64,000 nucleotides of DNA, taken from NCBI GenBank assembly GCA_030654225.1, contig JAURXY010000034.1, positions 25,184-89,183 of the forward strand, in the 5' to 3' direction. Every line of letters starts with the position of its first letter. Positions within the stretch are counted from its first letter, which is position 1. The notes beneath the pieces are model-generated. The model did no database searches. It saw only the letters and a program-made list of their open reading frames with translations, and was not told the DNA's origin. This stretch comes from a bacterium (GTDB lineage Bacteria > Patescibacteriota > Minisyncoccia > Moranbacterales > UBA2206). The position numbers and the translations under genes were made by a program. Shown one piece after another: positions 1 to 64,000 of the stretch.

Positions 1-169
1 TATCTCCAAAACAAAAATTGTTGACAATGGTCGTTTTGGAATCGCCAGATTGCAAAGAGCTGGAAATACTTCTTGGACAAAAAATTTGACTTTTGGAATC
101 GCTCCAGAATTTTGGGGAAATATTTCCGGAGACATTTCTAGTGTGCTTTATATAAAATAAACTAACAGA

Positions 170-1336
170 ATGAAAATCGCATTTATAGGACAAAAAGGAA
201 TACCAGCAAAATCCGGCGGGGTTGAAAAACATGTTGAGGAAATTGCCACCAGACTTGCCCAAAAAGGACATGAGGTTTTTGTATATGTGCGAAATAATTA
301 TACACCAAAAAATCTCAATGGATACCGAGGGATAAAACTCGTTCATCTACCAAGTATTCCAACCAAACACCTCGATGCAATCAGTCATACTTTTTTTGCC
401 ACTATTCACGCACTGTTTCAAAATTATAATGTGATTCACTATCAAGCGATTGGGCCAAGCTCACTAAGTCCAATTATTAAAGTATTTAAAAGAAAAACAG
501 CACTTATTGCTACTTATCACTGCCAAGATTATTTTCACCAGAAATGGAATTGGTTTGCGCGTACCTGTCTTCGCTTTGGAGGAGCAATTGCATCATTAGT
601 TCCTGATAAAACTATAACAGTTTCAAAAATTTTGGAAAATCATATTCAAAATAAATTCAAAAAGCAAGCGGTGGTTATACCAAGTGGAATGGATGTTTTT
701 CCAACTTCAGAGAGTCAATATTTAGCTAAATGGAATTTGCAAAAAAACAGTTATGTCTTGTCTGTTAGCCGATTAATTAGACATAAGGGCGTTCACTACC
801 TCATCGAAGCTTTCAAAAATTTGGAAGATCAACATCTAACGCGTGGGAAAAAACTAGTAATTATTGGTGATGGATTTCATACTGATGATTATGTAAAAGA
901 AATCAAGGATTTGTCTCGTGGCCGAGAAAATATCATTTTTACTGGTAGCCAATTTGGCGAAGCGCTTAACCAATTTTTTTCCCATGCCTACTGCTTTGTT
1001 CAACCATCAGAATCAGAAGGTTTGTCAATAGCTCTTTTGGAAGCTATGGGTTATGGAAAAGCTATTTTATCCAGTGATATAAAAGAAAATATGCAAGCAC
1101 TTAATGACGATATGAGCGTATCTTTTCACTCTGGCGATGTATATGACTTGGAAGAAAAGCTAGTTTTTTTAATAAATAATCCAGCATTGGTAAAAACGAT
1201 GGGAGAAAAAGCAATGATCAAAGCTCAAACAGAATTTAGTTGGGATAAAATAGTGGATCAGACTGAAGCTGTTTATGAAGATGTCTTATTTAAAAAAAGA
1301 AGGGTGCTATCAAGACAATATGGAAAAAATATTTAA
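170..1336 (+). CDS. Glycosyltransferase family 4 (GT-B fold)
   Basis: 388 aa ORF; N-terminal 'GIPAKSGGVEKHVEE' and C-terminal 'ESEGLSIALLEAMGYGKAIL' (EX7E-type) motifs typical of GT4 enzymes. Confidence 0.75.
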   Translation: MKIAFIGQKGIPAKSGGVEKHVEEIATRLAQKGHEVFVYVRNNYTPKNLNGYRGIKLVHLPSIPTKHLDAISHTFFATIHALFQNYNVIHYQAIGPSSLSPIIKVFKRKTALIATYHCQDYFHQKWNWFARTCLRFGGAIASLVPDKTITVSKILENHIQNKFKKQAVVIPSGMDVFPTSESQYLAKWNLQKNSYVLSVSRLIRHKGVHYLIEAFKNLEDQHLTRGKKLVIIGDGFHTDDYVKEIKDLSRGRENIIFTGSQFGEALNQFFSHAYCFVQPSESEGLSIALLEAMGYGKAILSSDIKENMQALNDDMSVSFHSGDVYDLEEKLVFLINNPALVKTMGEKAMIKAQTEFSWDKIVDQTEAVYEDVLFKKRRVLSRQYGKNI

Positions 1337-2210
1337 ATCAAAAAAATTCTATATTATTTTTATTTTCGCAACCGCGTTTGTTTTTTTGTTGTTTATTAAT
1401 CTAAGTCGCACCTATAAATCCCAAACCGATATTCTAATTATCTTTAAAAGTGAAAACTCTGCCCAAAATGCTAATATTATCTTAGAAAATCTAACTACAC
1501 TACCAAAATCACTCTCCTTTTATGATAGAGTGGTGCAAGATGAAGAAGATGCACAAAATGAAGCGATATCAGAATTGCCTGACTATAAAAGAAAAGATTA
1601 TTGGAATAGAATAGTTGAAATCAGAAGAGTGGGCAATAGTTCTGTTTTGGAATTTATTGCAAAGGATAATGATTCATACACAGCAGAAGTTCTAAGTACA
1701 CAAACAGTTAAGACTCTTTTGAGTGTCATTGGTGTTTATTATGACATCAAAAATGATATTGGTATTAGGATAATTGACGGACCCGTAACTAAAACTTCTT
1801 TTTCTGGTTCATATTTTTATGCATTTATTGAAAGCTTACTAGCTGGATTTTTCTTGGCTCTTATATTGAATTATTTTTTGTTTTTATCTGGGCAAGAAAA
1901 ACCAAAAGAAAAAATAAAAACAAATCTAATTTGGTCATACAAGGAAACACCGAAGGATGAAGTTAAGCAAGTTGCTATAAAAATAGAGAAAGCAAAGAAA
2001 CCAATAGCGATGGCTGAAGAATATATTCCTATTTTTTCCAAAAAAGCCGTTGCGCCAGATAATTTGCCAATTGTTGAAGATATTCCCATATTTGAACAAC
2101 CTCAAAAGGAAGAACCTAAAAAAGAGGAAGTAAAAACTCCGCTAATTCATGAAGCTACTGCAGAAGAAGTTAAGGAAAGATTAAATCGACTTTTGAGCGG
2201 GAAATTATAA
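1320..2210 (+). CDS. Hypothetical membrane protein with Lys/Glu-rich C-terminal tail
   Basis: ORF 1275..2210. An internal ATG at 1320 gives a start 17 nt inside the upstream gene's end. Two predicted TM segments. No recognisable family. Confidence 0.5.
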   Translation: MEKIFKSKKFYIIFIFATAFVFLLFINLSRTYKSQTDILIIFKSENSAQNANIILENLTTLPKSLSFYDRVVQDEEDAQNEAISELPDYKRKDYWNRIVEIRRVGNSSVLEFIAKDNDSYTAEVLSTQTVKTLLSVIGVYYDIKNDIGIRIIDGPVTKTSFSGSYFYAFIESLLAGFFLALILNYFLFLSGQEKPKEKIKTNLIWSYKETPKDEVKQVAIKIEKAKKPIAMAEEYIPIFSKKAVAPDNLPIVEDIPIFEQPQKEEPKKEEVKTPLIHEATAEEVKERLNRLLSGKL

Positions 2211-2214
2211 CATT

Positions 2215-3582
2215 ATGCCAAAACAACACTCCCTAAAATTTTGGATTATTTTTTGGTCAATCGCAATTGTATTTCTGGCCGGTTTATATTTTTTCTTAGA
2301 AGCTAAAAAACAACCTGGAAAAGTAATTTCAGGCGCAATTGACTTTCTTCCAATTGAGCTTTCACAAAAAACAGAATATAAATCTATCGCCTATTTTGCA
2401 AATTATCTTTTGGCGCAAGATGATATGGAAAAAGCTTTTCTGATTCTTTTTCAAAATAATATGGAGCTTCGTCCAGGAGGAGGATTTATTGGAGCTTTTG
2501 GAATTTTGAAAATTAAAAATGGAAAAGTAATTGAATTTCAATCACACGATTTGTCTAATTTTGATGGGAGAATTCCATCAAATATTGAACCTCCATATCC
2601 AATGAAAGAAACCTTGCGTATAGATTCATGGAAATTGCGTGATTCCAATTGGTCGCCAGATTTTTCCGAAAATGCCAAGAAAGCTGAGTATTTTTATCGC
2701 CTAGGACAAGGTCAAGAAAATTTTGATGGCATCGTAGCCATCAACACCAATGTGCTAAATTCTTTTTTAAAAATCACTGGGCCTGTCACTTTGCCAGATT
2801 ATCCAGGAGAATTTAACAGCGAGAACGCTGTGTTGAATTTAGAATATCAAGTAGAGAAAGGTTATGCTGAGCAAGGAATTGAAAAGGGTGAGCGAAAAAC
2901 TATCATGAATGAACTGGCTGATGTACTAATGGAAAAAGTTTTTACTTTAAATAATTCACAAAAATTTGATTTGGCTAAAATTATTTTGGAGGATTTGAAT
3001 AATAAAAATATTCAACTATATTTCAAAGATCAGGATTTGGAAAATCAAGCCGAGAACTCTCTTTGGGCCGGAGAAACAAATTCAACTTGGGCAGGGGATT
3101 ATCTGATGATGATTGATGCAAATTTGGCATCATACAAAAGTGACTATTATATCGATCGCTCTTTTGATTACACAATTAATTTGTCTGGCGAAAAACCAAT
3201 CGCAACTCTCAAAATAACTTATACACACAGAGGAAAAGTCCAAGATTGGATGACTAAGGATTATCAAACCTATCTGCGAGTTTATGCGCCAAAAGACGCT
3301 TGGCTAGAAAATTCTAATAATGTCGGAAAAATTAATTTTGGTGAAGAATTCGGCAAAAAATATTTCGGCACACTTTTTACCGTGCCACTCAACCAAACCA
3401 AAACTGTGGAATTTAATTATACGCTAAAAGATTTAGACACAGAAAATTATGATTTACTAATCCAAAAACAATCTGGTGTCTCGCAGCTCCCAGGGAAAAT
3501 AACAGTTATTAATAAAAATGGAGAAAGGAAAGGTTATGATGTGAAAGTTGAGAATGAGTGGAAGCTGAATGAACACAAATAG
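2215..3582 (+). CDS. Hypothetical membrane-anchored extracytoplasmic protein (possibly DUF4012-like)
   Basis: 455 aa; N-terminal TM helix; 'MELRPGGGFIGAFGIL' motif recalled from DUF4012-type envelope proteins. Sits beside the dTDP-sugar genes. Confidence 0.4.
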   Translation: MPKQHSLKFWIIFWSIAIVFLAGLYFFLEAKKQPGKVISGAIDFLPIELSQKTEYKSIAYFANYLLAQDDMEKAFLILFQNNMELRPGGGFIGAFGILKIKNGKVIEFQSHDLSNFDGRIPSNIEPPYPMKETLRIDSWKLRDSNWSPDFSENAKKAEYFYRLGQGQENFDGIVAINTNVLNSFLKITGPVTLPDYPGEFNSENAVLNLEYQVEKGYAEQGIEKGERKTIMNELADVLMEKVFTLNNSQKFDLAKIILEDLNNKNIQLYFKDQDLENQAENSLWAGETNSTWAGDYLMMIDANLASYKSDYYIDRSFDYTINLSGEKPIATLKITYTHRGKVQDWMTKDYQTYLRVYAPKDAWLENSNNVGKINFGEEFGKKYFGTLFTVPLNQTKTVEFNYTLKDLDTENYDLLIQKQSGVSQLPGKITVINKNGERKGYDVKVENEWKLNEHK

Positions 3583-3603
3583 AAAAATATTAAATTTAAA
3601 TAA

Positions 3604-3645
3604 AGAAAGCCTGCACTAAAATGTGGGCTTTATTTAATTTTTGGG
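3604..3645 (+). terminator. Hairpin plus T-run downstream of the 2215..3582 ORF
   Basis: aaagcctgcactaaaatgtgggcttt stem-loop followed by tttatttaattttt. Confidence 0.45.
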
Positions 3646-3816
3646 TGTGGTAGAATAGAAAAAACAAAAGATTCCTTCTCTCCCTTTTGGAGAGATGTCG
3701 CGTACTCGCGACAGAGAGGGAAGAGTTAAATTAAAAATAATAAAATAATCTTAGTTTCTCCCTCATCCGCCCTTCGGGCACCTTCTCCCGAAGGGAGAAG
3801 GTGGAAATGAAAAATT

Positions 3817-4362
3817 ATGGAATTTATAAAAACCACTCTAAAAGACGCATACATAATCAAACCGCAAGTTTTTGGAGATAATCGGGGATTTTTTTTGGAG
3901 TCATATTCCAAGAAAAAATTTAAAAAAGAGGGGATTGGCGCAGAATTTGTGCAGGACAACCATTCAAAATCAGAAAAAAAAGGCACACTTCGCGGACTGC
4001 ATTTTCAAATTCCGCCATATACACAAGCTAAGCTCATCCGAGTTGTAAGTGGCAAAATTTTAGATGTAATCGTTGATCTTCGCCGTGACAGTGAGACTTT
4101 TGGAAAATGGGAGGTTTTCGAGCTATCAGCCGAAAATTTTCAAATACTTTTCGTTCCGCAAGGTTTTGCTCATGGTTTTATGACACTAGAAGATAACACG
4201 GAAGTTTTATATAAAGCGGACAATTTTTATGAGCCTTCGCATGAAGGAGGAATTGCCTGGAATGATCCAGATTTGAAAATTAACTGGCCACTAGAAAATC
4301 CGATTCTTTCCGAGCGCGACACCAAATGGCCTAATTTGAAAAATTTAGATAATCCGTTTTAA
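3817..4362 (+). CDS. rfbC: dTDP-4-dehydrorhamnose 3,5-epimerase
   Basis: 181 aa; 'RGLHFQ', 'FVPQGFAHGF' and 'DNRGFF' motifs of RmlC cupin epimerases. Confidence 0.9.
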   Translation: MEFIKTTLKDAYIIKPQVFGDNRGFFLESYSKKKFKKEGIGAEFVQDNHSKSEKKGTLRGLHFQIPPYTQAKLIRVVSGKILDVIVDLRRDSETFGKWEVFELSAENFQILFVPQGFAHGFMTLEDNTEVLYKADNFYEPSHEGGIAWNDPDLKINWPLENPILSERDTKWPNLKNLDNPF

Positions 4363-4372
4363 TAAAAAATAT

Positions 4373-5431
4373 ATGAAATTATTAGTCACTGGTGGTGCGG
4401 GGTTTATCGGTTCAAATTTCATTCACTATTGGATCGAAAAACATCCGCAAGATTTAATTGTCAATTTGGACGCCTTGACCTATGCCGGCAATTTGGAAAA
4501 TTTGAAATCCATTGAAAGCCCGCCTCGCGTCGACGAGCGATCGTCTTCGCGAGTCGAGGCGGGTAATCCGAATTATAAATTTGTCAAAGCTGATATTTCC
4601 GACAAGGAAAAAATCAACGAAATAATTTCCACTGAAAAACCAGATGCAATTGTGCACTACGCCGCTGAATCGCATGTTGATCGCTCAATTTTAGGACCAG
4701 AAGCTTTTGTTCGAACGAATGTTTTGGGCACGTTTAATTTATTAGAAGCAGCACGCCAAAATGGCAACATCCGCTTTCATCACGTTTCCACAGATGAGGT
4801 TTTTGGCTCACTAGGCCCAAATGACGCACCTTTCAATGAAACGACGCCTTATGACCCCAGAAGCCCCTATAGCGCTTCTAAAGCGTCTTCAGACCACTTA
4901 GTGCGAGCCTATTTTCACACTTTTGGCCTGCCAATTACTATCTCTAATTGTTCCAATAATTTTGGTCCATTTCAATTTCCAGAGAAACTAATTCCACTAT
5001 TTGTAACCAATCTGATCGAAGGCAAAAAAATTCCCCTTTATGGCGATGGAATGAATGTTCGCGATTGGCTCTATGTCGAAGATCACTCCGGCGCAATTGA
5101 TCTAATTTTGCAAAAAGGCAAGATTGGCGAAACTTATTGCGTTGGCGGAAACACGGAAAAAAACAATAAGGAAATTACTTATAAAATTTTGGAACTGATG
5201 GGTAAGGGCGAAGAGATGATTGAATTTGTAGCAGATCGAAAAGGACATGATTTGCGCTATTCAATTGATTTTTCCAAGATTCAGCACGAACTTGGCTGGA
5301 CGCCAAAAACTTCCTTTGAAGACGGAATGAAAAAAACTATCCAGTGGTACAAAGAAAATGAAAGTTGGTGGAAAGAAATAAAATCTGGCGAATACCAGAA
5401 TTACTACGAGAAAAATTATAAAGATAGATAA
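4373..5431 (+). CDS. rfbB: dTDP-glucose 4,6-dehydratase (SDR) with an in-frame 15-codon palindromic insertion
   Basis: 352 aa; 'LLVTGGAGFIGSNF' Rossmann motif, YxxxK and 'LDALTYAGNLENL'. Extra 'PPRVDERSSSRVEAG' is encoded by the GC-rich palindrome at 4519-4563. Confidence 0.9.
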   Translation: MKLLVTGGAGFIGSNFIHYWIEKHPQDLIVNLDALTYAGNLENLKSIESPPRVDERSSSRVEAGNPNYKFVKADISDKEKINEIISTEKPDAIVHYAAESHVDRSILGPEAFVRTNVLGTFNLLEAARQNGNIRFHHVSTDEVFGSLGPNDAPFNETTPYDPRSPYSASKASSDHLVRAYFHTFGLPITISNCSNNFGPFQFPEKLIPLFVTNLIEGKKIPLYGDGMNVRDWLYVEDHSGAIDLILQKGKIGETYCVGGNTEKNNKEITYKILELMGKGEEMIEFVADRKGHDLRYSIDFSKIQHELGWTPKTSFEDGMKKTIQWYKENESWWKEIKSGEYQNYYEKNYKDR

Positions 5432-5446
5432 TGATTATACTTTTGA

Positions 5447-5475
5447 AAAAGACCCTTTTGGGGAGTCTTTTTTTA
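5447..5475. terminator. Hairpin between convergent rfbB and the 5473..7008 ORF
   Basis: aaaaagacccttttggggagtcttttttt. Stem-loop with a flanking A-run and T-run, so likely bidirectional. Confidence 0.45.
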
Positions 5476-7008
5476 TCCGCCGATTCCGAAGAAAGTAGTT
5501 TTTTCAGGAAAAGTTATGGAGAATAGATTAGCAATAGCATCTTTCGTGTCGATAAAATACATTTTTTCCAAAGCGCTATTGTAGATAACGAAAGGATTTA
5601 GCGTCTCTGTGTTAATGAGATCCATGCAATTGGCATGATCTCGCGGGTCAATTTCGATAATTTTTATCCATTTCCCTGAATTGAAAATAACATGTTCATA
5701 ATCCTTAAACCATTGAACATTTTTAATCGGCTCGCTATAGCGAGTGATATTTTGCATTTCATTTTCTTGGCGAATTGGCTGAGAAAGTTGTTCGCGTAAA
5801 AAATAGACCGAGATTTCATTATTTGACCAAAAAAGAATTTTTTTGCCATCATCAGAAAAATGGGCTTCTTCAATATTATTGGATAGTTTTCTAAAATAAT
5901 CTCCGTAATCACCCTTGTTGAAAATATAGAAATCCTTGTTTTCCAAAATCAAAGCAATCCTCGAATCATCATAAACTACTATGGAAGAAATTCTGACATT
6001 TTGGAAGCCGGGAAAATTATTTGTAATTTGGGCTGGCTCGCTTTTTCCGTCGAGACTATTTTTATATAACATTCCTGAGTTTTGAGCATAATAAACATAG
6101 GAGCCAGAAAGATCAAAACTAGAAACATCAGAAGCGATTTGAATTATATCTTGAGGATTCTTTATGTCCGCGCGAAAAAGAATATTATTTTCCAAGAAAA
6201 ACAAGAAGCCACTATCTCTTGGATCCCACCTAACATTATGAATATTTTTTTTATTCAAAATTTCTGTTAAGTTGAGATTGTTTTTATTGACAAAATCATA
6301 AATAAAATAGTTATATTCATATTCACTGAGTGTTTCATCGGCTGTTTTCTTTACTGGATTTTTCACGAGAAGAGTTTTTTCTTTTTGAGCAGTTGGTTCG
6401 ATTATTTTTTTAACTGGAACAGAAAGAAAAAGATTATCTGGCGACCACTCGATGTTTTCTTTTTTGGTATCTTCGATAAATTCCCAACCAGAAAAATTAA
6501 TTTCTTGATCAACTAGGCTCGTCGCTATATTGAAAATCTTTACTGTCAAATCATTTTCCTTTTTTGTGATATAGGCCAAAAGATCATTCTTTGGCGAGGT
6601 GAAAAATTTTTGAATTTCTGGGGTATTAAGTTCGGTTTTTTCATAATCCTTTCTGACAAGAAGCACATTCCAAAATTCACTGGCCAATCCACTGTGCACT
6701 TGGGTTTTTTTGCTCCAAGTTTGAAAATCTGGTGCTGAAACCTGAACATCATATTCTCCCGGAACAATGCCGGAGACATTAAAGGAGCTATTTATTCGAT
6801 TTAATTTTTTCGATTCAAAAAGCTCATTGTTTAGTTTTACATCAACGGTTTGAGGGTTGGATTTGAAAGTAATGGTTCCGCTATGAACAAAAACACCCCG
6901 ATTCTTGTCGAAGCGATAACCTTTGGCATTAAGGATAATAACTGGTACTGTCATTAGAAACAGTAGCACTAAAATCCAAAAAAACACTTTTCTTTTCCAG
7001 CTTTCCAT
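5473..7008 (-). CDS. Hypothetical secreted or membrane-anchored protein, possibly beta-propeller
   Basis: 511 aa; N-terminal signal/TM (FFWILVLLFLMTVPVIIL). The repetitive C-terminal region suggests TolB-like repeats. No firm family. Confidence 0.5.
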   Translation of the reverse strand: MESWKRKVFFWILVLLFLMTVPVIILNAKGYRFDKNRGVFVHSGTITFKSNPQTVDVKLNNELFESKKLNRINSSFNVSGIVPGEYDVQVSAPDFQTWSKKTQVHSGLASEFWNVLLVRKDYEKTELNTPEIQKFFTSPKNDLLAYITKKENDLTVKIFNIATSLVDQEINFSGWEFIEDTKKENIEWSPDNLFLSVPVKKIIEPTAQKEKTLLVKNPVKKTADETLSEYEYNYFIYDFVNKNNLNLTEILNKKNIHNVRWDPRDSGFLFFLENNILFRADIKNPQDIIQIASDVSSFDLSGSYVYYAQNSGMLYKNSLDGKSEPAQITNNFPGFQNVRISSIVVYDDSRIALILENKDFYIFNKGDYGDYFRKLSNNIEEAHFSDDGKKILFWSNNEISVYFLREQLSQPIRQENEMQNITRYSEPIKNVQWFKDYEHVIFNSGKWIKIIEIDPRDHANCMDLINTETLNPFVIYNSALEKMYFIDTKDAIANLFSITFPEKTTFFGIGG

Positions 7009-7062
7009 ATTTAATATACTACTATAGAAAGCGCATTTTGTCCAGAAACAGTTGACAAATTA

Positions 7063-7091
7063 GCGTCTGTGCGATATAGTATTTAGGTAAT
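7063..7091 (+). promoter_or_regulatory. Sigma70-like promoter (TTGACA-17-TATAGT) upstream of rplU
   Basis: cagTTGACAaattagcgtctgtgcgaTATAGTatt; exact -35 with a 17-nt spacer and a near-consensus -10, about 33 nt before the rplU ATG. Confidence 0.6.
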
Positions 7092-7123
7092 ATTTTACTT
7101 ATAACAAATTCATAAAAACAGCT

Positions 7124-7432
7124 ATGTTGGCAATTATAAAAACTGGTGGAAAACAGTATAAAGTTAATGAAGGCGACAAAATCAAGGTAGAAAAATTGGA
7201 AGGCGAAGAGGGGAGCAAGATCGTTTTTTCTGAAGTCCTTTTTTTGGGCGATGAAAAAGATGTCAAAATTGGAACCCCAATTCTTACTGGTGTCACAGTT
7301 GAAGGCACAATCCTGAAAACTGCTAAAGGCAAGAAGGTGACGGGAATTAAATTCAAACCAAAGAAAAGATACAAAGTTAAATTCGGACATCGACAAACAA
7401 TGACAGAAGTGGAGATTACTAAGATTGGATAA
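7124..7432 (+). CDS. rplU: 50S ribosomal protein L21
   Basis: 102 aa; 'IIKTGGKQYKV...KFKPKKRYKVKFGHRQ' is a typical L21 sequence. Confidence 0.95.
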   Translation: MLAIIKTGGKQYKVNEGDKIKVEKLEGEEGSKIVFSEVLFLGDEKDVKIGTPILTGVTVEGTILKTAKGKKVTGIKFKPKKRYKVKFGHRQTMTEVEITKIG

Positions 7433-7458
7433 AAAAAATTATCTTTTACTATTTCAAA

Positions 7459-7490
7459 AAAGTCTTGATTTAAATCAAGACTTTTTTTAT
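7459..7490. terminator. Bidirectional rho-independent terminator between rplU and recR
   Basis: aaaaaagtcttgatttaaatcaagacttttttt: a perfect 9-bp stem flanked by an A-run and a T-run. Confidence 0.7.
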
Positions 7491-8074
7491 TTCCTATTTA
7501 TTATCGCGCTTCCTAATGTTAGTTCATCCGCATATTCAATATCAGAGCCCGTAGAAAGTCCGCGAGCGAGTTTGGTGACGTTGGCAGAGGTCTCTTTTAG
7601 CATTCTGGCAATGTAGAGCGCCGTAGCATCGCCTTCGGTAGTTGGATTCATTGCTAAAATTATTTCTTCTATTTTTTCGCTCAATACTCTTTTTTGCAAT
7701 TCGTTTAATTTCAATTGACTCGGATCATCATTTTTTGTGATGCCCAATGTTCCGCCCAAAACATGATAGAGCCCGTCATATTTTTTTGTTCGTTCAATGG
7801 CAATTATGTCGAGTGGTTCTTCCACGACACAAATTTTCTTTTGATTGCGGGATTTTTGCGAGCATATTTCACATAATTTTTCTTCACTGATATTGAAACA
7901 TTTTTCGCAATAGCGCAAATTAATTTTCAAATTTGAAAGAGAATTTCCAAACTCAACTAGCATTTCTTTGTCTTGTTTGAAGAGATACAAAACCAACCGT
8001 TCAGCCATTTTTGGCCCGACCGACGGAAGAGAAGAAAAATAATCAATTAGTTTTTTGAAAGATTTTGGATACAT
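7487..8074 (-). CDS. recR: Recombination protein RecR
   Basis: 195 aa; N-terminal 'LPSVGPKMAERL' HhH, C4 zinc finger (CEKC...CEIC) and Toprim region. Confidence 0.9.
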   Translation of the reverse strand: MYPKSFKKLIDYFSSLPSVGPKMAERLVLYLFKQDKEMLVEFGNSLSNLKINLRYCEKCFNISEEKLCEICSQKSRNQKKICVVEEPLDIIAIERTKKYDGLYHVLGGTLGITKNDDPSQLKLNELQKRVLSEKIEEIILAMNPTTEGDATALYIARMLKETSANVTKLARGLSTGSDIEYADELTLGSAIINRK

Positions 8075-8075
8075 G

Positions 8076-9443
8076 TTATTCTGTGTGAACCCTCTCTAAT
8101 GATTTAAAAGTAGTAGAATTTTCTTGGAAATATAGAGAAAATCTGCCCACTGGACCGTTTCTGTGCTTTGCTACATGCACCTCGACAATATTTTTGTTTG
8201 GCGTATCTGGTTTTTCTCGGTCTTCACGATAGAGAAACATCACAACATCGGCATCCTGCTCGATTGAACCTGATTCACGAAGGTCAGAAAGTTTTGGAAT
8301 TTGCGGACTGCGAGATTCCACCGCACGAGAAAGTTGAGAAAGAGCGATGACTGGAATATTGAGTTCACGCGCCAATTGTTTCAAGGCGCGGGAAATTTCC
8401 GAAATTTCATTCACGCGATTGTCCCCACCACCATTTCGACCTTCCATAAGTTGCAAATAATCGATGATAATTAGTCCCACATTATGTTCTGATTGCAATC
8501 GTCTCGCCATAGTACGCATTTCCATCACATTGGCACTTCCAGCGTCATCAATGTAAATTGGCGCTTCAGAGAGTGTTCCCATTGCTTCACCAATGCGTTG
8601 AAAATCATCATCACCTTCACCAGTTTTGAGTCGTCCGGTACGAAGTCGCCACAAATCCACGCCCGACTGAGCGGAAAGCATCCTGTCAATCAATTGGTCG
8701 GCGCCCATTTCTAAGGAGAAAATACCGACCGGAATTTTTTCCTTAACAGCAATTTGACGAGCTAAATCCAAAGCCAAAGTAGTTTTTCCAATCGAAGGTC
8801 GAGCAGCTAAAATTACTAAATCTGATTTTTGAAAACCAGCCAAGATATTGTCCATATCAGGATACCCGGTTGGAATTCCGCGCAATTTATGATCACCCTT
8901 GTGAAGTTCATCGATTCGATTGAAAGCCGCTTCCAGAATTGATTTGATTGGCACAAAATCCTGTTTGATATATTTTTGTGAAACGCCAAAAAGTTTTTGT
9001 TCAGCCGTATCAAGAATTTTTTCCACATCTTCTTCTTCGCGATACCCGAGTTCCACGATTTCACTAGCGGTGATGATTAGTTTTCGCAGAGTGGATTTTT
9101 TTTGCACCACCTTGGCATAATGAGCAATATTTGAACTAGAAGGCACAGAATTTACCAGTTCAGTCAAATAACTAGAACCGCCAATCTTATCCAAAAGTTT
9201 TTTTTCTTCCAAACGATTAGACAAACTCAAAACATCAATCGGCTCACGCTGTTCATAGAGTTCCATCATTGCCTCATAGATGATATTGTGATCATCCCGA
9301 TAGAAATCACCCAATCGCACCAGATTAGCAATCTTTATGACTGCATCTTTGTCCAACATCAAAGCCCCCAAAACTGATCTTTCAGCTTCGATATTTTGCG
9401 GTGGAATTTTTAGGTCGTTGTTTGAAGATGTGTTCTTTGCCAT
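8076..9443 (-). CDS. dnaB: Replicative DNA helicase DnaB
   Basis: 455 aa; 'GIPTGYPDMD', Walker A 'ARPSIGKTTLAL' and 'IIIDYLQLM' motifs. Confidence 0.95.
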   Translation of the reverse strand: MAKNTSSNNDLKIPPQNIEAERSVLGALMLDKDAVIKIANLVRLGDFYRDDHNIIYEAMMELYEQREPIDVLSLSNRLEEKKLLDKIGGSSYLTELVNSVPSSSNIAHYAKVVQKKSTLRKLIITASEIVELGYREEEDVEKILDTAEQKLFGVSQKYIKQDFVPIKSILEAAFNRIDELHKGDHKLRGIPTGYPDMDNILAGFQKSDLVILAARPSIGKTTLALDLARQIAVKEKIPVGIFSLEMGADQLIDRMLSAQSGVDLWRLRTGRLKTGEGDDDFQRIGEAMGTLSEAPIYIDDAGSANVMEMRTMARRLQSEHNVGLIIIDYLQLMEGRNGGGDNRVNEISEISRALKQLARELNIPVIALSQLSRAVESRSPQIPKLSDLRESGSIEQDADVVMFLYREDREKPDTPNKNIVEVHVAKHRNGPVGRFSLYFQENSTTFKSLERVHTE

Positions 9444-9530
9444 AATTTTTTTCTTTATCGTTTATACATTATAGCAACTGACTAGTAAAAATCAACTTGC
9501 GCTTTTACCCAATTTGTGCGCAAGTTATTC

Positions 9531-9553
9531 TCATAAATTATCCTAACATTCAA
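9531..9553. terminator. Palindromic hairpin downstream of dus
   Basis: atcctaacattcaatgttaggat is a perfect 9-bp inverted repeat immediately 3' of the dus stop. Confidence 0.4.
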
Positions 9554-9555
9554 TG

Positions 9556-10638
9556 TTAGGATAGAATTTCCTTTATTTCCTCTAAACTCTCCGCCATAAC
9601 TAATTTTCGGCGCAATTCTGAGGCTCCAGGGAAACCTTTGACATACCAACTCATATGCTTTCGAATTTCAAAAAGTCCTTGTTGACCCTTGTTTTTGTGG
9701 ATTAATTTTGCATGAAGAAGCATTATTTTCTTTACCCTGTTAAGTAAATTTTGCTCTGCAAAATTATTTTTCGTAATCGAAAAATACTTAACAGGGTGAA
9801 TTTTTTTAAAATCGTATTTTGCCCCCGTAGAGACGCCCCGACGGGGCGTCTCTACACAATTCAATAATTCTTTTATCTCCTCAAAAATCCACGGCTTACC
9901 CCAAGCGCCCCGGGCAATTCCAAGACCATCCAAAAGAGGATGGTCTTGCAAAATTTTCACGCCATCCTCAGCGGAATTTATCCCACCGTTCGCCAAAACG
10001 ATTTTTTCCGGAAACATTTTTTTGATTTTTTCAACAAGATTGAAATCTAGCGAACCAGAAAACCCACCTTCATATGTTCGACCATGAATCATAATGACCG
10101 AGTAGGGAAGATCAGCTGTGCTTTTGACAAAATCAAGGGCTGAAAATCCTAAAGCCGAGCTTTGAGAATTTTTTAAAAGCTCGGCTTTAGGATTTTCAAT
10201 ACCTGCTCGAATTTTTATAGACACCGGCAATTTGGTATTTTCACAAACAGCCGAAATAATTTCACGCGCCAATTTTTTTTGCATCATTAGCGCGCAACCC
10301 GAACCATGACCAAAAACTTTTTTGGCCGGACAACCAAAATTAATGTCAATTCCATCTGGCTTCACTATTTGCGAAATAATTTTAGTGGCCTTGGCAAAAT
10401 GCGCCGGGTCTTTCCCAAAAAGTTGCACCACGTATGGCCGTTCAGCTCTATTAAATTTTACTAATTCTAAAGTTTTTTGAGGTTTAAAAAATAAAGCGCT
10501 AACGCTTGCCATTTCCGAATATACCACATCCGCTCCATATCGCCGGCAAATTTGACGAAACGCACTGTCCGTTATGCCCGCCATCGGGGCTAGAGCCAGA
10601 ATTGGTTTTTTCAATTTTAACCAAAAATTTTTATTCAC
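9556..10638 (-). CDS. dus: tRNA-dihydrouridine synthase (probable GTG start) with an in-frame palindromic insertion
   Basis: 360 aa; 'LAPMAGITDSAFRQICRRYGADVVYSEM' plus FMN-binding TIM-barrel motifs. The 29-nt perfect palindrome at 9827-9855 encodes extra residues in 'ETPRRGVSTGA'. Confidence 0.9.
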   Translation of the reverse strand: MNKNFWLKLKKPILALAPMAGITDSAFRQICRRYGADVVYSEMASVSALFFKPQKTLELVKFNRAERPYVVQLFGKDPAHFAKATKIISQIVKPDGIDINFGCPAKKVFGHGSGCALMMQKKLAREIISAVCENTKLPVSIKIRAGIENPKAELLKNSQSSALGFSALDFVKSTADLPYSVIMIHGRTYEGGFSGSLDFNLVEKIKKMFPEKIVLANGGINSAEDGVKILQDHPLLDGLGIARGAWGKPWIFEEIKELLNCVETPRRGVSTGAKYDFKKIHPVKYFSITKNNFAEQNLLNRVKKIMLLHAKLIHKNKGQQGLFEIRKHMSWYVKGFPGASELRRKLVMAESLEEIKEILS

Positions 10639-10804
10639 TAATTTTAATGTCTCCCTCAGGAGTTTGTTCTACTTTAAAACCCAAGGCTGCAATAGCTTCT
10701 TTCAGATCCTCTACCTTATCCTCAGCTGACCTATGGATATCACACGCACAAGCATTTTTTTCCACATCCGTCACCTTACATTTTTTTATACAATCATCAG
10801 TCAT
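10634..10804 (-). CDS. Small Cys-rich protein (56 aa), unannotated
   Basis: Read by eye as MTDDCIKKCKVTDVEKNACACDIHRSAEDKVEDLKEAIAALGFKVEQTPEGDIKISE. It fills the cysS-dus gap exactly: it starts 4 nt after the cysS stop and stops 2 nt before the dus start. Confidence 0.4.
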
Positions 10805-10808
10805 GATT

Positions 10809-12245
10809 TTATTTTTTAATTAAATAATTATTATCTTTTAAATCTTCAATCACATAACCCGCCGATTCAATCTTCTTTCGCAGTTCATCTGAGGCTGCAA
10901 AATTCCCACTGATGCGAGCTTGTTTTCGCTCTTCGGCGAGCGTCAAAATATTCGCCGGAATTTCAATTTTATTTTCCGCAATTATCAATCCAAAAACTTT
11001 GTTTATTCTTTCCCAAAATTTCAAAATATTCTCAGCTGTTTCTTTGTCTAATTTATCCTCAGAAATCATTTTGTTAGTTTCACTAATCAGATCATATACT
11101 ACTGCCAAAGCCAATGGGGTATTGATATCATCATTCATGGCGCTTTCAAACCTTTTTTGATAGATATGAGAAAAATCTATTTTTTCTAAAGATTCCGCCT
11201 TTGGTGCGTCAGAAACATTTTTCAAATTACCCACCCAATCAGAAATTTTTTGCAAATTATTTTTGGCCTGAACGAGAACGCTAGGCGCATAATTCATAAC
11301 ACTTCTATATTGTGAACTCAGGATCCAGAGTCTTATCACCATTGGATCATATTCTTTTAGTATATCTTTTACAGAAGTGTGATTTCCTTTCGATTTAGAC
11401 ATTTTTTCACCATTTATATTGACCATATTCCAGAGTGTCCAGTAATTGGCCATTTTTTTGCCTAAATATGCTTCACTTTGAGCAACTTCATTTTCATTGT
11501 GCGGAAAAACATTCTCATTGCCTCCACCGTGGATGTCGAAAGTATCTTGACCAAGAAGATCAGCTGACATAACAGAACATTCAATATGCCAACCAGGATA
11601 TCCCAAACTCCAGGGACTTTGCCATTTCAAAATGTGATTTTCATCTGACTTTATCCAAAGAGCAAAATCTAGCTGATTTTTCTTTTCAGGATTATTTTCT
11701 ATACGCGCACCATCAATCAACTCCTCGGTTTTTCTTCCAGAAAGCTTTCCGTATTCTGGGAATTTGGTTACAGAAAAATATACGGATCCATTAGATTCGT
11801 AAGCATATTCTTTTTCAATTAAACCTTCAATGAATTTAATTATTTGTGCAATATATTGCGTTGGACGAGGATTAAAATTAGCTGGTTTGATATTTAGAGA
11901 TTGGAAATCTTCCTTGGCAGAATTGATATAATTTTCAACAATTTCCATTGGATCAATTTTTTCTGCTTTAGCTTTTTTTTCAATTTTATCTTCTCCTGTT
12001 TCGGCGTCATTCACAAGATGCCCAACATCTGTATAGTTCATAATAAATCTAACTTCATACCCTAAATATTCTAAATATTTTCTAAAAATATCCATTGAGA
12101 CATATCCGCGAGCATGACCGATGTGACAATGATCATAAACTGTCGGACCGCAAACATACATTCCGACTTTTCCCGTATAAATCGGTTTAAATTCTTCTTT
12201 TTTTCTAGTTAGAGTATTGTACAATAATAACATAATTTTTTTCAT
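10809..12245 (-). CDS. cysS: Cysteinyl-tRNA synthetase
   Basis: 478 aa; 'HIGH' (CHIGHARG) and 'KMSKS' motifs plus zinc-binding cysteines. Confidence 0.95.
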   Translation of the reverse strand: MKKIMLLLYNTLTRKKEEFKPIYTGKVGMYVCGPTVYDHCHIGHARGYVSMDIFRKYLEYLGYEVRFIMNYTDVGHLVNDAETGEDKIEKKAKAEKIDPMEIVENYINSAKEDFQSLNIKPANFNPRPTQYIAQIIKFIEGLIEKEYAYESNGSVYFSVTKFPEYGKLSGRKTEELIDGARIENNPEKKNQLDFALWIKSDENHILKWQSPWSLGYPGWHIECSVMSADLLGQDTFDIHGGGNENVFPHNENEVAQSEAYLGKKMANYWTLWNMVNINGEKMSKSKGNHTSVKDILKEYDPMVIRLWILSSQYRSVMNYAPSVLVQAKNNLQKISDWVGNLKNVSDAPKAESLEKIDFSHIYQKRFESAMNDDINTPLALAVVYDLISETNKMISEDKLDKETAENILKFWERINKVFGLIIAENKIEIPANILTLAEERKQARISGNFAASDELRKKIESAGYVIEDLKDNNYLIKK

Positions 12246-12301
12246 TTACGAACAAATTAAAATTTTCGTAGATTCGCATTAAATTCGTAGATTCGCATCG
12301 G

Positions 12302-13210
12302 TTATAGCCATTTTCTCATCTTAAAAATCGAAATAGTAACCGCTGAAAGGAAAAGCATAATCGCGAGATGAATCCAGAAAGCATTGGGGTTTTTTCCAAA
12401 AGGAATGTCGGCGCTCATGGCGAGAATATTAGAATAAACAGTCATCGGAAGCATCACGGCGGAAAAAATCGTGAGCACTTTCATGGTCATGTCTAGTTTG
12501 TTGGAAAGCAAGGAGTTATTAGTCTCTTCCAATGATTCGATCGTTTCTTTGGCACTTTCCAAATTATTCCAAATGCGAATATTAGTTCCGATCAAATCTT
12601 GATAGTATGGTTTCAAGGCTGGTTCGATTAGCTTGAAATCTTTTTGCGCCAAAGATTCAAAAACTGAGCGTTGCGGTTTCATTGTACGGCGAAAATTCAA
12701 AATGTCTCTTTTGACTACCGATATTTCAAAAACCATTTCTTTTTCGTGACCGGCAAAAATTTCTTTTTCCACATAATCCAATTTGTTGGAAATATGATCG
12801 AGTTTTGGAAAACAAGTTTCCAAAAGCATTTCGATAATATATCGTAACAGCGCACCAGGGGATTGATTCATATAAATTTCTCTTTTGGTTTTATCATTTT
12901 TCAATGAATTGAAAAAATCAGTAAGTTGAAAGATATCGCGATCATGAGAAGTGATCAAAGCATTTTCACAAAGAACTATGTCAATTTCTGCCGGATAGGT
13001 AGTTTTGTCCTCAGTGTCAAAAAGGGGAATGTGAATAGAGAGAAAGAGGCAGTTGTCATATTGCGTGGCTTTTGGCCTGAGAGTCGGCGTGGAAAATTCT
13101 TCAATGATAAGTGGATGCAAATTATATTTTTTCTGAATTTTCAGCACATCATCCGCGTTAGGTTCTTTGAAATAATGCCAAACTAAATCATTACATTTGA
13201 CTGTTTCCAT
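12302..13210 (-). CDS. CorA-family divalent cation transporter (divergent GMN motif)
   Basis: 302 aa; two C-terminal TM helices ending '...KMRKWL'; CorA-like cytoplasmic domain. Confidence 0.6.
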   Translation of the reverse strand: METVKCNDLVWHYFKEPNADDVLKIQKKYNLHPLIIEEFSTPTLRPKATQYDNCLFLSIHIPLFDTEDKTTYPAEIDIVLCENALITSHDRDIFQLTDFFNSLKNDKTKREIYMNQSPGALLRYIIEMLLETCFPKLDHISNKLDYVEKEIFAGHEKEMVFEISVVKRDILNFRRTMKPQRSVFESLAQKDFKLIEPALKPYYQDLIGTNIRIWNNLESAKETIESLEETNNSLLSNKLDMTMKVLTIFSAVMLPMTVYSNILAMSADIPFGKNPNAFWIHLAIMLFLSAVTISIFKMRKWL

Positions 13211-13223
13211 AACTTTTTAATCT

Positions 13224-13294
13224 TGTCATCCTGAATTTATTTCAGGATCTTATTTTTTTATTTTAGAGATGCTGAAACGAGTTCAGCATGACAA
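13224..13294. repeat. Hairpin repeat element, family C ('tgtcatcctgaa...ttcaggatc' plus 'gatgctgaaac..gttcagcatgaca')
   Basis: Two adjacent hairpins with GTCAT/ATGAC ends. Related copies at 22246-22314, 29807-29833 and 30129-30217. Confidence 0.7.
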
Positions 13295-13343
13295 TTTAAA
13301 TATAATTTTTTTTATGTTATTATTATAGCAATAAATTGCTTGA

Positions 13344-13616
13344 TTGACAAAGAGCTTTATGAAAAAGATAATTTTATTTTTAATCCGACTTTACCAAAAA
13401 ACACTCTCTCTTGACCACAGCTGGCTGTCTCGCGTCACCTTCGAGCGCTATTGTCGTTTTCATCCTTCCTGCAGTCAATATACTTATGAAGCCATTAATC
13501 GCTTCGGGGTGGCCAAGGGTGGATATCTTGGCATAAAACGAATTATCCGTTGCCATCCTTGGAATGATGGTGGATATGATCCGGTACCGAAGAGGCAGGT
13601 AGAAAGTAAGAAGTAG
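13344..13616 (+). CDS. yidD: Membrane protein insertion efficiency factor YidD
   Basis: 90 aa; conserved '[10 protein letters not shown]' and '[12 protein letters not shown]' motifs. Confidence 0.85.
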
Positions 13617-13719
13617 TAAGTATAAAGTATCCTTTACTAATTAATGAATATAAAGTATAGTATATAAACAATAATACATTAGTATATTCGTAATAAATTA
13701 GTAATTAGTAAAGAAAATC

Positions 13720-14679
13720 ATGCTTACTGACGAAGCTAAAATCAAGGTCGAAGCTGGCAAAGGAGGCGATGGGGCTGTGGCTTTTGACAAAATAATGATG
13801 TCACTTGGGCCGACTGGCGGAAAAGGTGGCAATGGAGGATCAGTCTATTTTGAAGGCGTATCTGATGTTTTTGCTTTGAATAAATATCGCCATCTCAAAG
13901 ATCATCACGCCCAAGATGGCGAGAGAGGCAAAAAAAATCGCTCCGATGGACAAAATGGAAAAGATTTGTTTTTGACCGTACCAATTGGAACAGTAATCAC
14001 ACAATTAGAAACCGGAAAAAATATTGAAATCACAAAAGTTGGAGAAAAAATTCTTGCCACTAGAGGAGGAACTGGCGGACAAGGCAATTTCTTTTTTCGC
14101 TCTTCGACCAATACCTCCCCACAAGAATTCAAAGAAGGTAAAATCGGTCAAAAATTTGAATTTTCTTTGGAGCTCCGCCTTATTGCTGATATTGGGCTAA
14201 TTGGCCTGCCAAGTGCCGGAAAATCATCTCTGCTCAACGAAATAACCTCCGCTCACGCCAAAGTGGCTGCCTATCATTTCACCACGCTTGAACCAAATTT
14301 GGGCGTATTCGATGATTTTATCATCGCCGATATCCCAGGTCTCATCGAAGGCGCTTCCGCTGGCAAAGGCTTGGGGATAAAATTTTTGCGTCACATTCAA
14401 AGAACAAAAATATTAGTTCATTGTTTGTCTCTCGAGTCAGATGATATCCTTCGTGATTACAAAGTAATTCGCAAAGAATTAGGAAAATATAATTCTGAAT
14501 TATTAGAAAAAAAAGAGCTAATTTTGTTTACCAAAAGTGATTTGATCGACCCTAAAGATTTAGCCAAGCAAATGAAAAAATTCCAAGCAAAAAATAAATG
14601 CGAAGTTATCCCAGTTTCTATCCATAATTTTGAAGAAATTGAAATGCTCAAAAAGAAACTTTTGATACTGTTGCGCTAA
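13720..14679 (+). CDS. obg: GTPase Obg
   Basis: 319 aa; Gly-rich Obg fold (GGKGGNGG) followed by a G domain 'GLIGLPSAGKSSLLN' and 'DIPGLIEGA'. Confidence 0.9.
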   Translation: MLTDEAKIKVEAGKGGDGAVAFDKIMMSLGPTGGKGGNGGSVYFEGVSDVFALNKYRHLKDHHAQDGERGKKNRSDGQNGKDLFLTVPIGTVITQLETGKNIEITKVGEKILATRGGTGGQGNFFFRSSTNTSPQEFKEGKIGQKFEFSLELRLIADIGLIGLPSAGKSSLLNEITSAHAKVAAYHFTTLEPNLGVFDDFIIADIPGLIEGASAGKGLGIKFLRHIQRTKILVHCLSLESDDILRDYKVIRKELGKYNSELLEKKELILFTKSDLIDPKDLAKQMKKFQAKNKCEVIPVSIHNFEEIEMLKKKLLILLR

Positions 14680-14722
14680 TTTTCTTGTTTGTGGTATATT
14701 AAAATTACTAAGACTTAATTAT

Positions 14723-14926
14723 ATGAAAACAGAAATCCTAATTATAATAATTGCCGTTGTTTGGACATTGCCTTGGAAAGGTTTTGCCCTTTGGAAATCA
14801 GCTCGCAAGGGGGATAGCATTTGGTTTACCATCCTTCTAATTGTGAATACTTTGGCTATTTTGGAAATTTTATATATTTTTATTTTTTCCGAAAGAAAAG
14901 TTGCTAACAGAATTCCCTCAAAATAA
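14723..14926 (+). CDS. Small hypothetical membrane protein
   Basis: 67 aa with two hydrophobic segments; no family assigned. Confidence 0.35.
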   Translation: MKTEILIIIIAVVWTLPWKGFALWKSARKGDSIWFTILLIVNTLAILEILYIFIFSERKVANRIPSK

Positions 14927-14929
14927 TTT

Positions 14930-15646
14930 ATGTATTGGATTTTTCTTATCATCTTCATAATAACGGTTCTTGTGCCTGACATCGTTCGCACAAATTTTGG
15001 TGTTATTTCAGAATCAAGGTTAGAAGAAATCTTGATTTTTTTTATGGGCGCAATGGCCTTTGCAATTTTCATAAAAAATGAACAGCAATTGATTTTTCAC
15101 AAAAAAGAAAAAGAGAAGGACAAGAAAAAAATTGAACAAACCGTCAAAGATTTGGTTGAGTCATACAGTTATATTGGAGAAGTAAATCGCAAGATGGATC
15201 TTTTGATGAACACCGCCCTTGGACTTTCGGATCGATCCGTGCTTAGCAAAGCTCATGAAAAAGAAACCTATCAGTCAATCGTGAGCGCCACCAGCTTTCT
15301 TTTGAAATCAGATTTTACCTCACTTCGTTTTGTCGATATGAAAAACATAAGAACTAAACAGGAATTTCGTTCGGAAAATAGCGGTCAGCCCATAAAAAAT
15401 AGTATGCTCGCTGAAATGAAAGATAATGTGAATGTGAAAAAACATGATGATTGTCTGATTATCTCTTCCAGTCAAAAAATAAATGACATCAAAGGTTATT
15501 TGATTATCTGTGGATTCGATGAAAAAGAAGAAAGCAACCCAAAAAACATCGAAATCCTCAAGGTCTTCGCCTCTCAAGCTCTTTTCCTATATTCATACAC
15601 CCACAACGAACCCAAAAACTGCCTGCCAAGCGAGAAGAAGAAATAA
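14930..15646 (+). CDS. Hypothetical membrane protein
   Basis: 238 aa; two N-terminal TM helices then a charged region; no family assigned. Confidence 0.5.
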   Translation: MYWIFLIIFIITVLVPDIVRTNFGVISESRLEEILIFFMGAMAFAIFIKNEQQLIFHKKEKEKDKKKIEQTVKDLVESYSYIGEVNRKMDLLMNTALGLSDRSVLSKAHEKETYQSIVSATSFLLKSDFTSLRFVDMKNIRTKQEFRSENSGQPIKNSMLAEMKDNVNVKKHDDCLIISSSQKINDIKGYLIICGFDEKEESNPKNIEILKVFASQALFLYSYTHNEPKNCLPSEKKK

Positions 15647-15670
15647 GATATTTTATTCGAATAAAAAAAT

Positions 15671-16150
15671 ATGAAGCAATGTATTTTTTGTGAAATTGGG
15701 AAGGGCAAAATCAAACCTCTTGGTGAAGCAGTCATCTTTGAAAATGAAGATTATCTAGCTTGGCTTTCTCCTTTTCCCAACACAGAAGGTTTTTCTGTCG
15801 TCATTCCAAAAAAACATTTTGGGAGTGATGTGCTAAAAATGCCAGACAAAAAATTGCAAGAATTTATTCTCGTTGCTAAAAAAATCTCAAAAATTTTGAT
15901 GAATTATTTTGAAGATGTTGGACGAGTTGGGCTTATTATGGAAGGTACCGGAATTGATCATGCGCATATAAAACTGTTTCCGATGCACGGCACAGGATAT
16001 ATGAAAAAAGGGGAGTGGAAACAATCCCACAGCAACAATGACAAATATTTCAAAAAATATGAAGGCTACATTTCTTCCCACGACGGCCCAAAAACTAATT
16101 TCAAAAAGTTGCAAAAAATGGCTGGGGAAATAACAGGCATGAGAAAATAA
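15671..16150 (+). CDS. HIT-family (histidine triad-like) protein
   Basis: 159 aa; N-terminal 'CIFCEI' and 'GIDHAHIKLFP' triad-like motif. Confidence 0.55.
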   Translation: MKQCIFCEIGKGKIKPLGEAVIFENEDYLAWLSPFPNTEGFSVVIPKKHFGSDVLKMPDKKLQEFILVAKKISKILMNYFEDVGRVGLIMEGTGIDHAHIKLFPMHGTGYMKKGEWKQSHSNNDKYFKKYEGYISSHDGPKTNFKKLQKMAGEITGMRK

Positions 16151-16184
16151 CAATGCGTTAAAATACGTATTTAAATTCAACCTT

Positions 16185-16292
16185 GCGATAGTGTCGCTAT
16201 AAATTGAAACTTTTTCGCGTTAAGAAATTTATCCTGTTTGAGGCCCGACGCATTTGGTCGGGTCGAGTTATAAATTTTAGCGAAAAAGTTGA
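16185..16292. repeat. Compound palindromic element in the convergent intergenic gap
   Basis: gcgatagtgtcgc hairpin; 12-bp inverted repeat aaactttttcgc...gcgaaaaagtt enclosing a cccgac/gtcggg hairpin. Possible bidirectional terminator or MITE. Confidence 0.5.
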
Positions 16293-16371
16293 AAATTTAT
16301 CGACACGAAAGCTTGGTTGAGAGTTTTTCTTTTGATACTTTTCTTTTTGCGGAAAAAAGAAAAGTATGTCA

Positions 16372-17211
16372 TCACTTCACCACCTCAAACCCTTTTTGTT
16401 TCCAATCATTTAGGCCGTCAGAGAGGGCGCTCACATTTAGGATGCCCATATCAAAAAGTCGGACAGCGCCTTGGAAGGCGAGTAGTCCGGTGTTGTCGTA
16501 GAGGATAATTCTTTTGTAAGTTGTAATTTCTTTGCGTCGGCTTTCCAAATTTTCTAGTGGAATGTTCACAGCATTTTTCAAATGATCAACAGTGAATTCT
16601 TTGGCGCTTCGCAAATCAAGTAGATATAGTGAGCCACCGTCTTCCGCCATCAAACTTTTCAATTCATCATTTTTGATATAATTTACTTTTGCTTGATTGG
16701 CAAATGAATTTTGATTGCCCGCTTCCACAATTGGATTTAGCTCATTAGCCCAAGCATATATTCCGCCTTCAAGATAAGAAACATTTTTGAAGCCATTTTT
16801 GACAAAAATATCAATGGCTTGTTTTTCATTAGGAGTGAGCCCCAAATCATCGACTATAAAATAGGTGCCATTTTTTTCAGTAAAAGGAAAATTTGCGGTC
16901 AACTCGTCGAGGGTTATATTTTTTGCATCTACGATGTGACTTTGTGAAAAATTTTGCGCGTCTCGAATATCAATAATTTCTATCTTTTCAGTACTATTGA
17001 TTTTTTTGAGCAATTCAGATGATTTTATGCTCGAATATTTTTGCAAATCATCAACCTTTTCCTGCGCCAAATTTTTCGCCAAAGTATCCTCATTTTTTTT
17101 GTTGAGCCAAGACGATTTCAGAAAAAAGAGAACTGTCACCAAAACAATCAAGAAAAAACCAATTGTGATTGGCAATAGATTATTTTTTGATTGATTATCA
17201 TTTTGATACAT
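16372..17211 (-). CDS. Membrane-anchored tandem rhodanese-like domain protein (catalytic Cys not evident)
   Basis: 279 aa; N-terminal TM and two rhodanese-like modules (IIDIRD..., LLDLRSAKEF...). Confidence 0.6.
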   Translation of the reverse strand: MYQNDNQSKNNLLPITIGFFLIVLVTVLFFLKSSWLNKKNEDTLAKNLAQEKVDDLQKYSSIKSSELLKKINSTEKIEIIDIRDAQNFSQSHIVDAKNITLDELTANFPFTEKNGTYFIVDDLGLTPNEKQAIDIFVKNGFKNVSYLEGGIYAWANELNPIVEAGNQNSFANQAKVNYIKNDELKSLMAEDGGSLYLLDLRSAKEFTVDHLKNAVNIPLENLESRRKEITTYKRIILYDNTGLLAFQGAVRLFDMGILNVSALSDGLNDWKQKGFEVVK

Positions 17212-17215
17212 ATTT

Positions 17216-18175
17216 TTATTTTAGCACGCTTCCAACAAAATTTGCATATCCGCAAACAAAATCCCGTGCGCTCATTTTGTTTTTTCCTTCCAATTGAACT
17301 TCTCCTAGGATTATATTACCCTTGCCAGTCTTGACTTTTATCATTTCATTTTCTTCAAAAACTTTTCCATTTTCAAAAACATTTTCTTTCGAATTTGCAT
17401 CTAAACTAATTTTGCTTAGTTTTAATCTTAGATTTCGATTGTCCTTTTCAAAATAGGTAAATATACCAGGCCAAGTGCAGAACGCCCTAAAGCGATTATA
17501 AATATCCTTTGCTTCATCTGACCAATTAATTTTTCCGTCTTCTTTTTTGATTAATTGACAAAAAGTTGCCTGCGTTTCATCCTGCTTTTTGGATTCTATC
17601 TTTCCTGTTGTCAAAAGGGGAATTGTTTCCACAAGAAGTCTCGCGGAAATTTCTGAAAGTCTTTGGGAAAGTTCAAGATATGTTTCTTTTTCTCCGATTT
17701 CAATCTCTTCTTGCATCAAAATATCACCCGCATCAACTTTTTCTTCAATGAACATAATAGTTGCTGATGTTTTCTTTTCGCCATTCAAAATAGCGTTTTG
17801 AATTGGTGAGGCTCCACGATATTTTGGTAAGCTCGACGGATGAGTGTTGATAACGCCAAAACGCGGAATTTCCAAAATGCTTTTTGGCAAAATTTTTCCA
17901 TAAGCCGAAACAATAATCAAATCAGGTTTTTTATTTTTGATCTCATTCACAACATCTTCATCAAATTTTTTCGGTTCAAAAATTTCAATTCCATAATCTT
18001 TGGCAACTTTCTTGACTGCTGATTTTTCCAATATTTGGTTCCTTCCAACTTTTTTGTCACCTTGAGTATAAACTGAAATGATATCAAACTTTTCTTTCAG
18101 CATCACACGCAAAATATTCGCCGCAAAATCCGGCGTCCCCATGAAAATAATTCTTATTTTTTTCAAATCATTCAT
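17216..18175 (-). CDS. fmt: Methionyl-tRNA formyltransferase
   Basis: 319 aa; 'IIFMGTPDFA' N-terminus, 'INTHPSLLPKYRG' and 'SLDANS' motifs. Confidence 0.9.
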   Translation of the reverse strand: MNDLKKIRIIFMGTPDFAANILRVMLKEKFDIISVYTQGDKKVGRNQILEKSAVKKVAKDYGIEIFEPKKFDEDVVNEIKNKKPDLIIVSAYGKILPKSILEIPRFGVINTHPSSLPKYRGASPIQNAILNGEKKTSATIMFIEEKVDAGDILMQEEIEIGEKETYLELSQRLSEISARLLVETIPLLTTGKIESKKQDETQATFCQLIKKEDGKINWSDEAKDIYNRFRAFCTWPGIFTYFEKDNRNLRLKLSKISLDANSKENVFENGKVFEENEMIKVKTGKGNIILGEVQLEGKNKMSARDFVCGYANFVGSVLK

Positions 18176-18180
18176 AATAT

Positions 18181-18327
18181 TGTCATCCTCGCACCCGCTT
18201 CGCGAGCATAAACTCCAGCGGGGATCCAGTATATAGACTAAGTTTATTGCGATAAAAATTATTTTGATACTAGATTCCCGTTTTCACTCGCCTCGCTGAA
18301 GCTTTGGCGAAGCGGGCGGGAATGACA
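18181..18327. mobile_element. MITE-like element, family A (TIR tgtcatcctcgc / gcgggaatgaca), copy 1
   Basis: 147 nt between fmt and def. Terminal inverted repeats; internal 'taagtttattgcgataaaaattatttt' shared with the copy at 18776-18872. Confidence 0.75.
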
Positions 18328-18328
18328 G

Positions 18329-18769
18329 CTATTTCTTGTCTATAAAAAGCATTCCGTTTAAATGATCAATCTCGTGTTGCAAGGCTCGCGAGAGAAGTCC
18401 TTCGGCTTTGATTTCAATTTTTTCTCCTTTTTTATCCAAGGCCTTCACGGTGACTTTTTTGTGTCTCTTGACTGGGATAAATTTTCCAGGAAAAGATAGA
18501 CAACCCTCTTCGCAAATTTCTTTTCCCCAAGATTTTCGAGCAATTTTCGGGTTGATTAGAATATGCGTTTTTCCATCTAATTTTATAATACAAAGTTGCA
18601 CTGATTGTCCCACTTGCGGAGCAGCCAAGCCCAAAGCATTGCCACTTTCTTCCATAGTCGCAATCATATCCAAAATCAAGTCTTTGATTTCTCGACTTTT
18701 TGGTTCTTTTATCTTCTTCGCTTTTTGACGAAGAATTTCATTAGGATAGGTTATTATTGGTAATATCAT
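18329..18769 (-). CDS. def: Peptide deformylase
   Basis: 146 aa; 'GLAAPQVG', 'EGCLSFPG' and 'HEIDHLNG' motifs. Confidence 0.95.
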   Translation of the reverse strand: MILPIITYPNEILRQKAKKIKEPKSREIKDLILDMIATMEESGNALGLAAPQVGQSVQLCIIKLDGKTHILINPKIARKSWGKEICEEGCLSFPGKFIPVKRHKKVTVKALDKKGEKIEIKAEGLLSRALQHEIDHLNGMLFIDKK

Positions 18770-18775
18770 ATTTTA

Positions 18776-18872
18776 TGTCATCTCCGCGTAGGCGGGGATC
18801 TAGTGTATAGATTAAGTTTATTGCGATAAAAATTATTTTTATGACTGGATTCCCGTTTTCACGGGAATGACA
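18776..18872. mobile_element. MITE-like element, family A, copy 2
   Basis: tgtcatctccgcgtaggcggggatc ... ggattcccgttttcacgggaatgaca. The two copies flank def. Confidence 0.75.
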
Positions 18873-18877
18873 ATGCT

Positions 18878-20902
18878 TTAAATAATTGAAATTGGATCTC
18901 GATCGATTATCCAACCTGATTTGAGTTTTCTAATTTCTTTTTCTAATTCAATTGGAATTTTATCTGGAAATTTAACAATCATTTGCTTTCGCCAGCGTCC
19001 TCTGATTTTTGAGAGCAGGGGAGTGTGCGGTTCAGATATTTTTATTCCTTTTGCTGATTTTAATATTTCAAAAACTGCCAGACTTTCTTTTTCAACTTTT
19101 TCAAAATTATAATCCTGAAAAACCAATTTGACAATTTTCCCATACGGCGGAAAATTCAAAGCTTTTCGTTCCTCAATTATCTTTTGAAAAAAACTTTGAA
19201 AATTATTTTCTCCGGCCAATTGAATAATTTTATTTTCCGGTTGATATGTTTGAATAACCACTTCTCCAGGAAAGCGCGCTCCAGGGCGATTCACTCTCCC
19301 GGCAAGCTGAGAGATTATTTGAAAGGCCTTTTCTTCAGCCGAAAAATCAGGAAATGACAAAAGATTATCTGCATCTATTATACCAACCAATGACACGCGA
19401 GGCAAATCCCAGCCCTTGGAAATCATCTGCGTTCCAATCAAAATATCCGCCTCACCTTTGGAAAAAGCATCATAAATTTTTTCATGAAAATTTTGTTCTT
19501 TTGAAGAGGCTGTGTCAGCCACAATTATTTTGGCCGAAGGAAACAAACTCAAAATTTCTTTTTCTACTTTTTGCGTTCCCAATCCAACGTTTTTGAAACT
19601 TATCCCGCCACATTTCTCGCATTTTGGAAAAATACTCGTCTTATAATTACAATGATTGCATTTATAGAATCCGCCTTTTTCATAAACAAGCGCCCGCTCA
19701 CACTCAGGACACTTGAGCACTGCTTTGCACGCTTCACAAATTGAAAAACTACTCATACCTTGGCGATTGATAAACAAGATTGATTGCTGTTTATTTTTTA
19801 GCGCATATTCAATTTCACCTTTTAATTTTCTTGATATGCAAGTATAGTTTCCTGCCTGCCGATGAGGCAGGTTGGTCCAGCGTTCTTTTTTCATGTCAAC
19901 GATGGTGGTGTTTGGTATTTTATATTTAGTGTCTAATATTTCAAGATGTGGCAATTCTAATAATTTCAAATCTTTGTTAATCGCACGATAATATGATTCG
20001 ATACTTGGCGTAGCTGAGCCACGAACGATTTTCGCTTTATGAATCTCAGCTAATTTTTCTGCCACCGTTCTAGCGTCGTAACGCGGATTCATATCCCACT
20101 GTTTGAAAGACATATCCTGTTCTTCATCAATCACAATAAGCCCGAGTTTTTTAAACGGCGCAAAAACCGCCATGCGAGTACCAATAACTATTTTTATTTT
20201 TCCTGATTGAATGCCTTGCCAAGTAGAAAAAATCTGTCCCTTGGAAATATTACTACTTAAAACCCCAATTTCTTCCGGCTTAAAATATGCACCATATCTT
20301 TCCATGGCCTGCGGAGTCAAAGTTTTTTCTGGGATAATAATCAGAAATTGAAAATTCTTATTTATTTTTCTTAATTCAATAATTGAATTTATATAAACCT
20401 CCGTCTTCCCCGATCCCGCCGGACCAAAAAGCAAGTAATTTGTAATTGGTAATTTGTAATTGGTAATTTTTTTGACAGCATCTTTTTGCTCTTTTGTTAA
20501 TACAATATTTCCTCCTCTCCCTTCGGGAGAGGATGTCCGAAGGACAGGAGAGGGAGCTTTGCGTGATTTCATACGCTTTGGGACAAAATTTTTCATCACT
20601 ACACCCAATGGAGAAATATAATAATCAGAAATAAATTTTGCCAATTCTATTTGGCTATCGGAGAGAAAATTTTCAACGATTATTTTTTCAACTTTTTTTA
20701 GTTCAATATTACCCAATCTTTCAAAATCCTGCCTCGTCCCCAAAACAATTCCTTCCACACTTCGATGAAAAAGGGGAATCGAGACCAAGGTTCCAGTTGA
20801 AATTTTGACATCTGACAAATAGGAAAAAGACTGATGGGAAGACATCGGAATTTTTGTTAGTGGAACAATGTCGATAATAAACTTCTGCTTTTTGTTTGCC
20901 AT
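18878..20902 (-). CDS. priA: Primosomal protein N' (PriA helicase) carrying two in-frame hairpin insertions
   Basis: 674 aa; Walker A 'GPAGSGKTEVY', DEEQ box and a Cys4 zinc finger (CEACKAVLKCPECE...CNHC). Palindromes at 19851-19871 and 20511-20556 lie in-frame. Confidence 0.9.
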   Translation of the reverse strand: MANKKQKFIIDIVPLTKIPMSSHQSFSYLSDVKISTGTLVSIPLFHRSVEGIVLGTRQDFERLGNIELKKVEKIIVENFLSDSQIELAKFISDYYISPLGVVMKNFVPKRMKSRKAPSPVLRTSSPEGRGGNIVLTKEQKDAVKKITNYKLPITNYLLFGPAGSGKTEVYINSIIELRKINKNFQFLIIIPEKTLTPQAMERYGAYFKPEEIGVLSSNISKGQIFSTWQGIQSGKIKIVIGTRMAVFAPFKKLGLIVIDEEQDMSFKQWDMNPRYDARTVAEKLAEIHKAKIVRGSATPSIESYYRAINKDLKLLELPHLEILDTKYKIPNTTIVDMKKERWTNLPHRQAGNYTCISRKLKGEIEYALKNKQQSILFINRQGMSSFSICEACKAVLKCPECERALVYEKGGFYKCNHCNYKTSIFPKCEKCGGISFKNVGLGTQKVEKEILSLFPSAKIIVADTASSKEQNFHEKIYDAFSKGEADILIGTQMISKGWDLPRVSLVGIIDADNLLSFPDFSAEEKAFQIISQLAGRVNRPGARFPGEVVIQTYQPENKIIQLAGENNFQSFFQKIIEERKALNFPPYGKIVKLVFQDYNFEKVEKESLAVFEILKSAKGIKISEPHTPLLSKIRGRWRKQMIVKFPDKIPIELEKEIRKLKSGWIIDRDPISII

Positions 20903-20957
20903 AATTTAATTGTATCACTTTATTGCTAAAACTTCTAAAAGAAGCTACACTTTATAT

Positions 20958-21500
20958 ATGAAAAATAAGATATTTATCAGTATTAATCTTCCCTCAAAAG
21001 TCAAAAAAAGGCTGGTTTTGGCAACTGAAAAATGGCAAGAACTGCCAGTAAAATGGGAAAAAGAAGCTGATTTACACATAACATTGGTCTATTTAGGCTT
21101 TACCGATGAAGAAGTTGTCCTAGAGATTTGTGAAAAAGTCAAAAAATCTTGCGAGGATGTAGATATTTTTGACATTAAACTCGACCAAATTGAACTTTTT
21201 CCCTCTGCCGAAGAACCAAAAGTAATTGCCCTCACAGGAGAACCAAGCGAAGAATTGAAAAACTTAGTTAATGCGATTGAAAAAGAATTGGGAATCTCCA
21301 CTTCACCCAAAAAATCTTTTCGTCCGCACATAACACTGGGACGAGTAAAGAAACATAAATGGGAAGATTTGGAAAATAAACCTGAAATTTTGGAGAAATT
21401 TCCTTTGACTGTTGATGCCAACAGCGTTGATGTTATGACTAGTCAATTTAGTTCCAAGGAAAGTCGCTATTCTATTCTTGATTCTTGCCCGCTACAATAA
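20958..21500 (+). CDS. thpR: RNA 2',3'-cyclic phosphodiesterase / 2'-5' RNA ligase (2H family)
   Basis: Two H-x-T-x motifs ('HITLVYLG' and 'HITLGRV'). Start chosen at the internal ATG 20958. Confidence 0.75.
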   Translation: MKNKIFISINLPSKVKKRLVLATEKWQELPVKWEKEADLHITLVYLGFTDEEVVLEICEKVKKSCEDVDIFDIKLDQIELFPSAEEPKVIALTGEPSEELKNLVNAIEKELGISTSPKKSFRPHITLGRVKKHKWEDLENKPEILEKFPLTVDANSVDVMTSQFSSKESRYSILDSCPLQ

Positions 21501-21504
21501 AAAA

Positions 21505-22236
21505 ATGAATATTTTAGGAGTAAAAGTTGATAATCTCACTAAAAAAGAAATTCTGGAAAAAATCAGAACTTTTTTGACTGAACCAAAATTTCATCAGATC
21601 GCCACTATTAATCCGGAATTTATCTTGGAAACACAGAAAAATTTAGAGTTTAAAAATATTTTGAACACTTGCGATTTGAATGTAGCTGATGGAGTTGGGA
21701 TAAAATTGGCTTTTTGGCGATTTGGAAAAAATTTGAAAACTAGACTTGCTGGCGCAGATTTGATGCTGGAAATTTTGAAAATTGCCCAGACACAAAAATT
21801 TTCAATTTTTTTAGCTGTAAATAAGAATGGTTTGAGTAATTTTGAAGAAACAAAAAAAGCTATATTGAAAATTTATCCTAAATTAGAAATTAATGGGGGA
21901 AATATAGACACAAAAACAGAAGCTAAGCTTCTGTTTGACAGAAGCTTAGCTTCTGTTTTTGGACAGATACTTTTTTGCAACTTCGGCGCCCCGCATCAAG
22001 AACTCTTCATAAATTCACAAAAATGTGATACTATAAGACTAGCCATGGGAGTTGGCGGAAGTTTCGATTTTCTTACCAAAAAAGTCCGTCGCGCTCCGCA
22101 ATTTATGCAAATTATTGGCTTAGAATGGCTCTGGCGAATATTTCAACCGCAAGAATGGAAATTCAAAAAAGAAAGACTTCGAAAAATTTTTCAAGCGGTA
22201 ATAATTTTTCCAATTAAAATAATAATCAACAAATAA
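21505..22236 (+). CDS. WecB/TagA/CpsF-family glycosyltransferase (GT26) with an in-frame palindromic insertion
   Basis: 'MNILGVKVDNLTKKEILEKI' N-terminus is typical of TagA-like enzymes. The palindrome pair at 21917-21957 encodes 'TEAKLLFDRSLASV'. Confidence 0.75.
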   Translation: MNILGVKVDNLTKKEILEKIRTFLTEPKFHQIATINPEFILETQKNLEFKNILNTCDLNVADGVGIKLAFWRFGKNLKTRLAGADLMLEILKIAQTQKFSIFLAVNKNGLSNFEETKKAILKIYPKLEINGGNIDTKTEAKLLFDRSLASVFGQILFCNFGAPHQELFINSQKCDTIRLAMGVGGSFDFLTKKVRRAPQFMQIIGLEWLWRIFQPQEWKFKKERLRKIFQAVIIFPIKIIINK

Positions 22237-22245
22237 AATTAAAAT

Positions 22246-22314
22246 TGTCATACTGAACTTGTTTCAGTATCTAAAAAATTGCAAAGCAGATCCCGAAATA
22301 AATTCGGGATGACA
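22246..22314. repeat. Hairpin repeat element, family C
   Basis: tgtcatactgaacttgtttcagtatc ... gatcccgaaataaattcgggatgacaa. Confidence 0.65.
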
Positions 22315-22325
22315 AAACAATAACT

Positions 22326-22766
22326 ATGACAACAAAGACAACAAGATTAGTTCGATCAATTTATTTGTATCTAGCAGCGCTTATTAGTCTTATTTTTGTA
22401 GCAGTTGGAGCCGGAAGAATTATAAACACGACCCTAAAGGCATATGTTTTTCCGGAAGCGGAAAAAGGAGGGTATGGAATGTGCAGAAATGAGCCTCCGA
22501 TGTATGAGCTTACAGCTTCCAAATCCATAGAAAATGCAAAAGATAGTGAAATAACAACTCAAGAACAAAAAGATCAACTAGCATCTCTTTTGGTTGATTA
22601 TAAAAACTGGAAAGAAAATAATTCCGGAGATATTTGCTTCAAAAGAGAAAGACAAACAAATTATGTCGATTCATTCACAATGCTTCTTGTTGCCCTACCA
22701 TTATGTCTTCTGCATTGGAGAATAATCAAAAAAGATAAGGAGGAAAAAGAAACTGAAAACGCTTAA
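22326..22766 (+). CDS. Hypothetical membrane protein
   Basis: 146 aa; N-terminal TM and a second C-terminal TM; no family assigned. Confidence 0.45.
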   Translation: MTTKTTRLVRSIYLYLAALISLIFVAVGAGRIINTTLKAYVFPEAEKGGYGMCRNEPPMYELTASKSIENAKDSEITTQEQKDQLASLLVDYKNWKENNSGDICFKRERQTNYVDSFTMLLVALPLCLLHWRIIKKDKEEKETENA

Positions 22767-22776
22767 AGTTAAATTT

Positions 22777-23370
22777 ATGCCACAACAAATTCTTATTATT
22801 CGCGGAGGAGATGCTCATAAAACTAATGAGGATTATTTAGATTTTCTTCGTACAAGAAACTTTGAAAAAGAAGATTTAGTTGGCAGAAAAAAATGGGCTA
22901 GCATCTTACAAAAAGACCTGGGAAGCAATTATGAAGTATTGTTGCCAGGAATGCCTTGTAGTTGCAATGCCAAATATATAAATTGGAAAATTTGGTTTGA
23001 AAGATTTTTTCCTTTTCTTAGAGACAATATAATTTTAATTGGTAGTTCATTAGGTGCCACCTTTCTAGCTAAATACCTCTCTGAAAACACTTTGCCCGTA
23101 AAAATAAAAGTTGTTTTTATGTTAGCAGGACCGTATGATAGTGAATATTTAGGAGATTTTTCTCTACCAGAATCTTTGGAAAAATTTTCCACCCAATGTC
23201 CCAAAATTTTTCTCTATCACAGCAAAGATGATCCTATTGTGCCATTTACTGAGCTCGAAAAATATTCAAAAGCCCTGCCTAAAGCTGAGAAAGTTATTTT
23301 TAAAGATAAGGGACATTTTGCTCTAAAAGAATTTCCGGAATTTGTAGAAAAATTAAAAAGTATAAAATAA
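22777..23370 (+). CDS. Alpha/beta-hydrolase-fold serine hydrolase (YdeN/RBBP9-like)
   Basis: 197 aa; GxSxG elbow 'GSSLGA' and His near the C-terminus (KDKGHF). Confidence 0.55.
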   Translation: MPQQILIIRGGDAHKTNEDYLDFLRTRNFEKEDLVGRKKWASILQKDLGSNYEVLLPGMPCSCNAKYINWKIWFERFFPFLRDNIILIGSSLGATFLAKYLSENTLPVKIKVVFMLAGPYDSEYLGDFSLPESLEKFSTQCPKIFLYHSKDDPIVPFTELEKYSKALPKAEKVIFKDKGHFALKEFPEFVEKLKSIK

Positions 23371-23371
23371 T

Positions 23372-24940
23372 ATGAACAAAATCAGAACTAGATTTGCGCC
23401 GTCGCCGACGGGATACTTGCATATTGGGGGTCTTCGGACTGCACTGTATGATTATTTATTCGCCAAAAAAAATGGTGGTGATTTTTTGTTGAAAATTGAA
23501 GATACTGATCGAAAAAGATTTGTTGAAGGTGCGGTGGAAAAATTAATAATTTCATTAGATTTTCTAGGATTGGAAAGAAATGAAGGAGTAATGTTAAACA
23601 ATAATACCAATGGTCAGGAATCAAAAAATTATCCCAGAGTTTTTGAAGTAGGCGAATATGGACCTTATATTCAATCAGAAAAATTAGAAATTTACAAAAA
23701 ACATGTTGATGAATTAGTGAAAAATGGCCATGCCTATTATTGTTTTTGCGAACCAAAAAGACTTGAGGAAATGAGATCTGAACAAACCGCCCAAAAACAA
23801 CCCCCTATTTATGATAGATTTTGTTTGCAAAATGTTAGCGAAGAAGAAATAAATAAAAATCTAAAAAATAATTGTCCCTATACTATTCGAATTAAAGTTC
23901 CGCACGACGAAATAATTGAAGTGGATGACGAAATCAGAGGACGCGTTAAATTTAATACTAATTTAGTCACCGATCAAATACTTTTGAAATCTGACGGCTT
24001 TCCCACTTATCATTTAGCTAGCATCATAGATGACCATGATATGCAAATCACACATGTTATTCGTGGCGAAGAATGGCTTCCGAGCATTCCAATTCATATT
24101 TTATTATATCGCTATTTCAATTGGGAAGCTCCGAAATTTGCTCACTTACCACTTCTTCTTAATCTAGACAAATCCAAACTTTCTAAGCGTCAGGGGGATG
24201 TGGCGGTGGAAGATTACATTAAAAACGGATATTTAAAAGAAGCTCTTATTAATTTTGTAGCCTTTTTAGGTTGGAATCCTGGGAAAGGAGAAACGCAAGA
24301 AATTTTCACGCTTGAAGAATTAGTGGAGAAATTTGATCTGACTCATGTTCACAAGGCGGGCGCAGTTTTTGACATCAAAAAATTAGATTGGATAAATTCA
24401 CAGTGGATCAAGAAACTTTCCATCGAAGAGTTATATCAAAAATCTTTGCCATTTCTTGAGGAAAAAGAATTTTATAAAAATGCTAGTGCAGAAAAAAAAT
24501 CCGAAGACTATATCAAAAAAATCCTTTCCATTGAACAGGACCGTCTCACAAATTTGTCAGAAGTGGGGGAGAGCAATCAGTTCTTTTTTAGGGATACAAA
24601 TTTTGACAAAGAACTTTTACGCTGGAAAGATATGAATGACGAAGACTTGAAAAAATCACTAGAAAAATCTCTCCGCGTTTTGGAAAATATAACGGACGAA
24701 AATTGGACGCGCGAAAATTTGGAAAAAATTCTGATGGAAAAGGCGGATGAAAAGCCTGCCTCGCCGGCTCGCCTCGCTGGAGCTATGGCGAAGCGGGCAG
24801 GCGGGAGGGGAGAGCTCCTCTGGCCACTGCGCGCCACGCTTACGGGAGAGAAAAAATCACCTTCACCATTTGAATGTGCGTGGGTGCTTGGGAAAGAAGA
24901 AACATTATCGAGATTAAAAAATACAATAGGCAAAATATAA
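23372..24940 (+). CDS. gltX: Glutamyl-tRNA synthetase with a GC-rich, MITE-derived in-frame insertion
   Basis: 522 aa; 'RFAPSPTGYLHIGG' and 'KLSKR' motifs. The 24751-24850 segment shares about 30 nt with the MITE family A arm. Confidence 0.9.
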   Translation: MNKIRTRFAPSPTGYLHIGGLRTALYDYLFAKKNGGDFLLKIEDTDRKRFVEGAVEKLIISLDFLGLERNEGVMLNNNTNGQESKNYPRVFEVGEYGPYIQSEKLEIYKKHVDELVKNGHAYYCFCEPKRLEEMRSEQTAQKQPPIYDRFCLQNVSEEEINKNLKNNCPYTIRIKVPHDEIIEVDDEIRGRVKFNTNLVTDQILLKSDGFPTYHLASIIDDHDMQITHVIRGEEWLPSIPIHILLYRYFNWEAPKFAHLPLLLNLDKSKLSKRQGDVAVEDYIKNGYLKEALINFVAFLGWNPGKGETQEIFTLEELVEKFDLTHVHKAGAVFDIKKLDWINSQWIKKLSIEELYQKSLPFLEEKEFYKNASAEKKSEDYIKKILSIEQDRLTNLSEVGESNQFFFRDTNFDKELLRWKDMNDEDLKKSLEKSLRVLENITDENWTRENLEKILMEKADEKPASPARLAGAMAKRAGGRGELLWPLRATLTGEKKSPSPFECAWVLGKEETLSRLKNTIGKI

Positions 24941-24959
24941 AAGAAAGAAAATAAAACTC

Positions 24960-26192
24960 ATGTTAAACAAAAAAACAAAATTAATATTTTTTATTTTTAT
25001 CGCAATTTTTTCATTTTTAAATTTGGAAAAAGTTTTTGCTGTTGATTGCGACGATAAATGCAAAACTCTTTATCCAACCGACCAAACACTGCAAAAAAAA
25101 TGCTCTGATGATTGCGATACTATTGAAAAATATCAAAAACTCATTGACATCAAAGACAAACAGCTGGAAGTTGTCACCACTCAACTCAGCTATATAAACA
25201 AAGAACAAGCCCAAAATCAACAAACTCTCCTTGAAACAATCAAAAATCTAACTAGTATTTCTGAAAAAATAACCAAACTCGAAGAAAGTATTGAACAGAA
25301 AGAAAAAGATATAATTTATCAAAAAAAGATGCTTTCTGGGCTGATGCAATCTTATTATGATTATGATCAACAGGGGATATTAGAAATAATCCTTCTGGAT
25401 AACACCTTTATAAATCCTTTTGGACAAGTCGACTATATTAACCAATCCGGAGTTAAGGTTTCAGATTTATTAAGCTCTATTAAAAAAAATCAACAAGAAT
25501 TAATCGATGATCAAAAAGAACTTCAGGGGTCTTATGATCAAAGCAATAAATTAAAAGATGAACTGCAGAGTGAAAAAAACGAATTACAATTAAACGAAAA
25601 TCAAAAACAAAAAGTTCTAGTCGATACTCAAGCTGAAAAAGCAAAATATGAAAAACTTTTGTCCGACATTGAAGATGAAATATATAATCTAGAATCAAAT
25701 AAAGCGGTTGATTATAGCAATCTACCCCCAGCCAAAGGCGGATATTTCAACTATCCAGTTTCTTCAGTGAGAATCACTCAAGGATATGGGATGACTGCCT
25801 ATGCTAAGCGAGGGGCTTATGGTGGCAAACCTCACAACGGGGTTGATTTTGGACTTAGCACTGGCAATAATATTTTCACGGCTAAGGGCGGAAAAGTTGT
25901 TGGTGTTGGTAATAATGGAAAATATGCTTATGGCAAATGGGTTGCAGTTGACCATGGTGATGGGCTGCTCACGCTATACGGACACCTTAGTAGTCAACTT
26001 GTTTCAAAAGGTAGCACTCTCAAAATAGGGGACAAGATTGGAAAAAGTGGCAATACAGGAAATTCAACTGGACCACATCTTCACTTTTCTGTTTTCACTT
26101 CAAAAAGTTTTGAAACTGTTCAATCGAAATATGTTAAAGGACTTATGATTCCTATTGGTGCTTCAATCAACCCAACCAAATATCTAAAATAA
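24960..26192 (+). CDS. M23-family metallopeptidase with N-terminal signal and coiled-coil
   Basis: 410 aa; 'HNGVDFG' and 'GNSTGPHLHF' LytM/M23 motifs. Long Gln/Glu-rich coiled-coil, EnvC-like. Confidence 0.85.
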   Translation: MLNKKTKLIFFIFIAIFSFLNLEKVFAVDCDDKCKTLYPTDQTLQKKCSDDCDTIEKYQKLIDIKDKQLEVVTTQLSYINKEQAQNQQTLLETIKNLTSISEKITKLEESIEQKEKDIIYQKKMLSGLMQSYYDYDQQGILEIILLDNTFINPFGQVDYINQSGVKVSDLLSSIKKNQQELIDDQKELQGSYDQSNKLKDELQSEKNELQLNENQKQKVLVDTQAEKAKYEKLLSDIEDEIYNLESNKAVDYSNLPPAKGGYFNYPVSSVRITQGYGMTAYAKRGAYGGKPHNGVDFGLSTGNNIFTAKGGKVVGVGNNGKYAYGKWVAVDHGDGLLTLYGHLSSQLVSKGSTLKIGDKIGKSGNTGNSTGPHLHFSVFTSKSFETVQSKYVKGLMIPIGASINPTKYLK

Positions 26193-26194
26193 AA

Positions 26195-26232
26195 ACAACC
26201 CTCAAAATTGACTTGAGTGTTGTTTTTATTTA
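26195..26232 (+). terminator. Hairpin plus T-run after the M23 peptidase gene
   Basis: aaacaaccctcaaaattgacttgagtgttgtttttatttattt. Confidence 0.45.
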
Positions 26233-26362
26233 TTTCGGGACACATTGATATGTATACGGAACCTAACCAATTCAATAAGGCCTGAAGTAATATATAGTGT
26301 CGCATAACTGTTCTTGTGCGACCCTTAATATATTTCCTTTAGCACTCCCCTCTAACAAAAAA

Positions 26363-26390
26363 ACCGCATTAAGAGCGGTTTTAAAAATAT
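26363..26390. terminator. Hairpin with flanking A-run and T-run in the convergent M23/iscU gap
   Basis: aaaaaaccgcattaagagcggtttt. Confidence 0.5.
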
Positions 26391-26404
26391 AATTAAAATA
26401 TTCT

Positions 26405-26791
26405 TTATTTTTTATTCTTCTCCCTATAATCTTTTATCGCTTCTCTTAAACTGTCAGCTGCCAAATTTGAACAATGCATTTTTATCGGTGGCAAACCTTC
26501 TAGTGCTTCCGCCACATCATTCCTGGTAATCTTCAATGCCTCCTCTAGGGTCTTGTTTTTTGCCAAATCCGTGATCATAGATGAGGTCGCAATCGCGCTA
26601 GCGCATCCTAGCGTCTCAAATTTGATGTCATTTATCACTTCCCTCTTTTTGGAATCTTTTTTTACCTTGATATAAATTTTCATCATATCTCCACAAGTTG
26701 GATTGCCAACCATCCCAACTCCTGACGGATTTTTTATCACGCCTTGATTGTGTGGACGAGTGAAATGTTCCAGAACTTTTTTACTATACAT
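26405..26791 (-). CDS. iscU: Fe-S cluster scaffold protein IscU/NifU
   Basis: 128 aa; 'GNPTCGDMMKI', 'LGCASAIATSS' and 'HCSNLAADSL' conserved cysteines. Confidence 0.9.
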   Translation of the reverse strand: MYSKKVLEHFTRPHNQGVIKNPSGVGMVGNPTCGDMMKIYIKVKKDSKKREVINDIKFETLGCASAIATSSMITDLAKNKTLEEALKITRNDVAEALEGLPPIKMHCSNLAADSLREAIKDYREKNKK

Positions 26792-26795
26792 AATT

Positions 26796-28004
26796 TTATT
26801 TTTTATTATTTAAATAGAAATCCCTAAGCACATTGCCAGAAACTTTTCTTAATTTTTCCACTGATCCCTTGATTACTTTCACAGCATAATCAATTTCTTT
26901 TTTGGTCGTATTTTTTCCGAGCGTCAATCGCAGTGACCCATGCGTTTCTTCCGGTTTCAAACCAAGTGCCAAAAGCACATGCGATGGAGAAAGCGATCCT
27001 GATGAACAAGCAGAACCAGTCGAAGCAAAAACTCCTTCTTGCGAGAGCATCATAAGTAGACTCTCCCCTTCTACTCGCGAAAAATTTACATTCACATTAT
27101 TTGGTGATCTTTTTATTTTCGAACCATTCAATCTTGAATCCGGAATTTCTTTGAGAATTTTTGCAATTAAATAATCTCTTAACTTTTGAATTTGCATATT
27201 GTTCTTTGTTCTTTGATCATTGATCATTGATATTGCACTTCCAAGACCAACAATTCCTGGCGTATTAATTGTGCCTGCGCGCAATCCAAATTCTTGCGCC
27301 CCACCATCTTGAATTTTGGCTATATTAAGCCCAAATTTGGCATATAACGCCCCCACTCCCTTTGGTCCATATATTTTATGCGCTGACATTGAAAGTAAAT
27401 CCACGCCTAATTTTTCCACATTACAATCAAAATAATTTACCGCCTGCGTCGCATCGGTATGGAAAATTATTTTAGCATTATTTTTTTTAATCATTTTTCC
27501 AATTTCGGAAATTGGTTGCACAGTGCCAATTTCATTGTTAACATACATCATAGAAACAAAAATTGTATTTGACTTGATCGCATTTTTTATATCCGCAACA
27601 CTTATAACCCCGTCTTTTTTTGGATTGATAAACGTTGCTTCGATTAGATTTTCTTTTTCCATTTTCTTCACTGTCTCCAAAACACAATGATGTTCAAAGG
27701 TAGTCGTGATTACATGTGGTTTCTTTTTTTCTTTTTTATAATACGCTTTCACCACTCCCTTTATAGCAAGGTTATTCGATTCGGTTGCGCCACTGGTAAA
27801 AATAATTTCATTTAAATTAGCATTGAAATATTTTGCCACTTGCATTCTGGCTTTTTCCACTGCTTGATCCGCTTCTTGACCAAAAGAATGAAGTGATGAA
27901 GCATTGCCAAAATTCTGACTAAAATACGGTATCATTTCCTTTAATACTTTTTTGTCTATCGGTGTAGTCGCTGCGTGATCTAAATAAATTGTTTTTTTTG
28001 TCAT
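26796..28004 (-). CDS. iscS: Cysteine desulfurase (IscS/NifS)
   Basis: 'YLDHAATTP' plus PLP lysine 'SAHKIYGPKG' and 'SACSSGS'. The ORF's first ATG (28019) lies inside the MITE terminus, so the second ATG (28004) is chosen. Confidence 0.9.
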   Translation of the reverse strand: MTKKTIYLDHAATTPIDKKVLKEMIPYFSQNFGNASSLHSFGQEADQAVEKARMQVAKYFNANLNEIIFTSGATESNNLAIKGVVKAYYKKEKKKPHVITTTFEHHCVLETVKKMEKENLIEATFINPKKDGVISVADIKNAIKSNTIFVSMMYVNNEIGTVQPISEIGKMIKKNNAKIIFHTDATQAVNYFDCNVEKLGVDLLSMSAHKIYGPKGVGALYAKFGLNIAKIQDGGAQEFGLRAGTINTPGIVGLGSAISMINDQRTKNNMQIQKLRDYLIAKILKEIPDSRLNGSKIKRSPNNVNVNFSRVEGESLLMMLSQEGVFASTGSACSSGSLSPSHVLLALGLKPEETHGSLRLTLGKNTTKKEIDYAVKVIKGSVEKLRKVSGNVLRDFYLNNKK

Positions 28005-28013
28005 AAAATGTTT

Positions 28014-28092
28014 TGTCATTCCCGTGAAAACGGGAATCTAGTCTCAAATCACTAAGTTTCTACACTAGATTCCCGCCTACGCGGGAATGACA
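28014..28092. mobile_element. MITE-like element, family B (TIR tgtcattcccg / cgggaatgaca), copy 1
   Basis: tgtcattcccgtgaaaacgggaatctagtctcaaatcactaagtttctacactagattcccgcctacgcgggaatgaca; between iscS and iscR. Confidence 0.75.
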
Positions 28093-28096
28093 GAGG

Positions 28097-28501
28097 TTAG
28101 TTTTTTATTAAATCGCTCAATTTTATTCCATACAAAGTTTTTCTAATTTGCTCACCTAATTTTATCCACACGAAACTGGAAGCACATTTTTTCATCGCCG
28201 AGCAATGTATTCCTTGGCATTTGGCTGTCATCGGCCCTTCCATGATCTCAATAATCTCCCCCGCAGAAATTTCTTTCGGTTTTCTCGCCAAGACATACCC
28301 ACCATTTTTTCCTTTGATACTTTTGACTAATCCACTCTTTCGCAAATCACCAATCAATCTTTCCAGATATTTAGCCGAGATTTTTTCTTCTATTGATATC
28401 TCTTTTATATTCTTAATTTGAGGATAATTACGCGCCAAATTAACTATTGCTCGAAGCCCATATTCCCCTTTTGTTGATATCTTTAACATTTGTTTATTCA
28501 T
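28097..28501 (-). CDS. iscR: Rrf2-family transcriptional regulator (IscR-like)
   Basis: 134 aa; wHTH 'KGEYGLRAIVNLA' and C-terminal Cys cluster 'CQGIHCSAMKKC'. Confidence 0.85.
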   Translation of the reverse strand: MNKQMLKISTKGEYGLRAIVNLARNYPQIKNIKEISIEEKISAKYLERLIGDLRKSGLVKSIKGKNGGYVLARKPKEISAGEIIEIMEGPMTAKCQGIHCSAMKKCASSFVWIKLGEQIRKTLYGIKLSDLIKN

Positions 28502-28582
28502 ACTAATTTAGTATGCTTTAATTATAATCTTTTTGAAATAATCTGTCAACAGTGTTATAATTAAAATGTAATTGTAATTTTT

Positions 28583-28662
28583 ATGTCATCCTCGCGAATG
28601 CGGGGATCCAGTCTCAAATCATTAATTTTCTACACTAGATTCCCGCATTCGCGGGAATGACA
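28583..28662. mobile_element. MITE-like element, family B, copy 2
   Basis: tgtcatcctcgcgaatgcggggatccagtctcaaatcattaattttctacactagattcccgcattcgcgggaatgaca. The two copies flank iscR. Confidence 0.75.
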
Positions 28663-28671
28663 AAAATTTTT

Positions 28672-29796
28672 ATGCGTATATCATACAGCGCCTTTGATGC
28701 CTATCAAAATTGCCCACTGAAATATAAATTTCAAAATATTGACCACATTAAGGTGCCCAAATCCAAGGAGGCGGTTTTTGGCTCGACAATCCACGAGACA
28801 ATGAAGTTTATCCATACTCCTGGCATTCTCTCCCCTACATTAGATCAAGCCATGGAACATTTTTCCAACTCTTGGAATCCGGCAGTTTTTGACGGAGAAA
28901 TGGAGGAGCGCGCCGCTTTTTCTCAGGGCGTAAAAATTATTCAGGACTACTATCAAAAAAATAATCCCGCAGATTTTAATATCATCAATTTAGAATCACG
29001 CTTTCAAATTGAAATTGGGCCGGAAAATGATCGGCATATTATCTCCGGCATCATCGACCGCATCGACAAAACTGAAGACGGTTTTGAAATTATTGATTAT
29101 AAAACTACCAAGAAAATGCCTAACCAAGAAAAAGTTGACAACGACATTCAACTTTCCGTTTATCTCCAAGCATTTCTCTCTAATTATCCTAAAGAAATTG
29201 AAAATCTGGATAAGATAAAAGTAAGTTTGTATTTTTTAAAGCATGGCGTTAAACTTTCTGCCACAAGAACTTTGGAGCAACTGAAAAAAAGCGAGCGACT
29301 TTTTTTAGACACTATAAAAGTCATCGAGGCTGGCAATTTTGAACCGACTATGTCCCCTCTTTGCGATTGGTGCGGATACCAAAATCTTTGCCCGATGTGG
29401 AAACATAAATTCAAGGAACTGCGCCATATCGACACAGAGGAAATTAATAAATCAATCGAAGAATATATTGATCTAAAATCAGCCATCGCTATGACGAAAG
29501 ATAGGATGGCTAAACTACAAGAAGATATTCTGGGTTATATGGATCAAGAAGGCGTGGAAAGAGTTTTTGGTCCGCAAGGCGTCATTGCCAGGTCACTTCG
29601 TAAGACTTATAAATACGACGAGAAAAAACTCCGCGAAGTTTTGGAACCGCTGGATCATTGGGAAGATGTGCTAAAAGTAGATGGCATTGCACTGCGAAAT
29701 ATTCTGGGTGTCTTACCATTTGAAGCCAAAAAAGAAATTGAAAAAGCTAAAGTTCTCGACAAAGAAACTAAAAGTTTAAGCGTGAAGAAAAAATGA
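28672..29796 (+). CDS. PD-(D/E)XK nuclease (Cas4/RecB-like Fe-S nuclease domain) with an ~140-aa C-terminal extension
   Basis: N-terminal Cys 'AYQNCPLKYKF'; 'IIDRID...EIIDYKT' catalytic D/E-K; C-terminal 'CDWCGYQNLC' cysteine triad. The first ATG (28657) lies within the MITE terminus, so 28672 is preferred. Confidence 0.7.
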   Translation: MRISYSAFDAYQNCPLKYKFQNIDHIKVPKSKEAVFGSTIHETMKFIHTPGILSPTLDQAMEHFSNSWNPAVFDGEMEERAAFSQGVKIIQDYYQKNNPADFNIINLESRFQIEIGPENDRHIISGIIDRIDKTEDGFEIIDYKTTKKMPNQEKVDNDIQLSVYLQAFLSNYPKEIENLDKIKVSLYFLKHGVKLSATRTLEQLKKSERLFLDTIKVIEAGNFEPTMSPLCDWCGYQNLCPMWKHKFKELRHIDTEEINKSIEEYIDLKSAIAMTKDRMAKLQEDILGYMDQEGVERVFGPQGVIARSLRKTYKYDEKKLREVLEPLDHWEDVLKVDGIALRNILGVLPFEAKKEIEKAKVLDKETKSLSVKKK

Positions 29797-29806
29797 TAAC
29801 CTCAGT

Positions 29807-29833
29807 TGTCATCCTGAACTTGTTTCAGGATCC
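29807..29833. repeat. Hairpin repeat element, family C
   Basis: tgtcatcctgaacttgtttcaggatcc, immediately upstream of the GIY-YIG ORF. Confidence 0.65.
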
Positions 29834-29843
29834 CTATTAATCT

Positions 29844-30152
29844 ATGAAACAATATTGTGTTTACATTATTACTAATAAACTAAATAAAGTTTTTTATATT
29901 GGATTTACTGGAAATTTACCAAAAAGAATTTACGAACATAAAAATAAATTAGTAAAAGGATTTTCTGAAAAATATAATTTAACAAAATTAGTTTATTTTG
30001 AGCAAACAACGGATGTTTATTCTGCTATCTCCAGAGAAAAACAACTAAAAAATTGGCACAGGGATTGGAAAATAAACCTGATAACTAAAAGTAATCCGGG
30101 TTGGATAGATTTGTATGACACATTATTAGATGCTGAAACAAGTTCAGCATGA
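29844..30152 (+). CDS. GIY-YIG nuclease-domain protein (stand-alone, about 100 aa)
   Basis: 'VYIITN...FYIGFTGNLPKRIYEHK' GIY-YIG motif. The ORF's 3' end overlaps the downstream hairpin element. Confidence 0.75.
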   Translation: MKQYCVYIITNKLNKVFYIGFTGNLPKRIYEHKNKLVKGFSEKYNLTKLVYFEQTTDVYSAISREKQLKNWHRDWKINLITKSNPGWIDLYDTLLDAETSSA

Positions 30153-30217
30153 CAGTCTTTTTTATCTTATCATCCTGAGTTTGTCTTTTTGTCATCCTGA
30201 ATTTATTTCAGGATCTC
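30129..30217. repeat. Hairpin repeat cluster, family C
   Basis: gatgctgaaacaagttcagcatgaca ... tcatcctgagtttgtc ... tgtcatcctgaatttatttcaggatc. Confidence 0.7.
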
Positions 30218-30230
30218 TATAAAAATTCAT

Positions 30231-30680
30231 ATGCATAAACTGAAAACCTTTCTCAAAAAATTCTTTCTCATCGACGACACTCCACACAAAATTGCTGCGG
30301 GAGCATCTTTGGGAATTTTTTTAGGAATCATTCCTGGTGAAGGAGTTTTAGCAACTCTTATTTTGGCTTCGCTTTTTCGCTTCAATCGTTTGTCAGCTAC
30401 TGCTGGAGTCTTGGTTTTTAATATGTGGGCCACGGTTGCAATCCTGCCCTTTTCCGCAGGAATTGGCGCTTTTATTTTCAAAACTAATCCGCAAGAATTG
30501 ATTGATAATTTTAATTCAACTTATCATCTTGGACTAAAATATTTTTTCAGTAAAATTATTTTTCTCGAATTATTACTTCCGCTTATTGTTGGCTTCTTCA
30601 TCACCGCCGGCATCATCGCTTTAGCTTTTTATTTCTTGATTTATTTTTTGTTGAAATATAAAAAAGTGAGTTTTAGGTAA
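30231..30680 (+). CDS. DUF2062-like small membrane protein
   Basis: 149 aa; 'DDTPHKIAAGASLGIFLGIIP' followed by several TM segments. Confidence 0.5.
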   Translation: MHKLKTFLKKFFLIDDTPHKIAAGASLGIFLGIIPGEGVLATLILASLFRFNRLSATAGVLVFNMWATVAILPFSAGIGAFIFKTNPQELIDNFNSTYHLGLKYFFSKIIFLELLLPLIVGFFITAGIIALAFYFLIYFLLKYKKVSFR

Positions 30681-30727
30681 ATTAAAAGGCATACGCAGTT
30701 ATGAACTGGATGCCTTTTTTGTTTTGT

Positions 30728-30800
30728 TGCTCTGGCAGGGATTTGAACCCCGGACTAAGACATTGACAGTGTCTTGTTCTGACCGCTGAACTACCAGAGC
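30728..30800 (-). tRNA. tRNA-Asp (anticodon GTC)
   Basis: Reverse complement folds as a 73-nt cloverleaf: acceptor GCTCTGG/CCAGAGC, D-arm GTTC/GAAC, anticodon stem AGACA-CTGTCAA-TGTCT, T-arm CGGGG-TTCAAAT-CCCTG, discriminator A. Confidence 0.85.
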
Positions 30801-30809
30801 ATAAAAAAT

Positions 30810-30896
30810 TGGCGGGAGAGAGAGGATTTGAACCTCCGTCATAAGGGATTATGTGTTGACCCTTCATCCTATCCATAATTTCTAGACGACTCTCCC
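30810..30896 (-). tRNA. tRNA-like gene with canonical acceptor/T-arm and encoded CCA, but non-canonical D/anticodon region
   Basis: Reverse complement: GGGAGAG...GGAGG-TTCAAAT-CCTCT-CTCTCCC-G-CCA. The middle region (52 nt) does not give a standard 5-bp/7-nt anticodon arm. AAGGG[12 nt]CCCTT is the only clean stem. Confidence 0.5.
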
Positions 30897-31000
30897 AAAA
30901 GAACAACATCTTAATAAAAAATCCTAGCATAACGCTAGTCTTTTTGTCAAGTATTAAAAAAGTAAAAATCCTATTCACTAATAAACTAATCAACTATTCA

Positions 31001-31708
31001 CTATCTTATCACCGTCCCTTGAAATTCCTTCTCCTCTAAAATATTTTTCAAATTCTTTAAATTTTTTCCTTCGGCAATGATGACCTCAAGATTGTTTTCC
31101 TGGGCAAGTTTTGAAGCTACTGGATCAAAAGGCATATTGAGTCCTGGGTCCCAACGATTGCCAACAATTTTGCGAAAATTTTTCCAATTAATTTCTTTGA
31201 TTATTTTAGCATCCGGATATTTTTTCGGATCTTTGTCGCAAGCATATTTAATGTTGGAAAGATTGATGAGTTTTTTAGCGCCCAGTCTTTCTGCGATAAT
31301 TGTGGCGACATAGTCAGTGGACGCTCCTGGCTTCCAACCAGCAGCCACCATAATCCCCTCCCCAGCCGCAAAGTGAGTGGATAAATTTTCTTTAGTGCGC
31401 GGGTTTTTGTTGATTCTTGGATGAGCATAGGCACGAAAAATAGTTTTCACTAAATGCGCATTGAGTCTTGTTGCATGAATACCTAGCCAGTCTTGGTCAT
31501 CCTTGGTAAGTTTAGTCACTTTATTAGCTGCTTGCGCATATTCCCTCGCCGCATATCCCCCGCCCGTAATAATCGCAAATTTTTTGCCTTTCTTAATTTC
31601 TGAGACTATCAACTCGCGAAACTTTTTCAAAAACTGCCAATCGATTCTTTTTGGAACGATTAGTGAACCTCCGAGAGAAATTACAATGATATTATTTTTA
31701 TTATTCAT
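31001..31708 (-). CDS. pyrH: Uridylate (UMP) kinase
   Basis: 235 aa; 'ISLGGSLI', 'ITGGGYAARE' and 'AAGEGIMVAAG' amino-acid kinase motifs. Confidence 0.9.
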   Translation of the reverse strand: MNNKNNIIVISLGGSLIVPKRIDWQFLKKFRELIVSEIKKGKKFAIITGGGYAAREYAQAANKVTKLTKDDQDWLGIHATRLNAHLVKTIFRAYAHPRINKNPRTKENLSTHFAAGEGIMVAAGWKPGASTDYVATIIAERLGAKKLINLSNIKYACDKDPKKYPDAKIIKEINWKNFRKIVGNRWDPGLNMPFDPVASKLAQENNLEVIIAEGKNLKNLKNILEEKEFQGTVIR

Positions 31709-31746
31709 AGTGTTTTAATTTTGTTCGTAGATTCGCATATAATTCG

Positions 31747-31790
31747 CCCGCCTCGCGTCGACGAGCAATCGTCTTGCGAGTCGAGGCGGG
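31747..31790. repeat. GC-rich palindromic element, second copy of the rfbB insert
   Basis: cccgcctcgcgtcgacgagcaatcgtcttgcgagtcgaggcggg, nearly identical to 4519-4563. Confidence 0.8.
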
Positions 31791-31808
31791 TAGTTTCGCA
31801 TCGGTTAA

Positions 31809-32240
31809 TTATTTAATACAATTTTTATCCGGCAAGTATCCTCTTGATTCTGCCTCAATTTTCGAAGAAAAGCAAACTAGGTTTTTCGGACTTATATTCT
31901 TGGCATAACGGCAAGTCGACAAATGATATTTATTGGAATTTTTTGACCCTACGAAAGCGCAATTTTGAGGTTGGCCAGTAGCGCCAGTTTCATCCTTTTT
32001 CGCCTCAGATGGCAAATTTTGGCTTTGAGAGACGCCACAAACCGCCTGATTGTTGTTATCGGCCGGCTTTTCAATAATAAGCGGGTTTTGAGCCATTTTT
32101 TGACCTTTCAAAACTCCCCCTTCAAAAGAAATTACAGCGACTAAAACAAAGCCCAGAATGAGAATTATCTTATGTTCGTATTTTTGCCAAAAATCTTTAG
32201 TTTTTGCTTTTATGACGTTTTTATCCATAGCTGTTGACAT
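31809..32240 (-). CDS. Membrane-anchored protein with a C-terminal Ada-type zinc-binding domain
   Basis: 143 aa; N-terminal TM. The C-terminal 'YHLSTCRYAKNISPKNLVCFSSKIEAESRGYLPDKNC' matches the Ada N-terminal Zn(Cys4) domain pattern. Confidence 0.6.
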   Translation of the reverse strand: MSTAMDKNVIKAKTKDFWQKYEHKIILILGFVLVAVISFEGGVLKGQKMAQNPLIIEKPADNNNQAVCGVSQSQNLPSEAKKDETGATGQPQNCAFVGSKNSNKYHLSTCRYAKNISPKNLVCFSSKIEAESRGYLPDKNCIK

Positions 32241-32300
32241 TATACCACAAATAAAGTAAGCTTATTTAAGTAATAATAAACAATTTAGTAATTCAATTAT

Positions 32301-32573
32301 ATGGCGCATAGAAAAGCAGGTGGTTCCACTCAACTGGGACGAGATTCAATTTCGAAAAGATTAGGTGTGAAAAAATTTGCGGGAGAAAAAGTTGCTCCCG
32401 GACAAATCATTATCCGCCAACGAGGAACAAAATTCCGACCTGGAAAAGATGTTAAACGAGCAGAAGACGATACTCTCTTTGCGTTGAAAGAGGGAGTAGT
32501 GAAATTTACTGCCAAAAAAGTTCGAAAATTTACTGGTAAAATGATTTCAAAGAAATTTGTTTCTGTAGAATAA
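32301..32573 (+). CDS. rpmA: 50S ribosomal protein L27
   Basis: 90 aa; '[28 protein letters not shown]'. Confidence 0.95.
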
Positions 32574-32597
32574 ATTCAAAGTCAAAAATTATCTTTC

Positions 32598-32628
32598 AAA
32601 AAACCCTGCTCATCTGCAGGGTTTTTTA
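32598..32628. terminator. Bidirectional rho-independent terminator between rpmA and pyrG
   Basis: aaaaaccctgctcatctgcagggtttttt. Confidence 0.7.
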
Positions 32629-32633
32629 TTATA

Positions 32634-34274
32634 TCAAGCTACTTTTTTTTTGCTACTTGCTTTTATAAATTCAAGAAATAGTGGGTGTGAATTAATTGGA
32701 TCGGTTTTGAATTCCGGATGAAATTGAGCTCCTAGAAAAAATGGATGAACATTTTTTGGCAACTCTGCTATCTCCATCAGTTTTCCGTCGGCTGATTTTC
32801 CAGAGAAAACTAAACCGGCTTTCTCTAATTTTTCAATATACTGCGGATTAACCTCCCAGCGATGTCGATGGCGTTCAGAAATTTTATTTTTCCCATAAGC
32901 CTGATGTGCCAGCGTTCCCTTTTTAATAACTGCCGAGTAGGCGCCGAGTCGCATAGTGGCTCCGAAATTATGGTCAGCTAGATTCTTCTTTTGCTCTGGC
33001 ATAATATCAATTACTGGATTTTTTGTTTTTCTGTCAATTTCGGTGGTATTAGCATCTTTCAAATCCAATACATTTCTGGCATATTCAACCACAGCGAGTT
33101 GCATTCCATAACAAAGTCCAAAAAAAGGAATCTTGTTTTCTCGCAAAAATTTGATGGCTTTTATTTTCCCCTCAATTCCGCGTGAGCCAAAGCCACCAGG
33201 GATAATCACCCCGTCATAATTTTTCAATTCTTCCAATTTTTCCGGCTCTTTTTCAAAAGCCTCACTGTTCACCCAACTTATTTTTGGTTTCAATTGAAAT
33301 TTGTAAGCAGCATGTTTTATCGCTTCAATCACACTAAGATACGCATCCGAAAGTACAAAATCACCTGTGCCAAAATATTTTCCCACTATACCAATCTTAA
33401 CTTCTCCCTTTGGATTCTTAATTTTTTCCAAAAGATCATACCATTTTTTCAAATTAGTTTTCTTGTATGGCAAACCTAATTTCTTAAGAAGCAACCGACT
33501 CAAATCATCTCGTTCAAAATTTATCCCCACTTCATAGATACTCTCAATATCCGGAGCGCTAATTACATATCTTTCTGGGATATTGCAAAACATCGCAATT
33601 TTTTCTTTTCTTTTTTGATCAAGTCGAGTGTCACTTCTAGCCACAATAACATCCGGCAAAATTCCGGCGCTATTAAGTGTTCGCACTGCATATTGAGTTG
33701 GTTTAGTTTTCATTTCTCCTACCTTAGAAGGAATTGGCAAATAACTCACCATCACAAACAGAACATCATCTGGATGTTTTATCTTCATCATCCTAGCCGC
33801 TTCTAAAAAAAGAATATTTTGATATTCACCAACTGTTCCGCCAATCTCAATCATAGTCACATCTGAATCAGCTTTCTTGGAAGCTTTTTCTATTCTTTCA
33901 ATAACTTCCATTGGAATATGTGGCACAACCTCCACACACTTTCCATTATATTCAAGATTTCTTTCCTTGTGAATCACTGTTTCATACACTCTGCCAGTGG
34001 TCATATAATTATCTCGATTCAAAGTAATACCCAAAAATCTTTCATAATTTCCCATATCTTGATCAGTCTCATCACCATCATCCAAAACAAAAACTTCTCC
34101 GTGTTCAGTTGGGTTCATTGTACCAGCATCAACATTAATGTAAGGATCAATTTTTATAGCCGTCACATTAAATCCACGCGCCTGAAGAATCGCGCCGATA
34201 GCTGAAGTAGTTATCCCCTTTCCCACTCCACTCATCACACCCCCAACAACAAAGATATACTTTCTGTTTTTCAT
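32634..34274 (-). CDS. pyrG: CTP synthase
   Basis: 546 aa; 'VVGGVMSGVGKGI' N-terminus and a glutamine amidotransferase domain with 'GLCYGMQ'. Confidence 0.95.
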   Translation of the reverse strand: MKNRKYIFVVGGVMSGVGKGITTSAIGAILQARGFNVTAIKIDPYINVDAGTMNPTEHGEVFVLDDGDETDQDMGNYERFLGITLNRDNYMTTGRVYETVIHKERNLEYNGKCVEVVPHIPMEVIERIEKASKKADSDVTMIEIGGTVGEYQNILFLEAARMMKIKHPDDVLFVMVSYLPIPSKVGEMKTKPTQYAVRTLNSAGILPDVIVARSDTRLDQKRKEKIAMFCNIPERYVISAPDIESIYEVGINFERDDLSRLLLKKLGLPYKKTNLKKWYDLLEKIKNPKGEVKIGIVGKYFGTGDFVLSDAYLSVIEAIKHAAYKFQLKPKISWVNSEAFEKEPEKLEELKNYDGVIIPGGFGSRGIEGKIKAIKFLRENKIPFFGLCYGMQLAVVEYARNVLDLKDANTTEIDRKTKNPVIDIMPEQKKNLADHNFGATMRLGAYSAVIKKGTLAHQAYGKNKISERHRHRWEVNPQYIEKLEKAGLVFSGKSADGKLMEIAELPKNVHPFFLGAQFHPEFKTDPINSHPLFLEFIKASSKKKVA

Positions 34275-34335
34275 ATTTTTTCAGACAAAAAGTCGCTCTT
34301 CCCCGCGACTTTTAAAAATAAATTTATTAAGGTTG

Positions 34336-34779
34336 CTACTCAATCCCCCTTACTTCTAATTTAATTTTTTCTCTTATTTCTTCTGACAATTTTATTTCAA
34401 TTTCATATTCTCCCACCTTCTTTATTGCTTGTTTAATTATAATTGAATTTGCTAAAATGTTCAAGCCTTCTTTTTTCAGGGCTTCTTCGATATTTTTGAC
34501 TGTTATCGAACCGAAAAGCTTACCCTTTTTTTCCTTAGCTTCAATAGTAATTTTTTTGCCTTTTAGAACACTGGCTAAATTTCTTAGTCGCTCCGTCTCG
34601 GCCAGTTTGTTTTTTTGTTCTTTTTCTTTTTGCGATTGAAAAAACTTAACTGCACTTTCTGTTGCAACGCCCGCTAATTTTTTGGGAAGCAAAAAATTTT
34701 GCGCATACCCTTCCGCCACTTCTTTCACATCTCCCTTCTTCCCCAAACTTTTCACATCTTGTAATAATATTATTTTCAT
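34336..34779 (-). CDS. rplI: 50S ribosomal protein L9
   Basis: 147 aa; 'MKIILLQDVKSLGKKGDVKEVAEGYAQNFLLP'. Confidence 0.9.
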   Translation of the reverse strand: MKIILLQDVKSLGKKGDVKEVAEGYAQNFLLPKKLAGVATESAVKFFQSQKEKEQKNKLAETERLRNLASVLKGKKITIEAKEKKGKLFGSITVKNIEEALKKEGLNILANSIIIKQAIKKVGEYEIEIKLSEEIREKIKLEVRGIE

Positions 34780-34797
34780 AGATTCGTATAATTAAAA

Positions 34798-36120
34798 TTA
34801 TTTAACAGGGTTAATTTTTTCCTTAATTATTTCCATCGCCTTATCCAATTGTGGATCGCGTTCGTTTTTATAGTCATCACTTGTCATTTTTACTTCTACA
34901 TCCGGAGCAATTCCTTTTTCCATAATGTAATCACCTTTGGGTGTGAGCCACTTGGCAACCGTAATTTTCACGCTTGAACCACCAGGAAGATCCATAAGTT
35001 GCTGAACACTACCCTTGCCAAAAGTTTTTTCTCCAATCAAGGTTATCCCACGATCATCTTTCAATGCTCCTGCTAAAATTTCTGAGGCGCTAGCACTACC
35101 TTCGTTAATGAGAACTACCATTGGAATAGAGCTTAACTTATCTCCTCCAATTGTATGTAGACTATCTTTCTTGCCCGCATTATTTTCTTCTAGTACCACA
35201 ACATTGCCCTTAGCTATCATGCGACTGGCTACTTTTATTGATTTATCCAAAAGACCGCCTGGATTATCACGCAAATCCAAGACTATCCCCTTACTTTTTT
35301 GGGCAATTATTTTATTCATTGCACTGTCAAACTGCACATCAACATCATCAGAAAATTTTATTATTTTTAGATACGCAATGCCGTCATCCTTAAATTCTAC
35401 CTTAGCACTATCTAATTTTATCGTTTCTCGAACCACTGTTATTTCTGTAGTCTCCTGATCTCCAGAATGAAGAATGGTGAGTTTAACTTGTGTGCCTTTC
35501 TTACCTCTTATTAAATCTACCGCTTGATCGATTGTGAGCTCCAAGGATGATTTTTCATCAATTTTCAAAATTTTATCCCCTGAGCGAATCCCAGCTTTTT
35601 GCGCTGGAGAACCATCTAGCGGAGCAATGACTGTTAGAATTTCATCTTTTATCCCGAGTTCGGCGCCTATTCCATCAAAAGAACCTGCGATATCCTGCGA
35701 AAACATCTTGCTTTCCTCCGGATTAAAAAAACTTGAATATGGATCGCCCGTAGCACTAAGCATTCCATTGATCGCTCCATAAACCATTTTTTGTGCATCT
35801 AAATTGTTTCGCTCAATATGCTTTTCTTTGACCAAATCCCAAACTTTCCAAAAAAGCGAGAAGTCAACTTTTTCATTTTGCGAAGACGCTTTATTTTCAA
35901 TAATCGCTTTTTCCAAAGGAACATTTTTATTATCAGGTATATTGGACTGCCCCTTTTTATATCCCAAAAAGAAACTGCCCGCCACTAAAAAAATAATCAC
36001 CAGTAAAGATGAATAACGCTTAAAAAGATGGAGATTTTTCTCCATATTTTCTTTTTCTTTTTTTTCTTTATCTTCTATTATTTCTTGTTTTATTTTTTCT
36101 TCAAAATTTTCTGATTCCAT
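34798..36120 (-). CDS. ctpA: Carboxyl-terminal processing protease (S41) with PDZ domain
   Basis: 440 aa; N-terminal TM, PDZ 'GIRSGDKILKID', and 'VVLINEGSASASE' with 'GEKTFGKGSVQ' S41 motifs. Confidence 0.85.
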   Translation of the reverse strand: MESENFEEKIKQEIIEDKEKKEKENMEKNLHLFKRYSSLLVIIFLVAGSFFLGYKKGQSNIPDNKNVPLEKAIIENKASSQNEKVDFSLFWKVWDLVKEKHIERNNLDAQKMVYGAINGMLSATGDPYSSFFNPEESKMFSQDIAGSFDGIGAELGIKDEILTVIAPLDGSPAQKAGIRSGDKILKIDEKSSLELTIDQAVDLIRGKKGTQVKLTILHSGDQETTEITVVRETIKLDSAKVEFKDDGIAYLKIIKFSDDVDVQFDSAMNKIIAQKSKGIVLDLRDNPGGLLDKSIKVASRMIAKGNVVVLEENNAGKKDSLHTIGGDKLSSIPMVVLINEGSASASEILAGALKDDRGITLIGEKTFGKGSVQQLMDLPGGSSVKITVAKWLTPKGDYIMEKGIAPDVEVKMTSDDYKNERDPQLDKAMEIIKEKINPVK

Positions 36121-36128
36121 AAATTTTT

Positions 36129-36938
36129 TCAGTTATGTTTTGGCAACGGCTTGCCCCGATATTTCCAAAAATACTTAATCGCACTAGCAATATGAATTCT
36201 AGAAAGTTTATTAAAAAAAAGGAGTTTGAAAATATTTTTACCAGCCGAACTTCTTCTGTGGTAATGATACATTTTAGCGATTGGATAATAAATAACTTTA
36301 TATCCGTTTTCCCAAAAATTTCGACACCAATCAATATCTTCGAAATAATATGTGAACCGCTTATCAATAAGTCCGACCACATCCGCTATTGCACGCCTTG
36401 TCATCATAGCTGATCCCAAAATCCAATCTACCTCCTGTATTTTATTATTATCCACATCTTTCATCAAATAATACTCAAGGTATTTCTTAGCAAACCACAA
36501 TTTTCCTAAAGGAGTTCTGCGATAAAGAATAGTTAGAGGAGTCATAAATCTAAAGCAGGATGTCTGGATAGAATCATTGAAATTAAGAAGTTGTGGTCCA
36601 ACAACACCCACTTCTTGATTATTTTTCATATATTCCAAAAGTTTCTCAATAGAATTTTCCTTGATAATAATATCGTCATTCAGAATGAGAATAAAATCTC
36701 CTGTACTCTCCTTATATCCTCTCCGTACCTCACCTCCAAACCATAAATTTATTTCCGAACTTAAAAATTTTATTTCAGAATAATCCTCTCTCATCATAGT
36801 AGAAATTTCTTCAGTAGTTTCAGAATCTGAAACTACAATTTCATAATCTGATCCGCTATAATTTTTCTTAATCGAATCAATGCAAACTTTCAAGAGTTCC
36901 GGACTTTTATAGCTAGTAATGATGATGGATAATTCCAT
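36129..36938 (-). CDS. Glycosyltransferase family 2
   Basis: 269 aa; 'LSIIITSYK' N-terminus and a DxD-like 'LNDDIII' motif. Confidence 0.75.
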   Translation of the reverse strand: MELSIIITSYKSPELLKVCIDSIKKNYSGSDYEIVVSDSETTEEISTMMREDYSEIKFLSSEINLWFGGEVRRGYKESTGDFILILNDDIIIKENSIEKLLEYMKNNQEVGVVGPQLLNFNDSIQTSCFRFMTPLTILYRRTPLGKLWFAKKYLEYYLMKDVDNNKIQEVDWILGSAMMTRRAIADVVGLIDKRFTYYFEDIDWCRNFWENGYKVIYYPIAKMYHYHRRSSAGKNIFKLLFFNKLSRIHIASAIKYFWKYRGKPLPKHN

Positions 36939-36943
36939 TTAAT

Positions 36944-38116
36944 TTATTTGGGTTTTATGTCTGATTGTGCTGGAAGGATAAAAATATCTTTTGCCATCTG
37001 GCGAATGCGATCGTAATTACCACCGATTGGCAAAAGAATATAACCGACTTCTTTTGGCATATCAGTTGGATTATAAAGTAATCCCTCTTCACTATTTTCC
37101 AAAACTCTTTGGTAAATTTGCAAATTTCCCAATTTCTTATAAAGCTCGTAGAATTTTTGCATTTCCCAAACCTGCATATCAGTTCTAACATTATCTCCTA
37201 AAGCCTTAAGCATAGCACTGCCCTTGGAAAAATCAGCTAGTGTTCCAATGCTTAACATTTTATCCTTAACTAGTTGAATTATTATTTGTTGCCTTTTAGC
37301 TCTTTCAAAATCACTAGAAGTCACACGAGATCTGGCATAGCAAAGAGCCTGATCACCATTAAGCATTTGCTTACCTGCAGGAAGCTTGAAATTTCCACCA
37401 CATTCCAAGGTGTTTTCAGGCGCTGCGCACAAAGGATAACTAGCTACAATTCTAGTTTTGTAAGTTTGTGTAGTTTTGCTAAAATATTTAACTGTTTTGT
37501 CTTCGTATTTTCCAGTTGGAATAGTGAAAAATGAATCGCAAACGTGAGGTTCCTTAAACTGCATAGCTTCTTCAAAAGGTTGATCAAGAGTTATTTCAAT
37601 TCCGCCAATAGCATCAATAAGTTGCTTGAAGCCAGCAAAATTTATACTCGCTCCATATTGAATCGGAAGTCCTGTCACTTCCCCAATAACTTTTTTCATA
37701 TCTTCCATTCCTTGTTTTTTGCCATTCTCTTCACCAGCAGCATAAACTGCATTAACTTTAGTTTTATTGCCCCAACCAGGGTTATCCACATATAAATCAC
37801 GCGGGATGGAAATTAATGAAGCCTTGTTATCTTTGATGTTGATACTAGCCACCATAATAGTGTCGGCTAAGGTTCCCCCGCCAACCACACCTTCTCCTCG
37901 CATTCCTAAAAGCAAAACATTGATTCTGCCGTCTTTTTCACCCTTTAAATCATTATTAACTCCAGGGATATTTTTTACTAATGATTGCAATAATCCACCC
38001 TTGGAAATTTTGTTAAGTATTCCGCCAGTTTTCCAAGCGAAAATTCCTCCGCCCAAAAACAAAACAACCGCAACAACTGCAAAAATTTTAAACCATCTTT
38101 TTTGATAAAATTTCAT
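36944..38116 (-). CDS. LytR-CpsA-Psr (LCP) family glycopolymer ligase
   Basis: 390 aa; N-terminal TM; 'VLLLGMRGEG...LADTIMVASI' and 'ISIPRDLYV' LCP core motifs. Confidence 0.8.
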   Translation of the reverse strand: MKFYQKRWFKIFAVVAVVLFLGGGIFAWKTGGILNKISKGGLLQSLVKNIPGVNNDLKGEKDGRINVLLLGMRGEGVVGGGTLADTIMVASINIKDNKASLISIPRDLYVDNPGWGNKTKVNAVYAAGEENGKKQGMEDMKKVIGEVTGLPIQYGASINFAGFKQLIDAIGGIEITLDQPFEEAMQFKEPHVCDSFFTIPTGKYEDKTVKYFSKTTQTYKTRIVASYPLCAAPENTLECGGNFKLPAGKQMLNGDQALCYARSRVTSSDFERAKRQQIIIQLVKDKMLSIGTLADFSKGSAMLKALGDNVRTDMQVWEMQKFYELYKKLGNLQIYQRVLENSEEGLLYNPTDMPKEVGYILLPIGGNYDRIRQMAKDIFILPAQSDIKPK

Positions 38117-38198
38117 TTTATTTTTTTAAATTTAAATTAATACTGCCAAATTATTGATTTGGCAATTATTACTATTTTACTTACAATTATATATTTAG

Positions 38199-39359
38199 TC
38201 AATGACTCATCTGCAAAAAAATTTCTAGCAATTTTTCCGCAGTTTTTTGCCAGGAAAATTTTTCAGCTTGCAACTTTCCATTTTTCGACAAACTATCTCG
38301 CACCATCTCATTGGTCATTATTTCCTTGATTTTTTGGGTCAACTCTCCGGGAATTTCTGGTTTGAAATATAGCGTTGCGTTATCTGCAATTTCTCTGTGT
38401 GGTGGAATATCGGAAACTATGGTTGGCACACCTAGCGACATCGCTTCGATAATTGGCATACCAAAACCTTCATAAAATGAAGGGAACACAAAAATATCCG
38501 CACCTTTGATTATCCCTGCCTTATCTTCTTCATCAATATACCCAGGAAAGAAAACGTCTTCAATTAAATTATTTTTTTTAGTTACTTCATCTATTAATTT
38601 GTCATAATTATACCCCTTACCTCCGGCGATAACTAATTTCAAAGAATTAAGTTTTAACTTTAAGTTGAGTTCGGTTTTTAACAGTGCCACTGCTTCGATA
38701 AGCGCTGGTATATTTTTTCTTGGTTGTAATGTGCCGATATATAGAATGTATCTTTCTGGAAGATTATATTTTATCTTGATTGCTTTTATTTTTTCCTCGG
38801 ATATATCTTGCGTCGAAAAATCCTCTGACACCGCATTATGAAACCAATCAACTTTTTTTGGATCAGTTTTATAATATTTAATTATTTCGTCTTGAGTGAA
38901 TTGGGACACCGCAATTATCTTGTCCGCACGCTTGAGACTTTTTGGAATCAAAGTTTTTAGAAATAACAAATCCCAAAATTTGATAAATTGCGGATAAAAA
39001 TTGAAAGAAATGTCATGAATAATTGTGACGATTTTTATTTTTTTCGGCACGAACCATGGTGTGATATATTGCGTGAGATAAACATCGACTGGTTTTTTTC
39101 GCAAATACATTGGAAGCGTCCAAAAATTCCAACTAAATTTGTTTTTCGTTGGAAGTGAAATTATTTCAAAATTTTTCTGATTATCTATTCCAAGACTTAC
39201 TCCAGTATTCTGTAATACTGTAGTATCAGTTATGTCGGTGAATAATTTATATTCATTCTCACTATCTATTTTAGCTAAATTTTTAGTCAAATTGAAAAAC
39301 ACCGCTTCGCTGCCAGTTTGTTTTTTGCCTATAAGTCGAATGTCAATACCTATTTTCAT
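38199..39359 (-). CDS. Glycosyltransferase family 4
   Basis: 'FPSFYEGFGMPIIEAMSLGVPTIVSD' EX7E motif. Start placed at the internal Met (MKIGIDIR) to avoid overlapping the upstream ORF. Confidence 0.75.
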   Translation of the reverse strand: MKIGIDIRLIGKKQTGSEAVFFNLTKNLAKIDSENEYKLFTDITDTTVLQNTGVSLGIDNQKNFEIISLPTKNKFSWNFWTLPMYLRKKPVDVYLTQYITPWFVPKKIKIVTIIHDISFNFYPQFIKFWDLLFLKTLIPKSLKRADKIIAVSQFTQDEIIKYYKTDPKKVDWFHNAVSEDFSTQDISEEKIKAIKIKYNLPERYILYIGTLQPRKNIPALIEAVALLKTELNLKLKLNSLKLVIAGGKGYNYDKLIDEVTKKNNLIEDVFFPGYIDEEDKAGIIKGADIFVFPSFYEGFGMPIIEAMSLGVPTIVSDIPPHREIADNATLYFKPEIPGELTQKIKEIMTNEMVRDSLSKNGKLQAEKFSWQKTAEKLLEIFLQMSH

Positions 39360-40957
39360 TTTTTTATTTGTGCTATTCCCAGCCAGAGCCAAAAAAATCC
39401 CAAAAATATTCCAGCATTAAAAAAATTGGGAACAATGATCGCAAACCAAGAAATTATTAAAAATAAACTAATAATTATTTGCGAATCATTTTGTGCTGCG
39501 TAATATTCTTTTATCGCTCTACCTAGTATATACGATAGCATAATCACAAAGGACGCAAAACCTAGAATTCCACTGCCAAGCCAAATTTCCAAAAATATAT
39601 TGGAAGAATTGAAGTTCATGCCTCGACCGTCTTCTCCTAAAATTTTCCCAATACTCCCCCAACCTATTCCTAAAATCGGGTGATTTTTTATCTCCTGCCA
39701 AGATCTTTGATAAATAAAGCTTCGAATTGAAATATTTGGATCTTTTCTAAAAATCTCCGTTACTAAATTTCCCTGATTTTTTTCTATTTCAATTTCTTCC
39801 AAGTTAATATGTCGACAACTATATTTTTCCAATTCAGAAATATTTTCAATTTCTTTTGGTAGGGAACGCAAATTTGCGTTCCCTACATTACAGGAAACGG
39901 TGATTTTCTGCATTCCTGATCCGGTTGACTGAACACGATTAAATAATTGGAAATTAGTTAGATGAAAAATATAAACCAGACCAACAGCAACAAAAAGCGC
40001 CGGGACTATAATCAGCTTTATTTTAATAGTTTCCCTCCATTGCCAATTTTTGGGATGGAATTTTAAATTTGTAAAAATAGTGAAAAGAAAAATAAATGTC
40101 ACGGCAAATGCACCGAGCCAAGCGCTTCTGCTTACAGTTAGGATAAGTAAAACATATGAAATAGTAAGTAATAAAAATAAACCGCCCAACAGAAGCTTAG
40201 CTTCGGGAGCTCCCGAAGCTAAGCTTCTGTCTGAGTCTTCGAAGTAATATATCAAAACATAAATTAAACTTATAACTAGCACTATAAAAATTCCCAACCA
40301 ATCCGCCTCCGAAAAAGTCGCATTTGGTCGTCCGGGCATCGTTTCAAAACTATTTAGCCCTCGCAAGAACCAAATATTTTGCCAAATTCCATAAAACACA
40401 ACGACCAAAGAAGAGCTAAGAAAAAATGGCACTACTTTTTTCAAGTCCTCGATATTTTGAATATAATTTCGCACTAAAAAATATAGCGCGGAAAATGTGG
40501 CCAGGATTATCGCCAATTTTAAACTTAAAATTTTATTCGACGCATTTATAATACTAAAAAGTCCGCCGATATTTATTATGACAATTAACCAATCATACCA
40601 TTCCAATTTAACTAATTTGAAATTCAGTTTTCCGGAAAGCAATCTGATTATTATGGCAGTAATTGTGAGTGCGCCGATAAATTGATATGGCCTGATTGCA
40701 ATTCCAAGCTCCAATGGCGCCAGATTGATGTTTTCTAGCGCAATCGTTCCAACAAAAAACAGAAACGCCCACCCAGGACGGTATAGCGCCAAAAACAAAG
40801 TCAGAATTGCAAAGAAAACAAAATCCCCTATTCGCAAAGGAATAATCCCTAAATTATTAAAAATAATCAAAAATAAAACTAAAGCCACATTCACCAAAAT
40901 CAACCAGCTCTTTGGTTTGTTGAGGTTATTAATTATTTTTTCAAAAAATAAATTCAT
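39356..40957 (-). CDS. O-antigen ligase/polymerase-like polytopic membrane protein (Wzy/WaaL family) with two in-frame palindromic insertions
   Basis: 533 aa with at least 10 TM helices and a large periplasmic loop. Palindromes at 39860-39887 and 40189-40238 are in-frame. Confidence 0.55.
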   Translation of the reverse strand: MNLFFEKIINNLNKPKSWLILVNVALVLFLIIFNNLGIIPLRIGDFVFFAILTLFLALYRPGWAFLFFVGTIALENINLAPLELGIAIRPYQFIGALTITAIIIRLLSGKLNFKLVKLEWYDWLIVIINIGGLFSIINASNKILSLKLAIILATFSALYFLVRNYIQNIEDLKKVVPFFLSSSLVVVFYGIWQNIWFLRGLNSFETMPGRPNATFSEADWLGIFIVLVISLIYVLIYYFEDSDRSLASGAPEAKLLLGGLFLLLTISYVLLILTVSRSAWLGAFAVTFIFLFTIFTNLKFHPKNWQWRETIKIKLIIVPALFVAVGLVYIFHLTNFQLFNRVQSTGSGMQKITVSCNVGNANLRSLPKEIENISELEKYSCRHINLEEIEIEKNQGNLVTEIFRKDPNISIRSFIYQRSWQEIKNHPILGIGWGSIGKILGEDGRGMNFNSSNIFLEIWLGSGILGFASFVIMLSYILGRAIKEYYAAQNDSQIIISLFLIISWFAIIVPNFFNAGIFLGFFWLWLGIAQIKK

Positions 40958-42160
40958 TTACATTTCTTCAATTATATTCAAAATCTTCTCACTAAATTTT
41001 TCCCACGAAAATTGCTTGGCTCGTTCTTGACCTCTGTTTTTTAGTTGTTCTCGCAAGTCATGATTAGTCAAAACATTCTTCAAAACCATCGCGATATCAG
41101 TTATGTCATCAGGATTACAATATAGCACACTATCTCCACCAACTTCTGGCAGTGAGGAAACTTTTGAAGTGATGACAGGCGTGCCAACATTCATTGCTTC
41201 CAGAATTTGCATGCCGAAACCTTCATAATGTGATGGATAGACAAACATAACAGCCTCACTAAACAGTGCTGGCAAATCTTTTTGCGGAACTTCACCCAAA
41301 AGAATCACGTGTTTCGTTAAATTTAATTCTTTAAGAATTCTTTCTATCGGCGTTGCCAGGCTCAAACTTTCCGGCAAAACTTTCCCGTATATCGCTAACT
41401 TCGGAAAATTTGGCAAGAAATTTTCTTTTTTGTTTCTTTCCAAAAGCAACTTATATGCCCGCACCACTCCTTCGACATTTTTCCGCACTTCATATCCCCC
41501 ACCAGCCAAAACATATCCGGGATTTATTTTGTATTTCTTCAAAATATTCGCATGTCCAGCATTCGTAGCGCCGGTTCGCGAAGCGAATAACTCATCTACA
41601 TCTATATAATTAGTAGTAATTTTGTCTGCGCCTATATTTAAGTGTTCAATTAGATCTTTTTCTGTCCTTTTGGAAACAGCAACAATTTTGTCCGCCTTTT
41701 TTATCCCATATTCTGTTAATTTCCAATACAATTTCTTTCTAAAGTTATCCAGATATTTGGGAAACAATTTTGGAATAATATCATGCACCAGCATAATATG
41801 CTTCACTTCCTTATATGGTTGAATGCCCGCCTGCCGGCGAGGCAGGGAAGTAGGACATTGGTACATACTAACAAAAACATCGCAACCGTCTTTTTTGACA
41901 AGGCGCGGCAAAAGGATTTTTTCCCACCAAATTTTTCGAATCAAATCATCGCGCTTATAAACTGGTAGGAATATTTTCTTGCTAAAATTATCAGGAAGCT
42001 TAAAATCTTTTGGAATATCTTCCTCCAAATACAAAACAAATTCAAAATCATTCTGCTTATATCTTACCAACATTTTCAAAAAATTGGTTGTCACTTGCCC
42101 GATGCCCGTATGAGGCTTTCGAAGATAACTTGCATTGATTCCTACTTTTTTCTTTTTCAT
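40958..42160 (-). CDS. Glycosyltransferase family 4 with an in-frame hairpin insertion
   Basis: 400 aa; 'YPSHYEGFGMQILEAMNVGTPVI'. The hairpin at 41826-41848 encodes 'LPRRQAG'. Confidence 0.75.
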   Translation of the reverse strand: MKKKKVGINASYLRKPHTGIGQVTTNFLKMLVRYKQNDFEFVLYLEEDIPKDFKLPDNFSKKIFLPVYKRDDLIRKIWWEKILLPRLVKKDGCDVFVSMYQCPTSLPRRQAGIQPYKEVKHIMLVHDIIPKLFPKYLDNFRKKLYWKLTEYGIKKADKIVAVSKRTEKDLIEHLNIGADKITTNYIDVDELFASRTGATNAGHANILKKYKINPGYVLAGGGYEVRKNVEGVVRAYKLLLERNKKENFLPNFPKLAIYGKVLPESLSLATPIERILKELNLTKHVILLGEVPQKDLPALFSEAVMFVYPSHYEGFGMQILEAMNVGTPVITSKVSSLPEVGGDSVLYCNPDDITDIAMVLKNVLTNHDLREQLKNRGQERAKQFSWEKFSEKILNIIEEM

Positions 42161-42280
42161 ATTTATATTGTAAAGCCAAAATCAAATTATGTCATCTGCT
42201 GAAATTATGCATTGCCAGATAATCACTTCTGAGCTATAATCAAGTTATAATAAAAGCTAATTTTTAAGCCTATAATACTT

Positions 42281-42511
42281 ATGTTTAGTATTGTTAAATT
42301 TGCCATTTGGATTGTCCTTTTTTTGGCCGCAACCTATTTTGTGCTTAAATTTTTCGGTTATGATGTTAATCGGGAATATTTTTCCGGCACCAGAAAGCAA
42401 TGTGAAGAAAGATTAAAAGAATGCACTAATGATATTTTTCATCAAGGCGTCGATAACGCCAAATGCGATTTTAATTGCGTCGACCCGAAACTAATAATTA
42501 AAAAGAACTAA
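42281..42511 (+). CDS. Small membrane-anchored Cys-containing protein
   Basis: 76 aa; N-terminal TM then four Cys (CEERLKEC...CDFNC). Lies immediately upstream of, and 1 nt from, the GT2 gene. Confidence 0.4.
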   Translation: MFSIVKFAIWIVLFLAATYFVLKFFGYDVNREYFSGTRKQCEERLKECTNDIFHQGVDNAKCDFNCVDPKLIIKKN

Positions 42512-42512
42512 T

Positions 42513-43496
42513 ATGAAATTAATCATCAACATTCCAGCCTACAACGAAGAAAAGGATCTTGGAAAAACAATTGAGCGAATCAAAGAAAGTCTTTCTAATG
42601 ATTTCTATTCTAATGAGGGCGCGCGTATTACTGAAAAATTAATTCAAGTAGTGGATGACGGTTCAAGTGATAATACTGCTGAAGTTGCTAGAAACAGCGG
42701 AGCAGATATAGTAATCTCCTACAAACCCAACAGACGCCTCGCCTATTCTTTCAAACAAGCAGTGGAAAGCTCCTTAGAAAAAGGCGCTGATTTTATGGTC
42801 AACATCGACGCTGACGGACAATTTGATCCTAACGATATTCCAAAGCTTCTTTTGCCAATACTGAATGGTGAAGCTGATATGGTGATTGCTAATCGTTTTG
42901 GAAGTCACAAAGCTAAAAACATTCCATGGGTGCGAAGTTTCTTTAATCGCTTTGCCGCTTCGGTTATTAGTTTTTTCCTAAATTGTAAAACCGATGACCT
43001 CACTTGTGGATTTCGTGCTCACTCTCGAGAAACCTTGCTCCGTTTTAATCTAACTAATATTCATTTCACCTACACTCAGGATACTATTATTGACGCCATT
43101 GGAAAAAATTTGAAACTAAAATGGGTGCCGATTACCGTCACTTATTTTGATAATCGCGAAGCCAAAATCACTAAGTCTATTTTTAAGTATATCAATGACT
43201 CTGGAAAAATAATTTTGAAAGCTGTTCGGGATGTCAGACCTTTGAAATTTTTCGGCTGGCCGGGAATATTTCTAATGTCAATCGGAGTTATTGGCTTTCT
43301 TATTTTCCTTTTTAATTACATTCAAGATTTGAAAATCGCCCCCTATCTTCATTATATAGTTTTTTCTGCTATCTCTTTACTCCTTGGAATTCAGCTGGTT
43401 GTTTTCGCCTTGATTGCTGATATGATCAAATCTGCCCGCCAACTCACCGAAGAACTTTTCTACCAATGGAAGAAAGATAAATACAATAAAAATTAA
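42513..43496 (+). CDS. GT2 polyprenyl-phosphate sugar synthase (DPM1/GtrB/ArnC-like) with C-terminal TM helices
   Basis: 327 aa; 'INIPAYNEEKDL', 'VVDDGSSDNT' and 'NIDADGQFD' motifs. Two C-terminal TM helices as in GtrB. Confidence 0.75.
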   Translation: MKLIINIPAYNEEKDLGKTIERIKESLSNDFYSNEGARITEKLIQVVDDGSSDNTAEVARNSGADIVISYKPNRRLAYSFKQAVESSLEKGADFMVNIDADGQFDPNDIPKLLLPILNGEADMVIANRFGSHKAKNIPWVRSFFNRFAASVISFFLNCKTDDLTCGFRAHSRETLLRFNLTNIHFTYTQDTIIDAIGKNLKLKWVPITVTYFDNREAKITKSIFKYINDSGKIILKAVRDVRPLKFFGWPGIFLMSIGVIGFLIFLFNYIQDLKIAPYLHYIVFSAISLLLGIQLVVFALIADMIKSARQLTEELFYQWKKDKYNKN

Positions 43497-43499
43497 TTC

Positions 43500-44618
43500 A
43501 TGAAAATTCTTTTTATCTCCCATTCCTATCCTCCAATTCTTGGTGGAGTGGAAAGTCAAAATTACAATTTAGCCCAGGGGCTTTCAAAAATTGCCCAAGT
43601 TAAGATTATCGCTAATGGCCGTGGTAAATGGTGGCTGCCTGTTTTTGTGCCGATAACATTCATACGGGCATTTTTTTTGATGATGAATTATGACGCCTGT
43701 CTCGTAGGGAATGGCGTTTTAGCTCCCCTAGCTTATGCTCTAAAACTTTTTCATCCCAAAAAGAAGTTTTTTTCAATTATCCATGCGCTTGATATAACCT
43801 TTTGTCATAAAAAAGGAATTCTACCAAAAATCTATAGCCTTACAAATATTCCTTCTATAAAAAAAATGGATAAACTTTTCATGGTGGGAAATTTTGCCGT
43901 CGAAGAAGCTATAAAAATTGGAGTGCCTAAGGAAAATTGCGTTTTTATTCCTAATGGAGTTTTTATTGAAAATTTCAGAAAAGAATTTTCTAGGCAAGAC
44001 TTGTCCGCTCTTTGGGGTGCAGACACCACCGAAAAAAAAGTTATTTTGCGCCTTGGCAGATTTGTTCCTCACAAAGGTACAGCTTGGTTTATAAAAAATA
44101 TAATGCCAAGACTCCCGGAAAATGTAATACTACTTGCCGTAGGAGGTCGCGTTGATAAAAATACCCCTGGCGATCCGGATAATTTTTCCGATTGCGAGAA
44201 AGAAATAAAAGAAAACAATTTAGAAAACAGAGTGAAACTTATCCCTAACATTCCACAAAAAGATTTGGAGATTTTGCTAAACACTGCTGATTTGGTAGTT
44301 TCTCCTAATATTCATTATAAAAGTTCCTCAGAAGGTTTTGGCATCAACGCTATTGAAGCTGCAGCTTGTGAAAGAGTAGTTATCGCTTCAAATATGCAAG
44401 GTTTGGCTGACGCAATCAAGGATGGCAAAAATGGTTTTCTAGTTGAAAGCGAAAACATAGATCAATGGGTCAAAAAAATCAACGCTATTTTTTCCGCCGG
44501 ACCGGAATTCGCCAAGAACTTTGGAATAATGGCTGGAAAATATGTGCAGGAAAATTTCACTTGGGAAAAAATTTCGAGGAAGTATTTAGAAGAGATGGAG
44601 AAAATAAGTAGCAAATAG
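43500..44618 (+). CDS. Glycosyltransferase family 4
   Basis: 372 aa; 'SEGFGINAIEAAACERVVIAS' motif. Confidence 0.7.
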   Translation: MKILFISHSYPPILGGVESQNYNLAQGLSKIAQVKIIANGRGKWWLPVFVPITFIRAFFLMMNYDACLVGNGVLAPLAYALKLFHPKKKFFSIIHALDITFCHKKGILPKIYSLTNIPSIKKMDKLFMVGNFAVEEAIKIGVPKENCVFIPNGVFIENFRKEFSRQDLSALWGADTTEKKVILRLGRFVPHKGTAWFIKNIMPRLPENVILLAVGGRVDKNTPGDPDNFSDCEKEIKENNLENRVKLIPNIPQKDLEILLNTADLVVSPNIHYKSSSEGFGINAIEAAACERVVIASNMQGLADAIKDGKNGFLVESENIDQWVKKINAIFSAGPEFAKNFGIMAGKYVQENFTWEKISRKYLEEMEKISSK

Positions 44619-44636
44619 AAAATATAAAGCAATAAA

Positions 44637-46595
44637 ATGTTAAATTTTATTTACAGTCAAATTTTATTTTATATATCTATTTTAGTAATTCTGTTTGTCC
44701 CAGGATATTTTTTGCTTTTGGCGGTTTTTGGTAAATATGAAAATCAGATAAGTAAATTAGAAAGATTTATTTTTTCTTTTGGATTAAGTTTAATCGTTGT
44801 TGATTTTATCGCTTTTGCTTATTCCAAACTAAACGTTCCGATTACTGCCCTCTCTTCAATTTTGGGGGTACTGTTTTTTGCCATAATTTGCCTTGCATTT
44901 AGACACTGGGTGTCTAAAAAGACACCCAGTGTCTCTGTAGGCATTCAAGAAGAAGATAAATTATTTTCTTTTTCCAAAAATCAATTTCTCCTCCTTTTGC
45001 TTCTTTTGTTTTTGACAATTTTTATTAAAACTGCCTATCTCAGTGGAACAGTTGCCCCAACTGCCACTGACATGGGTCATCACACCTATTGGGCTAAAGA
45101 AATGTCCACCACTCACAAACTTCCTGTTTATGAAGGAATGCCTGATTTTATCATTGGTGAACATATTGCTTTGTCAGAGATAAATATGATCAGTGGAAAA
45201 AGTTTCTTTTCAGCTTTCCCGGTTATTTTTTTGCTACTGATTAATCTTCTTAGTATCCTCACTGTTTTTATCTTGACTTTACGAATTTTCAAAAACAAGA
45301 ATGTTGCTATTCTTTCAATTCTTTTTTTGGGAGTTCTTTTTGCTGTTTCCTCACCTCAGGCTAAATTTGTTAGTGGTGGTGTAATAGGAAATATCTTGGG
45401 AAATCTTCTGATGCCTATGGCCTTTTATTTTTATTTCAGAGCTACAGAATTTCTAAATGTAGGGGTTCAATTTATTGAACCCACTAATAAACCGATTGGG
45501 TTTGATAAATCAAACCCCTACATTTTAAATGATAGTCAGAAATTTCTTTCCCTTGGAATTTTTTCCACTTTCGGACTTTTTTATACGCATCATCTCACTG
45601 CTTTTATATTTTTATTTATTTTTTCCTTACTTATTATTATTTTCCTAGCTCTAAATTACAAAGACCTGAAAAATATTTTTGGAAAAATATTTGATTTGGT
45701 TTTTTCCGTTCCTGTTATCACAACTTTTGCAGTCGGATTGATTTTTTTCTTTTTTATTTTCACTCCAAATTATATGCAGACTAGTGCGGTAGAAACCGCT
45801 GTCGGCACACCCTCAAAAGCCACTCGCGAAGGATTGAGTATGGACAACATAAAATCTTCCGTGGGCGAAGTTCGTCTGGCTCTTGGATTTTTAGGACTTC
45901 TGATTTTATCTTTGAATTATAAAAGAAAAAATTTCGGCTTCACTTTGATTTCTGCTTGGACAGTTATGCTTTTTATCATGTCCACTAAACCAGAATTAAT
46001 TTTCATCAACTTGCCTAGTTCTCGAATTGGAAATTATATGAGCTATCCCCTTGCCATCCTTTCTGCCTATGGATTATTTTCTATTTTCAATCCCAGTTTA
46101 GTTGATTCAAAAAAAATAATTCCCAAGAAATTTCTAGCTGGCTCATTTTTGATTATCCTAATTTTTGTTTTAACTAGCGGGATAAGCGACAGCGTTCAAG
46201 CTTTCAAAAAAGCCCCTGACTTCACTCCCGTTATTGAAACTTATGACGCTTCTAATTATTTAGTGAAAAATACTAACGAGGAAGATGTGATTCTAAAAGA
46301 TCATAATTATATCACTGCAGATTCTTGGATAAAATTGTTTTTTATGCAAGGTTATAGATACCCTCAGTCTCGTGGCTATTTCAAGCGTTATGAAGATCCC
46401 ACTAAACCTCGTGAAATGTGCACCCTCTATATGATTTCCAATCCGGCCGGTCAAGACGCCCAGGATTGTTTTTTTGAAACAAAAACTAATTATATTTTGG
46501 TTAATCCAAAATTTGATAGCTCCCAATTTGTAAAACTCAAAAATTTTAGCAAAGTTTATAACAATGGCGATGTAGCTGTTTATTATAAAAAATAA
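44637..46595 (+). CDS. Large polytopic membrane protein, possibly a third GT-C-type glycosyltransferase
   Basis: 652 aa; about 12 TM helices then a soluble C-terminal domain. Conserved-looking loop 'TATDMGHHTYWAKEM'. Confidence 0.45.
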   Translation: MLNFIYSQILFYISILVILFVPGYFLLLAVFGKYENQISKLERFIFSFGLSLIVVDFIAFAYSKLNVPITALSSILGVLFFAIICLAFRHWVSKKTPSVSVGIQEEDKLFSFSKNQFLLLLLLLFLTIFIKTAYLSGTVAPTATDMGHHTYWAKEMSTTHKLPVYEGMPDFIIGEHIALSEINMISGKSFFSAFPVIFLLLINLLSILTVFILTLRIFKNKNVAILSILFLGVLFAVSSPQAKFVSGGVIGNILGNLLMPMAFYFYFRATEFLNVGVQFIEPTNKPIGFDKSNPYILNDSQKFLSLGIFSTFGLFYTHHLTAFIFLFIFSLLIIIFLALNYKDLKNIFGKIFDLVFSVPVITTFAVGLIFFFFIFTPNYMQTSAVETAVGTPSKATREGLSMDNIKSSVGEVRLALGFLGLLILSLNYKRKNFGFTLISAWTVMLFIMSTKPELIFINLPSSRIGNYMSYPLAILSAYGLFSIFNPSLVDSKKIIPKKFLAGSFLIILIFVLTSGISDSVQAFKKAPDFTPVIETYDASNYLVKNTNEEDVILKDHNYITADSWIKLFFMQGYRYPQSRGYFKRYEDPTKPREMCTLYMISNPAGQDAQDCFFETKTNYILVNPKFDSSQFVKLKNFSKVYNNGDVAVYYKK

Positions 46596-46606
46596 ATTTC
46601 ATTTTT

Positions 46607-46966
46607 ATGCAACAAAAAAAGATTATTCTCTTCCTATTGATTACCTTCATAGCCAGCTCCGTTTGGCTTTTTTATGTGAGTGACAAAATTCTTGATCCGA
46701 ATGTTGGGAAAAATTGGTGGTCAATCTCTTTTTCCGATTCTAAATCAGAGAATTTAGATTTCGTAATTGAAAATCATAGTGATAAGGATAATTTTCAATG
46801 GGTTGTTTTGTCTGGCAATGATACAATCAAAGAAAGCGATGTGACTATCAAAAAAGGAGAGATCAGTTCAGTTAATGTTAATTTTGAAGATAGCTATAGA
46901 AACAAAAAAATTACCATTCAAGTAACTTCAGGAGATGAGAAAAAAGAAATTTATAAAAACTTATGA
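46607..46966 (+). CDS. Hypothetical secreted or membrane-anchored protein
   Basis: 119 aa; N-terminal TM/signal. Confidence 0.4.
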   Translation: MQQKKIILFLLITFIASSVWLFYVSDKILDPNVGKNWWSISFSDSKSENLDFVIENHSDKDNFQWVVLSGNDTIKESDVTIKKGEISSVNVNFEDSYRNKKITIQVTSGDEKKEIYKNL

Positions 46967-48081
46967 AAAAGATACTTCTAGTAACGAGGCCAATTGCCCC
47001 GCCGTGGGACGAAGGTTCAAAAAATTTCGCCTATTACCTAGCAAAAAATCTAGCAGGTTTTGAAATTAATTTAATGACTAAAGGAATTTTGTCCGGACTA
47101 TCTGATAATGTTCACCAGCATTCGGTTTATTCAACTTCAGAAATTCGCGATTTCAATTTTTCACAAAAGCTTCGCGCGCTTCTTTTCCAATTCAAAACCA
47201 AAGGCAAGTTCGATATCAATCACTATTTTTTCACTCCAACAAAACTCAACTCCTTCCTGATTAAGCATTTTTTCAAATCATCCAAAACTAAAACTATTCA
47301 AACTGTCGCTTCTCTTCGTGATGACTTGTGGTCGTCGGATGATATTCGAAAATTGATGTTTGCAGATCTCATCATCACCTATTCTGATTATGCCAAGAAC
47401 AAATTAAATTCACTTGGATTTCAAAATGTCAAAAGGGTTTATCCAGGAATTGATCTGGAAAAATATCAACTACAAGAAAGAAACTTGGAGCTTATGCAAG
47501 AAAAAAACATTTCGCCAACGGACTTTGTGATAAATTTCACTGGCGAGTATGTGCGCCTTGGTGCGATTGATTTAGTGATTGACAGTTTTATCGAAATTTC
47601 CAAAAAAATTCCCGAAGCCAAACTCACTCTAGCAGTTAGAATCAAAAACGAAAAAGACGCTCAGAAAAAAGAAGAGGTTATGGAAAAGATCAAAAAAAGT
47701 AATCTTCTGGAAAAAGTTTCTTTTTTTGATAATGGTAAATATGATATGCCAGAAGTTTATAATCTTTGCGACATTAGTCTTTTCCCAGTACAAAATATGC
47801 ACGGAAAATTTGATATCCCTCTCGCTGTTATCGAAACGATGGCCTGTGAAAAACCAGTCATCTTAACAGATTTGGAAATTCTAAAAGAATTGGGAAATAA
47901 TAATAACTCTGTTATAATTGAGAAAGACAATCTAAAACAATTGACTGACGCAATTTTTGATTTATACCAAGACACAGAAAAAAGAAAAATGCTCGGGAAA
48001 AATGCTAGAAAGTTTTGTGAGGAAAATTTCGACATAAAAAATATAGCTAGGGCTTATGAAAAAATATATGAACAATTATAA
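46963..48081 (+). CDS. GT-B fold glycosyltransferase (GT4-like, divergent)
   Basis: 372 aa; C-terminal 'FPVQNMHGKFDIPLAVIETMACEKPVILTDL' resembles an EX7E region. Confidence 0.55.
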   Translation: MKKILLVTRPIAPPWDEGSKNFAYYLAKNLAGFEINLMTKGILSGLSDNVHQHSVYSTSEIRDFNFSQKLRALLFQFKTKGKFDINHYFFTPTKLNSFLIKHFFKSSKTKTIQTVASLRDDLWSSDDIRKLMFADLIITYSDYAKNKLNSLGFQNVKRVYPGIDLEKYQLQERNLELMQEKNISPTDFVINFTGEYVRLGAIDLVIDSFIEISKKIPEAKLTLAVRIKNEKDAQKKEEVMEKIKKSNLLEKVSFFDNGKYDMPEVYNLCDISLFPVQNMHGKFDIPLAVIETMACEKPVILTDLEILKELGNNNNSVIIEKDNLKQLTDAIFDLYQDTEKRKMLGKNARKFCEENFDIKNIARAYEKIYEQL

Positions 48082-49570
48082 TTTTGAAAATTTAAACGAA
48101 AACAAAAAAAAGTTCCAAACGGAAAAAATGAAAGTGCCGGCTATTTTTTTTATGAGTGAAGATTTAATACCTAAGGATGATTCTTTCGAAAAATTAGAAG
48201 ATATTGCTTCTAATCAAGATACACTTTTCCGTAATTTAGTCGCTATGCCTGATGTTTGTTCAAAGCCAGGCAGGAAAAATGCTTCCGGAACAACTATAGT
48301 CAGCGAAAATTACATACTGCCTCAAGTTAATGACTCAGACCCAAACTGTGGAATGCGTCTAATTAAAACTAATTTAACTGAAGATAATCTAACTAGTAAT
48401 GATATTGAAAATATTTTCAAGGAATTAGTAAGCACCGTTCCAACTAAAAAATTCGTCGGAACCAAAGTCCCTTTTAATGTTGTCGTTGATATTTGTCGAG
48501 AAGGAACATCCGCCATAATCAAACATCTCGGAATCAAAACAAAAAACGAACTCGAAAACACTCAGGATGGTGGTAATTTTTTCGGACGTATTATGGAAAG
48601 AAAAGATATTTTTGATGTAATACCAAAGCTGTACTTGTTTTTTGCGCGGTATCGCTTGGGAATTTTAGGCGCAGCTGGAAACCATTTTTCAGATCTTATG
48701 AAAGTAGATGAGATTATAGATTCCGAAATTGCCAAAAAAATGGGAATAGAAAAGGGACAGTATCTCTTTATGATTCACACTGGTTCAGGAATTTTGGGAC
48801 AATACACAATGTATACTCATACTGCCAAGAAACGCGAGCATCTTTCACAAGCTCTTATGGTAACACTTGGAAAAATGACTTTCAATTCCAGAAAAAAAGA
48901 AACTTATAAAAAGATGCAACAAAAAATAAAATTGCATATGTCAGGAGAAGAATCACTGCTTAGATATGACGGCAACGGAGAGGATGGAGAATTATATATG
49001 AACGCGCGAGCAGCCGCTTCTAATTTCGGCACTGCCAATAGAGCTGTTATCACTCACAATATCTCCGAAACGATAAAAAAAGTTCTTGGGCGTGACCCCG
49101 AAATGGATTTGATCTATGACATGCCTCACATTTCAATTTCCAAGGAAGAACATTTTGGGCGTGAAGTTTTTGTTCACCGAAGCAACACTTCAAGAGCATA
49201 TGGCCCTAGCAAGATGAAAAGTCATCCGATTTACGGCGAAACCGGCGAACCTGTCTTTATTCCATCTTCAATGGCCACTGACGCCTACATTTGCGTCGGA
49301 ACAGATGAAAATCAAGACAGTTTTTTCTCAGCTCCTCATGGCACCGGCAAAGGAACTAACGATAATGAAAAAACCATTGCCAATAAAGATGACCTTTTCG
49401 CCAAAATGAAAGAAAAAAATATCCGTCTTTACAATGCCCAATCTTCCATTGTTATCAATCAAGATTCTTCTCGATACAAAAATATAGACAAAGTAATTGA
49501 AGGTATTGAAGCCAACAAAATCGCTCACATTGTAGCAAAAATGAAACCCGTAGCGGTTATAATGTATTAA
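48056..49570 (+). CDS. rtcB: RtcB-family RNA ligase (divergent)
   Basis: 'AMPDVCSKPG', 'DPNCGMR' and 'HTGSGILGQ' are RtcB-like motifs, with C-terminal 'KMKPVAVIMY'. The start may instead be at 48128 (MKVPAIFF). Confidence 0.65.
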   Translation: MKKYMNNYNFENLNENKKKFQTEKMKVPAIFFMSEDLIPKDDSFEKLEDIASNQDTLFRNLVAMPDVCSKPGRKNASGTTIVSENYILPQVNDSDPNCGMRLIKTNLTEDNLTSNDIENIFKELVSTVPTKKFVGTKVPFNVVVDICREGTSAIIKHLGIKTKNELENTQDGGNFFGRIMERKDIFDVIPKLYLFFARYRLGILGAAGNHFSDLMKVDEIIDSEIAKKMGIEKGQYLFMIHTGSGILGQYTMYTHTAKKREHLSQALMVTLGKMTFNSRKKETYKKMQQKIKLHMSGEESLLRYDGNGEDGELYMNARAAASNFGTANRAVITHNISETIKKVLGRDPEMDLIYDMPHISISKEEHFGREVFVHRSNTSRAYGPSKMKSHPIYGETGEPVFIPSSMATDAYICVGTDENQDSFFSAPHGTGKGTNDNEKTIANKDDLFAKMKEKNIRLYNAQSSIVINQDSSRYKNIDKVIEGIEANKIAHIVAKMKPVAVIMY

Positions 49571-49575
49571 ATTTT

Positions 49576-50160
49576 ATGAAACTAATCACAATTTCTGGTC
49601 TTGATGGCTCAGGGAAATCAACTCAAATTGAAATGCTAAAAAAGCATTTAGAATCGCAAAGTAAGCGGGTTTTTTATTTTCATGCTGGGCAATTTAGTAT
49701 TAGTAAGATTTATAATATTTTAAGACCACACAAGATTATTACTGGCAAACATCATGAAAGCGTGGTCAAAGCTAATGTTTTTCAAATTTATCTTCGTCGT
49801 TTTGCATTACTGATAGATTTGGTGCGCTTTAAGTTATTACATAATAAATTACGTAATAAAAATTATGATTATATTTTGAGTGACCGGTATTTTTATGATA
49901 GTGTGGTTAATATTGAATTTTTATGTAGGGAACGCATATATGCGTTCCCTACGTGGATTGTAAATCCCGATTTGGCAATCTATCTTCAAACTGATCCGGA
50001 AATAATAATGCAAAGAGAAAGAAAGCCTGATCAAGGAATTGATTATCTCAAAAAGAAAAAAAATATATATGACGCAAAAATTCTCGATTGGAATATGAAA
50101 CTAATTAATGGCAATCGAGGCCAAGAAGAAATTTTTAAAGAAATAAAATCATTTTTATGA
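49576..50160 (+). CDS. tmk: Thymidylate kinase-like P-loop kinase with an in-frame palindromic insertion
   Basis: 194 aa; 'ISGLDGSGKSTQ' P-loop and 'LSDRYFYDS' DRY motif. The palindrome at 49925-49952 encodes 'RERIYAFP'. Confidence 0.6.
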   Translation: MKLITISGLDGSGKSTQIEMLKKHLESQSKRVFYFHAGQFSISKIYNILRPHKIITGKHHESVVKANVFQIYLRRFALLIDLVRFKLLHNKLRNKNYDYILSDRYFYDSVVNIEFLCRERIYAFPTWIVNPDLAIYLQTDPEIIMQRERKPDQGIDYLKKKKNIYDAKILDWNMKLINGNRGQEEIFKEIKSFL

Positions 50161-51638
50161 AAAACAATTTAGTAAAATCAGTTTTCTGGGTAACGGTTTC
50201 GGAAATTTTATTTAATCTTTCCGGTTATGTAATCCATTCTGTTGCTGGAAGAGTTTTGGGTCCGGGTGATTATGGTCGCTATGGAATTGTAATAACACTC
50301 ACTACGATGATTATTATTCTTGTTGGCAATGGCGTGCCAACTGCTATGGCAAAATATTTGAGTGAAGTTTTTGAATCCAATCCGATAATGATTGGTGTAA
50401 TTAAGAAAAAAGCTATCATTCTCCAATCCATTATTATTGGAACGCTAACCGTAATATTTTTTCTTTTAGCGCCAGTTTTGGCATGGGCGTTAAAAGATCC
50501 AACACTTACCAATCTTTTTCGTCTTTCCACTTTGATTATTCCTGCTTTTGCTATGTCCTCTTTCTATTTTTCCTATTACACCGGTCTTCACAAGTTCAAC
50601 ATTCAATCTCTGCTAAAAACTCTGCGCTCGCTTTTTAGAGTGACTATTATTGTTGCTCTCGCCTATTTCTACAAAGTGCCCGGAGCAATCTTGGGTTATG
50701 TCATCGCTCCGTTTCTAACTTTTATTATCGGTTGGTGTATTGATAAATTTAGAGTTAAAGCAGAAATTGAAAATCAAATACAACTTAATCCCAATAAAGC
50801 AGAAATAGTTTTTGAATATAAAAAACTTATGCGTTATGCTTGGCAAATCGTTATTTTTTTTCTCGCCTACGAGCTTTTTATCAGCATTGATTTATATTTA
50901 GTAAAAGGAATTTTGAGAAATGATTATTTAACCGGAATATATAATGGCGCCCTTACAGTTGGACGCATCCCCTATTATGTTTTTTATGCCCTCACCGTTG
51001 TTCTTCTTCCGGCAATTTCCAAAAGCACTTCCGAGAACAACCATGCAAAAACCAGCCAGATCATTGGAAATTCCTTGCGCTTAATGTTGATTATTTTGGC
51101 CCCCGCTATTATCTTGATGGCCTATTTTTCTCAACCAATAATAAAGATTTTTTATAGCGCTAGATATTTGGCGGCTGCTGAACCGATGGCGGTTTTGGTT
51201 TATGGGGTGGGATTTTTGACAATTTTCTATGTGATGAGTTTTGTTATGAATGGAGCGGGAAAAACTAAGATCCCGATGATTATTTCTATTATTGGCTTGA
51301 CTTTGAATTCTGTTTTGAACTATTTTTTCATTCAAAAATTTGGACTTATGGGTTCCGCTTGGGCCACAACAATTTCTTCATTTCTAGCCATGCTTCTAAT
51401 GGTCTATTTCCTCTATAGAGAGTTTGGGGTTGTAATTAGTATAAAGAGCCTTCTAAGAGTTATTTTCTCCTCAGGAGGGCTTTATTTGACTTCCACACTC
51501 TTCCCTAATGAAAATTATTACTTTATTATCTGGTCTATAATTCTGCTATCTTTCTATTTTATTTTTCTTTATATACTAGGAGAAATAAAAAAAGATGATA
51601 TTTCATATTTCAGAAATATCATCCTTAAGAAAAAATAA
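50157..51638 (+). CDS. Polysaccharide flippase (Wzx-like, MOP superfamily)
   Basis: 493 aa; about 14 TM helices; N-terminal 'VFWVTVSEILFNLSGYVIHSVAGRVLGPGDYGRYG'. Confidence 0.7.
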   Translation: MKNNLVKSVFWVTVSEILFNLSGYVIHSVAGRVLGPGDYGRYGIVITLTTMIIILVGNGVPTAMAKYLSEVFESNPIMIGVIKKKAIILQSIIIGTLTVIFFLLAPVLAWALKDPTLTNLFRLSTLIIPAFAMSSFYFSYYTGLHKFNIQSLLKTLRSLFRVTIIVALAYFYKVPGAILGYVIAPFLTFIIGWCIDKFRVKAEIENQIQLNPNKAEIVFEYKKLMRYAWQIVIFFLAYELFISIDLYLVKGILRNDYLTGIYNGALTVGRIPYYVFYALTVVLLPAISKSTSENNHAKTSQIIGNSLRLMLIILAPAIILMAYFSQPIIKIFYSARYLAAAEPMAVLVYGVGFLTIFYVMSFVMNGAGKTKIPMIISIIGLTLNSVLNYFFIQKFGLMGSAWATTISSFLAMLLMVYFLYREFGVVISIKSLLRVIFSSGGLYLTSTLFPNENYYFIIWSIILLSFYFIFLYILGEIKKDDISYFRNIILKKK

Positions 51639-51642
51639 TTTT

Positions 51643-53262
51643 CTATTTAACCTTCAAAGCAAAAACTGAAAATTGGCGAAAGATTGAACATTTTTCAATG
51701 TCATATTTTTTTGCTATCTCTTGGGAAAGCTCGCATTTAGCCGAAGCATTTTTAAGATAGAATAGCTTGTCTCCTGAGTTTAATTTAATTTCTTTTCTAA
51801 GTTGAATTATTTCAATTTGTTCTTTCCCTGCTAAAAACTGAAGTGAGCGAAGAGATTTGAAAAGATAACCAGCTTGCGCATCAATGTAGGCTGTTTTATT
51901 TTCTGAATTATTTTTGATAAAATCAACGATATATTTCCCCTCTCCTAAAGTCAGATAATCAAAATCTCCATTGATTTCTCTTCCGCCATATTGCAAATCT
52001 TTATAGGTATAGAATATTTTTTGCAAATTGAAAGATGAAAAAATGGCAATAATAGCTATCGCAACCCACAAGCCTTTTTTGAATTTTTTCTCAAAAAAAT
52101 TCAACCAAAATCCCAAGATCAGCAATGGAATAAATAACAACGGCAAAAAGAAACGAACCGCCAATTCAGTGGCCCAAGTTATATAGAAAAGAAAAGACAA
52201 TATTATATAACTAGATATAAGCCCCAGGAAAAGTTTTTTATTCCTATCGCTTTCTTTTATAGCTTTTTTAAATAAGAGAAAATATCCACCCAAAGAAAAT
52301 ACTAGCGACAAAATAATCAAAACAACAAAACTTGCTTTTTCTCCTATGGTCATCCTTGTTCCATCTAACTTTTTGAAAATTTTCCAATCATTTTCATACC
52401 CGCATTCATTTTCATTGCCTAATGATGTGAGGATGTGATTATTGGTTTTGATATGACAAGAAAAATTCAAAAGCAAATTATTCGCCCAACTTCCATTTCG
52501 TTCATTCTTGCTGGTAATTCCCAAAATAAACTGATATGAATTAGCCCCACCGCTTCTAACTTCACTTACAATCTGGGGAATATTAACAAAAATAGTGGAC
52601 GCCACAATGATTACTATTGCCGTTGCTGAAATTATTTTTTTCTTGAAAAAGATAATCGCCGTGAAAAAAGAAAGCACTGGAAGGATTATCAAAAGCGAAG
52701 TATGCAATTGAATGCAAATTCCCAGAGATATTCCTGTCAAAATTGCCCAGGCAATTTTTCTTTTTTGTAAAATTGCCAAATTATAAAGTGCGTAGATAAA
52801 AAGCATCACAAAAAACGGGGTGGAATTTGGATTCCAAGCAAAACGAGAAAATTTAATCGCAAAATATGAAATTGAATACAGCCAAGCCAAAGCCAATGCG
52901 ATGGGAATTTTGAAATAAATTTTTGCTAAAAGAAAAAACATCCCGATTGACAAAATAGAAAAAAATAAATCCGGATAAGCTACTTTTTCCGGCTCTGCCC
53001 CAAATATTTTCGCTGAAACTAACTGAAAATAATAGAATGCTGGGCCAAGCAAAAATTCTGTTCCGCCTGCTCCAGGACCAAGATCTGGCAATCTGTTATT
53101 TTCGCTTAAATTTTCTATCAATTCCACATCGCGCGATTGATCCATATTGAATCTGAGCCAATCAGAAAAATGATAGGTACGCAAAAATATTCCCACTAAA
53201 ATAATCAGCATCAATAATATTGCGACTTGATGTTTTTTTATTTTTCCAAAAAAATTATTCAT
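51643..53262 (-). CDS. ArnT/PMT-like membrane (GT-C fold) glycosyltransferase, subfamily A, paralog 1
   Basis: 539 aa; N-terminal 'FLRTYHFSDWLRFNMDQSRDV' loop motif and 'GPAFYYFQ'. Polytopic; 'FAWNPNS'. Confidence 0.65.
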   Translation of the reverse strand: MNNFFGKIKKHQVAILLMLIILVGIFLRTYHFSDWLRFNMDQSRDVELIENLSENNRLPDLGPGAGGTEFLLGPAFYYFQLVSAKIFGAEPEKVAYPDLFFSILSIGMFFLLAKIYFKIPIALALAWLYSISYFAIKFSRFAWNPNSTPFFVMLFIYALYNLAILQKRKIAWAILTGISLGICIQLHTSLLIILPVLSFFTAIIFFKKKIISATAIVIIVASTIFVNIPQIVSEVRSGGANSYQFILGITSKNERNGSWANNLLLNFSCHIKTNNHILTSLGNENECGYENDWKIFKKLDGTRMTIGEKASFVVLIILSLVFSLGGYFLLFKKAIKESDRNKKLFLGLISSYIILSFLFYITWATELAVRFFLPLLFIPLLILGFWLNFFEKKFKKGLWVAIAIIAIFSSFNLQKIFYTYKDLQYGGREINGDFDYLTLGEGKYIVDFIKNNSENKTAYIDAQAGYLFKSLRSLQFLAGKEQIEIIQLRKEIKLNSGDKLFYLKNASAKCELSQEIAKKYDIEKCSIFRQFSVFALKVK

Positions 53263-55048
53263 TCATATTTATATCACTGGTTAATTCCTCATCTTCTTCA
53301 ATAGTTTGTTTTTTTATCCCAAAAACATCCTTCCAAAAAAGTCGATCAGTTTTGGAATATTTTTTGTTAAACCTAAAATTCTTGGAAATGTTTCTCTCTG
53401 GAAAATTTATCTCATAAACTGAAATTTGTCCACAATCTTGAGAAGACAATATTTCAACTGGCACCCCATATTTTTTTTCTAAGGCTTTTTTTGGCTCCGT
53501 GTCAGAAGGAATAGTTGCAAAATATTGGGCGTTAGGATTATCATTCAAACTCAAAGTTTCATAAACAAAATTAGGATCATTTTTTTGCGCCAAAATATAT
53601 TTTATCGGATTTATATGCTCCGGCTTAGTATAAAAATAACTCGTATCGCCAGTTTTTCTTTTTGTATATATAAAATCGGCCACTTTTTGCAGTTCACTCA
53701 AGGTCACACCATCTTTTGTTTTCAAAATCAAAGTGCGGTTTATTTCCACATCCTTGATTTGAGACTGCTTCATTTCCGAAAACCACGCCAGCGTTCCATA
53801 CACATTCAAGCTAAATATAATGATTGCGACTGCCGAAATAGGATACGCTGATTTTTTCGGCCATCTTTCTTGAAAAAAATTAAATACTACTCCGCTCAAC
53901 AAAAATGGCACAGCAAAAACCAAGATAAAAAATCTTGGACGAAGTTGAAAAGAAACTGGGAAAGTAAAAATGAAAAACACACCTATCCACAAAAACAACA
54001 GTGCCAAAAAATTTCTTCTGCTAGAATCTTTTTCTCTCCTTAGGGCTCGTGCCGACAAAATTATTCCGGAAGAAATAAGGATAATTGTGAGAATTGACGG
54101 CAAATCATTATTTGTGCCATCAAACGGCTCACCTTCTCCGCAAAAAGAAGTAGTGATGAGACAATAATATTTGGTATTCTCAGAAAAATTTTTGGAAATT
54201 TTTTCTGCAAATGATTTGTCTTTTGCTTTGGAACTCAAAGCTTGAATGAAATTTCCGGCATTTTCCCCTTTTCTCATCACATCACTTATAATCACAGGCG
54301 AATAAATCAAAGCAAAAACAGAAATAAAAACCAAAGAATAAATGGCTATTTTTTGCAAAATATTTTTTTGGAATATATCCTTGATTTTTTGCAATTTCCA
54401 AAACTGACTATGAAACAAAATCAAACATCCGGAGATAGCGGTGAGCACAAAGAAACCAAAAAAATGCAGTTGTGATCCGATAGAAAGTCCGAGTACCCAA
54501 ATAATGAGCCAACCTATTTTTCTTTTGAGCTTTTGTTCACTCAGAAACTTCAGGAGTCCAAAAAAAGTCAATAAGGCAAAAAATTGCAACGGATTAGGAT
54601 TCCAAGCAAAACGAGAATATTGAATCACAATGAAAGAAAAAGCATACATCGCCATAGTAAGCAATGAAATATTTTTGGAAAAATAAATTCTCGCCAGAAA
54701 ATACAGCAGGACTATCGCCAAGATTGAAAAAAATAAATCCGGATAGGCAAAAACTTGCGGGGCAGTAGAGTTGGAAATGGCACCCGCGATATATTGAAAA
54801 TAATAATAGGCGGGACCGAGTCTCAAAAATCCACTATCCACTTCGGTTGCACCGGCTCTTGGCCCCAAAAGCGGAAGCATCATTGGTCCTTCATTTATCG
54901 CATGACTAACGAGTTGCGCATCACGCGATTGATCCATTTTGAAATATAGCCAATCGGAAAAATTGTAAAAACGGAAAGCAAAAGCACCGATAACTATCGC
55001 TAGCATAATAATCGTAACGGCATATTTTTTGGTTAGTAAGTTTTTCAT
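53255..55048 (-). CDS. ArnT/PMT-like membrane (GT-C fold) glycosyltransferase, subfamily A, paralog 2
   Basis: 597 aa; 'FYNFSDWLYFKMDQSRDAQL', 'GPAYYYFQ' and 'FAWNPNP'. Confidence 0.65.
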   Translation of the reverse strand: MKNLLTKKYAVTIIMLAIVIGAFAFRFYNFSDWLYFKMDQSRDAQLVSHAINEGPMMLPLLGPRAGATEVDSGFLRLGPAYYYFQYIAGAISNSTAPQVFAYPDLFFSILAIVLLYFLARIYFSKNISLLTMAMYAFSFIVIQYSRFAWNPNPLQFFALLTFFGLLKFLSEQKLKRKIGWLIIWVLGLSIGSQLHFFGFFVLTAISGCLILFHSQFWKLQKIKDIFQKNILQKIAIYSLVFISVFALIYSPVIISDVMRKGENAGNFIQALSSKAKDKSFAEKISKNFSENTKYYCLITTSFCGEGEPFDGTNNDLPSILTIILISSGIILSARALRREKDSSRRNFLALLFLWIGVFFIFTFPVSFQLRPRFFILVFAVPFLLSGVVFNFFQERWPKKSAYPISAVAIIIFSLNVYGTLAWFSEMKQSQIKDVEINRTLILKTKDGVTLSELQKVADFIYTKRKTGDTSYFYTKPEHINPIKYILAQKNDPNFVYETLSLNDNPNAQYFATIPSDTEPKKALEKKYGVPVEILSSQDCGQISVYEINFPERNISKNFRFNKKYSKTDRLFWKDVFGIKKQTIEEDEELTSDINMNE

Positions 55049-55095
55049 AATTTGCTATTTTAGTTTAAGCCAAAAATTATAATTTGGCAAAAAAA

Positions 55096-56721
55096 TTATT
55101 TGGGGTCATTTTTAATTTTCAAAATTGTAACATCATAAATCCGATGAAATTTTTCGACTTCACCATATTTTTTATATGACATTCCGACATAGAAGTTTTC
55201 CGATGATTCATTCACTGCAACAAATATCGGTAAATTTTTATCTCTCTCTATTCCTTCATTCAGCATAATAATTTCAATTTTTGCATCGGATAAAAAATAT
55301 TTTATTCTACCAACAAAACGACCCAGATAAACACTCTGTCCATCCAATTGGATTCTCTTATATGAGCCAGCTTCAGAAACTATGTATTCAGCAATTTCCT
55401 TGGCTTGATTCATGGTTCCGTCAATCATATTACTGGGAATATTAGTAGCATAAGTGCGAAAAGTTAATAAACAAAAAAATAAATTATACCCGATTAAAAT
55501 AGACATCGTCATCCAAGCCAAAAATTTAGTCGCCACCATATTTTGACTTAACAAAAATTCAAGCCATAGACCTAACAATATAAATGGAATAAAAATTAAT
55601 AAAATAAAATATCTCAAACTAACTTCAGCTCCAAATGGCACAAAAACACTCAATAGCGATAAGCTAAACAACACTAAGATAATATACTTACCATTTTTTT
55701 CTTTATCTTTCTTTATTTTTTTATATATAAAAAAATAACTCACACCCGAAAATATCACGACCGCAATAATCTTAGCTACATACAAAAACCAATCCACAAA
55801 ACCATCGTTTCTTCTTTCGAGTCGTTTTAGATATTTATCTGCAAGCGGAAAATCACAACTCTCTTGATTTGCGTATGGCGCTAGAATTTTCGCATTTGAT
55901 TGAACCTGACAAGAAGCAATGAAGAGTGCATTTTTCCAAAGTGAATTCTGATCATCAGATTTATATACGAGAGCATTTTTAAAATCCAAATAATTACCCC
56001 TTCCGGTTTTTATCTCACTTACAATCTGAGTATTATTTAAAATTAAAACGATCAAGGCAATTAACACCATACCTGAAAATTTAATCCGTTTATTTTTGAA
56101 CAAATATATTGCCAATATCAAGGATGCGAATGGCATACCGAACAAAAGCAATGTATGAAGTTGCATACTTATGCCAAGAGAAATTCCAATTAAAATAATC
56201 CAGGGCATTTTTTTCCTCTCCAGACTATTCCATAATTTAAGCACGGAATAAACAAAGAGCATATCAAAAAACTGAGCGGAGTTAGGATTCCAAGCAAATC
56301 TTGAATATTGCACAGTGAAAGATGCTATTGCATATAGTGCAGTCAATATCAATGAAATATTTTTTTCAAAATATTGTCGTGCTAAAAGATACAACAATGG
56401 GATAGCCAGAATACCAAAAAACAAATCTGGATAAGCCATCGTGTTAGGCGACACTCCAAAAACTCTTGCACTTAAATATTGAAAATAATAAAAAGCCGGA
56501 CCAAGTTTGAATAATGTACCACCAGCTACAGGACCGAGTAGCGGAATTTTATTTTCTTCAATCATACTTCGTACTACGGAAGCGTCTCTGGCTTGATCAG
56601 AATTAAATTTTAGCCAATCGGAAAAATGATAGGTGCGAAGAAAAATACCAACGATTATAATAATAACTAATGCCCAAAAATAAATAGATATTTTTCTAAT
56701 TTTTTTTATCAAATCATCCAT
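55096..56721 (-). CDS. ArnT/PMT-like membrane (GT-C fold) glycosyltransferase, subfamily A, paralog 3
   Basis: 541 aa; 'YHFSDWLKFNSDQARDAS', 'GPAFYYFQ' and 'FAWNPNS'. Confidence 0.65.
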   Translation of the reverse strand: MDDLIKKIRKISIYFWALVIIIIVGIFLRTYHFSDWLKFNSDQARDASVVRSMIEENKIPLLGPVAGGTLFKLGPAFYYFQYLSARVFGVSPNTMAYPDLFFGILAIPLLYLLARQYFEKNISLILTALYAIASFTVQYSRFAWNPNSAQFFDMLFVYSVLKLWNSLERKKMPWIILIGISLGISMQLHTLLLFGMPFASLILAIYLFKNKRIKFSGMVLIALIVLILNNTQIVSEIKTGRGNYLDFKNALVYKSDDQNSLWKNALFIASCQVQSNAKILAPYANQESCDFPLADKYLKRLERRNDGFVDWFLYVAKIIAVVIFSGVSYFFIYKKIKKDKEKNGKYIILVLFSLSLLSVFVPFGAEVSLRYFILLIFIPFILLGLWLEFLLSQNMVATKFLAWMTMSILIGYNLFFCLLTFRTYATNIPSNMIDGTMNQAKEIAEYIVSEAGSYKRIQLDGQSVYLGRFVGRIKYFLSDAKIEIIMLNEGIERDKNLPIFVAVNESSENFYVGMSYKKYGEVEKFHRIYDVTILKIKNDPK

Positions 56722-56723
56722 AT

Positions 56724-58382
56724 TTAATTTTCTAATTTATAAATTATAATTCTTCCAAAAACTTTATGCCTTTCTATTTTATACATAGCAAAATAATTAT
56801 CTGCCGCATCTTTCAATTTATCAGTTATATAAAATACTGACTTTGAGGGAGGTGCATCGTTTTTTTTATAATCAAATTCAATGATATCGACATTTTGTCG
56901 TTGAGCTATATACTTTAATGGTGGCAGTAGCGAGAATCTATCACCAGAAATATAAATATCTTTTTGGTTATTTGAATTATCAACTAGGTATCTTATTATC
57001 GATTCAAGCTCTCCTAAAACAGCATAGTGATAATATGCATCGCTTTTCACCCCAGCTTGAAACTTTTTAAATTCATTTTTTATGGAAACTATATTTGTGA
57101 TTATAATAAATAAAATAATAGCAAAGGAAATTACTAAATACTTTTTTGATAGTTTATTGTTTATAAAATCAATCAGAAAACCTAAAAATATAAGTGGGAC
57201 AAAAAAAGTTGGGCTAAAATATCTAAACGAATCAAAGCTTTTGCCAATAATAAAAAGCATAAGTAAAAAGAAAAATGCAATAAATATTGTTATCAATCCC
57301 AGAAAATATTTCTTACCATTATCCTTTTCTCTCCAGAGCAAATAAAGCAAAGAGGCGTATCCAAAAATAGCAAATAGTGCTTGCAGAAAAATGAGGATAA
57401 TAAAATCAGCGGACTTAAGCTCTGCTATTAATGTCTTGGATTTCTTATTTTTCAATATATCACTATATGAAAAATTACAATTTTCACTACCATAAGAAGA
57501 TAGTATGTATAAATTAGCCTCTGCGTGGCAATCAATGTTGTTGACTAATTTTCCTAAAAAATTTTCATTATTGACCCGCTCTGATTTGAAAAGAATTCTT
57601 GTGTTAGAAAAATCATTTTTATATTCACTTATCAAATAACCTAAATTCAAAATAATAACAATCAGTAAGGCGACAGCCAATTTTTTCCATATACTGCGAT
57701 TGCACACAAGTAAATATGAAAAAACTAAGAGGGTGACTGCTGAAAATAAAACGAGAAGCATAATATGAAGCTGGATACCAATTCCAATAGCAATTCCAAC
57801 AGCAACTACCCATATCCAATTGGTTTTTTCTTTATTTAATAGTAATTCCAATAACGAAAACAAAAATAGAATTGTAAAAAAGGGAATCAAGTTAGGATTC
57901 CAAGCAAAGCGAGAATAGCGGATAGAAAAAAAAGATATAGTATAAAGACTAACTAAAATAAGTGTGGTATTTATACTAAAATATCGTTTTAAAAAAATAA
58001 ATAATAATGGGATAGATAAAAAAGAAAAAAATAAATCAGGATATCCGAGCTTTTCTGGTTCGTTTCCAAAAAAATTAGCAGATAAAATTTGAAAGTAATA
58101 ATAAATTGGACCGATGTGAAATAGTTCGTCTTTCGAATCGCTTGATTTTCTCATTGTTGGTCCAAGCAGAGGCCAGCTGGTACTTCCATCCAAAACATCA
58201 CTCACTAAAATTGCATCCCTCAATTGATCATTTTCAAAATGAAGCCAATCATGAAAATTATATGTTCGCAAAAAAATACCTATCAACAAAACAGCCAAAA
58301 GAAACCATAAATATTTTGGGATTGTTTTTATTCTGTTTAATAATTTACTATAATTTATATTTAATTTCATTCTAGGATGCAT
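56724..58382 (-). CDS. ArnT/PMT-like membrane (GT-C fold) glycosyltransferase, subfamily A, paralog 4
   Basis: 552 aa; 'YNFHDWLHFENDQLRDAIL', 'GPIYYYFQ' and 'FAWNPN'. Confidence 0.65.
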   Translation of the reverse strand: MHPRMKLNINYSKLLNRIKTIPKYLWFLLAVLLIGIFLRTYNFHDWLHFENDQLRDAILVSDVLDGSTSWPLLGPTMRKSSDSKDELFHIGPIYYYFQILSANFFGNEPEKLGYPDLFFSFLSIPLLFIFLKRYFSINTTLILVSLYTISFFSIRYSRFAWNPNLIPFFTILFLFSLLELLLNKEKTNWIWVVAVGIAIGIGIQLHIMLLVLFSAVTLLVFSYLLVCNRSIWKKLAVALLIVIILNLGYLISEYKNDFSNTRILFKSERVNNENFLGKLVNNIDCHAEANLYILSSYGSENCNFSYSDILKNKKSKTLIAELKSADFIILIFLQALFAIFGYASLLYLLWREKDNGKKYFLGLITIFIAFFFLLMLFIIGKSFDSFRYFSPTFFVPLIFLGFLIDFINNKLSKKYLVISFAIILFIIITNIVSIKNEFKKFQAGVKSDAYYHYAVLGELESIIRYLVDNSNNQKDIYISGDRFSLLPPLKYIAQRQNVDIIEFDYKKNDAPPSKSVFYITDKLKDAADNYFAMYKIERHKVFGRIIIYKLEN

Positions 58383-58464
58383 AAATATACTATCTTTACA
58401 ATAAGCCTATTTTTAATTATATTATATACAGATAGATTGTCAAAGTTTAATCTCAATAAAAATT

Positions 58465-60342
58465 ATGTCTAAAAAAACAATTCATATCCTAATAATTATT
58501 GTCGTTATTTGCACTAATCTTTTTTTTGGGTTTCCTAGAATTTCCCACTTTACTGCTGGCGATGAAACACTTTGGTCTTATGATCGAGTTCCGAAATTTT
58601 GGCGTAGTGTCGCCAAGGGAAACTGGCGCGGAACAAACTTGTGCGATAAGCCTGGCATAACTCTGGCAATGATTTCCGGGGCTGGATTGCCTTTCATTCC
58701 AGATCCGAGAGATTATGAAAAATTAACTCGACTGCCAAAAACGCCAGAGCAACTGGCTATGATTGAAAAAATTTATTTTTCTCTTCGATTGCCAGTCTAT
58801 CTTTTTACTCTCGCCTCGCTATTTATTTTTTATTTCTTACTCAAACGACTACTCTCAGCAGAAATCGCACTGTTATCAGTCATATTTATCGGGCTATCCC
58901 CAATCCTTCTAGGCATTTCACTTATTGTCAATACTGATGCAATTCTATGGATTTTAATGCCTATCACTTTGGTTAGTTTTCTAATTTACCAAAAAGAACC
59001 TACTTCACCGGCAGACAAGAGTAATCAAAAATTTCTCTATTTAACTGGCTTTCTGCTTGGACTAGCAATTCTTGATAAATTTGTAGCTAATTTTCTGTTT
59101 CCATTTTTGTTAGTTTTGGTTTTTGTTAAATATATTTTGAGTAATTATGTCAAAACAGAAGATAAGATTGAATATTTCAAAAAAGCAATGCGTGATTACT
59201 TAATTATCATTGCAATTGCACTACTAACTATTTTTCTTTTTTATCCATCTGCTTGGATCAAACCCAAAGAACTGCTCAACACTACCATCTATAGTCTGGC
59301 ATTTGCAAAAATATGGCCACTAATCATTGGCACTATCGCAATTATTTCAGCGGATATTTTTCTTTGGAAAAGCACAGTTTCCAGAAAAATTTGTGATTTT
59401 TTTTCAAACCACAAAACAGCTTTCGTTAGAATTTTAAGTGTTATTATTTTAGTCGTAATTGCTTTTACCCTCCTAAACACCTATGTAGGAATGAAATTTT
59501 ACAATTTTGAAAAAATTCTTTCGGATCCAAAAGATGGAGAATTTTTTGAAAATTTTTTCTCAGCTTTTTACCCCTTGCTTTTTGGTCTTACCCCGCTAAT
59601 CTCCTTATTATTTTTGTCATCAATAATATTACTAACAAAAATAAAAAGCACAGAGTTAACAAAAAACATAGGCTCGATGCGCATCCTTCCTTTTATTTTA
59701 TTCGTACTAATCTACTATGTCGCCAATTCAATTTCAAACACGGGGTCAACTATTCGATATCAAATCGTAAATTATCCCATTGCCTCAATAATTGCTGTTA
59801 TAGGATTATGTGAACTAATTGAGATTAAATCAATTAAAAAATATTTTTCTGGAATAAGATTTTATTTTCTTATCTTTTTTATTTTTATAATTTCCATTAT
59901 TTCCCTCGCATTAACAAAACCATTCTTTCTTGCCTATTCTTCAAAACTATTGCCCGCCAAATTCATAACCAATCTGAAGGATATGGGTGATGGTAGCTGG
60001 GAGACATCCCAATATCTAAATAGCCTGCCCAACGCCAACCAACTTAGTATTTGGTCGGACAAAAAACAGGTGTGTGAAAAATTTGTCGGCAAGTGTAACG
60101 CCAGTTCCAACCAGAAATATATTGGAACTTCAAAATTTGATTATTTAGTTTCATCCAGAGGCGGAATAATAAATATCCCAACTTCAAAAAATCAAAAGTC
60201 CGCACTAAGAATTGGTGCTGACATCGTTGACACAAAGAAACTTTATTCACCAAATGAATATTATGACTTTAAAGTAAACATTGATAATAGAGAAAATGAT
60301 TTTATCAAGGTTATTAATCCTACTAAGATACTATCTAATTAA
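58465..60342 (+). CDS. ArnT/PMT-like membrane (GT-C fold) glycosyltransferase, subfamily B, paralog 1
   Basis: 625 aa; 'GDETLWSYDRVPKFW' DE-loop motif, 'CDKPGITLAMISGAGLPF' and 'SPILLGISLIVNTDAILW'. Confidence 0.65.
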   Translation: MSKKTIHILIIIVVICTNLFFGFPRISHFTAGDETLWSYDRVPKFWRSVAKGNWRGTNLCDKPGITLAMISGAGLPFIPDPRDYEKLTRLPKTPEQLAMIEKIYFSLRLPVYLFTLASLFIFYFLLKRLLSAEIALLSVIFIGLSPILLGISLIVNTDAILWILMPITLVSFLIYQKEPTSPADKSNQKFLYLTGFLLGLAILDKFVANFLFPFLLVLVFVKYILSNYVKTEDKIEYFKKAMRDYLIIIAIALLTIFLFYPSAWIKPKELLNTTIYSLAFAKIWPLIIGTIAIISADIFLWKSTVSRKICDFFSNHKTAFVRILSVIILVVIAFTLLNTYVGMKFYNFEKILSDPKDGEFFENFFSAFYPLLFGLTPLISLLFLSSIILLTKIKSTELTKNIGSMRILPFILFVLIYYVANSISNTGSTIRYQIVNYPIASIIAVIGLCELIEIKSIKKYFSGIRFYFLIFFIFIISIISLALTKPFFLAYSSKLLPAKFITNLKDMGDGSWETSQYLNSLPNANQLSIWSDKKQVCEKFVGKCNASSNQKYIGTSKFDYLVSSRGGIINIPTSKNQKSALRIGADIVDTKKLYSPNEYYDFKVNIDNRENDFIKVINPTKILSN

Positions 60343-60357
60343 ATCTTGCTTTGTTTT

Positions 60358-62253
60358 ATGAAAAATAAAAATATTCCCATTGTTCTAATTTTTATCAGCA
60401 TCATCACCTCTAGCTTGTATTTTGGATTACCGCGTCTCAAAAATTTTTCCGGCGTGGATGAACCGTATTGGTCATATGAACGCGTGCCAACCTTTTGGAA
60501 AGCCATCAAAAATATGAAATGGGAAAAGACTAATATTTGTGACAAGCCAGGGATACCTCTGGCAATAATTTCTGGCACAGGATTGCCATTTATAAGTGGC
60601 AATATTAAGGAGCTAAAAAATCTACGCTATAGCACAAGAACACTCCAGCAACGCGAAGATATAACTGACCTCTATTTCTATCTCCGTCTTCCCATTTTTC
60701 TTTTCACATTAGTTATACTTCCACTTTTTTACTATCTTATTAGAAAATTATTAGGAACTGAAACGGCTGGCTTTGCGCTTATATTCATTGGCTTTTCCCC
60801 TATTCTTCTGGGGATTTCACTCATAATAAATTCAGACGCAATGCTTTGGATTTTTACAGCACTCTCAATTCTGAATCTTTTTGTTTTTTTAAAAAACAAT
60901 AAAAGGAGGTACTTATTGTTTTCAGGTTTTTTTCTCGGACTTTCAGTTATCACTAAATATGTTGCCAATATACTTTTCGTATATTTCTTCTTAATATTCT
61001 TTTTAGAATACATATTTTTTGCTTATAATAAAATTGCCATTGGCAAATATCTTAAATCCGCCCTAGTCAATTATCTCGTCCTTTCCGTCACCGCCCTTGC
61101 TACCGCTTTCGTTTTTTTTCCAGCCACTTGGGTAGATTTTTCAGTTCTTATAAATGCCACCATCGGCAACCTCGTTTTTTCTTCAATATGGCCGATTTTT
61201 GTTGGAATTATGGGTATACTAACTTTAGATATATTAATTTTTAAAACAAAATTTTCAAACTTTCTGTTTAATTTTTTGATTAAATATAAACAAGTATTGA
61301 CAAAAATTATCAGTATCCTATTTCTTATCTTTGCCATAATTGTTTTTCTTCATATATTTTTTAAGATTAATATTTTTGACATTCAAGGAATGGTATCCTC
61401 TCCTAAGGGCATTGGTCAGGATTTGGACACCAGAGATCCCCGATTAGAAAATCTCATATCAGCTTCAAAAGGAATTGGGATCGCAAATATATCCCGCGAA
61501 TATATTGGAGCAATTTTAGCTGATTTTTATAGCCTACTTTTTAGTATCTCTCCAATCGTTCTCTTGGCTATTCTATTCGCAATTATTAATCTAGCACGCA
61601 AAAAAGAAATGACCCGTAATTCCATAGTTGCCCTATATATAATAATTTTTATCCTTCTTTTTTATTTTAGTTCGACTTTCAATAATGTGATTGCCACTGT
61701 GAGATATCAAATTATAATATATCCCTTAGCTTTTATTTTGGCAGCGATTGGGATTTCAGAATTTATGAAGATTGAAATAATTAGAAAGTATATAAATTTA
61801 CCAATCGCATATGCATCATTAATTATCCTGCTTCTCATAAGTCTCTTCTTCGTCAAGCCACACTATCTTGCTTATTCAAGTGAAATTCTACCCGATGCAT
61901 TTCTTGTCAATCTTAAGGGTATGGGAGAAGGTAGTTTTGAAGCTACAAATTATCTAAATAGTCTTCCAAACGCACAGAATATGATCATCTGGACAGACAA
62001 AGGAACTGTATGCGAAAGATTTGCTGGACTTTGCTATACGGACTTCAAACCAAAAACACAACAAAAAAATATTGACTATTTTGTAGTTTCCACAGATAGA
62101 AAATTAAGAACCTTGAAATTAATTGTAAACCCGTCCGATTTACAACAAGCCTACGAAAGCAAAAATCCCGCTTTTGAAGTTTTGATAAACAATAATCCTA
62201 ATAATTTTGTAAAAGTTGTAAAAAGTGATATTATAATCAAATTAAACAAGTAA
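60358..62253 (+). CDS. ArnT/PMT-like membrane (GT-C fold) glycosyltransferase, subfamily B, paralog 2
   Basis: 'VDEPYWSYERVPTFW', 'CDKPGIPLAIISGTGLPF'. Start at the internal ATG 60358 (MKNKNIP); the ORF opens at 60346. Confidence 0.65.
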   Translation: MKNKNIPIVLIFISIITSSLYFGLPRLKNFSGVDEPYWSYERVPTFWKAIKNMKWEKTNICDKPGIPLAIISGTGLPFISGNIKELKNLRYSTRTLQQREDITDLYFYLRLPIFLFTLVILPLFYYLIRKLLGTETAGFALIFIGFSPILLGISLIINSDAMLWIFTALSILNLFVFLKNNKRRYLLFSGFFLGLSVITKYVANILFVYFFLIFFLEYIFFAYNKIAIGKYLKSALVNYLVLSVTALATAFVFFPATWVDFSVLINATIGNLVFSSIWPIFVGIMGILTLDILIFKTKFSNFLFNFLIKYKQVLTKIISILFLIFAIIVFLHIFFKINIFDIQGMVSSPKGIGQDLDTRDPRLENLISASKGIGIANISREYIGAILADFYSLLFSISPIVLLAILFAIINLARKKEMTRNSIVALYIIIFILLFYFSSTFNNVIATVRYQIIIYPLAFILAAIGISEFMKIEIIRKYINLPIAYASLIILLLISLFFVKPHYLAYSSEILPDAFLVNLKGMGEGSFEATNYLNSLPNAQNMIIWTDKGTVCERFAGLCYTDFKPKTQQKNIDYFVVSTDRKLRTLKLIVNPSDLQQAYESKNPAFEVLINNNPNNFVKVVKSDIIIKLNK

Positions 62254-62291
62254 AGAATAAACATTTTTTATTAATCACTAATTAAAAGAAC

Positions 62292-64000
62292 ATGAAAGAA
62301 AAAATAGCGGTTATTCTAATTTTTCTAAGCATACTAACCTCCAGCCTATATTTCGGACTTCCTCGCCTTAGGAATTTTTCTGGCGTGGATGAACCATATT
62401 GGTCGTATGATCGCGTTCCTCAATTTTGGAACAGCATCAAAACTCAAAATTGGAAAAGTACCAACATTTGCGACAAACCAGGAATACCGCTAGCGATAAT
62501 TTCCGGCACTGGGTTGTCATTTATCTCCCAAGATATCAAAGAATTGGGCAAACTTCGCTATGAACCAAAAACTGTTTCCGAACTCAACGCTATTCGCGAT
62601 ATTTATCACAAACTTCGTTTTCCGGTTTTTATTTTCACGCTTCTGGTCTTGCCGATTTTCTATTTTCTCATCCGAAAATTACTAGGAGAAAACACAGCTA
62701 ATTTTGCCTTGATTTTCATCGGTCTCTCCCCTGTTCTGCTTGGAATTTCACTCATCATCAATTCTGATGCCATACTTTGGATCCTCACCGCCCTTTCAAC
62801 CTTGAGTTTATTCAACTTTTTCAAATCAGATAATAAAAAATATTTGATTTTGTCCGGTTTTATTTTGGGTCTTTCCGTCATTACTAAATATGTAGCCAAT
62901 ATGCTTTTCATCTACTTCTTTTTGCTTTTCTTTTTAGAATATATCTTTTATGCTCACCAAAAAATAGAAGTGGGAAAATATCTAAAACAATCTTTTCTAA
63001 ACTATCTCACTCTATTTGCTAGCGCCATGGCAACAGCCTTCATTTTTTTCCCGGCTACCTGGGTGAAAATTTCCGTCCTCTTCAACGCCACTATTGGAAA
63101 TCCGGTTTTTTCTTCAACTTGGCCGATTTTTATGGGAATAATTTTGCTTTTAGGCGTTGATACATTCCTTTTGAAAAACAAAATATTCTCCTATATTTTC
63201 AAATTCCTAATTCGCTACAAAAGAATTCTTTCCCGCTCAATTGTTGCAATTTTTGTCATTTTTACCATCATTGTCTTTTTGCATGTATTTTTAAAAATAA
63301 ATATTTATAATATTCAAGAATTTATTTCTTCACCCAAAGGAATCGGCATTGATCTTGACACGATTGACGCCAGCGTAAAAACTATCACTTCCACTCAAAA
63401 AATGGGTTCTTTTTGGATTATCGCCAATCAATATGTCGGCTCAATGATTGCTGATCTATACAGCTTGATGTTTAGCATTTCCCCGCTTATCTTGTGCCTT
63501 ATACTTGCGCCGATATTTTTCATTTTTCGCAAAAAAGAAATAGACCGAGATCTGATCACGGTGATCTATATAATTATTTTCATTTTATTTTTCTATCTCG
63601 GTTCCGCCCTTAATAATGTCACCACCACTGTGCGCTATCAAATTATGACTTACCCTTTGGTTTTTGTTATGGCAGCCATCGGAATGGTTCAACTTCTGAA
63701 ATATATAAAAATAAAAGAAAATTTGAAATTTCCCGTGGCTTATATTTTCTCTATCTTAATTCTCCTAACTAGTCTCTTTCAAATCAAGCCTGACTTTCTC
63801 GCTTATGCTTCGGAAATATTGCCGAAAGACTACATCGTCAATTTGAAAGGAATGGGTGAAGGCAGTTTTGAAGCAGGAAGCTATCTCAATACTTTGCCCA
63901 ACGCTCACGAGATGACAATTTGGTCGGACAAGGGAGCGGTGTGCGAAGCTTTTGTTGGCAAGTGTTATATTGATTTCAAAAACAAAACTTTCAAAGAAAA
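62292..64000 (+). CDS. ArnT/PMT-like membrane (GT-C fold) glycosyltransferase, subfamily B, paralog 3 (3' end beyond window)
   Basis: Read by eye from the ATG at 62292: MKEKIAVILIFLSILTSSLYFGLPRLRNFSGVDEPYWSYDRVPQFW...CDKPGIPLAIISGTGLSF... The frame is open to the window end. Highly similar to paralog 2. Confidence 0.65.
   Translation, partial: MKEKIAVILIFLSILTSSLYFGLPRLRNFSGVDEPYWSYDRVPQFWNSIKTQNWKSTNICDKPGIPLAIISGTGLSFISQDIKELGKLRYEPKTVSELNAIRDIYHKLRFPVFIFTLLVLPIFYFLIRKLLGENTANFALIFIGLSPVLLGISLIINSDAILWILTALSTLSLFNFFKSDNKKYLILSGFILGLSVITKYVANMLFIYFFLLFFLEYIFYAHQKIEVGKYLKQSFLNYLTLFASAMATAFIFFPATWVKISVLFNATIGNPVFSSTWPIFMGIILLLGVDTFLLKNKIFSYIFKFLIRYKRILSRSIVAIFVIFTIIVFLHVFLKINIYNIQEFISSPKGIGIDLDTIDASVKTITSTQKMGSFWIIANQYVGSMIADLYSLMFSISPLILCLILAPIFFIFRKKEIDRDLITVIYIIIFILFFYLGSALNNVTTTVRYQIMTYPLVFVMAAIGMVQLLKYIKIKENLKFPVAYIFSILILLTSLFQIKPDFLAYASEILPKDYIVNLKGMGEGSFEAGSYLNTLPNAHEMTIWSDKGAVCEAFVGKCYIDFKNKTFKE

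Follow-up and report, generated by a model that had tools for sequence, protein, structure and literature searches.

A very short GC-rich palindrome inserted in frame in rfbB belongs to a Patescibacteria-wide repeat family that probably acts as non-autonomous mobile DNA

Introduction

Why does an essential and otherwise intact sugar-synthesis gene, that of a dTDP-glucose 4,6-dehydratase, carry a GC-rich palindrome in its reading frame, and how did the palindrome get there? The proteins of Patescibacteria, whose genomes are tiny and densely packed with genes, contain many odd insertions that usually go unexplained. An initial annotation of the 64,000-nt stretch of Moranbacteria DNA (candidate phyla radiation) analysed here (the window) proposed that the palindrome is a mobile element tolerated in coding sequence, in the manner of the Rickettsia RPEs. 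We have followed up this proposal by comparing the locus with homologous sites, with further copies of the element and with known repeat systems.

Results

The host gene and the palindrome, which we refer to simply as the element, occupy these positions in the window:

4373..5431, plus strand: rfbB/rmlB, dTDP-glucose 4,6-dehydratase, the host gene, full length and otherwise intact
4519..4563, plus strand: copy of the element in rfbB, a 45-nt GC-rich imperfect palindrome, in frame

The sequence of this copy, CCCGCCTCGCGTCGACGAGCGATCGTCTTCGCGAGTCGAGGCGGG, begins with CCCGCC and has perfect 9-nt terminal inverted repeats, CCCGCCTCG and CGAGGCGGG, in addition to inner arms. The palindrome and its terminal repeats are thus as the initial annotation described them; its GC content, put there at about 65%, is in fact 33/45 (73%), against a window background of about 35%. 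Against an expectation of 0.00, the window has two occurrences of the 20-mer CCCGCCTCGCGTCGACGAGC; of the 9-mer arm it has four, where 0.06 are expected. The hairpin folds with -27 kcal/mol, the z-scores of the two window copies being -3.2 and -4.1, and an Rfam search at both copies gave no match. Translation of the insert yields PPRVDERSSSRVEAG, exactly 15 residues (codons 50-64, nt 4520-4564), with a predicted peptide across the junctions of …LKSIESPPRVDERSSSRVEAGNPNYK…. When the ORF was aligned to PDB 6bi4 (E = 1.7e-116), the alignment gap comprised exactly these 15 residues, bearing out the claim of an in-frame addition of that length. In an AlphaFold model of RfbB (pTM 0.87), the insert is a low-confidence surface loop, as had been anticipated: it lies in coil, with a pLDDT of ~51, between helix 37-47 and strand 68-72.

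We then asked whether the 15 residues are a conserved part of the enzyme. Solved RmlB structures do not contain them. Counting the window protein, 107 of 121 close homologs lack the insert, and the closest two, L001 and L122, are among them (the latter being the one useful close rfbB relative that came from a metagenome search), and the expected absence from orthologs is therefore borne out. The other 14 sequences, again with the window protein included, fall into six separate clades. A conserved segment of 15 residues in orthologs would have spoken against an insertion; 13 homologs do share the peptide, but they are dispersed over these six clades. The closest relatives are other species, at ~88-92% nucleotide identity, and no polymorphism for the element was seen within a population. 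In L001 and L122 the empty site reads GAAAA^TAATCC, and its flanks are near-identical to those of the window. Two further sites resemble footprints of deletion: P0002 has GAAAACCCGCCGAAT where L001 has GAAAATAATCCGAAT, and the site in P0009 (ENLPNY) is of similar appearance.

The filled sites are equally informative. In P0020/L212, an element with its interior inverted occupies the identical nucleotide of rfbB. Across four rfbB lineages the 34 arm bases are 100% identical, while identity over the 60 nt that flank the element is 78% and 71%, and in five lineages the base directly after the element, the third position of a Gly codon, is T, C, C, A and G. Because the insert occurs in six separate clades, has an inverted interior in one case and retains identical arms beside diverged flanking codons, we conclude that the rfbB site is a recurrently occupied hot spot and not a conserved protein segment. 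Arm identity could reflect selection at the level of the host as an alternative to recent movement.

The initial annotation had also noted a second copy, between pyrH and an Ada-Zn gene. Its surroundings, and two unoccupied target sites elsewhere in the window, are as follows:

31747..31790, plus strand: intergenic copy of the element, 44 nt (a length not divisible by 3), with the UMP-kinase-like start (minus strand) 39 nt downstream of the copy
31001..31708, minus strand: amino-acid-kinase-family (UMP-kinase-like) ORF, neighbour of the intergenic copy
31809..32240, minus strand: ORF on the other side of the intergenic copy, no Pfam match at 1e-5
31724..31801, plus strand: insertion context of the intergenic copy, a motif TTCGTAGATTCGCAT followed by a second motif copy split as TTCG, element, TAGTTTCGCAT
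12265..12298, plus strand: tandem TTCGTAGATTCGCAT motif ahead of a cysS-like start, a paralog of this target that holds no insert
41562..41569, no strand assigned: empty target TTCG^TAGC, junction 41565^41566, inside a GT4 glycosyltransferase gene (40958..42160, minus strand)

The second copy is where it was reported, but it differs from the first by one substitution (G to A) and a 1-nt deletion, rather than by two substitutions and an indel. Of its two neighbours, one is UMP-kinase-like and the other gave no Pfam match at 1e-5. L017 (Moranbacteria RIFOXYA12_FULL_35_19) has the orthologous copy between identical flanks. The tandem motif upstream of cysS contains an intact TTCG^TAG (12284-12290), and in L004, L006 and L036 the corresponding spacer contains a copy of the element. 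Similarly, the L081 ortholog of the window GT4 gene carries a 42-nt element at exactly the equivalent of 41565^41566. TTCG^TA is a frequent insertion site, and no target-site duplication was found in three comparisons of filled with empty sites (window against L001 and L122; L081 against window). The window alone also contains at least four further families of short inserts.

How widespread is the element? A search with a pattern of 25 specified bases found it in more than 113 genome stretches of Patescibacteria, one single-cell genome included, and we analysed a set of 133 unique copies. As the initial annotation had foreseen, there are many further copies, in unrelated genes and in intergenic DNA of many Patescibacteria. 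The family, to which the rfbB copy belongs, has a common architecture: 9-nt outer arms (CCCGCCTCG/CGAGGCGGG), conserved inner arms and a variable loop, in a length of 34-47 nt that is mostly 39, 42 or 45. Loop variants are common to different genes and genomes, three inner-stem pairs show compensatory changes, and the flanks of the element are not conserved. The element contains no stop codon in any of six frames, and both orientations occur. Template-switch mutation is an alternative source of compensatory changes in palindromes.

This is, apparently, an undescribed repeat family, superphylum-wide and not specific to one genome. The literature that we searched contains no description of such elements in Patescibacteria; the nearest publications are one on Ssn proteins, discussed below, and one on CPR rRNA insertions (PMC11270868). 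A search of viral contigs gave 0 matches and therefore no sign of a phage vector. Two ideas about the landing sites were set aside. For insertion at the centres of pre-existing palindromes, the overall stem distribution did not differ from that at random positions, with only a small excess of flanking stems of at least 6 nt (6% against 1.3%). For interruption of many functional tRNAs, deletion of the element in silico followed by ARAGORN restored a complete tRNA in 1/133 cases (L092 tRNA-Glu); the other tRNA-associated copies lie in partial tRNA copies beside GIY-YIG genes.

Nearly half of the copies (65/133) lie inside long ORFs, and these are strongly constrained in length and frame. Their length is a multiple of 3 nt in 61/65 cases, compared with 28/41 for clearly non-coding copies (Fisher p = 8e-4) and with an expectation of one-third (p = 1e-24). 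Two of the six reading frames dominate: 32 copies are read as PASTRGD..STRGG and 20 as PPRVDE..RVEAG (chi-square p = 6e-14). Among copies with a length not divisible by 3, in silico removal restored a long ORF in none. There is no strand preference with respect to the host gene (29 sense, 36 antisense). Pfam assignments of the host genes include UvrA, UvrB, SecA, TopA, Pth, Dus, a radical-SAM activase, an LCP protein and a GT4 glycosyltransferase. The element thus inserts into unrelated housekeeping genes with the reading frame intact, and the statistics of frame and length suggest that the insert in rfbB is translated.

The element, which has no coding capacity of its own, is linked to small GIY-YIG genes. 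Among the scanned loci, a copy lies within 75 nt upstream of 10/15 small GIY-YIG genes; random placement gave a mean of 0.31 and a maximum of 4 in 5000 trials. When GIY-YIG homologs were picked by protein similarity alone, the element adjoined the gene in 4/4 loci with DNA, although these four are syntenic and therefore partly represent one orthologous locus. The order within such a unit is tRNA fragment, element, GIY-YIG gene and intact tRNA, so that the element is on the upstream side only and the tRNA downstream. An example of an element-linked protein is the 81-aa one of L071 or L202. The small proteins are assigned to Pfam PF01541; NCBIfam has no specific model for them and no Ssn model. 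Clustering the ORFs of 113 element loci revealed no dominant family besides host genes and GIY-YIG genes, and no recurrent transposase-like neighbour. We found no gene between two arms of the element, and no transposase or other strand-transfer enzyme for it. Remnants of tRNA D-arms, acting as preferred or neutral landing sites, could be an alternative source of the adjacency to GIY-YIG genes. The window has a gene of this class too, flanked by a different hairpin family and not by the element:

29844..30152: window GIY-YIG gene, with GTCATCC...GGATC hairpins flanking the gene

Discussion

We think it likely that the element is a Patescibacteria-wide family of very short GC-rich imperfect palindromes acting as non-autonomous mobile DNA, and that its copy in rfbB is read through. 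Copies would come and go at exact positions, in either orientation and often at TTCG^TA-like sites, and leave no target-site duplication behind. The rfbB copy would have entered a surface loop, splitting an Asn codon between its second and third base (GAA AA^T AAT), and the ribosome would read it as 15 extra residues that the enzyme presumably tolerates. This copy would persist because its length in nt is divisible by 3, it is free of stops in six frames and it lies in one of the two tolerated frames.

The strongest competing idea is that the element is a cis element selected by the host, perhaps a recognition hairpin for a cellular protein such as an Ssn-type single-stranded-DNA nuclease that restricts or marks transforming DNA, and that the rfbB loop is merely tolerant of it. 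Arms that are invariant even at synonymous positions, inner-stem changes that are compensatory and the tie to GIY-YIG genes are what it would predict, and there is a precedent in Neisseria, where the NTS/SsnA pair modulates transformation (PMC11893778). Nevertheless, at each of the two sites that we examined the nearest relatives have no copy, so that none is individually required; there are footprints of deletion; half of the copies disrupt protein loops; neither strand of the host genes is preferred; and the window has only ~2 copies in its 64 kb. We regard this explanation as unlikely, but worth keeping in mind. Host function and selfish spread are compatible with each other.

A slightly poorer prospect is that the insert is patchy in RfbB because it was gained once, long ago, and then lost many times, or because DNA uptake and homologous recombination exchanged segments of rfbB; a hot spot of repeated insertion would then be superfluous. 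The footprint-like empty sites of P0002 and P0009 imply that loss happens, and the varied synonymous base after the element in five lineages implies some age. But with a single origin the number of changes would have to exceed by far the 6 that parsimony counts, and neither version easily accommodates zero arm substitutions beside flanks of 71-78% identity, or the occurrence of both internal orientations and of different loop subfamilies that are found in other genes as well. In the case of exchange, moreover, the flanks of the window match the empty alleles of L001 and L122 and not the filled ones, leaving no visible conversion tract.

We also considered whether the element is skipped or removed at the level of RNA or translation, as a small intervening sequence or bypass element, leaving a protein without the 15 residues. 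GC-rich hairpin inserts are bypassed in the mitochondrion of Magnusiomyces, which also has an AT-rich genome (PMC8811140), and the present hairpin is stable enough, at -27 kcal/mol. Removal would lift the frame constraint, however, and the constraint is strong: nearly all copies in ORFs have a length divisible by 3, most are read in one of two frames and no gene is interrupted by a frame-breaking copy. Both orientations relative to host genes occur, and there is no match to an Rfam family, all of which makes removal or bypass very improbable. Finally, an assembly or sequencing artefact, a natural worry when most of the data are metagenome-assembled genomes, or a chance palindrome is scarcely credible, given copies in assemblies of many independent projects and in a single-cell genome, selection for frame, variable loops with compensatory changes and a chance expectation of 0.00 in the window.

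If, as we favour, the element is mobile, what moves it? GIY-YIG enzymes are hydrolytic nucleases, and Ssn nucleases are not known to move their repeats. The best candidate for an engine is, tentatively, a small Ssn-type nuclease, cognate to the element and consisting of a single GIY-YIG domain. It is conceivable, though we would not rely on it, that the element and the small GIY-YIG genes downstream form a non-autonomous/autonomous pair in which such a nuclease drives spread, excision and re-insertion. TTCG^TA-like sites and tRNA D-arms might then be where the nuclease re-inserts the hairpin, and the hairpin might be adapted to coding sequence by being a multiple of 3, open in six frames and translated into a Pro/Gly-capped peptide. 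The link to Ssn makes the question of how hairpin repeats move experimentally testable. If the pairing is true, it would provide the first evidence of genuine mobility in Ssn-hairpin pairs, and would mean that housekeeping proteins have been remodelled across the candidate phyla radiation.

The element offers a concrete source for some of the odd protein insertions of Patescibacteria. Together with the other insert families of the window, at least four in number, it suggests that genes such as rfbB, uvrA, secA and topA are entered and that only frame-preserving insertions survive. In metagenome-assembled genomes, inserts of this type can cause errors when genes are called, orthologs aligned and structures predicted.

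Comparison with Known Systems

Like MITEs, the element has terminal inverted repeats (9-nt perfect ones plus inner arms), but it differs from them in having no target-site duplication in the three comparisons. IS200/IS605 elements, in contrast, insert beside a short specific sequence and produce no target duplication, as the element does. With these and with REP/RAYT, the element and its putative partner share short hairpin repeats and a repeat-flanked nuclease gene, the REP/RAYT parallel having been drawn for Ssn (PMC11893778). REPs, however, are extragenic and have a 5' GTAG-type tetranucleotide, whereas half of the copies studied here are in ORFs and the element starts with CCCGCC; and the REP partner is a tyrosine HUH transposase, of which there is none among the recurrent neighbours of the 113 loci.

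The GC clusters of yeast mitochondria are also short GC-rich palindromes in an AT-rich genome, with fast-changing loops, and are regarded as mobile; they include in-frame insertions in var1 that are polymorphic between strains (PMC8811140). They differ in being mitochondrial and mostly intergenic, and in having terminal AG/TAG repeats that are read as target duplications, which the element lacks.

Ssn proteins are single-domain GIY-YIG proteins of ~80-100 aa flanked by hairpin repeats, NTS/SRM, in a unit whose IS-like look was remarked on by the authors (Chenal et al. 2025, PMC11893778). A dispersed hairpin repeat of 20-50 nt adjoining a single-domain GIY-YIG gene is found here too, and the window gene 29844..30152, with its own hairpins, fits directly; within the window, no GIY-YIG gene is flanked by the element itself. 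The element does not match the NTS consensus CGTCATTCCCGCG..CGCGGGAATC and has neither the GTCATTCCC..GGGAATC core nor a conserved upstream flank. Only 2% of NTS are in genes, compared with about half of the copies here in long ORFs, and units of tRNA fragment, element, GIY-YIG gene and tRNA are absent from the published description (PMC11893778).

A parallel in behaviour is with RPEs, palindromes with no coding capacity of their own that sit in frame in many housekeeping genes unrelated to one another, in a genome that is reduced and AT-rich, and lengthen the products by a peptide segment (PMC10969869). RPEs are ~100-150 bp long and occur in Rickettsia, while the element is 34-47 nt and occurs in Patescibacteria; the sequences appear unrelated. 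The element is, in addition, much richer in GC than its host genome, open in six frames, found in both orientations at one site and linked to GIY-YIG genes. The initial comparison with RPEs is thus supported as a likeness of function and not of membership, and it extends the RPE phenomenon to a whole superphylum by way of a much smaller element.

E copies in the window and the insert in RfbB

The GC-rich palindrome that the initial annotation described within rfbB, which we call E, is indeed present at 4519-4563 (CCCGCCTCGCGTCGACGAGCGATCGTCTTCGCGAGTCGAGGCGGG), with a near-identical second copy at 31747-31790; sequence readout, folding and k-mer counts agree. The 45-nt rfbB copy has the perfect 9-nt terminal inverted repeats (arms) claimed for it, imperfect inner pairing, and a single-strand folding energy of -27 kcal/mol (z = -3.2). 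Its GC content is 73% against a window mean of about 35%, higher than the 65% first estimated, and the second copy, of 44 nt, shows a single substitution and a 1-nt deletion rather than two substitutions and an indel. For a 20-mer common to both copies the window count is two (0.00 expected), and for the 9-mer arm it is four (0.06 expected).

The rfbB copy lies inside ORF 4373..5431, a full-length dTDP-glucose 4,6-dehydratase (E-value 1.7e-116 to PDB 6bi4). It adds 15 codons in frame, as claimed: alignment with the solved enzyme leaves a gap of exactly 15 residues, PPRVDERSSSRVEAG. The best homologs come from Candidatus Moranbacteria and other Patescibacteria. The two nearest relatives lack the insert, as expected of orthologs; they are protein P0001 on contig L001, 96% identical to the window protein outside the insert, and metagenome contig L122. 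Where the window has GAA AG[C CCG ... GCG GG]T AAT CCG, these contigs have GAA AAT AAT CCG; apart from this the flanks are near-identical, and 4517 and 4564 are the exact breakpoints of the BLAST alignment. The empty-site comparison therefore places the entry of E inside an Asn codon, between its second and third bases, and shows no target-site duplication. In an AlphaFold model (pTM 0.87), residues 50-64 form a coil that follows helix 37-47 and precedes strand 68-72, with a mean pLDDT of about 51, consistent with the loop location proposed at the outset.

Of 121 sequences (the window protein plus the 120 homologs that match it best), 14 carry an insert at this position. A neighbour-joining tree computed with the insert columns left out splits the carriers into six separate clades, requiring at least six changes with absence ancestral. 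The DNA of five filled alleles was obtained. Four of these agree at all 18 + 16 arm bases (100% identity), beside 60 flanking coding bases per side that are just 78% and 71% identical; the fifth, P0020 on L212, has E at the identical nucleotide with its interior reverse-complemented, encoding PPRLAETTARRREAG. Genes other than rfbB, in other genomes, share the loop variants of the rfbB copies. Two of the empty alleles resemble deletion footprints: P0002 has GAAAACCCGCCGAAT in place of the GAAAATAATCCGAAT of L001, the four adjacent differences being the first bases of E, and P0009 has ENLPNY. Taken together, the clades, identical arms, inverted interior, shared variants and apparent footprints indicate a site that has probably been filled and emptied repeatedly. 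The same points fit neither a conserved protein segment nor a single old insertion.

Six other RfbB homologs (P0052, P0021, P0050, P0116, P0058, P0082) carry different short inserts or extensions, for example ARNASHSDAGG after KKYP, SAGW before RNGN, and N-terminal extensions such as MLSFPRKRKSS..., which resembles translations of NTS-like hairpins (NTS being a hairpin repeat of the Ssn nucleases).

Insertion sites

The base before E is mostly G or A, and the base after it mostly T or C. Intergenic copies usually occupy TTCG^TA(G), in both orientations. The intergenic window copy splits one unit of the motif TTCGTAGATTCGCAT, which is intact at 12265, 12284 (in tandem) and 31724 and has two mismatches at 34775. 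Each site coincides with the start of a minus-strand ORF or precedes it by no more than about 40 nt (the ORFs are cysS-like, pyrH-like and 34336..34779), and the motif may be a promoter or leader element:

Sites of motif TTCGTAGATTCGCAT in the window
12265-12298, tandem units
31724-31738, single unit
34775-34789, unit with two mismatches

The window also holds an empty site, CATTCG^TAGCGCC at 41565^41566 in a GT4 glycosyltransferase gene; the ortholog on locus L081 has a 42-nt E exactly there, again without duplication. One E subfamily is centred in the palindrome AATGTTCCACG^TGGAACATT, and in L038 (810-1035) three copies, each flanked by AATGTTCCACG...TGGAACA, are spaced at about 90 nt within a single 566-codon ORF, in three different reading frames. 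A general preference of E for palindrome centres was tested, and none was found.

Distribution and coding constraint

We scanned one genome per bacterial and archaeal species for CCCGCCTCGCGTCGA, 8-24 unspecified bases and TCGAGGCGGG. Copies do exist beyond the window: at least 113 genome stretches carry E, in many Patescibacteria. Among the matches listed, most are Moranbacteria; the others are Parcubacteria, Saccharibacteria, Gottesman-, Zambryski-, Kaiser-, Woese- and Buchananbacteria, and one single-cell genome. Some contigs with E carry the labels Gammaproteobacteria, Bdellovibrionales, Burkholderiales or Bathyarchaeia (L010, L021, L029, L037, L093 and others). They have 33-49% GC, and L010 at least has its host gene and flanks in common with Patescibacteria contig L090; we suspect labelling errors. 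Were the labels true, E would cross phylum and domain boundaries.

Together with related loci, the matches listed comprise 133 unique copies, 34-47 nt long and most often 39, 42 or 45 nt. Of these, 65 are in-gene, a class defined as lying in an ORF of 150 codons or more with no fewer than 30 codons to either side. Pfam hosts include UvrA, UvrB, SecA, topoisomerase I, peptidyl-tRNA hydrolase, Dus, radical-SAM activase, LCP protein and GT4 glycosyltransferases. Lengths are multiples of three in 61 of the 65 in-gene copies versus 28 of 41 clearly non-coding ones (Fisher p = 8e-4), the four exceptions all lying near ORF ends. Read directly, the consensus is free of stop codons in all six frames, yet frame use is strongly skewed to PASTRGD..STRGG (32 copies) and PPRVDE..RVEAG (20 copies; chi-square p = 6e-14). 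In silico deletion of the copies in this set that are not multiples of three restored a long ORF in none. Such lengths and frames are expected under read-through translation with purifying selection and, like the deletion result, argue against splicing or ribosomal bypass; we infer that the insert is translated. Across 26 distinct 45-nt copies, three inner-stem pairs covary with pairing kept (CG/UA, GC/AU), which fits selection for the hairpin, and which template-switch mutation within palindromes could also produce.

Within housekeeping ORFs the window has four further GC-rich palindromic islands, all in frame:

Other in-frame palindromic islands in the window
9809-9863, in Dus, adds VETPRRGVSTG
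20511-20563, in PriA, adds RKAPSPVLRTSSPEGRGG
24733-24854, in GltX, adds KPASPARLAGAMAKRAGGRGE
41808-41866, in GT4, adds PTSLPRRQAGIQ

The GT4 palindrome belongs to a family that also adjoins E copies in L116 and L088, and intergenic 18277-18330 is related to the GltX palindrome. The window Dus (minus strand) further contains about 66 nt encoding HPVKYFSITKNNFAEQNLLNRV at about 9733-9798, of which a near-identical stretch, HPVKYFSITKNNFVNQNLLNRV, occupies a different Dus site in L002 (Dus 11507-12562); the insert PKAELLKNSQSSALGFS is common to the window and L004 and absent from L002. Several more in-frame insert families thus exist.

Association with GIY-YIG genes and tRNAs

ORF clustering of the 113 E loci among the matches listed found no recurrent transposase; small GIY-YIG genes recur. 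Of the 15 GIY-YIG genes that these loci contain, 10 have E no more than 75 nt upstream of their start, and random placement of E within loci gave a mean of 0.31 such adjacencies and a maximum of 4 (5000 trials). The order is constant: a 5' tRNA copy (bases 1 to 24-51) with E in its D-arm; a GIY-YIG ORF that begins 11-70 nt beyond E and encodes about 81-90 residues; and, 8-9 nt further where measured, an intact tRNA-Glu(CTC), tRNA-Glu(TTC), tRNA-Gln(CTG) or tRNA-Leu(TAA). Freed of E, the tRNA copy matches the intact tRNA over the whole aligned length, without mismatch, at four loci; the exceptions are one mismatch in L087 and, in L092, an offset of one base contingent on where E is taken to end. 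L054 and L113 have the same upstream layout, with a partial tRNA copy bearing E.

Loci with a GIY-YIG gene and tRNA
L092, 3388-3912
L027, 4499-4907
L071, 3524-3930
L121, 3190-3651
L087, 2876-3281
L089, 1992-2728
L202, L207, L209 and L211

The partial tRNA copy is upstream of the gene in all of these except L207, where it lies between gene and tRNA. In L025 the D-arm palindromes are CCTGCCTGCTGGCAGGCAGG and CCCCGCCCGGCGGGG instead of E, and L121 and L207 have a second palindrome in the anticodon loop of the tRNA remnant. Because these loci were preselected for E, we also collected homologs of one such GIY-YIG protein by protein search alone: wherever DNA was available, at four loci, the gene adjoins a partial tRNA-Glu copy that contains E, at differing D-arm positions. 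Several of the four have neighbour genes in common and so are not fully independent. A complete tRNA-Glu(CTC) gene in L092 also has E in its D-arm (6138-6182), and ARAGORN recognizes a normal tRNA solely after E is deleted; an intact paralog at L092 3838-3912 probably makes this copy redundant. We found no description of the GIY-YIG/E/partial-tRNA arrangement in the literature searched.

A candidate mechanism

A precedent is offered by the Ssn family, whose members consist of a single GIY-YIG domain, measure about 100 residues and cut ssDNA beside a cognate 20-50-nt hairpin repeat (PMC11893778). The repeat flanks its nuclease gene and is also dispersed in the genome, a layout that Chenal et al. 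(2025, PMC11893778) liken to an insertion sequence, drawing a parallel to REP/RAYT. They report that the Neisseria repeat is rare in genes (2%), and make no mention of Patescibacteria, tRNAs or in-frame copies. The window's own GIY-YIG gene has textbook Ssn architecture, but with a hairpin family other than E (GTCATCCTGAAYTTRTTTCAGGATC; 7 copies, 0 expected):

The GIY-YIG hairpin units of the window
29808-30215, region of the gene-bearing unit (unit termini GTCAT...ATGAC)
29808-29832, left hairpin, GTCATCCTGAACTTGTTTCAGGATC
29844..30152, GIY-YIG gene, 102 aa, between the hairpins
30129-30153, inverted right hairpin, containing the GIY-YIG stop codon
13225-13292 and 22247-22313, gene-less units of both hairpins, about 67 nt

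Gene-less units also occur in L006, L020, L024, L031 and L103, with compensatory stem variants. The gene-bearing and gene-less units look like an autonomous/non-autonomous pair, fitting the published Ssn/SRM architecture. E-linked GIY-YIG proteins are 36-40% identical to the window protein. Given the Ssn precedent and the layout of E beside these genes, we regard E as probably a new Ssn-type repeat, with the GIY-YIG protein its candidate cleavage partner.

Most likely, E is inserted and removed as DNA at short preferred sequences, and in-gene copies would survive just if they keep the frame and place a hydrophilic, Pro/Gly-bounded peptide in a loop. The leading, still tentative, candidate for the mover is an Ssn-type nuclease acting on ssDNA hairpins, with host repair joining the ends. 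The adjacency that suggests it may instead have arisen because nuclease-gene copies with an interrupted flanking tRNA repeat escape deletion, or be passive, the partial tRNA copies left by nuclease-gene insertion serving as favoured or harmless landing sites. Alternatives to such a nuclease are recombination with other copies and other trans-acting enzymes, none of which was found here. The initial view of E as a mobile element tolerated in essential enzymes stands as regards presence/absence and frame constraint; we infer movement itself, no event having been observed and the nearest relatives being just 88-92% identical in DNA, and RfbB presumably tolerates the insert.

Comparison with known systems

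The suggested match to the in-frame insertions of Rickettsia palindromic elements holds for functional behaviour (PMC10969869) and fails for membership; E is likewise functionally similar to the in-frame var1 GC clusters of yeast mitochondria (PMC8811140) without belonging to them. E lacks the target duplication of MITEs, and the extragenic location and GTAG head of REPs. No description of such elements in Patescibacteria was found in the literature searched, the nearest work concerning insertions in their rRNA genes (PMC11270868). E also differs from the published consensus of Ssn repeats, and it is through the Ssn connection that this phenomenon, general in these genomes, becomes testable.

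Follow-up and report, generated by a model that had tools for sequence, protein, structure and literature searches.

The dus gene of a Candidatus Moranbacteria genome (CPR/Patescibacteria) contains a perfect 29-nt palindrome that is present in only a few close relatives, belongs by its sequence to a dispersed repeat family, and is linked through that family to genes for RAYT proteins. This palindrome is probably a solo double-foot REP that is cognate to RAYT/TnpA_REP subclass 2.4, would have been mobilized by such an enzyme, and is tolerated in a permissive linker. We analyzed a 64-kb stretch of DNA (the window). The closest homologs of its Dus protein also come from Candidatus Moranbacteria. 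Below, P numbers refer to Dus homologs and L numbers refer to genomic or metagenomic loci.

The palindrome and the Dus linker

The host gene and the palindrome are:

9556..10638, minus strand: dus, tRNA-dihydrouridine synthase (Pfam Dus PF01207, E = 1.6e-61)
9827..9855, unstranded: probable double-foot REP, made of GTAGAGACG (the foot), CCCCG (the top), A, CGGGG, and CGTCTCTAC

The 29-mer (GTAGAGACGCCCCGACGGGGCGTCTCTAC) has two fully complementary 14-nt arms around a single base (GTAGAGACGCCCCG-A-CGGGGCGTCTCTAC). It begins with GTAG (9827-9830) and ends with CTAC (9852-9855), which is the arrangement of a double-foot REP. Its GC content is 69%, versus ~35% for the whole window. A sequence-only reading of the window had described a perfect 14-bp inverted repeat around one base, with CGTCTC/GAGACG in its arms, lying in frame within dus, and the sequence agrees on each point: on the minus strand, the palindrome reads as VETPRRGVST (amino acids 262-271 of dus), followed by GA, and the frame of the 9556-10638 ORF is unbroken. 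The same reading had seen no second copy in the window. This is correct for the sequence itself, as we found no other copy in the 64 kb while allowing up to 3 mismatches in the 18 foot bases, but not for the architecture: four GTAG...CTAC palindromes of different sequence lie within other genes of the window.

Chance does not explain the palindrome, because such hairpins are too frequent in the window and the fold is too stable. The window contains 8 perfect hairpins with a stem of at least 14 bp and a loop of up to 8, versus 0.025 expected from 40 first-order Markov simulations. With the threshold lowered to 12 bp, the window has 11 hairpins and the simulations give 0.225. As single-stranded DNA, the palindrome folds at about -16 kcal/mol (z of about -6.4), which none of 200 shuffles equaled and which fits a long-stem REP.

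We considered several other kinds of element and rejected them. An intrinsic terminator does not fit, as neither strand has a terminator call at 9827-9855, the element is in the middle of a gene, and the reading frame continues through it. A CRISPR repeat does not fit a single copy in the window, and at loci with several copies, the spacing is irregular (~80 nt to ~3 kb; L009 and L072). MITEs are 70-300 bp long with terminal inverted repeats and a target site duplication, while this element has 29 nt, no internal non-repeat core, and no visible duplication of its flanks. A reading of the palindrome as a restriction site was also rejected.

The palindrome lies in the Dus linker that joins the TIM barrel to the C-terminal helical domain. 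The dus product has 360 amino acids if counted from GTG, or 352 from ATG, which is the start used in P0001 (the window's protein). In an AlphaFold (AF2) model of moderate quality (mean pLDDT of 68), residues 261-295 are coil with pLDDT below 50, flanked by the last barrel-associated helix (250-260) and by the long helix of the C-terminal domain (293-332). Between cysS and dus, the minus strand has a 57-amino-acid ORF (10631-10804). Gene calls of 56-64 amino acids are found at the same place in L002, L004, L005, and L006, and the ORF appears to encode a conserved small protein without an assigned function.

To compare the linker across relatives, we took the stretch between GxPWIF and IKKIML, which gave 81 measurable linkers among the closest 120 homologs. 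The bare linker has 19 amino acids and is found in 14 of the 81; 65 of the 81 are longer. Among the closest 120 homologs, only P0001, P0003, P0004, and P0021 carry VETPRRGVST, and a few other orthologs have variants or remnants of it at the same spot. Thus, the VETPRRGVST segment is a lineage-specific insert in the dus linker. An alignment of Dus homologs had been proposed along with the sequence-only reading, and its outcome supports the view taken there of a palindromic insertion that is tolerated in a housekeeping enzyme, as the segment is absent from most Dus homologs.

The locus of P0003 (L001, GCA_003512165.1), which was assembled independently, is syntenic with the window. The 29-mer recurs there at the same dus codon (L001:10739-10767) and is identical except for its center base, which is flipped. 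In DNA-level alignments of dus, we did not find the palindrome in L003, L005, or L006. Since the window's source is a metagenome-assembled genome, one might suspect an assembly or sequencing artifact, such as a chimeric junction or an adapter. However, the same insert is found at the same site in independent sources (L001, P0004 from JGI, and P0021 from ENA), isolate and complete genomes also contain the repeat family, and the reading frame is intact. We see practically no chance of an artifact.

At the same site, L002 (GCA_049303905.1, whose dus is 84% identical) has GCAGAGACG-AGGCA-C-TGCCT-CGTCTCTAC: the foot is kept and the five inner pairs are replaced, yet they are still paired. Other orthologs have the linker variants VETLRRSVST, CRDEACLVST, or RNALQCVST, or decayed remnants (CVET-NYDF, NRVST, or NRVPT). 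In most of the carriers and variants, the 3' foot is two to three codons ahead of the conserved YDF. The swapped top in L002 is not explained by one simple insertion. Further points against the REP reading are that a 29-nt unit alone cannot preserve the reading frame and that the window has a single copy of this subfamily. The variant tops could have come from reinsertion at a hot spot, from the substitution of a new REP for an old one, or from evolution in place under a pairing constraint.

These variants also bear on whether VETPRRGVST is a functional peptide of a Dus subfamily, kept by selection, with the DNA palindrome as a by-product. Four close homologs retain the segment, and it is read in frame, as this explanation would have it. 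However, AETRHCLVST, VETLRRSVST, and CRDEACLVST keep the DNA pairing and not the peptide, and elsewhere the same DNA is read in another frame (as RDAPxGRLY) and is mostly outside of genes. A selected peptide is therefore very unlikely.

A different possibility is that the hairpin is kept because it serves dus as RNA or DNA: it might pause translation at the domain boundary, be cut by an RNase, stabilize the mRNA, or be bound by gyrase or another protein. The element would then be a REP that has been domesticated, not a neutral passenger. In favor of this, the hairpin is highly stable, it lies exactly at the domain boundary, and its pairing in L002 is perfect despite the different top. Also, between the window and L001, the loop base is the only difference within the 29-mer, versus differences at 13.5% of positions across dus. 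However, one change or fewer in 29 nt at 13.5% divergence has p ~ 0.08 (binomial estimate), which is not significant. Most of the orthologs lack the hairpin or have unrelated inserts or decayed remnants, which shows that dus does not need it. Given this, and because the hairpin has no T-tract, no terminator call at 9827-9855, and no match in Rfam, we consider a functional role in dus to be unlikely.

If the element is instead a passenger REP, as we favor, then the Dus linker, which in close relatives may carry the hairpin, lack it, or hold a variant or a remnant of it, is a natural series for the entry, change, and decay of a hairpin.

The repeat family and its RAYT genes

To find related elements, we scanned species-representative genomes for GTAGAGACG-N7-15-CGTCTCTAC, so that the 9-base foot is fixed by the pattern itself. 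The pattern is found at 120 loci or more. The exact 29-mer, with any center base, is found in at least 120 metagenome contigs whose GC content ranges from 32 to 75%, compared to one copy in the window. The foot matches listed include Bacteroidota, Cyanobacteria (mainly Nostocales), Chloroflexota, Acidobacteriota, Planctomycetota, Desulfuromonadota, Ignavibacteria, Zixibacteria, Omnitrophota, Spirochaetota, Patescibacteria, and Gracilibacteria. Some of the matches are in isolate or complete genomes, such as Calothrix PCC 7716, Parabacteroides distasonis, and Flavobacterium. Work on small dispersed repeats in Nostoc, reportedly by Elhai et al. in 2008, possibly covers the cyanobacterial copies. 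Among the matches listed, the five inner pairs vary widely between copies, yet they are perfectly complementary in most of them.

This distribution also decides whether the palindrome could have arisen in place, by chance or by a local template-switch (quasi-palindrome) mutation, outside of any repeat family. Its sequence is present just once in the window, as an origin in place would predict. But stems of 14 bp or more are expected only 0.025 times per window. The explanation is refuted by the identical 29-mers that lie in RAYT genes and in at least 120 metagenome contigs unrelated to one another, and we give it almost no credence. By its sequence, the palindrome is instead taken to be a copy of a widely dispersed REP family.

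The family is mainly extragenic, like other REPs: among the matches listed from species-representative genomes, just 22 of 117 copies are in long ORFs, versus 75% of random positions. The bases flanking 122 copies pair no more often than expected by chance (21%), which places the ends of the unit exactly at GTAG and CTAC. The 29-mer has two frames that are open on both strands (VETPRRGVST and RDAPxGRLY), while the third contains TAG. Low-GC contigs have in-frame copies of this 29-mer in the genes for an RsmI-type methylase (rsmI), UvrB (uvrB), and KsgA (ksgA), and in a Patescibacteria MAG it lies 10 nt past the stop codon of rplL. We had thought that copies in CPR might be mostly intragenic, and we dropped this idea because only about a third of the low-GC contigs with the 29-mer have it in a long ORF (by a hand count). 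In the same hand count of the matches listed, several of these long ORFs were RAYT genes.

The UvrB from one low-GC metagenome contig (L136:26-2248) contains a second element-like insert, VIASIAKQSRN...EIATVATLPRNDN, beside VETPRRGVST. It resembles the TGTCATTGCGAG-type palindromes of CPR genes.

In the literature, the string GTAGAGACG gave matches only to primers and Alu sequences. That this foot is common across phyla, with freely varying tops, is our observation, and we found no statement of it in Quentin et al. 2018.

To look for an associated protein family, we clustered the ORFs from the foot-matching loci and then searched the loci with an HMM of the resulting family. Its members share the pattern KYRIxSxRLxxWDY ... 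MPNHxHGI ... SLGSIIxQFKS ... WQxRFxDHIIR ... YIxNNPxKW. A RAYT-like gene of this family lies beside or around the palindrome in 6 of the 120 genome loci listed (all six are Bacteroidota), and in 16 of the 120 metagenome contigs listed, the palindrome is within or adjoins such a gene. In the 12 metagenome loci that align in one piece, a copy of the palindrome is inside the ORF, at a fixed place just after the HuH strand. In L208, the RAYT-like gene is split into two ORFs, with its internal palindrome at the same place. Among these 12 loci and L208, two of the internal copies are degenerate. More broadly, 116 of the 120 best homologs of one RAYT have a segment of the VETxxxxVST or VETxxxASLQ type after HuH, often as partial tandem copies.

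Several lines of evidence indicate that these proteins are RAYTs. Some of the homologs are named "REP element-mobilizing transposase RayT" by their sources. The proteins match NF047646 from NCBIfam (REP-associated tyrosine transposase) with E values of 1e-15 to 1e-19, which is below its equivalog cutoff, and they have sub-threshold matches to Y1_Tnp from Pfam (21 bits vs. a cutoff of 23). A profile search of the PDB with the family had one match, to TnpA_REP from E. coli (4ER8, E = 4.8e-7), while a search of the PDB with a single sequence had none. Finally, Quentin, Siguier, Chandler, and Fichant (2018, PMC6006769) defined TnpA_REP subclass 2.4, which is the same as Bertels group 4; its proteins have a median of 194 amino acids and contain the motifs NH[IFV]H, WQ, and YIxNNP. 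Judging by NHxH, WQ, and YIxNNP, our family matches subclass 2.4.

In a Patescibacteria MAG (L247), the RAYT-like gene is a single gene among housekeeping genes, between merR/uvrA and fbp. Its internal palindrome is GTAGAGACGCCCCAATGGGGCGTCTCTAC, and a related intergenic copy lies 7 kb away. With the HMM, neither the 64-kb window nor any of the loci L001-L006 from relatives gave a RAYT-like gene, so the palindrome may be a relic in this genome.

The subclass 2.4 genes (in L026, L088, L119, L197, L177, L243, and others) often encode several partial tandem copies of their REP-derived peptide, such as VETPRRGVETSRRRVETPRRG..., which suggests that the hairpin is amplified locally or slips inside the transposase gene.

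How might the palindrome have reached dus? The mobile unit would be a hairpin repeat of 28-29 nt in which each strand begins with GTAG, and the subclass 2.4 RAYT/TnpA_REP proteins would act as tyrosine (HuH-Y1) transposases. The hairpin would form in single-stranded DNA, where a subclass 2.4 RAYT presumably binds and cleaves it. By cutting and rejoining the hairpin at the GTAG foot, the RAYT could spread copies around the genome. One copy may then have landed in, or have been exchanged into, the dus of a Moranbacteria lineage. Intragenic copies would survive only where they leave the reading frame open and where the protein can accommodate ten more residues. With two open frames in the repeat and a disordered, length-tolerant linker, the dus copy would be translated as ten extra residues at little cost. 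We infer that a RAYT mobilized the element in this genome, that the insert is translated, and that it is neutral. For the E. coli RAYT, cleavage and joining of REPs in vitro were reportedly described by Ton-Hoang et al. and by Messing et al. in 2012. To our knowledge, the E. coli enzyme, a member of another subclass, is the only RAYT with these demonstrated activities, and no RAYT is known to transpose single REPs.

Other palindromic elements in the window

Besides the 29-mer, we identified these elements:

9733..9798, minus strand: 66-nt inverted-repeat element in the dus linker, with arms CACCCTGTTAAGTA / TACTTAACAGGGTG, in frame as HPVKYFSITKNNFAEQNLLNRV
10141..10198, minus strand: 58-nt near-perfect palindrome in dus, after the IKIRAG strand, with 28-nt arms that are 93% complementary, in frame as IENPKAELLKNSQSSALGFS
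36814..36836, unstranded: short double-foot palindrome GTAGTTTCAGAATCTGAAACTAC, in frame as VVSDSETT, in a family-2 glycosyltransferase (36129-36938, minus strand)
39859..39886, unstranded: double-foot palindrome GTAGGGAACGCAAATTTGCGTTCCCTAC, in frame as VGNANLRSLP, in a Wzy_C-family membrane protein (39356-40957, minus strand)
45455..45525 (more narrowly 45459..45521), unstranded: composite GTAG...CTAC element (GTAGGGGTTCAATTTATTGAACCC ... GGGTTTGATAAATCAAACCCCTAC) within the gene for a large membrane protein (44637-46595, plus strand), in frame as NVGVQFIEPTNKPIGFDKSNPY
49925..49952, unstranded: double-foot palindrome GTAGGGAACGCATATATGCGTTCCCTAC, in frame as CRERIYAFPT, in thymidylate kinase (49576-50160, plus strand)

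Two of these are in dus itself. The 66-nt element is in the same linker as the palindrome, 27 nt downstream of it, and is unrelated to it in sequence. It is absent from L001 and present in P0002, P0005, P0007, P0009, and P0010. Because P0002, P0005, and P0011 have a further copy at another site of dus, it represents a separate family of mobile elements. The 58-nt palindrome is a net insertion of 45 nt that is absent from L001, L002, L003, L005, and L006 (by DNA alignment), and other orthologs have different inserts at the same loop.

The palindromes in the Wzy_C-family protein and in thymidylate kinase belong to one other double-foot subfamily (GTAGGGAACGCA..TGCGTTCCCTAC) and are read in different frames. 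A peptide of the same type as the thymidylate kinase insert (CRERIYAFQKK) is found in the Dus linker of P0081. The peptide encoded by the composite element fills the Dus linker in P0011, P0012, P0014, P0031, P0038, P0065, and P0071. These are seven other Moranbacteria orthologs, and the shared peptide is direct evidence that the composite element moves between genes. The palindrome in the family-2 glycosyltransferase is a weaker case and could be due to chance or be native to the gene.

The window also has palindromes of other kinds. The membrane protein with the composite element contains another perfect palindrome with 15-bp arms, AGACACTGGGTGTCT-AAAA-AGACACCCAGTGTCT (44901-44934, in frame as RHWVSKKTPSVS). 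Two perfect palindromes with the common arm ACAGAAGCTTAGCTTC represent another repeat family, without GTAG feet: one has 24-bp arms (21911-21961) and is in frame in a WecG-family glycosyltransferase (TKTEAKLLFDRSLASVFG), and the other has 21-bp arms (40189-40230) and is in frame in the Wzy_C protein (DRSLASGAPEAKLLL). Between the genes for a class-V aminotransferase and a PD-(D/E)XK nuclease, a pair of intergenic composite palindromes (28014-28092 and 28580-28666, with arms TGTCATTCCCG...CGGGAATGACA) brackets the gene for an Rrf2-family regulator (28097-28501). Related sequences, TGTCATTGCGAG...CTCGCAATGACA, fill the Dus linker of P0006 (L004). The sole match to Rfam in the window is a tRNA gene at 30728-30800 on the minus strand.

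It is tempting to generalize that in Moranbacteria, and perhaps in CPR bacteria as a whole, double-foot REPs and small palindromes are a major and ongoing source of lineage-specific insertions, and that resident intragenic REPs are actively overwritten. This idea comes from the many different element-derived inserts of the Dus linker, with 65 of 81 linkers exceeding the 19-residue baseline, and from the foot that, at one fixed spot, is shared by wholly different tops that still pair perfectly. We consider it doubtful. If it is true, then RAYTs would catalyze the exchange of hairpins between feet, and intragenic REPs would track the REP that is in the genome's own RAYT gene.

Comparison to known repeats

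The dus element is not a Rickettsia palindromic element (RPE), as it has 29 nt, is found in Moranbacteria, and has a different sequence; it is RPE-like only in being an in-frame passenger. RPE-1 elements are ~100-150 bp long, are known only from Rickettsia, are unrelated in sequence to the dus palindrome, and are not known to have a linked RAYT. The likeness is that RPEs, as reported by Ogata et al. 2000 (cited in PMC3733652), are also palindromic repeats that have entered housekeeping genes in frame, in a bacterium with a small genome, and that are translated as surface loops.

The REPINs and classical REPs of Pseudomonas and E. coli (Bertels and Rainey 2011, PMC3116915) are also dispersed hairpins, tagged by GTAG, non-autonomous, and associated with a single-copy RAYT. 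However, a REPIN consists of a pair of imperfect REPs and nearly always lies outside of genes, whereas the dus element is single and perfectly symmetric.

Closer in context are the intragenic REPs with GTAG or CGTC tags that were described by Di Nocera, De Gregorio, and Rocco (2013, PMC3733652). They are likewise short hairpins, in frame in known protein genes, including uvrA, uvrB, recB, and RNA-modification genes, and the authors argued that such insertions are tolerated in linkers or loops. In those REPs, GTAG is an unpaired tail at one end, while in the dus element it is paired with CTAC. Their hosts are mainly Opitutus terrae, Rickettsia conorii, and Proteobacteria, as compared to Moranbacteria here, and the sequence of the dus palindrome is not in the supplementary tables of that paper.

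The closest match is to the REPs of subclass 2.4, as described in PMC6006769. [quoted passage not shown] Two kinds of REP are cognate to it: canonical long REPs and "double foot" REPs, the latter having 5' GT[AG]G and 3' C[TC]AC. The same paper describes REPs in frame inside the tnpA_REP gene, as well as REPs in unrelated genes, and proposes that a single symmetric unit could stem from a REP dimer by a central deletion. As far as the literature cited there indicates, RAYT cleavage has been tested only for the E. coli enzyme, from another subclass. Our element resembles the double-foot REPs in having paired GTAG/CTAC feet on a long perfect hairpin and in the distribution of its family (Cyanobacteria, Bacteroidetes, and scattered phyla). 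It differs in that it stands alone, in a gene for tRNA modification from a CPR bacterium, and in that no cognate RAYT was seen within the 64-kb window.

As a passenger REP of an already described type, the GC-rich palindrome in a housekeeping gene would be explained without a new mechanism. VETPRRGVST, RDAPxGRLY, and VETHGRASLQ in predicted proteins would then be footprints of the repeat rather than functional motifs, and such REP-encoded peptides would inflate the variation in protein length in CPR genomes. This kind of event is already known. The host lineage (CPR) is new, as we found no prior description of such elements there, and the recorded hosts of double-foot and intragenic REPs are thereby widened to the Patescibacteria.

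Follow-up and report, generated by a model that had tools for sequence, protein, structure and literature searches.

Four elements at operon junctions

The 64-kb stretch of a Candidatus Moranbacteria genome analyzed here (hereafter the window) raises the question of what the short inverted-repeat elements are that lie on either side of def and of an Rrf2/IscR-type gene, and what could have brought them there. [quoted passage not shown] Family A comprises an element of 147 nt between fmt and def (18181–18327, with TGTCAT at 18181–18186 and ATGACA at 18322–18327) and one of 97 nt between def and priA (18776–18872), which have 51 nt of internal sequence in common at 92% identity. Family B comprises two elements of 79 nt, one between iscS and iscR (28014–28092) and the other upstream of a PD-(D/E)XK gene (28584–28662, the start previously given as 28583 being off by 1 nt through one extra A), with 87 nt in common at 84% identity. 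No strand is assigned to any of the four, and the two pairs do bracket def (18329–18769, minus strand) and the Rrf2/IscR-type gene (28097–28501, minus strand).

The ATGACA ends create, as had been claimed, spurious in-frame ATGs at 28019 (iscS) and 28657 (PD-(D/E)XK), each preceding a second ATG by 5 codons (28004 and 28672, respectively); the orthologues of the PD-(D/E)XK protein are 374 aa long, which fits the downstream start at 28672. Since the element at 28584–28662 lies between this start and the predicted promoter of the gene (28533–28561), it would be part of the 5' UTR. It is also the case that no transposase is encoded in the window, neither a DDE nor a Y1 domain being found there.

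A self-folding hairpin module

The reading of the TIR as a transposase end did not survive closer analysis. It is instead a self-folding, oriented hairpin module of 28 nt, consisting of TGTCAT, a 6-bp stem, a loop, the second half of the stem and ATCYAG, and it corresponds to the published Ssn-related motif (SRM), i.e., the NTS/dRS3 repeat of Neisseria (PMC11893778). The pattern published for the SRM, HGTCWYN(0-2)YYVSBRHN(0-5)WNVSBRGN(0-2)RNCYNB, matches the window 6 times as against 0.04 expected (200 shuffles), and the 6 matches are exactly the ends of the elements at 18776–18872, 28014–28092 and 28584–28662. The fourth element, at 18181–18327, likewise consists of two convergent modules, 18182–18226 (+) and 18273–18326 (−), around the core TAAGTTTATTGCGATAAAAATTATTTT, and its arms miss the pattern solely because their loops, enlarged by GC-rich insertions, are 25 and 36 nt long; a 30-nt insert in the right arm has a 97% match in a relative (L001, 1027–1057). 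Such loop-expanded arms fit the reported tolerance of Ssn for changed loop identity and loop extensions (PMC11893778).

The stems of all four elements are of the NTS-like type, here termed class II. The dRS3 consensus, ATTCCC-N8-GGGAAT, has 4 exact matches in the window, where 0 are expected, namely in both arms of 28014–28092, in the right arm of 18776–18872 and in one arm of 28584–28662, with the other arms of the latter two being stem variants. Two arms differ by just 2 mismatches from the 28-nt NTS consensus of N. meningitidis: one arm of 28014–28092, whose partner has 3, and the right arm of 28584–28662, which is TGTCATTCCCGCGAATGCGGGAATCTAG. The shorter string GGGAATGACA occurs 5 times exactly in the window but, when one mismatch is allowed, its 6 occurrences against 4.1 expected are not significant, so the significance stems from the module as a whole.

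The window contains 15 modules in total, arranged as seven convergent pairs and one solo copy, all between 13.2 and 30.2 kb, and 14 of these avoid the ORFs of 100 aa or more, though such ORFs cover 94% of the window. All 15 share one layout: the flanks of the hairpin are oriented and not palindromic, GTCAT standing on its 5' side and a C coming directly after the palindrome. At position −1, 96% of modules have a T, and Y-A-G follows ATC. In approximately 1 Mb of related sequence, 70 of the 133 non-redundant GTCAT-N16/17-ATC sites have all 6 of 6 stem pairs (0.45 expected), and these sites present 18 stem types, with all four base pairs represented at stem position 1. These compensatory changes show that the hairpin structure is under selection, and they indicate that it is the folded single strand that is recognized. 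When folded as single-stranded DNA, the elements give z-scores of −3.3 to −9.7. A reading of the modules as terminators was rejected, with a T tract following one module only.

The ssn cassette and its apparent derivatives

A candidate partner protein is encoded approximately 1.1 kb from the reported elements, in a cassette bounded by ends of the same general kind. This cassette (29807–30154, plus strand) consists of a convergent class I pair, 29807–29832 (+) and 30129–30154 (−), around ssn (29844–30152, plus strand), which codes for a 102-aa single-domain homologue of the GIY-YIG nuclease SsnA of Neisseria. The Pfam GIY-YIG domain is recovered at residues 3–78 (E = 6e-17) with no further domain, and the nuclease family to which the protein would belong is the SsnA-like cd10448; searches of NCBIfam and of PDB sequences with Ssn gave no specific family and no informative match. 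Its membership was assessed by comparison with an N. gonorrhoeae chromosome, one listed among the plasmids in PLSDB: the 94-aa SsnA orthologue encoded there is 46% identical to Ssn over 89 aa without gaps (pairwise E = 6e-31), and tblastn points to a single N. gonorrhoeae locus (E = 9e-21), values that fall below the cut-off of E < 1e-10 used for homologues in PMC11893778. Y7, Y18 and E65 of Ssn align with the catalytic Y6, Y17 and E64 of the meningococcal protein, the residues that were mutated in that study (PMC11893778).

The gene is closely interwoven with its modules. Its last 7 codons and stop are encoded within the right-hand hairpin module, and a third, same-sense class I module (30190–30215, plus strand), preceded by a degenerate half-module (30168–30189), follows the cassette, so that ssn is flanked by modules on both sides. 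One class I module sequence is TGTCATCCTGAACTTGTTTCAGGATC; the stems flanking ssn are CCTGAA/GCTGAA, and the published SRM pattern has no match to the class I modules around the gene. Both in the window and in the relatives, ssn is the sole gene seen between such ends.

Two further class I doublets, without assigned strand, lie elsewhere in the window. One, of 70 nt (13224–13293), is upstream of corA and has the stems CCTGAA (left) and GCTGAA (right), the same asymmetry as that of the cassette ends; the other, of 69 nt (22246–22314), lies between genes of the WecG type and for a DUF5671 protein and has the stems ACTGAA and CCCGAA. These doublets, the solo module at 30190–30215 and the GIY-YIG gene within 29807–30154 had been missed in the preliminary description. 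The arms of the class I doublets are those of the cassette, including the asymmetry of a C on the left and a G on the right. The class I stems on either side of ssn thus point to the doublets at 13224 and 22246 as its direct derivatives, for these have the look of ssn cassettes that have lost their interior.

Gain, loss and relocation among relatives

Syntenic contigs of Candidatus Moranbacteria, numbered here with the prefix L, served as the comparison set. The Def protein of the window has no exact database record, and graded homologues were therefore used for finding relatives; as Def patterns proved too universal for a contig search, 80 loci from unrelated phyla were left out. Among the relatives compared, the one closest in def (L095; 97% identity in amino acids, and approximately 88–94% in nucleotides over the priA, def and fmt genes) is free of modules throughout 13 kb. 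Its def/fmt junction is an empty site, the two genes overlapping as TAATG. The corA doublet is a clean indel with respect to the same contig, whereas it is present at the orthologous site in L096 and L099. Similarly, the doublet at 22246–22314 is absent from L001/L105, L102 and L106 and present in L096, where one loop carries an additional GC-rich insert of 22 nt.

The junction between iscS and iscR exists in five different states among the relatives, and different, unrelated palindromic elements occupy the same junctions in other relatives. Full-length relatives of the element at 28014–28092 are found in L145 (93.7% identity), L140 and L001; in all, three different junctions hold a full-length family B copy, and the copy with 93.7% identity resides in a contig whose PD-(D/E)XK protein is only approximately 79% identical. 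No further copy of the family A core was found in 0.97 Mb of related loci. A palindromic element at the def/fmt junction of L096 has a core that weakly resembles that of family A by eye.

The ssn cassette itself is present in 2 of the 45 junctions between the genes for the PD-(D/E)XK and DUF2062 proteins, for which an overlapping TAATG is the probable ancestral state. It recurs, approximately 95% identical in nucleotides, between the genes for TGT and peptidase U32 in L010, L189 and L014, and thus occupies two unrelated gene contexts; the region at 30168–30215 is conserved to its right in both. Taken together, the empty sites, the differing elements at each junction, the three locations of family B and the displaced cassette establish that elements have been gained and lost at orthologous gene junctions and that the whole ssn cassette has been relocated. 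As filled and empty sites differ by 5–27 extra or replaced nucleotides beyond the TGTCAT/ATGACA ends, and as the closest relatives are approximately 88–94% identical in nucleotides, a precise insertion boundary is not definable. Native start codons reading ATGACA stand beside two of the doublets, which may hint at a short target preference. The idea of a cassette homing into an existing SRM would fit L112 and L113, each of which has one solo module sharing one flank with the cassette of the window, but not the empty TGT/U32 site of L190; neither there nor in L191 does this site have an SRM.

Parallels with known repeat systems

[quoted passage not shown] The parallel with the system described by Chenal et al. 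(Nat Commun 2025, PMC11893778) extends to a single-domain GIY-YIG protein of about 100 aa that retains the catalytic Tyr, Tyr and Glu, to an oriented 28-nt hairpin with GTCAT 5' and ATCYRG 3', whose class II version is nearly the Neisseria NTS, and to a gene with motifs on both sides, the motifs being intergenic and clustered. The differences lie in the host, which belongs to the Patescibacteria/CPR, a group that goes without mention in the main text of PMC11893778, in the ssn-flanking modules, which are a class I variant of the published SRM with a CCTGAA stem and a 5-nt loop, and in the hairpin-encoded last 7 codons and stop of the gene. The local architecture also differs: in N. gonorrhoeae, the ssnA orthologue is surrounded by 9 NTS in 3.3 kb, as convergent pairs, and stands between two doublets that have GTCAT toward the gene, whereas here the two modules of a convergent pair enclose ssn as an insertion sequence encloses its cargo, with their GTCAT sides pointing outward.

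A parallel can also be drawn with NIMEs (dRS3-RS-dRS3), in which 20-bp dRS3 inverted repeats surround short, AT-richer repeat cores that form families, lie adjacent to genes and vary dynamically in copy number between relatives (PMC1797815). Unlike the long arrays of NIMEs, the elements of the window and of the relatives are isolated units with cores of 17–47 nt, no long multi-unit array being present, and many of their arms are stem variants that depart from the dRS3 consensus; an IS110-type (PivNM) phage recombinase was not seen in the window. In 2007, NIMEs were described as unobserved outside Neisseria (PMC1797815). By their sequence organization, the elements described here appear to be the structural counterpart of single NIME units in a Candidatus Moranbacteria (Patescibacteria/CPR) genome.

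Alternative origins

The alternative that fares best, though we consider it doubtful, is that the elements are genuine Ssn sites that do not transpose but spread by homologous or illegitimate recombination of DNA from relatives, with Ssn being a domesticated host function that restricts or shapes single-stranded DNA recombination. Between filled and empty alleles it is indeed the entire spacer that is exchanged, not a clean insert that is added, the same junctions carry unrelated palindromic families in different relatives, and the one function of Ssn/NTS that has been tested is modulation of transformation (PMC11893778). However, homologous recombination that relies on matching flanks cannot account for two of the facts, the family B copies at three non-homologous junctions and the presence of the ssn cassette, at approximately 95% nucleotide identity, between unrelated genes. 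It also sits uneasily with the concentration of 15 modules in 17 kb of the window, the parts of which that are covered by L095, L110 and L112 are module-free in these relatives.

Far less probable is an origin as REP/REPIN-type elements whose RAYT, a Y1 HUH transposase resembling those of IS200/IS605, would be encoded beyond the window, with Ssn as a bystander. The analogy, which was drawn by the authors of PMC11893778 themselves, is a close one: in both cases there are oriented hairpins with a conserved 5' tag that are recognized as single strands, intergenic doublets that form a larger, REPIN-like hairpin, a protein gene between sites of its own, short non-coding derivatives, and no target duplications. 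Yet the tag is GTCAT and not GTAG, and ssn is the gene that is repeatedly enclosed by modules, in an association of SRM and ssn that is documented across phyla (PMC11893778). The screen for a Y1 transposase covered the window and those gene tables that were returned for relatives, and it revealed none. Moreover, a hydrolytic GIY-YIG nuclease differs from a Y1 HUH transposase, which acts through a covalent intermediate, and transposition of the elements here is putative.

We regard as very improbable the original reading of the elements as classical MITEs, i.e., derivatives of DDE insertion sequences moved in trans through double-stranded recognition of their TIRs, with target-site duplications. 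The part of that reading which stands is that these are small inverted-repeat elements with common cores, in families, that are gained and lost and show presence/absence polymorphism; in this, and in their positions at promoters and operon junctions, they resemble classical bacterial MITEs such as the Correia elements. The part that does not stand concerns their ends and mobilization: the flanks of all six doublets, read directly, show no direct duplications, each presumed TIR is itself a self-complementary hairpin with compensatory stem variation and equals the published SRM/NTS, there is no DDE transposase partner or other transposase domain in the window, and the only gene between such ends, in the window and the relatives, is that for a GIY-YIG nuclease. 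Finally, that they are conserved cis-regulatory structures (terminators, attenuators or 5'-UTR hairpins) controlling fmt-def-priA and iscRSU, an option that the preliminary description had named as refuting its own, is scarcely credible despite their operon-junction and 5'-UTR positions and stable folding, for the elements come and go, being absent from L095, where def and fmt overlap, and replaced by unrelated elements in other relatives, while identical modules stand beside functionally unrelated genes and an Rfam search of the window returned nothing except tRNA-Asp.

A possible mechanism and its implications

If the elements are Ssn/SRM units as favored above, then each module would fold into a 6-bp hairpin whenever its DNA becomes single-stranded, be it at replication forks, in the course of repair or upon uptake. 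Ssn would bind this hairpin together with its oriented flanks, the 5' GTCAT and the 3' ATC, and would nick that strand on the 5' side of the motif, at a distance of a few nucleotides. Ssn has been reported to cut only single-stranded DNA, and 5' of the motif (PMC11893778). Since a doublet places one module on each strand, either strand could, on this proposal, be cut just outside the element. By analogy, we infer that the Ssn of the window cuts these motifs, notably the class II arms of the reported elements, and its activity may drive their spread. GIY-YIG nucleases act by hydrolysis of DNA and are not known to transfer strands, which counts against Ssn-driven copying to new sites.

The stem classes add a further consideration. 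In Neisseria, SsnA activity was lost when the stem was given another sequence with its structure preserved (PMC11893778). The reported elements are class II, but class I stems border the only ssn of the window, and the true partner of the class II elements may therefore be a second ssn paralogue, encoded elsewhere in the genome. More tentatively, SRM-ssn-SRM cassettes could be seen as a so far unrecognised class of autonomous mobile elements, driven not by a transposase but by a hydrolytic GIY-YIG nuclease of single-stranded DNA, with the doublets of 69–147 nt as their non-autonomous deletion derivatives; these would invade the stop/start junctions of compact CPR genomes, with the hairpin loops in turn serving as landing sites for a 22-nt GC-rich mini-hairpin, giving nested insertions.

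For the genome at hand, the elements account for the over-extended ORF starts of iscS and the PD-(D/E)XK gene and for the 7-aa tail of Ssn, and they interrupt a translational coupling between def and fmt which a close relative shows. The NTS-gene-NTS arrangements of Neisseria are reported to limit or shape recombination of incoming single-stranded DNA (PMC11893778), and by analogy the bracketing of def and iscR might do likewise here. Orthologous sites with and without an element, one cassette in unrelated contexts and short doublets with arms equal to those of the cassette constitute comparative evidence that is absent from the original paper and that bears on whether NTS-ssnA-NTS is a selfish mobile element. 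These findings extend the Ssn/NTS system of hairpin repeats, whose first characterization came from Neisseria in 2025, to an uncultured lineage of Patescibacteria, in which one 28-nt motif is within those 2 mismatches of the meningococcal consensus, and an uncultured groundwater-type bacterium would appear to have its own version of a repeat system known from Neisseria.

Convergent hairpin modules in the window

The preliminary description saw two families of terminally repeated elements, each family bracketing a single short gene. All four elements are present: the family A elements at 18181-18327 (147 nt, between fmt and def) and 18776-18872 (97 nt, between def and priA), and the family B elements at 28014-28092 (79 nt, between iscS and iscR) and 28584-28662 (79 nt). 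The last, whose start had been placed one base early while the other coordinates were exact, is probably transcribed because it lies between the predicted promoter (28533-28561) and the start of the PD-(D/E)XK gene. Pfam confirms the neighbors as fmt, def, priA and the genes for a class-V cysteine desulfurase, an Rrf2 regulator and the PD-(D/E)XK protein. All four elements start with TGTCAT and end with ATGACA, and internal sequence is indeed common within families (a 51-nt core at 92% identity around def; an 87-nt stretch at 84% around the Rrf2/IscR gene). The ten-mer GGGAATGACA is unremarkable alone (6 observed versus 4.1 expected with one mismatch allowed); the full ends are remarkable, and the elements fold as single-stranded DNA with z-scores of -3.3 to -9.7. 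The spurious in-frame starts suspected earlier are likewise real: the longest ORFs of iscS and the PD-(D/E)XK gene begin within ATGACA ends (28019 and 28657), a second in-frame ATG follows each five codons downstream, and the PD-(D/E)XK orthologues have 374 aa, consistent with the downstream start.

Each supposed terminal repeat is itself self-complementary: TGTCAT leads into a 6-bp stem with a loop of 4-5 nt, and ATC(Y)AG follows the second strand of the stem. Searching the window for this structure yields 15 clean modules, none outside 13.2-30.2 kb, arranged as seven convergent pairs (doublets), GTCAT facing outward, plus a solo module. Class II stems (TCCCGY/RCGGGA, with variants CCTCGC or CTCCGC/GCGGGG, and a 4-nt loop) make up the four reported elements, the 147-nt one being a family A doublet in which GC-rich inserts have stretched the loops to 25 and 36 nt. 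Class I stems (CCTGAA, GCTGAA, ACTGAA or CCCGAA, with a 5-nt loop) make up all the others, among them doublets at 13224-13293, upstream of corA, and 22246-22314, between the WecG-type and DUF5671 genes, and the solo module at 30190-30215, none of which the preliminary description lists.

The modules avoid genes: ORFs of 100 aa or more make up 94% of the window sequence, yet 14 of the 15 modules fall between them, and the exception encodes the tail of the GIY-YIG protein Ssn. The hairpin is under selection, with structural covariation of its stem. Related sequence totalling about 1 Mb contains 133 non-redundant GTCAT-N16/17-ATC sites, 70 of which pair at all six stem positions (0.45 expected with the inner sequence shuffled), and these paired sites comprise 18 stem types, the first stem position showing all four base pairs.

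Two further features of the module surroundings may be recorded. Two doublets lie 9-11 nt from the native TGTCAT of an ATGACA start codon (iscS, 28000-28019; the DUF5671 gene, 22314-22334), i.e., two of the seven start codons facing a module (rough binomial P ~0.03, assuming 3.5% ACA second codons), which may reflect target preference or chance. Tandem partial copies of the module 5' half (GTCATCCTGAA...) stand immediately upstream of complete modules at window 30168-30189 and in the related loci L001 (9926-9989), L010 (9923-9989) and L014 (4527-4572); these may be traces left by slippage at the hairpin, or by its cleavage and repair.

A GIY-YIG nuclease gene and its Neisseria counterpart

The convergent pair at 29807-30154 encloses a 102-aa ORF (29844-30152), here ssn, whose product is a single GIY-YIG domain (Pfam, E = 6e-17) with its best homologues in Candidatus Moranbacteria and other Patescibacteria. 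Its final seven codons and stop lie inside the right-hand hairpin. The remaining window genes have housekeeping and polysaccharide functions, and domain searches found no transposase domain among them, as the preliminary description had it. The ssn gene is a candidate partner for the modules.

The Ssn system was described in 2025 (Chenal et al., PMC11893778). Neisseria SsnA, a 94-aa single-domain GIY-YIG protein, targets the 28-nt hairpin repeat NTS (CGTCATTCCCGCGMAVGCGGGAATCYRG), which contains the classical dRS3; it binds NTS solely as single-stranded DNA and cuts a few nt 5' of the motif, the GTCAT and ATC flanks being critical for both cleavage and binding, and Ssn-related motifs (SRM) flank its homologues in different phyla (PMC11893778). 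The published degenerate SRM pattern, run on the window, has six matches (0.04 expected from 200 dinucleotide shuffles), and these coincide exactly with both ends of three reported elements, 18776-18872, 28014-28092 and 28584-28662. Two arms are 2 of 28 positions off the meningococcal NTS consensus, and the dRS3 consensus ATTCCC-N8-GGGAAT occurs in four exact copies (0 expected). The window motif is identical to the published SRM/NTS. The class I modules flanking ssn, a stem variant beyond the published pattern, give no match to it and keep the GTCAT and ATC flanks.

The protein, too, is homologous to SsnA. Window Ssn matches one N. gonorrhoeae locus, encoding a 94-aa protein (46% identity, gap-free alignment) with nine NTS around it, in 3.3 kb and as convergent pairs, and its Y7, Y18 and E65 align with the SsnA catalytic residues whose mutation abolished cleavage (PMC11893778). 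The gonococcal ssnA lies between two doublets, whereas the window ssn lies inside one convergent pair. The records that supplied ssnA and the NTS arrays (NZ_CP119140.1 and NZ_CP119142.1, 2.17 Mb) are labelled plasmids in PLSDB and are evidently chromosomes.

Turnover of modules and relocation of the cassette among relatives

Syntenic contigs, recovered through homologues of graded similarity to Def, Ssn and the PD-(D/E)XK protein, show turnover of modules from one relative to another and relocation of the ssn cassette. Among the relatives fetched, L095 is nearest in def (97% aa identity; ~88-94% nt identity from priA through def to fmt), and 13 kb of it contain no module: def and fmt, set apart by the 147-nt element in the window, overlap there as TAATG, the priA-def gap is 34 nt, and the corA doublet is simply absent. 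Other relatives carry doublets at junctions empty in the window (e.g., fmt|rhodanese and dus|dnaB) or none at junctions filled in it (e.g., WecG|DUF5671). Across relatives the iscS|iscR junction is found in five states: in one it holds just a minimal spacer of 19 nt, in two others a doublet (class I, or the class II doublet of the window), and in the remaining two a palindromic element of an unrelated kind. Family B is represented by full-length copies at three separate junctions, and one copy, 93.7% identical to the window element, stands beside a PD-(D/E)XK protein only ~79% identical.

The cassette occupies the junction between the PD-(D/E)XK and DUF2062 genes, which overlap as TAATG in several relatives, in 2 of 45 relatives. 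One of these carries an unrelated ssn variant (L114 7122-7529; 48% identical, with GTCATTGCGAG...GCAATC-type hairpins) that looks like an independent insertion. In other contigs the same cassette, at ~95% nt identity and with the same three-module architecture, sits at the TGT|U32 peptidase site, which is also found empty. The class I doublet arms are those of the cassette, including the left-C/right-G asymmetry, the relationship expected of internally deleted derivatives and their element. Target-site duplications, which the preliminary description had proposed as a check, are found at none of the doublets. Filled and empty alleles differ by several extra or replaced nt besides the doublet, so no exact insertion boundary can be fixed. 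These comparisons are new evidence for mobility, of a correlative kind.

Other small elements

GC-rich palindromic mini-elements are scattered over the 35%-GC window (3758-3798, 4508-4573, 9813-9865, 19849-19888, 20510-20556, 24755-24805, 31734-31795 and 41826-41846), several within long ORFs. The nested palindrome at 24755-24805 encodes a 17-aa in-frame insertion (KPASPARLAGAMAKRAG) in GltX, missing from the L001 and L102 orthologues; it resembles Rickettsia palindromic elements, and the same element is intergenic at L001 1014-1064. At five sites (L096 ~5950 and 11574-11619; L099 12678-12724 and 16653-16698; L001 10348-10394) the loop of a class I module carries an inserted GC-rich hairpin of 22 nt, C[CT]GTGCCTCGCCGGCAGGCGGG, always after loop nucleotide 3-4. 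This hairpin is polymorphic between orthologous doublets (cf. window 13224-13293 and 22246-22314), is related to the GC-rich inserts in the arms of 18181-18327, and looks like a second small element targeting the single-stranded loop. Other palindromic families (TIR TTTACGAACTACGAA; CAGAACCACTGATTA; CCCCCTCTCC...GGAGAGGATGTC) occupy the same stop/start junctions, namely def|fmt in L096, L102, L105, L106 and L099, PD|DUF2062 in L110, and iscS|iscR in L109 and L110; gene junctions are therefore mini-element hot spots in this clade.

Elsewhere, window 51643-62253 holds an array of six paralogous genes of ~1.6-1.9 kb each, the source of repeat families D1-D6, with a PMT_2-type glycosyltransferase domain in the two genes scanned. 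A free-standing LAGLIDADG_1 ORF (163 aa) lies between nifU and the M23 peptidase gene at L096 1558-2049, and the window lacks it. Back-to-back promoter-like sites occupy window 28521-28561, between iscR and the PD-(D/E)XK gene, that of iscR being a perfect TTGACA-17-TATAAT on the minus strand.

Proposed mechanism and relation to known systems

The reading of the elements as MITEs holds in that they are gained and lost among relatives; a classical MITE is very unlikely, as the elements lack target-site duplications and no transposase domain was found in the window. The parallel with REP/REPIN-RAYT and IS200/IS605 does not go beyond function (hairpins of single-stranded DNA, absence of duplications and a gene lying between its own sites), and the enzyme class is different. 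An Rfam search gave no family match for the elements, and only one module is intrinsic-terminator-like. The closest known systems are Ssn/SRM and the Neisseria NIME, whose unit is dRS3-RS-dRS3 (PMC1797815). The host phylum differs from both, and the window units are isolated rather than in arrays as in NIMEs.

The modules would be recognized by the window's own Ssn, or by a paralogue suited to class II stems, and nicks made by this enzyme, then processed by host repair or recombination, might spread them. To our knowledge, a hydrolytic nuclease has no obvious means of DNA integration. With doublets on either side of def and iscR, either incoming strand might be cleavable on both sides of the gene, a bracketing similar to NTS-gene-NTS in Neisseria, where this layout reduced transformation (PMC11893778). 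Since Ssn tolerates any loop, extended ones included (PMC11893778), the loop-enlarged arms of 18181-18327 may still be substrates. The occurrence in the CPR, the empty sites and the relocation of the cassette make the hypothesis of a selfish Ssn element more concrete but stop short of proof.

Follow-up and report, generated by a model that had tools for sequence, protein, structure and literature searches.

The closest described systems are the REP/REPIN repeats and their RAYT (TnpA_REP) transposases of Proteobacteria, which the literature regards as long-lived extragenic residents of mainly proteobacterial genomes (PMC3116915; PMC3733652). The Rickettsia palindromic elements (RPEs) have been mentioned alongside REPs (PMC3733652). 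In fact, REP/REPIN-RAYT systems, the so-called "REPtrons", intragenic REPs and in-frame RPEs are all already known. REP sequences with RAYT transposases of Proteobacteria were reportedly described by Nunvar in 2010, and the RPEs are said to have been described by Ogata et al. in 2000 and by Claverie and Ogata in 2003. RPEs are about 100–150 bp in length, encode 30–50 amino acids and are restricted to Rickettsia, and we know of no cognate transposase for RPE-1.

Here we analyzed two palindromes, referred to as site 1 and site 2, in a 64-kb window (the whole stretch of DNA under analysis) from a Candidatus Moranbacteria/Parcubacteria bacterium of the CPR with a GC content of about 34%. We consider it probable that both are copies of a REPIN-like repeat, whose family is dispersed in Patescibacteria (CPR), is most likely mobilised by RAYTs and is kept in tolerant loops. 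Like REPs and REPINs, the repeats consist of short hairpins, two of which in inverted orientation make up a larger one, and they are dispersed and multi-copy (the multiple copies being seen in related MAGs, with two doublets in the 64-kb window). Intergenic copies are found shortly downstream of gene ends, several RAYT-REP pairs are possible per genome, there is no target-site duplication, and a cognate Y1/HUH transposase gene flanked by its own hairpins, as in a "REPtron", is present in other genomes analyzed here. Occasional intragenic copies have already been reported for REPs. However, the doublets are only 30–51 nt in length and the family has no GTAG or CGTC tag. Nor is their location extragenic, since both window copies lie in genes and about half of the family is intragenic and in frame.

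The RPEs resemble our elements in being in-frame palindromes in unrelated, often essential genes, placed in surface loops and apparently tolerated. They differ in size, as the elements here measure 42–51 nt with inserts of 11–17 amino acids, and also in that a candidate transposase has been identified here. By inspection there is no evident sequence similarity, and the window elements are an analogue of the RPEs rather than a member. IS200/IS605 elements and hairpin-ended MITEs share the Y1/HUH enzyme, the recognition of single-stranded hairpins and the lack of target-site duplication. However, the ends of IS200/IS605 elements are two different subterminal hairpins and their transposase travels along, whereas here the units form self-complementary doublets at a distance from any transposase gene. 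A classical MITE was ruled out, as neither the window sites nor the related copies have a target-site duplication.

The two doublets of the window and their host genes

Site 1 (21911..21961; no strand is assigned to features unless given) is a REPIN-like doublet, a perfect inverted repeat of 24+3+24 nt with the sequence CAAAAACAGAAGCTAAGCTTCTGT TTG ACAGAAGCTTAGCTTCTGTTTTTG. On the plus strand its left hairpin unit with a central A (ACAGAAGC-TAA-GCTTCTGT, 21916..21934) is read as T-E-A-K-L-L, and its right unit with a central T (ACAGAAGC-TTA-GCTTCTGT, 21938..21956) is read as (D)R-S-L-A-S, with the loop TTG (21935..21937) between them. The 17-mers reported in the initial annotation were recovered (CAGAAGCTAAGCTTCTG at 21917–21933 and CAGAAGCTTAGCTTCTG at 21939–21955), but their spacer is TTTGA and not "ttgaca". 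The 117 nt around site 1 have a predicted RNA fold of -43.3 kcal/mol. The host gene (21505..22236, plus strand) encodes a WecG/TagA-family glycosyltransferase (Pfam PF03808, 106 bits). Its start at ATG 21505 agrees with the orthologues, while the ORF lister begins at TTG 21478. The peptide derived from site 1 is TEAKLLFDRSLAS, inside the 252-aa WecG/TagA ORF.

This insert lies in the loop between strands E129-134 and E155-159 of the TagA protein. The AF2 model has a mean pLDDT of 88, and its lowest block (57) comprises residues 141–150, inside the insert. The stretch from "EINGxNxD" to "ILFCNFG" is hypervariable among orthologues, and EAKLL..RSLAS is present in only one of 40 of them, the close relative P0002, which is 87% identical. 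Other lineages carry palindrome-type peptides in this loop, namely HAELVSASHEILKQVQDDK, SIQPYKE, LDSRLRGNDK and VIASEAKQSR..LPRND, and at the DNA level the L121 orthologue has a different double hairpin at the site 1 position. The L117 orthologue has 33 unrelated nt without a hairpin in place of the 45 nt of the window, and therefore site 1 is a loop replacement and not a simple addition; the event first described as an insertion is not a clean one. A clean empty site was not found at either of the two loops, as every orthologue compared holds other sequence there.

The copy in P0002 (L116) lies at the same TagA site, with all 48 of 48 stem bases identical and flanks about 90% identical. Its loop is CAA (L116 1011–1013), the exact reverse complement of TTG in the window (21935–21937), and this inversion within the coding region alters two residues, from FD to SN. 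The site 1 element is older than the split of the window and L116 lineages, and the loop has been inverted since. Minute hairpin-loop inversions were reportedly described in chloroplast non-coding DNA by Kelchner and Wendel in 1996. As in our case, the loop of a perfect hairpin is exactly reverse-complemented between close relatives, but the chloroplast inversions concern non-coding DNA, whereas the TTG/CAA flip here is coding and changes two residues. The L116 copy also bears on the question of whether the palindromes could be artefacts of sequencing or assembly (chimeras or linkers, for example), which their perfect arms and the resemblance of AAGCT(W)AGCTT to a filled-in HindIII junction might suggest. 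An independent JGI assembly whose flanks have diverged has this element at the identical position, no reading frame is broken, and hundreds of copies come from MAGs of unrelated projects; we regard the probability of an artefact as negligible.

Site 2 (40189..40230) is a REPIN-like doublet that forms a perfect 42-nt palindrome, ACAGAAGCTTAGCTTC GGGAGCTCCC GAAGCTAAGCTTCTGT, with the core hairpins GAAGCTTAGCTTC (40192..40204) and GAAGCTAAGCTTC (40215..40227) on either side of the central palindrome GGGAGCTCCC (40205..40214). A perfect 40-mer palindrome had been noted here before and is indeed found at 40190–40229, but the end had been set too far, at 40238, and the real extent is 42 nt. The host gene (39356..40957, minus strand) encodes a membrane protein of the O-antigen ligase/Wzy_C family (Pfam PF04932, 60 bits). 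The peptide RSLASGAPEAKLL is read from the minus strand in the 533-aa Wzy_C ORF and falls in a hypervariable region with a hydrophobic segment on either side, ..LIYVLIYYFEDSD(RSLASGAPEAKLL)LGGLFLLLTISYVL.. In the alignment it is present in none of 45 Wzy orthologues, whose hypervariable stretch is full of other palindrome-type peptides. The peptides of both sites are therefore not ancestral, judged by the orthologue comparison that the initial annotation had proposed.

Another family of palindromes, headed by GTAG and with the sequence GTAGGGAACGCA(AATT/TATA)TGCGTTCCCTAC, was observed in the window at 39859–39886 and 49925–49952. The first copy lies in the same Wzy gene, is read as VGNANLRSL and is common to a subset of the orthologues, the baseline being xxNINLPE. 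The second copy lies in an unrelated gene (49576–50160).

Both sites are built from the hairpin ACAGAAGC-TWA-GCTTCTGT, and the 19-nt units ACAGAAGCTWAGCTTCTGT are short palindromes able to form a hairpin. With at most two mismatches the 17-mer occurs four times in the window against 0.02 expected, and none of 100 shuffles reached four; the 13-mer core likewise has four copies in the 64 kb, and there are only two doublets. The earlier proposal that both sites belong to one repeat family is borne out, as ACAGAAGCTTAGCTTC is common to both and the family occurs at 115 or more loci elsewhere. However, they are different variants and not one element inserted in both orientations. Whichever strand is read, the central-A hairpin comes before the central-T hairpin in site 1 and after it in site 2, and the centres are TTG and GGGAGCTCCC, respectively. 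The argument from orientation fails because a perfect palindrome reads identically on both strands. Site 2 is of the Moranbacteria 42-nt type except for its leading central-T hairpin, as the related 42-nt copies elsewhere have the central-A hairpin first. These copies also carry paired changes in the centre (CGGAGCTCCG, TGGAGCTCCA and GGGAATTCCC). The target-site duplications that had been suggested as a check were not found, with no direct repeat at either border of site 1 or site 2, or at related copies.

The two proteins do contain the same peptide words (EAKLL and RSLAS), as had been pointed out, and both sites are read in the sole stop-free frame. The sequences GAAGCTAAG and GAAGCTTAG put TAA or TAG into the other frames, and the words are shared because these stops leave one open frame per strand. 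The recurrence of the same words in many proteins might also be taken as a functional peptide module under selection at the protein level. But besides following from the stops, the words are replaced by KLSF..KLSF where some proteins read the same DNA differently, about half of the copies are intergenic, orthologues do without the peptide and the AF2 confidence is low in this region. Moreover, the copies show the opposite of synonymous DNA divergence with a conserved peptide. We give such a module hardly any chance.

Hairpins are abundant in the window as a whole, with 18 perfect ones (stem at least 10, loop at most 10) versus 2.4 ± 1.6 in 30 dinucleotide shuffles. Nine of them have a GC content of at least 0.35, versus 0.37 in shuffles, and seven of these nine are inside genes. 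A search of the whole window against Rfam returned a tRNA only, with no match at site 1 or site 2.

Several further palindromes of the window were recorded, some of which do begin with GTAG. A 360-aa ORF (9556–10638, minus strand) holds three separate palindromes (9827–9855, 9921–9948 and 10141–10198), including GTAGAGACGCCCCGACGGGGCGTCTCTAC and a 28+2+28 inverted repeat. The gene at 44637–46595 has in-gene palindromes at 44901–44934 and 45455–45525, comprising AGACACTGGGTGTCT..AGACACCCAGTGTCT and a double hairpin with GTAGGGGTTCAATTTATTGAACCC. GC-rich hairpins are present in further housekeeping genes, at 20504–20563 (PriA), 24752–24811 (GltX, with a fold of -35.6 kcal/mol) and 41801–41851 (GT4 gene, 40958–42160), and encode the peptides APSPVLRTSSPEGRGG, ASPARLAGAMAKRAGG and LPRRQAGIQPYKE; SIQPYKE also turns up in TagA loops of other lineages. 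Hairpins of the type GTCATTCCCG..CGGGAATC form intergenic doublets at 28014–28092 and 28580–28666, which resemble the Neisseria REPIN sequence ATTCCCGCGCAGGCGGGAATC (bioRxiv 10.1101/2021.07.10.451892).

The repeat family in other genomes

We scanned one genome per species with the pattern GAAGCTWAGCTTC-N(0-30)-GAAGCTWAGCTTC and found the doublet GAAGCTWAGCTTC...GAAGCTWAGCTTC at no fewer than 115 loci, mostly in Patescibacteria MAGs. By our estimate, which assumes uniform base composition, 596 Gb would contain about 0.02 such doublets by chance. Several MAGs contain many copies, including at least 15 loci in JBBTTI01 and at least 13 in CAZNTM01. The family core is GAAGC-TWA-GCTTC, and nearly all listed copies are inverted doublets, with a few that have the two units in direct orientation. 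The hairpin feet differ between copies (ACA-, AC-, G-, A- or C-GAAGC), and a conserved GTAG or CGTC tag at the 5' foot is absent from the family copies compared. The Moranbacteria-type copies follow the consensus ACAGAAGCTAAGCTTC[GCT]GGA[GA][CT]TCC[CGA]GAAGCTTAGCTTCTGT, with paired changes in the centre and frequent A-run/T-run flanks. Some TPA MAGs with the doublet bear the database names Gammaproteobacteria, Bdellovibrionales and Planctomycetia, from which we claim no spread across phyla. The viral contigs searched gave no match to the doublet, and thus there is no sign of phage carriage.

It is also conceivable that nothing was transferred between loci and that rapidly evolving loops gave rise to the palindromes themselves, through template switching (hairpin-templated mutation). 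The perfect arms fit this, the flip from TTG to CAA shows hairpin-mediated rearrangement at work at this very place, and the second palindrome of the Wzy gene (39859–39886) looks elaborated from the ancestral xxNINLPE motif. But it fails to explain identical units of 16–19 nt at two unrelated loci of the window, or the same units at the 115 or more loci elsewhere and beside RAYT genes. We consider such an origin very unlikely, and template switching as the sole cause is disfavoured.

About half of the family lies in genes. ORFs of at least 120 codons are spanned by 65 of the 124 listed copies, nearly all of them reading EAKL[LP]..[GR]SLAS, and in a second count 53 of 122 listed copies are inside called ORFs. 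The host proteins of in-frame copies include LeuRS, PheT, ArgRS, UvrB, NadE and a UvrD-like helicase, so the envelope genes that the initial annotation had stressed are incidental hosts. UvrD/PcrA-like helicase orthologues from three MAGs have the doublet at one protein position (L070 6781–6812, L087 408–439 and L101 4144–4175), with small differences between the copies (LEAKLLSGSLAS, LEAKLPSGSLAS and LEAKLPLGSLAS). Either the insertion is old and was inherited by all three, or the position is a target that is hit repeatedly.

The intergenic listed copies lie a median of 17.5 nt after the 3' end of a gene, and their settings are unidirectional in 42 cases, convergent in 10 and divergent in four. 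The same distribution just 3' of genes has been described for REPs (PMC3733652). This position is also what makes a selected cis-element worth considering, which might bind a protein, signal DNA uptake or form an RNA hairpin that works as a terminator, an attenuator or an RNase III site. Such an element would have been spread by recombination, and its coding copies would regulate TagA and Wzy. The intergenic copies lie about 17 nt after gene ends, and many have A-run/T-run flanks like bidirectional terminators. Site 1 itself is flanked by AAAAA and TTTTT and carries a terminator-like flag, on the minus strand only. Moreover, 48 of its 48 stem bases agree between lineages that are about 90% identical in the flanks, and many lineages have kept the 13-nt core. 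However, site 2 has neither a T-run nor a terminator flag, no Rfam match was found in the window for either site, and the position is not conserved among orthologues. The density is too low for an uptake sequence, with four 13-mers in 64 kb, whereas known DNA uptake sequences occur about once per kb. The specific association with RAYT genes is not predicted by a cis-element either. On balance we regard this explanation as unlikely, though it is the one among the alternatives that deserves most attention. A secondary role as RNA hairpin or terminator may exist and is compatible with REPIN-like repeats mobilised by RAYTs.

RAYT-type transposase genes and their hairpins

An unbiased all-against-all clustering of 855 neighbouring ORFs yielded a 9-member Y1_Tnp cluster, and every gene of the cluster with both ends in the locus is bordered by hairpins. 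Those of L114, L113 and L098 are bordered by GAAGCTWAGCTTC-type hairpins. In L114 one hairpin precedes the ATG by 15 nt, another is internal and two more stand at the 3' end. The hairpin of L098 follows its gene at a distance of 16 nt, and L113 has one within the gene and one directly behind it. The 17-mer of the window itself occurs in the L113 gene, as ACAGAAGCTAAGCTTCTG, where it is translated as TEAKLLEASRSLAS. The Y1_Tnp genes of L032, L060/L093 and L104 are each bordered by their own, different hairpin. A CGTC-headed hairpin, AATCGTCCCGAGACCCGATGTCGGGACGAT, was seen on both sides of the RAYT-like gene of L093, and its downstream copy only was seen in L060; CGTC repeats have been described as not associated with transposase genes (PMC3733652). 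The window itself contains no Y1_Tnp gene, and tblastn of seven RAYT-like proteins against it gave nothing below E 0.2.

The CPR transposases match Pfam PF01797 with 26–44 bits (cut-off 23). The HUH motif NH.H is invariant, and conserved tyrosines are present as candidates for the catalytic residue. These proteins are distant from the RAYTs described so far, as their sole NCBIfam match, REP_Tyr_transpos, scores 24–40 bits and is below the equivalog cut-off of 80, and a sequence search of the PDB with a CPR transposase gave no match. In a fold search with the AF2 model (pLDDT 86) the best PDB match was 4ER8_A (E 8e-6, target-normalised TM 0.69), which is the E. coli RAYT bound to a REP hairpin (structure 4ER8), and the matches to IS608/ISDra2 TnpA were weaker (E at least 3e-3). 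Judged by the predicted fold, the CPR transposases are closer to TnpA_REP than to IS200/IS605 TnpA. More than 7000 homologues were found; the named organisms are all Patescibacteria, and some of the proteins are called RayT by JGI.

Most of the RAYT-like genes examined (P0241–P0360) differ from known RAYT genes in carrying an in-frame hairpin or double hairpin at a fixed internal loop, at about nt 150–260, before the HUH motif. Examples are found at L113 5183–5226, L114 5201–5219, L122 4188–4235, L123 4158–4193 and L124 4192–4231. Among the best 120 of more than 7000 homologues, the pre-HUH loop visibly encodes a palindrome-type peptide in most, such as EAKLPIGSLAS, ELSSEASELSS or KLSFGYPKLSF. 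We then compared 80 independent metagenome loci, where 32 genes have a clear internal hairpin. The internal 12-mer recurs about 2–150 nt from the gene ends in 25 of these 32 loci versus 26 of 970 for foreign elements, and the internal hairpin thus co-varies with the gene-flanking hairpins. In L122 and L123 the compensated variant GGAGCTWAGCTCC is present both inside and beside the RAYT-like gene. The rule that the flanking hairpin equals the internal one is frequent and not universal, as the RAYTs of L205 and L206 have an internal GAAGCT-type hairpin (with an EAKL..SLAS-type peptide) in a gene not flanked by the same hairpin. The internal hairpin may serve as a master copy or in autoregulation.

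A proposed route and its meaning for CPR genomes

In the explanation that we prefer, the hairpin would form on single-stranded DNA. A cognate RAYT would then recognise and cut it, the candidate substrate being single-stranded ACAGAAGCTAAGCTTCTGT and the candidate enzyme a protein such as P0241, and the cut hairpin would re-insert without target-site duplication. Lack of such a duplication is the expectation for Y1 transposases, for which the single-strand hairpin route is established, and by analogy the window elements may have followed the same cut-and-paste route. To our knowledge, RAYT-driven movement of REPINs has never been demonstrated in vivo, even in E. coli. The genomes of this group are about 93% coding, and thus many landings would be inside genes, where a copy would have to pass three filters to survive. 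First, it could be read only in the frame without TAA or TAG, which gives EAKL..SLAS. Second, the net change in length would be a multiple of three. Third, the loop would tolerate any sequence, and the TagA and Wzy loops would be such sites. These three filters explain the pattern without any selected peptide function. A resident palindrome would stay perfect, and its loop could flip. We infer that a RAYT moved the copies of site 1 and site 2 and that both are probably neutral passengers.

In the searchable literature we found no REPIN-RAYT system in CPR/Patescibacteria, no intragenic share of about 50% for such repeats, no doublets of 30–51 nt without a GTAG or CGTC tag and no in-frame, co-varying hairpin inside a RAYT gene. 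Likewise, the literature search gave nothing relevant on in-frame palindromes of CPR and no match to the 13-mer core. The REPIN-like repeat is probably new for CPR, and unusually intragenic.

A system of the same kind as the proteobacterial ones would now be present in CPR genomes, which are ultra-small and leave hardly any space between genes, and about half of its copies are translated, including those in PheT, ArgRS, LeuRS and UvrB. This accounts for the odd peptides EAKLL and RSLAS in CPR protein predictions and pinpoints hypervariable loops that confuse alignments, and the repeats may serve as natural markers for insertion-tolerant sites. The co-varying internal hairpin offers a way to test how RAYTs recognise their repeats and perhaps also seed them. 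A more far-reaching proposal is a CPR REPIN-RAYT system in which each RAYT keeps its own co-evolving in-frame hairpin, perhaps as a protected master copy or for autoregulation, and the repeats systematically colonise and overwrite the few tolerant loops of essential and envelope proteins, which we think rather improbable. If it were true, palindromic repeats would be a main source of loop variation in the minimal proteomes of CPR, and not rare accidents.
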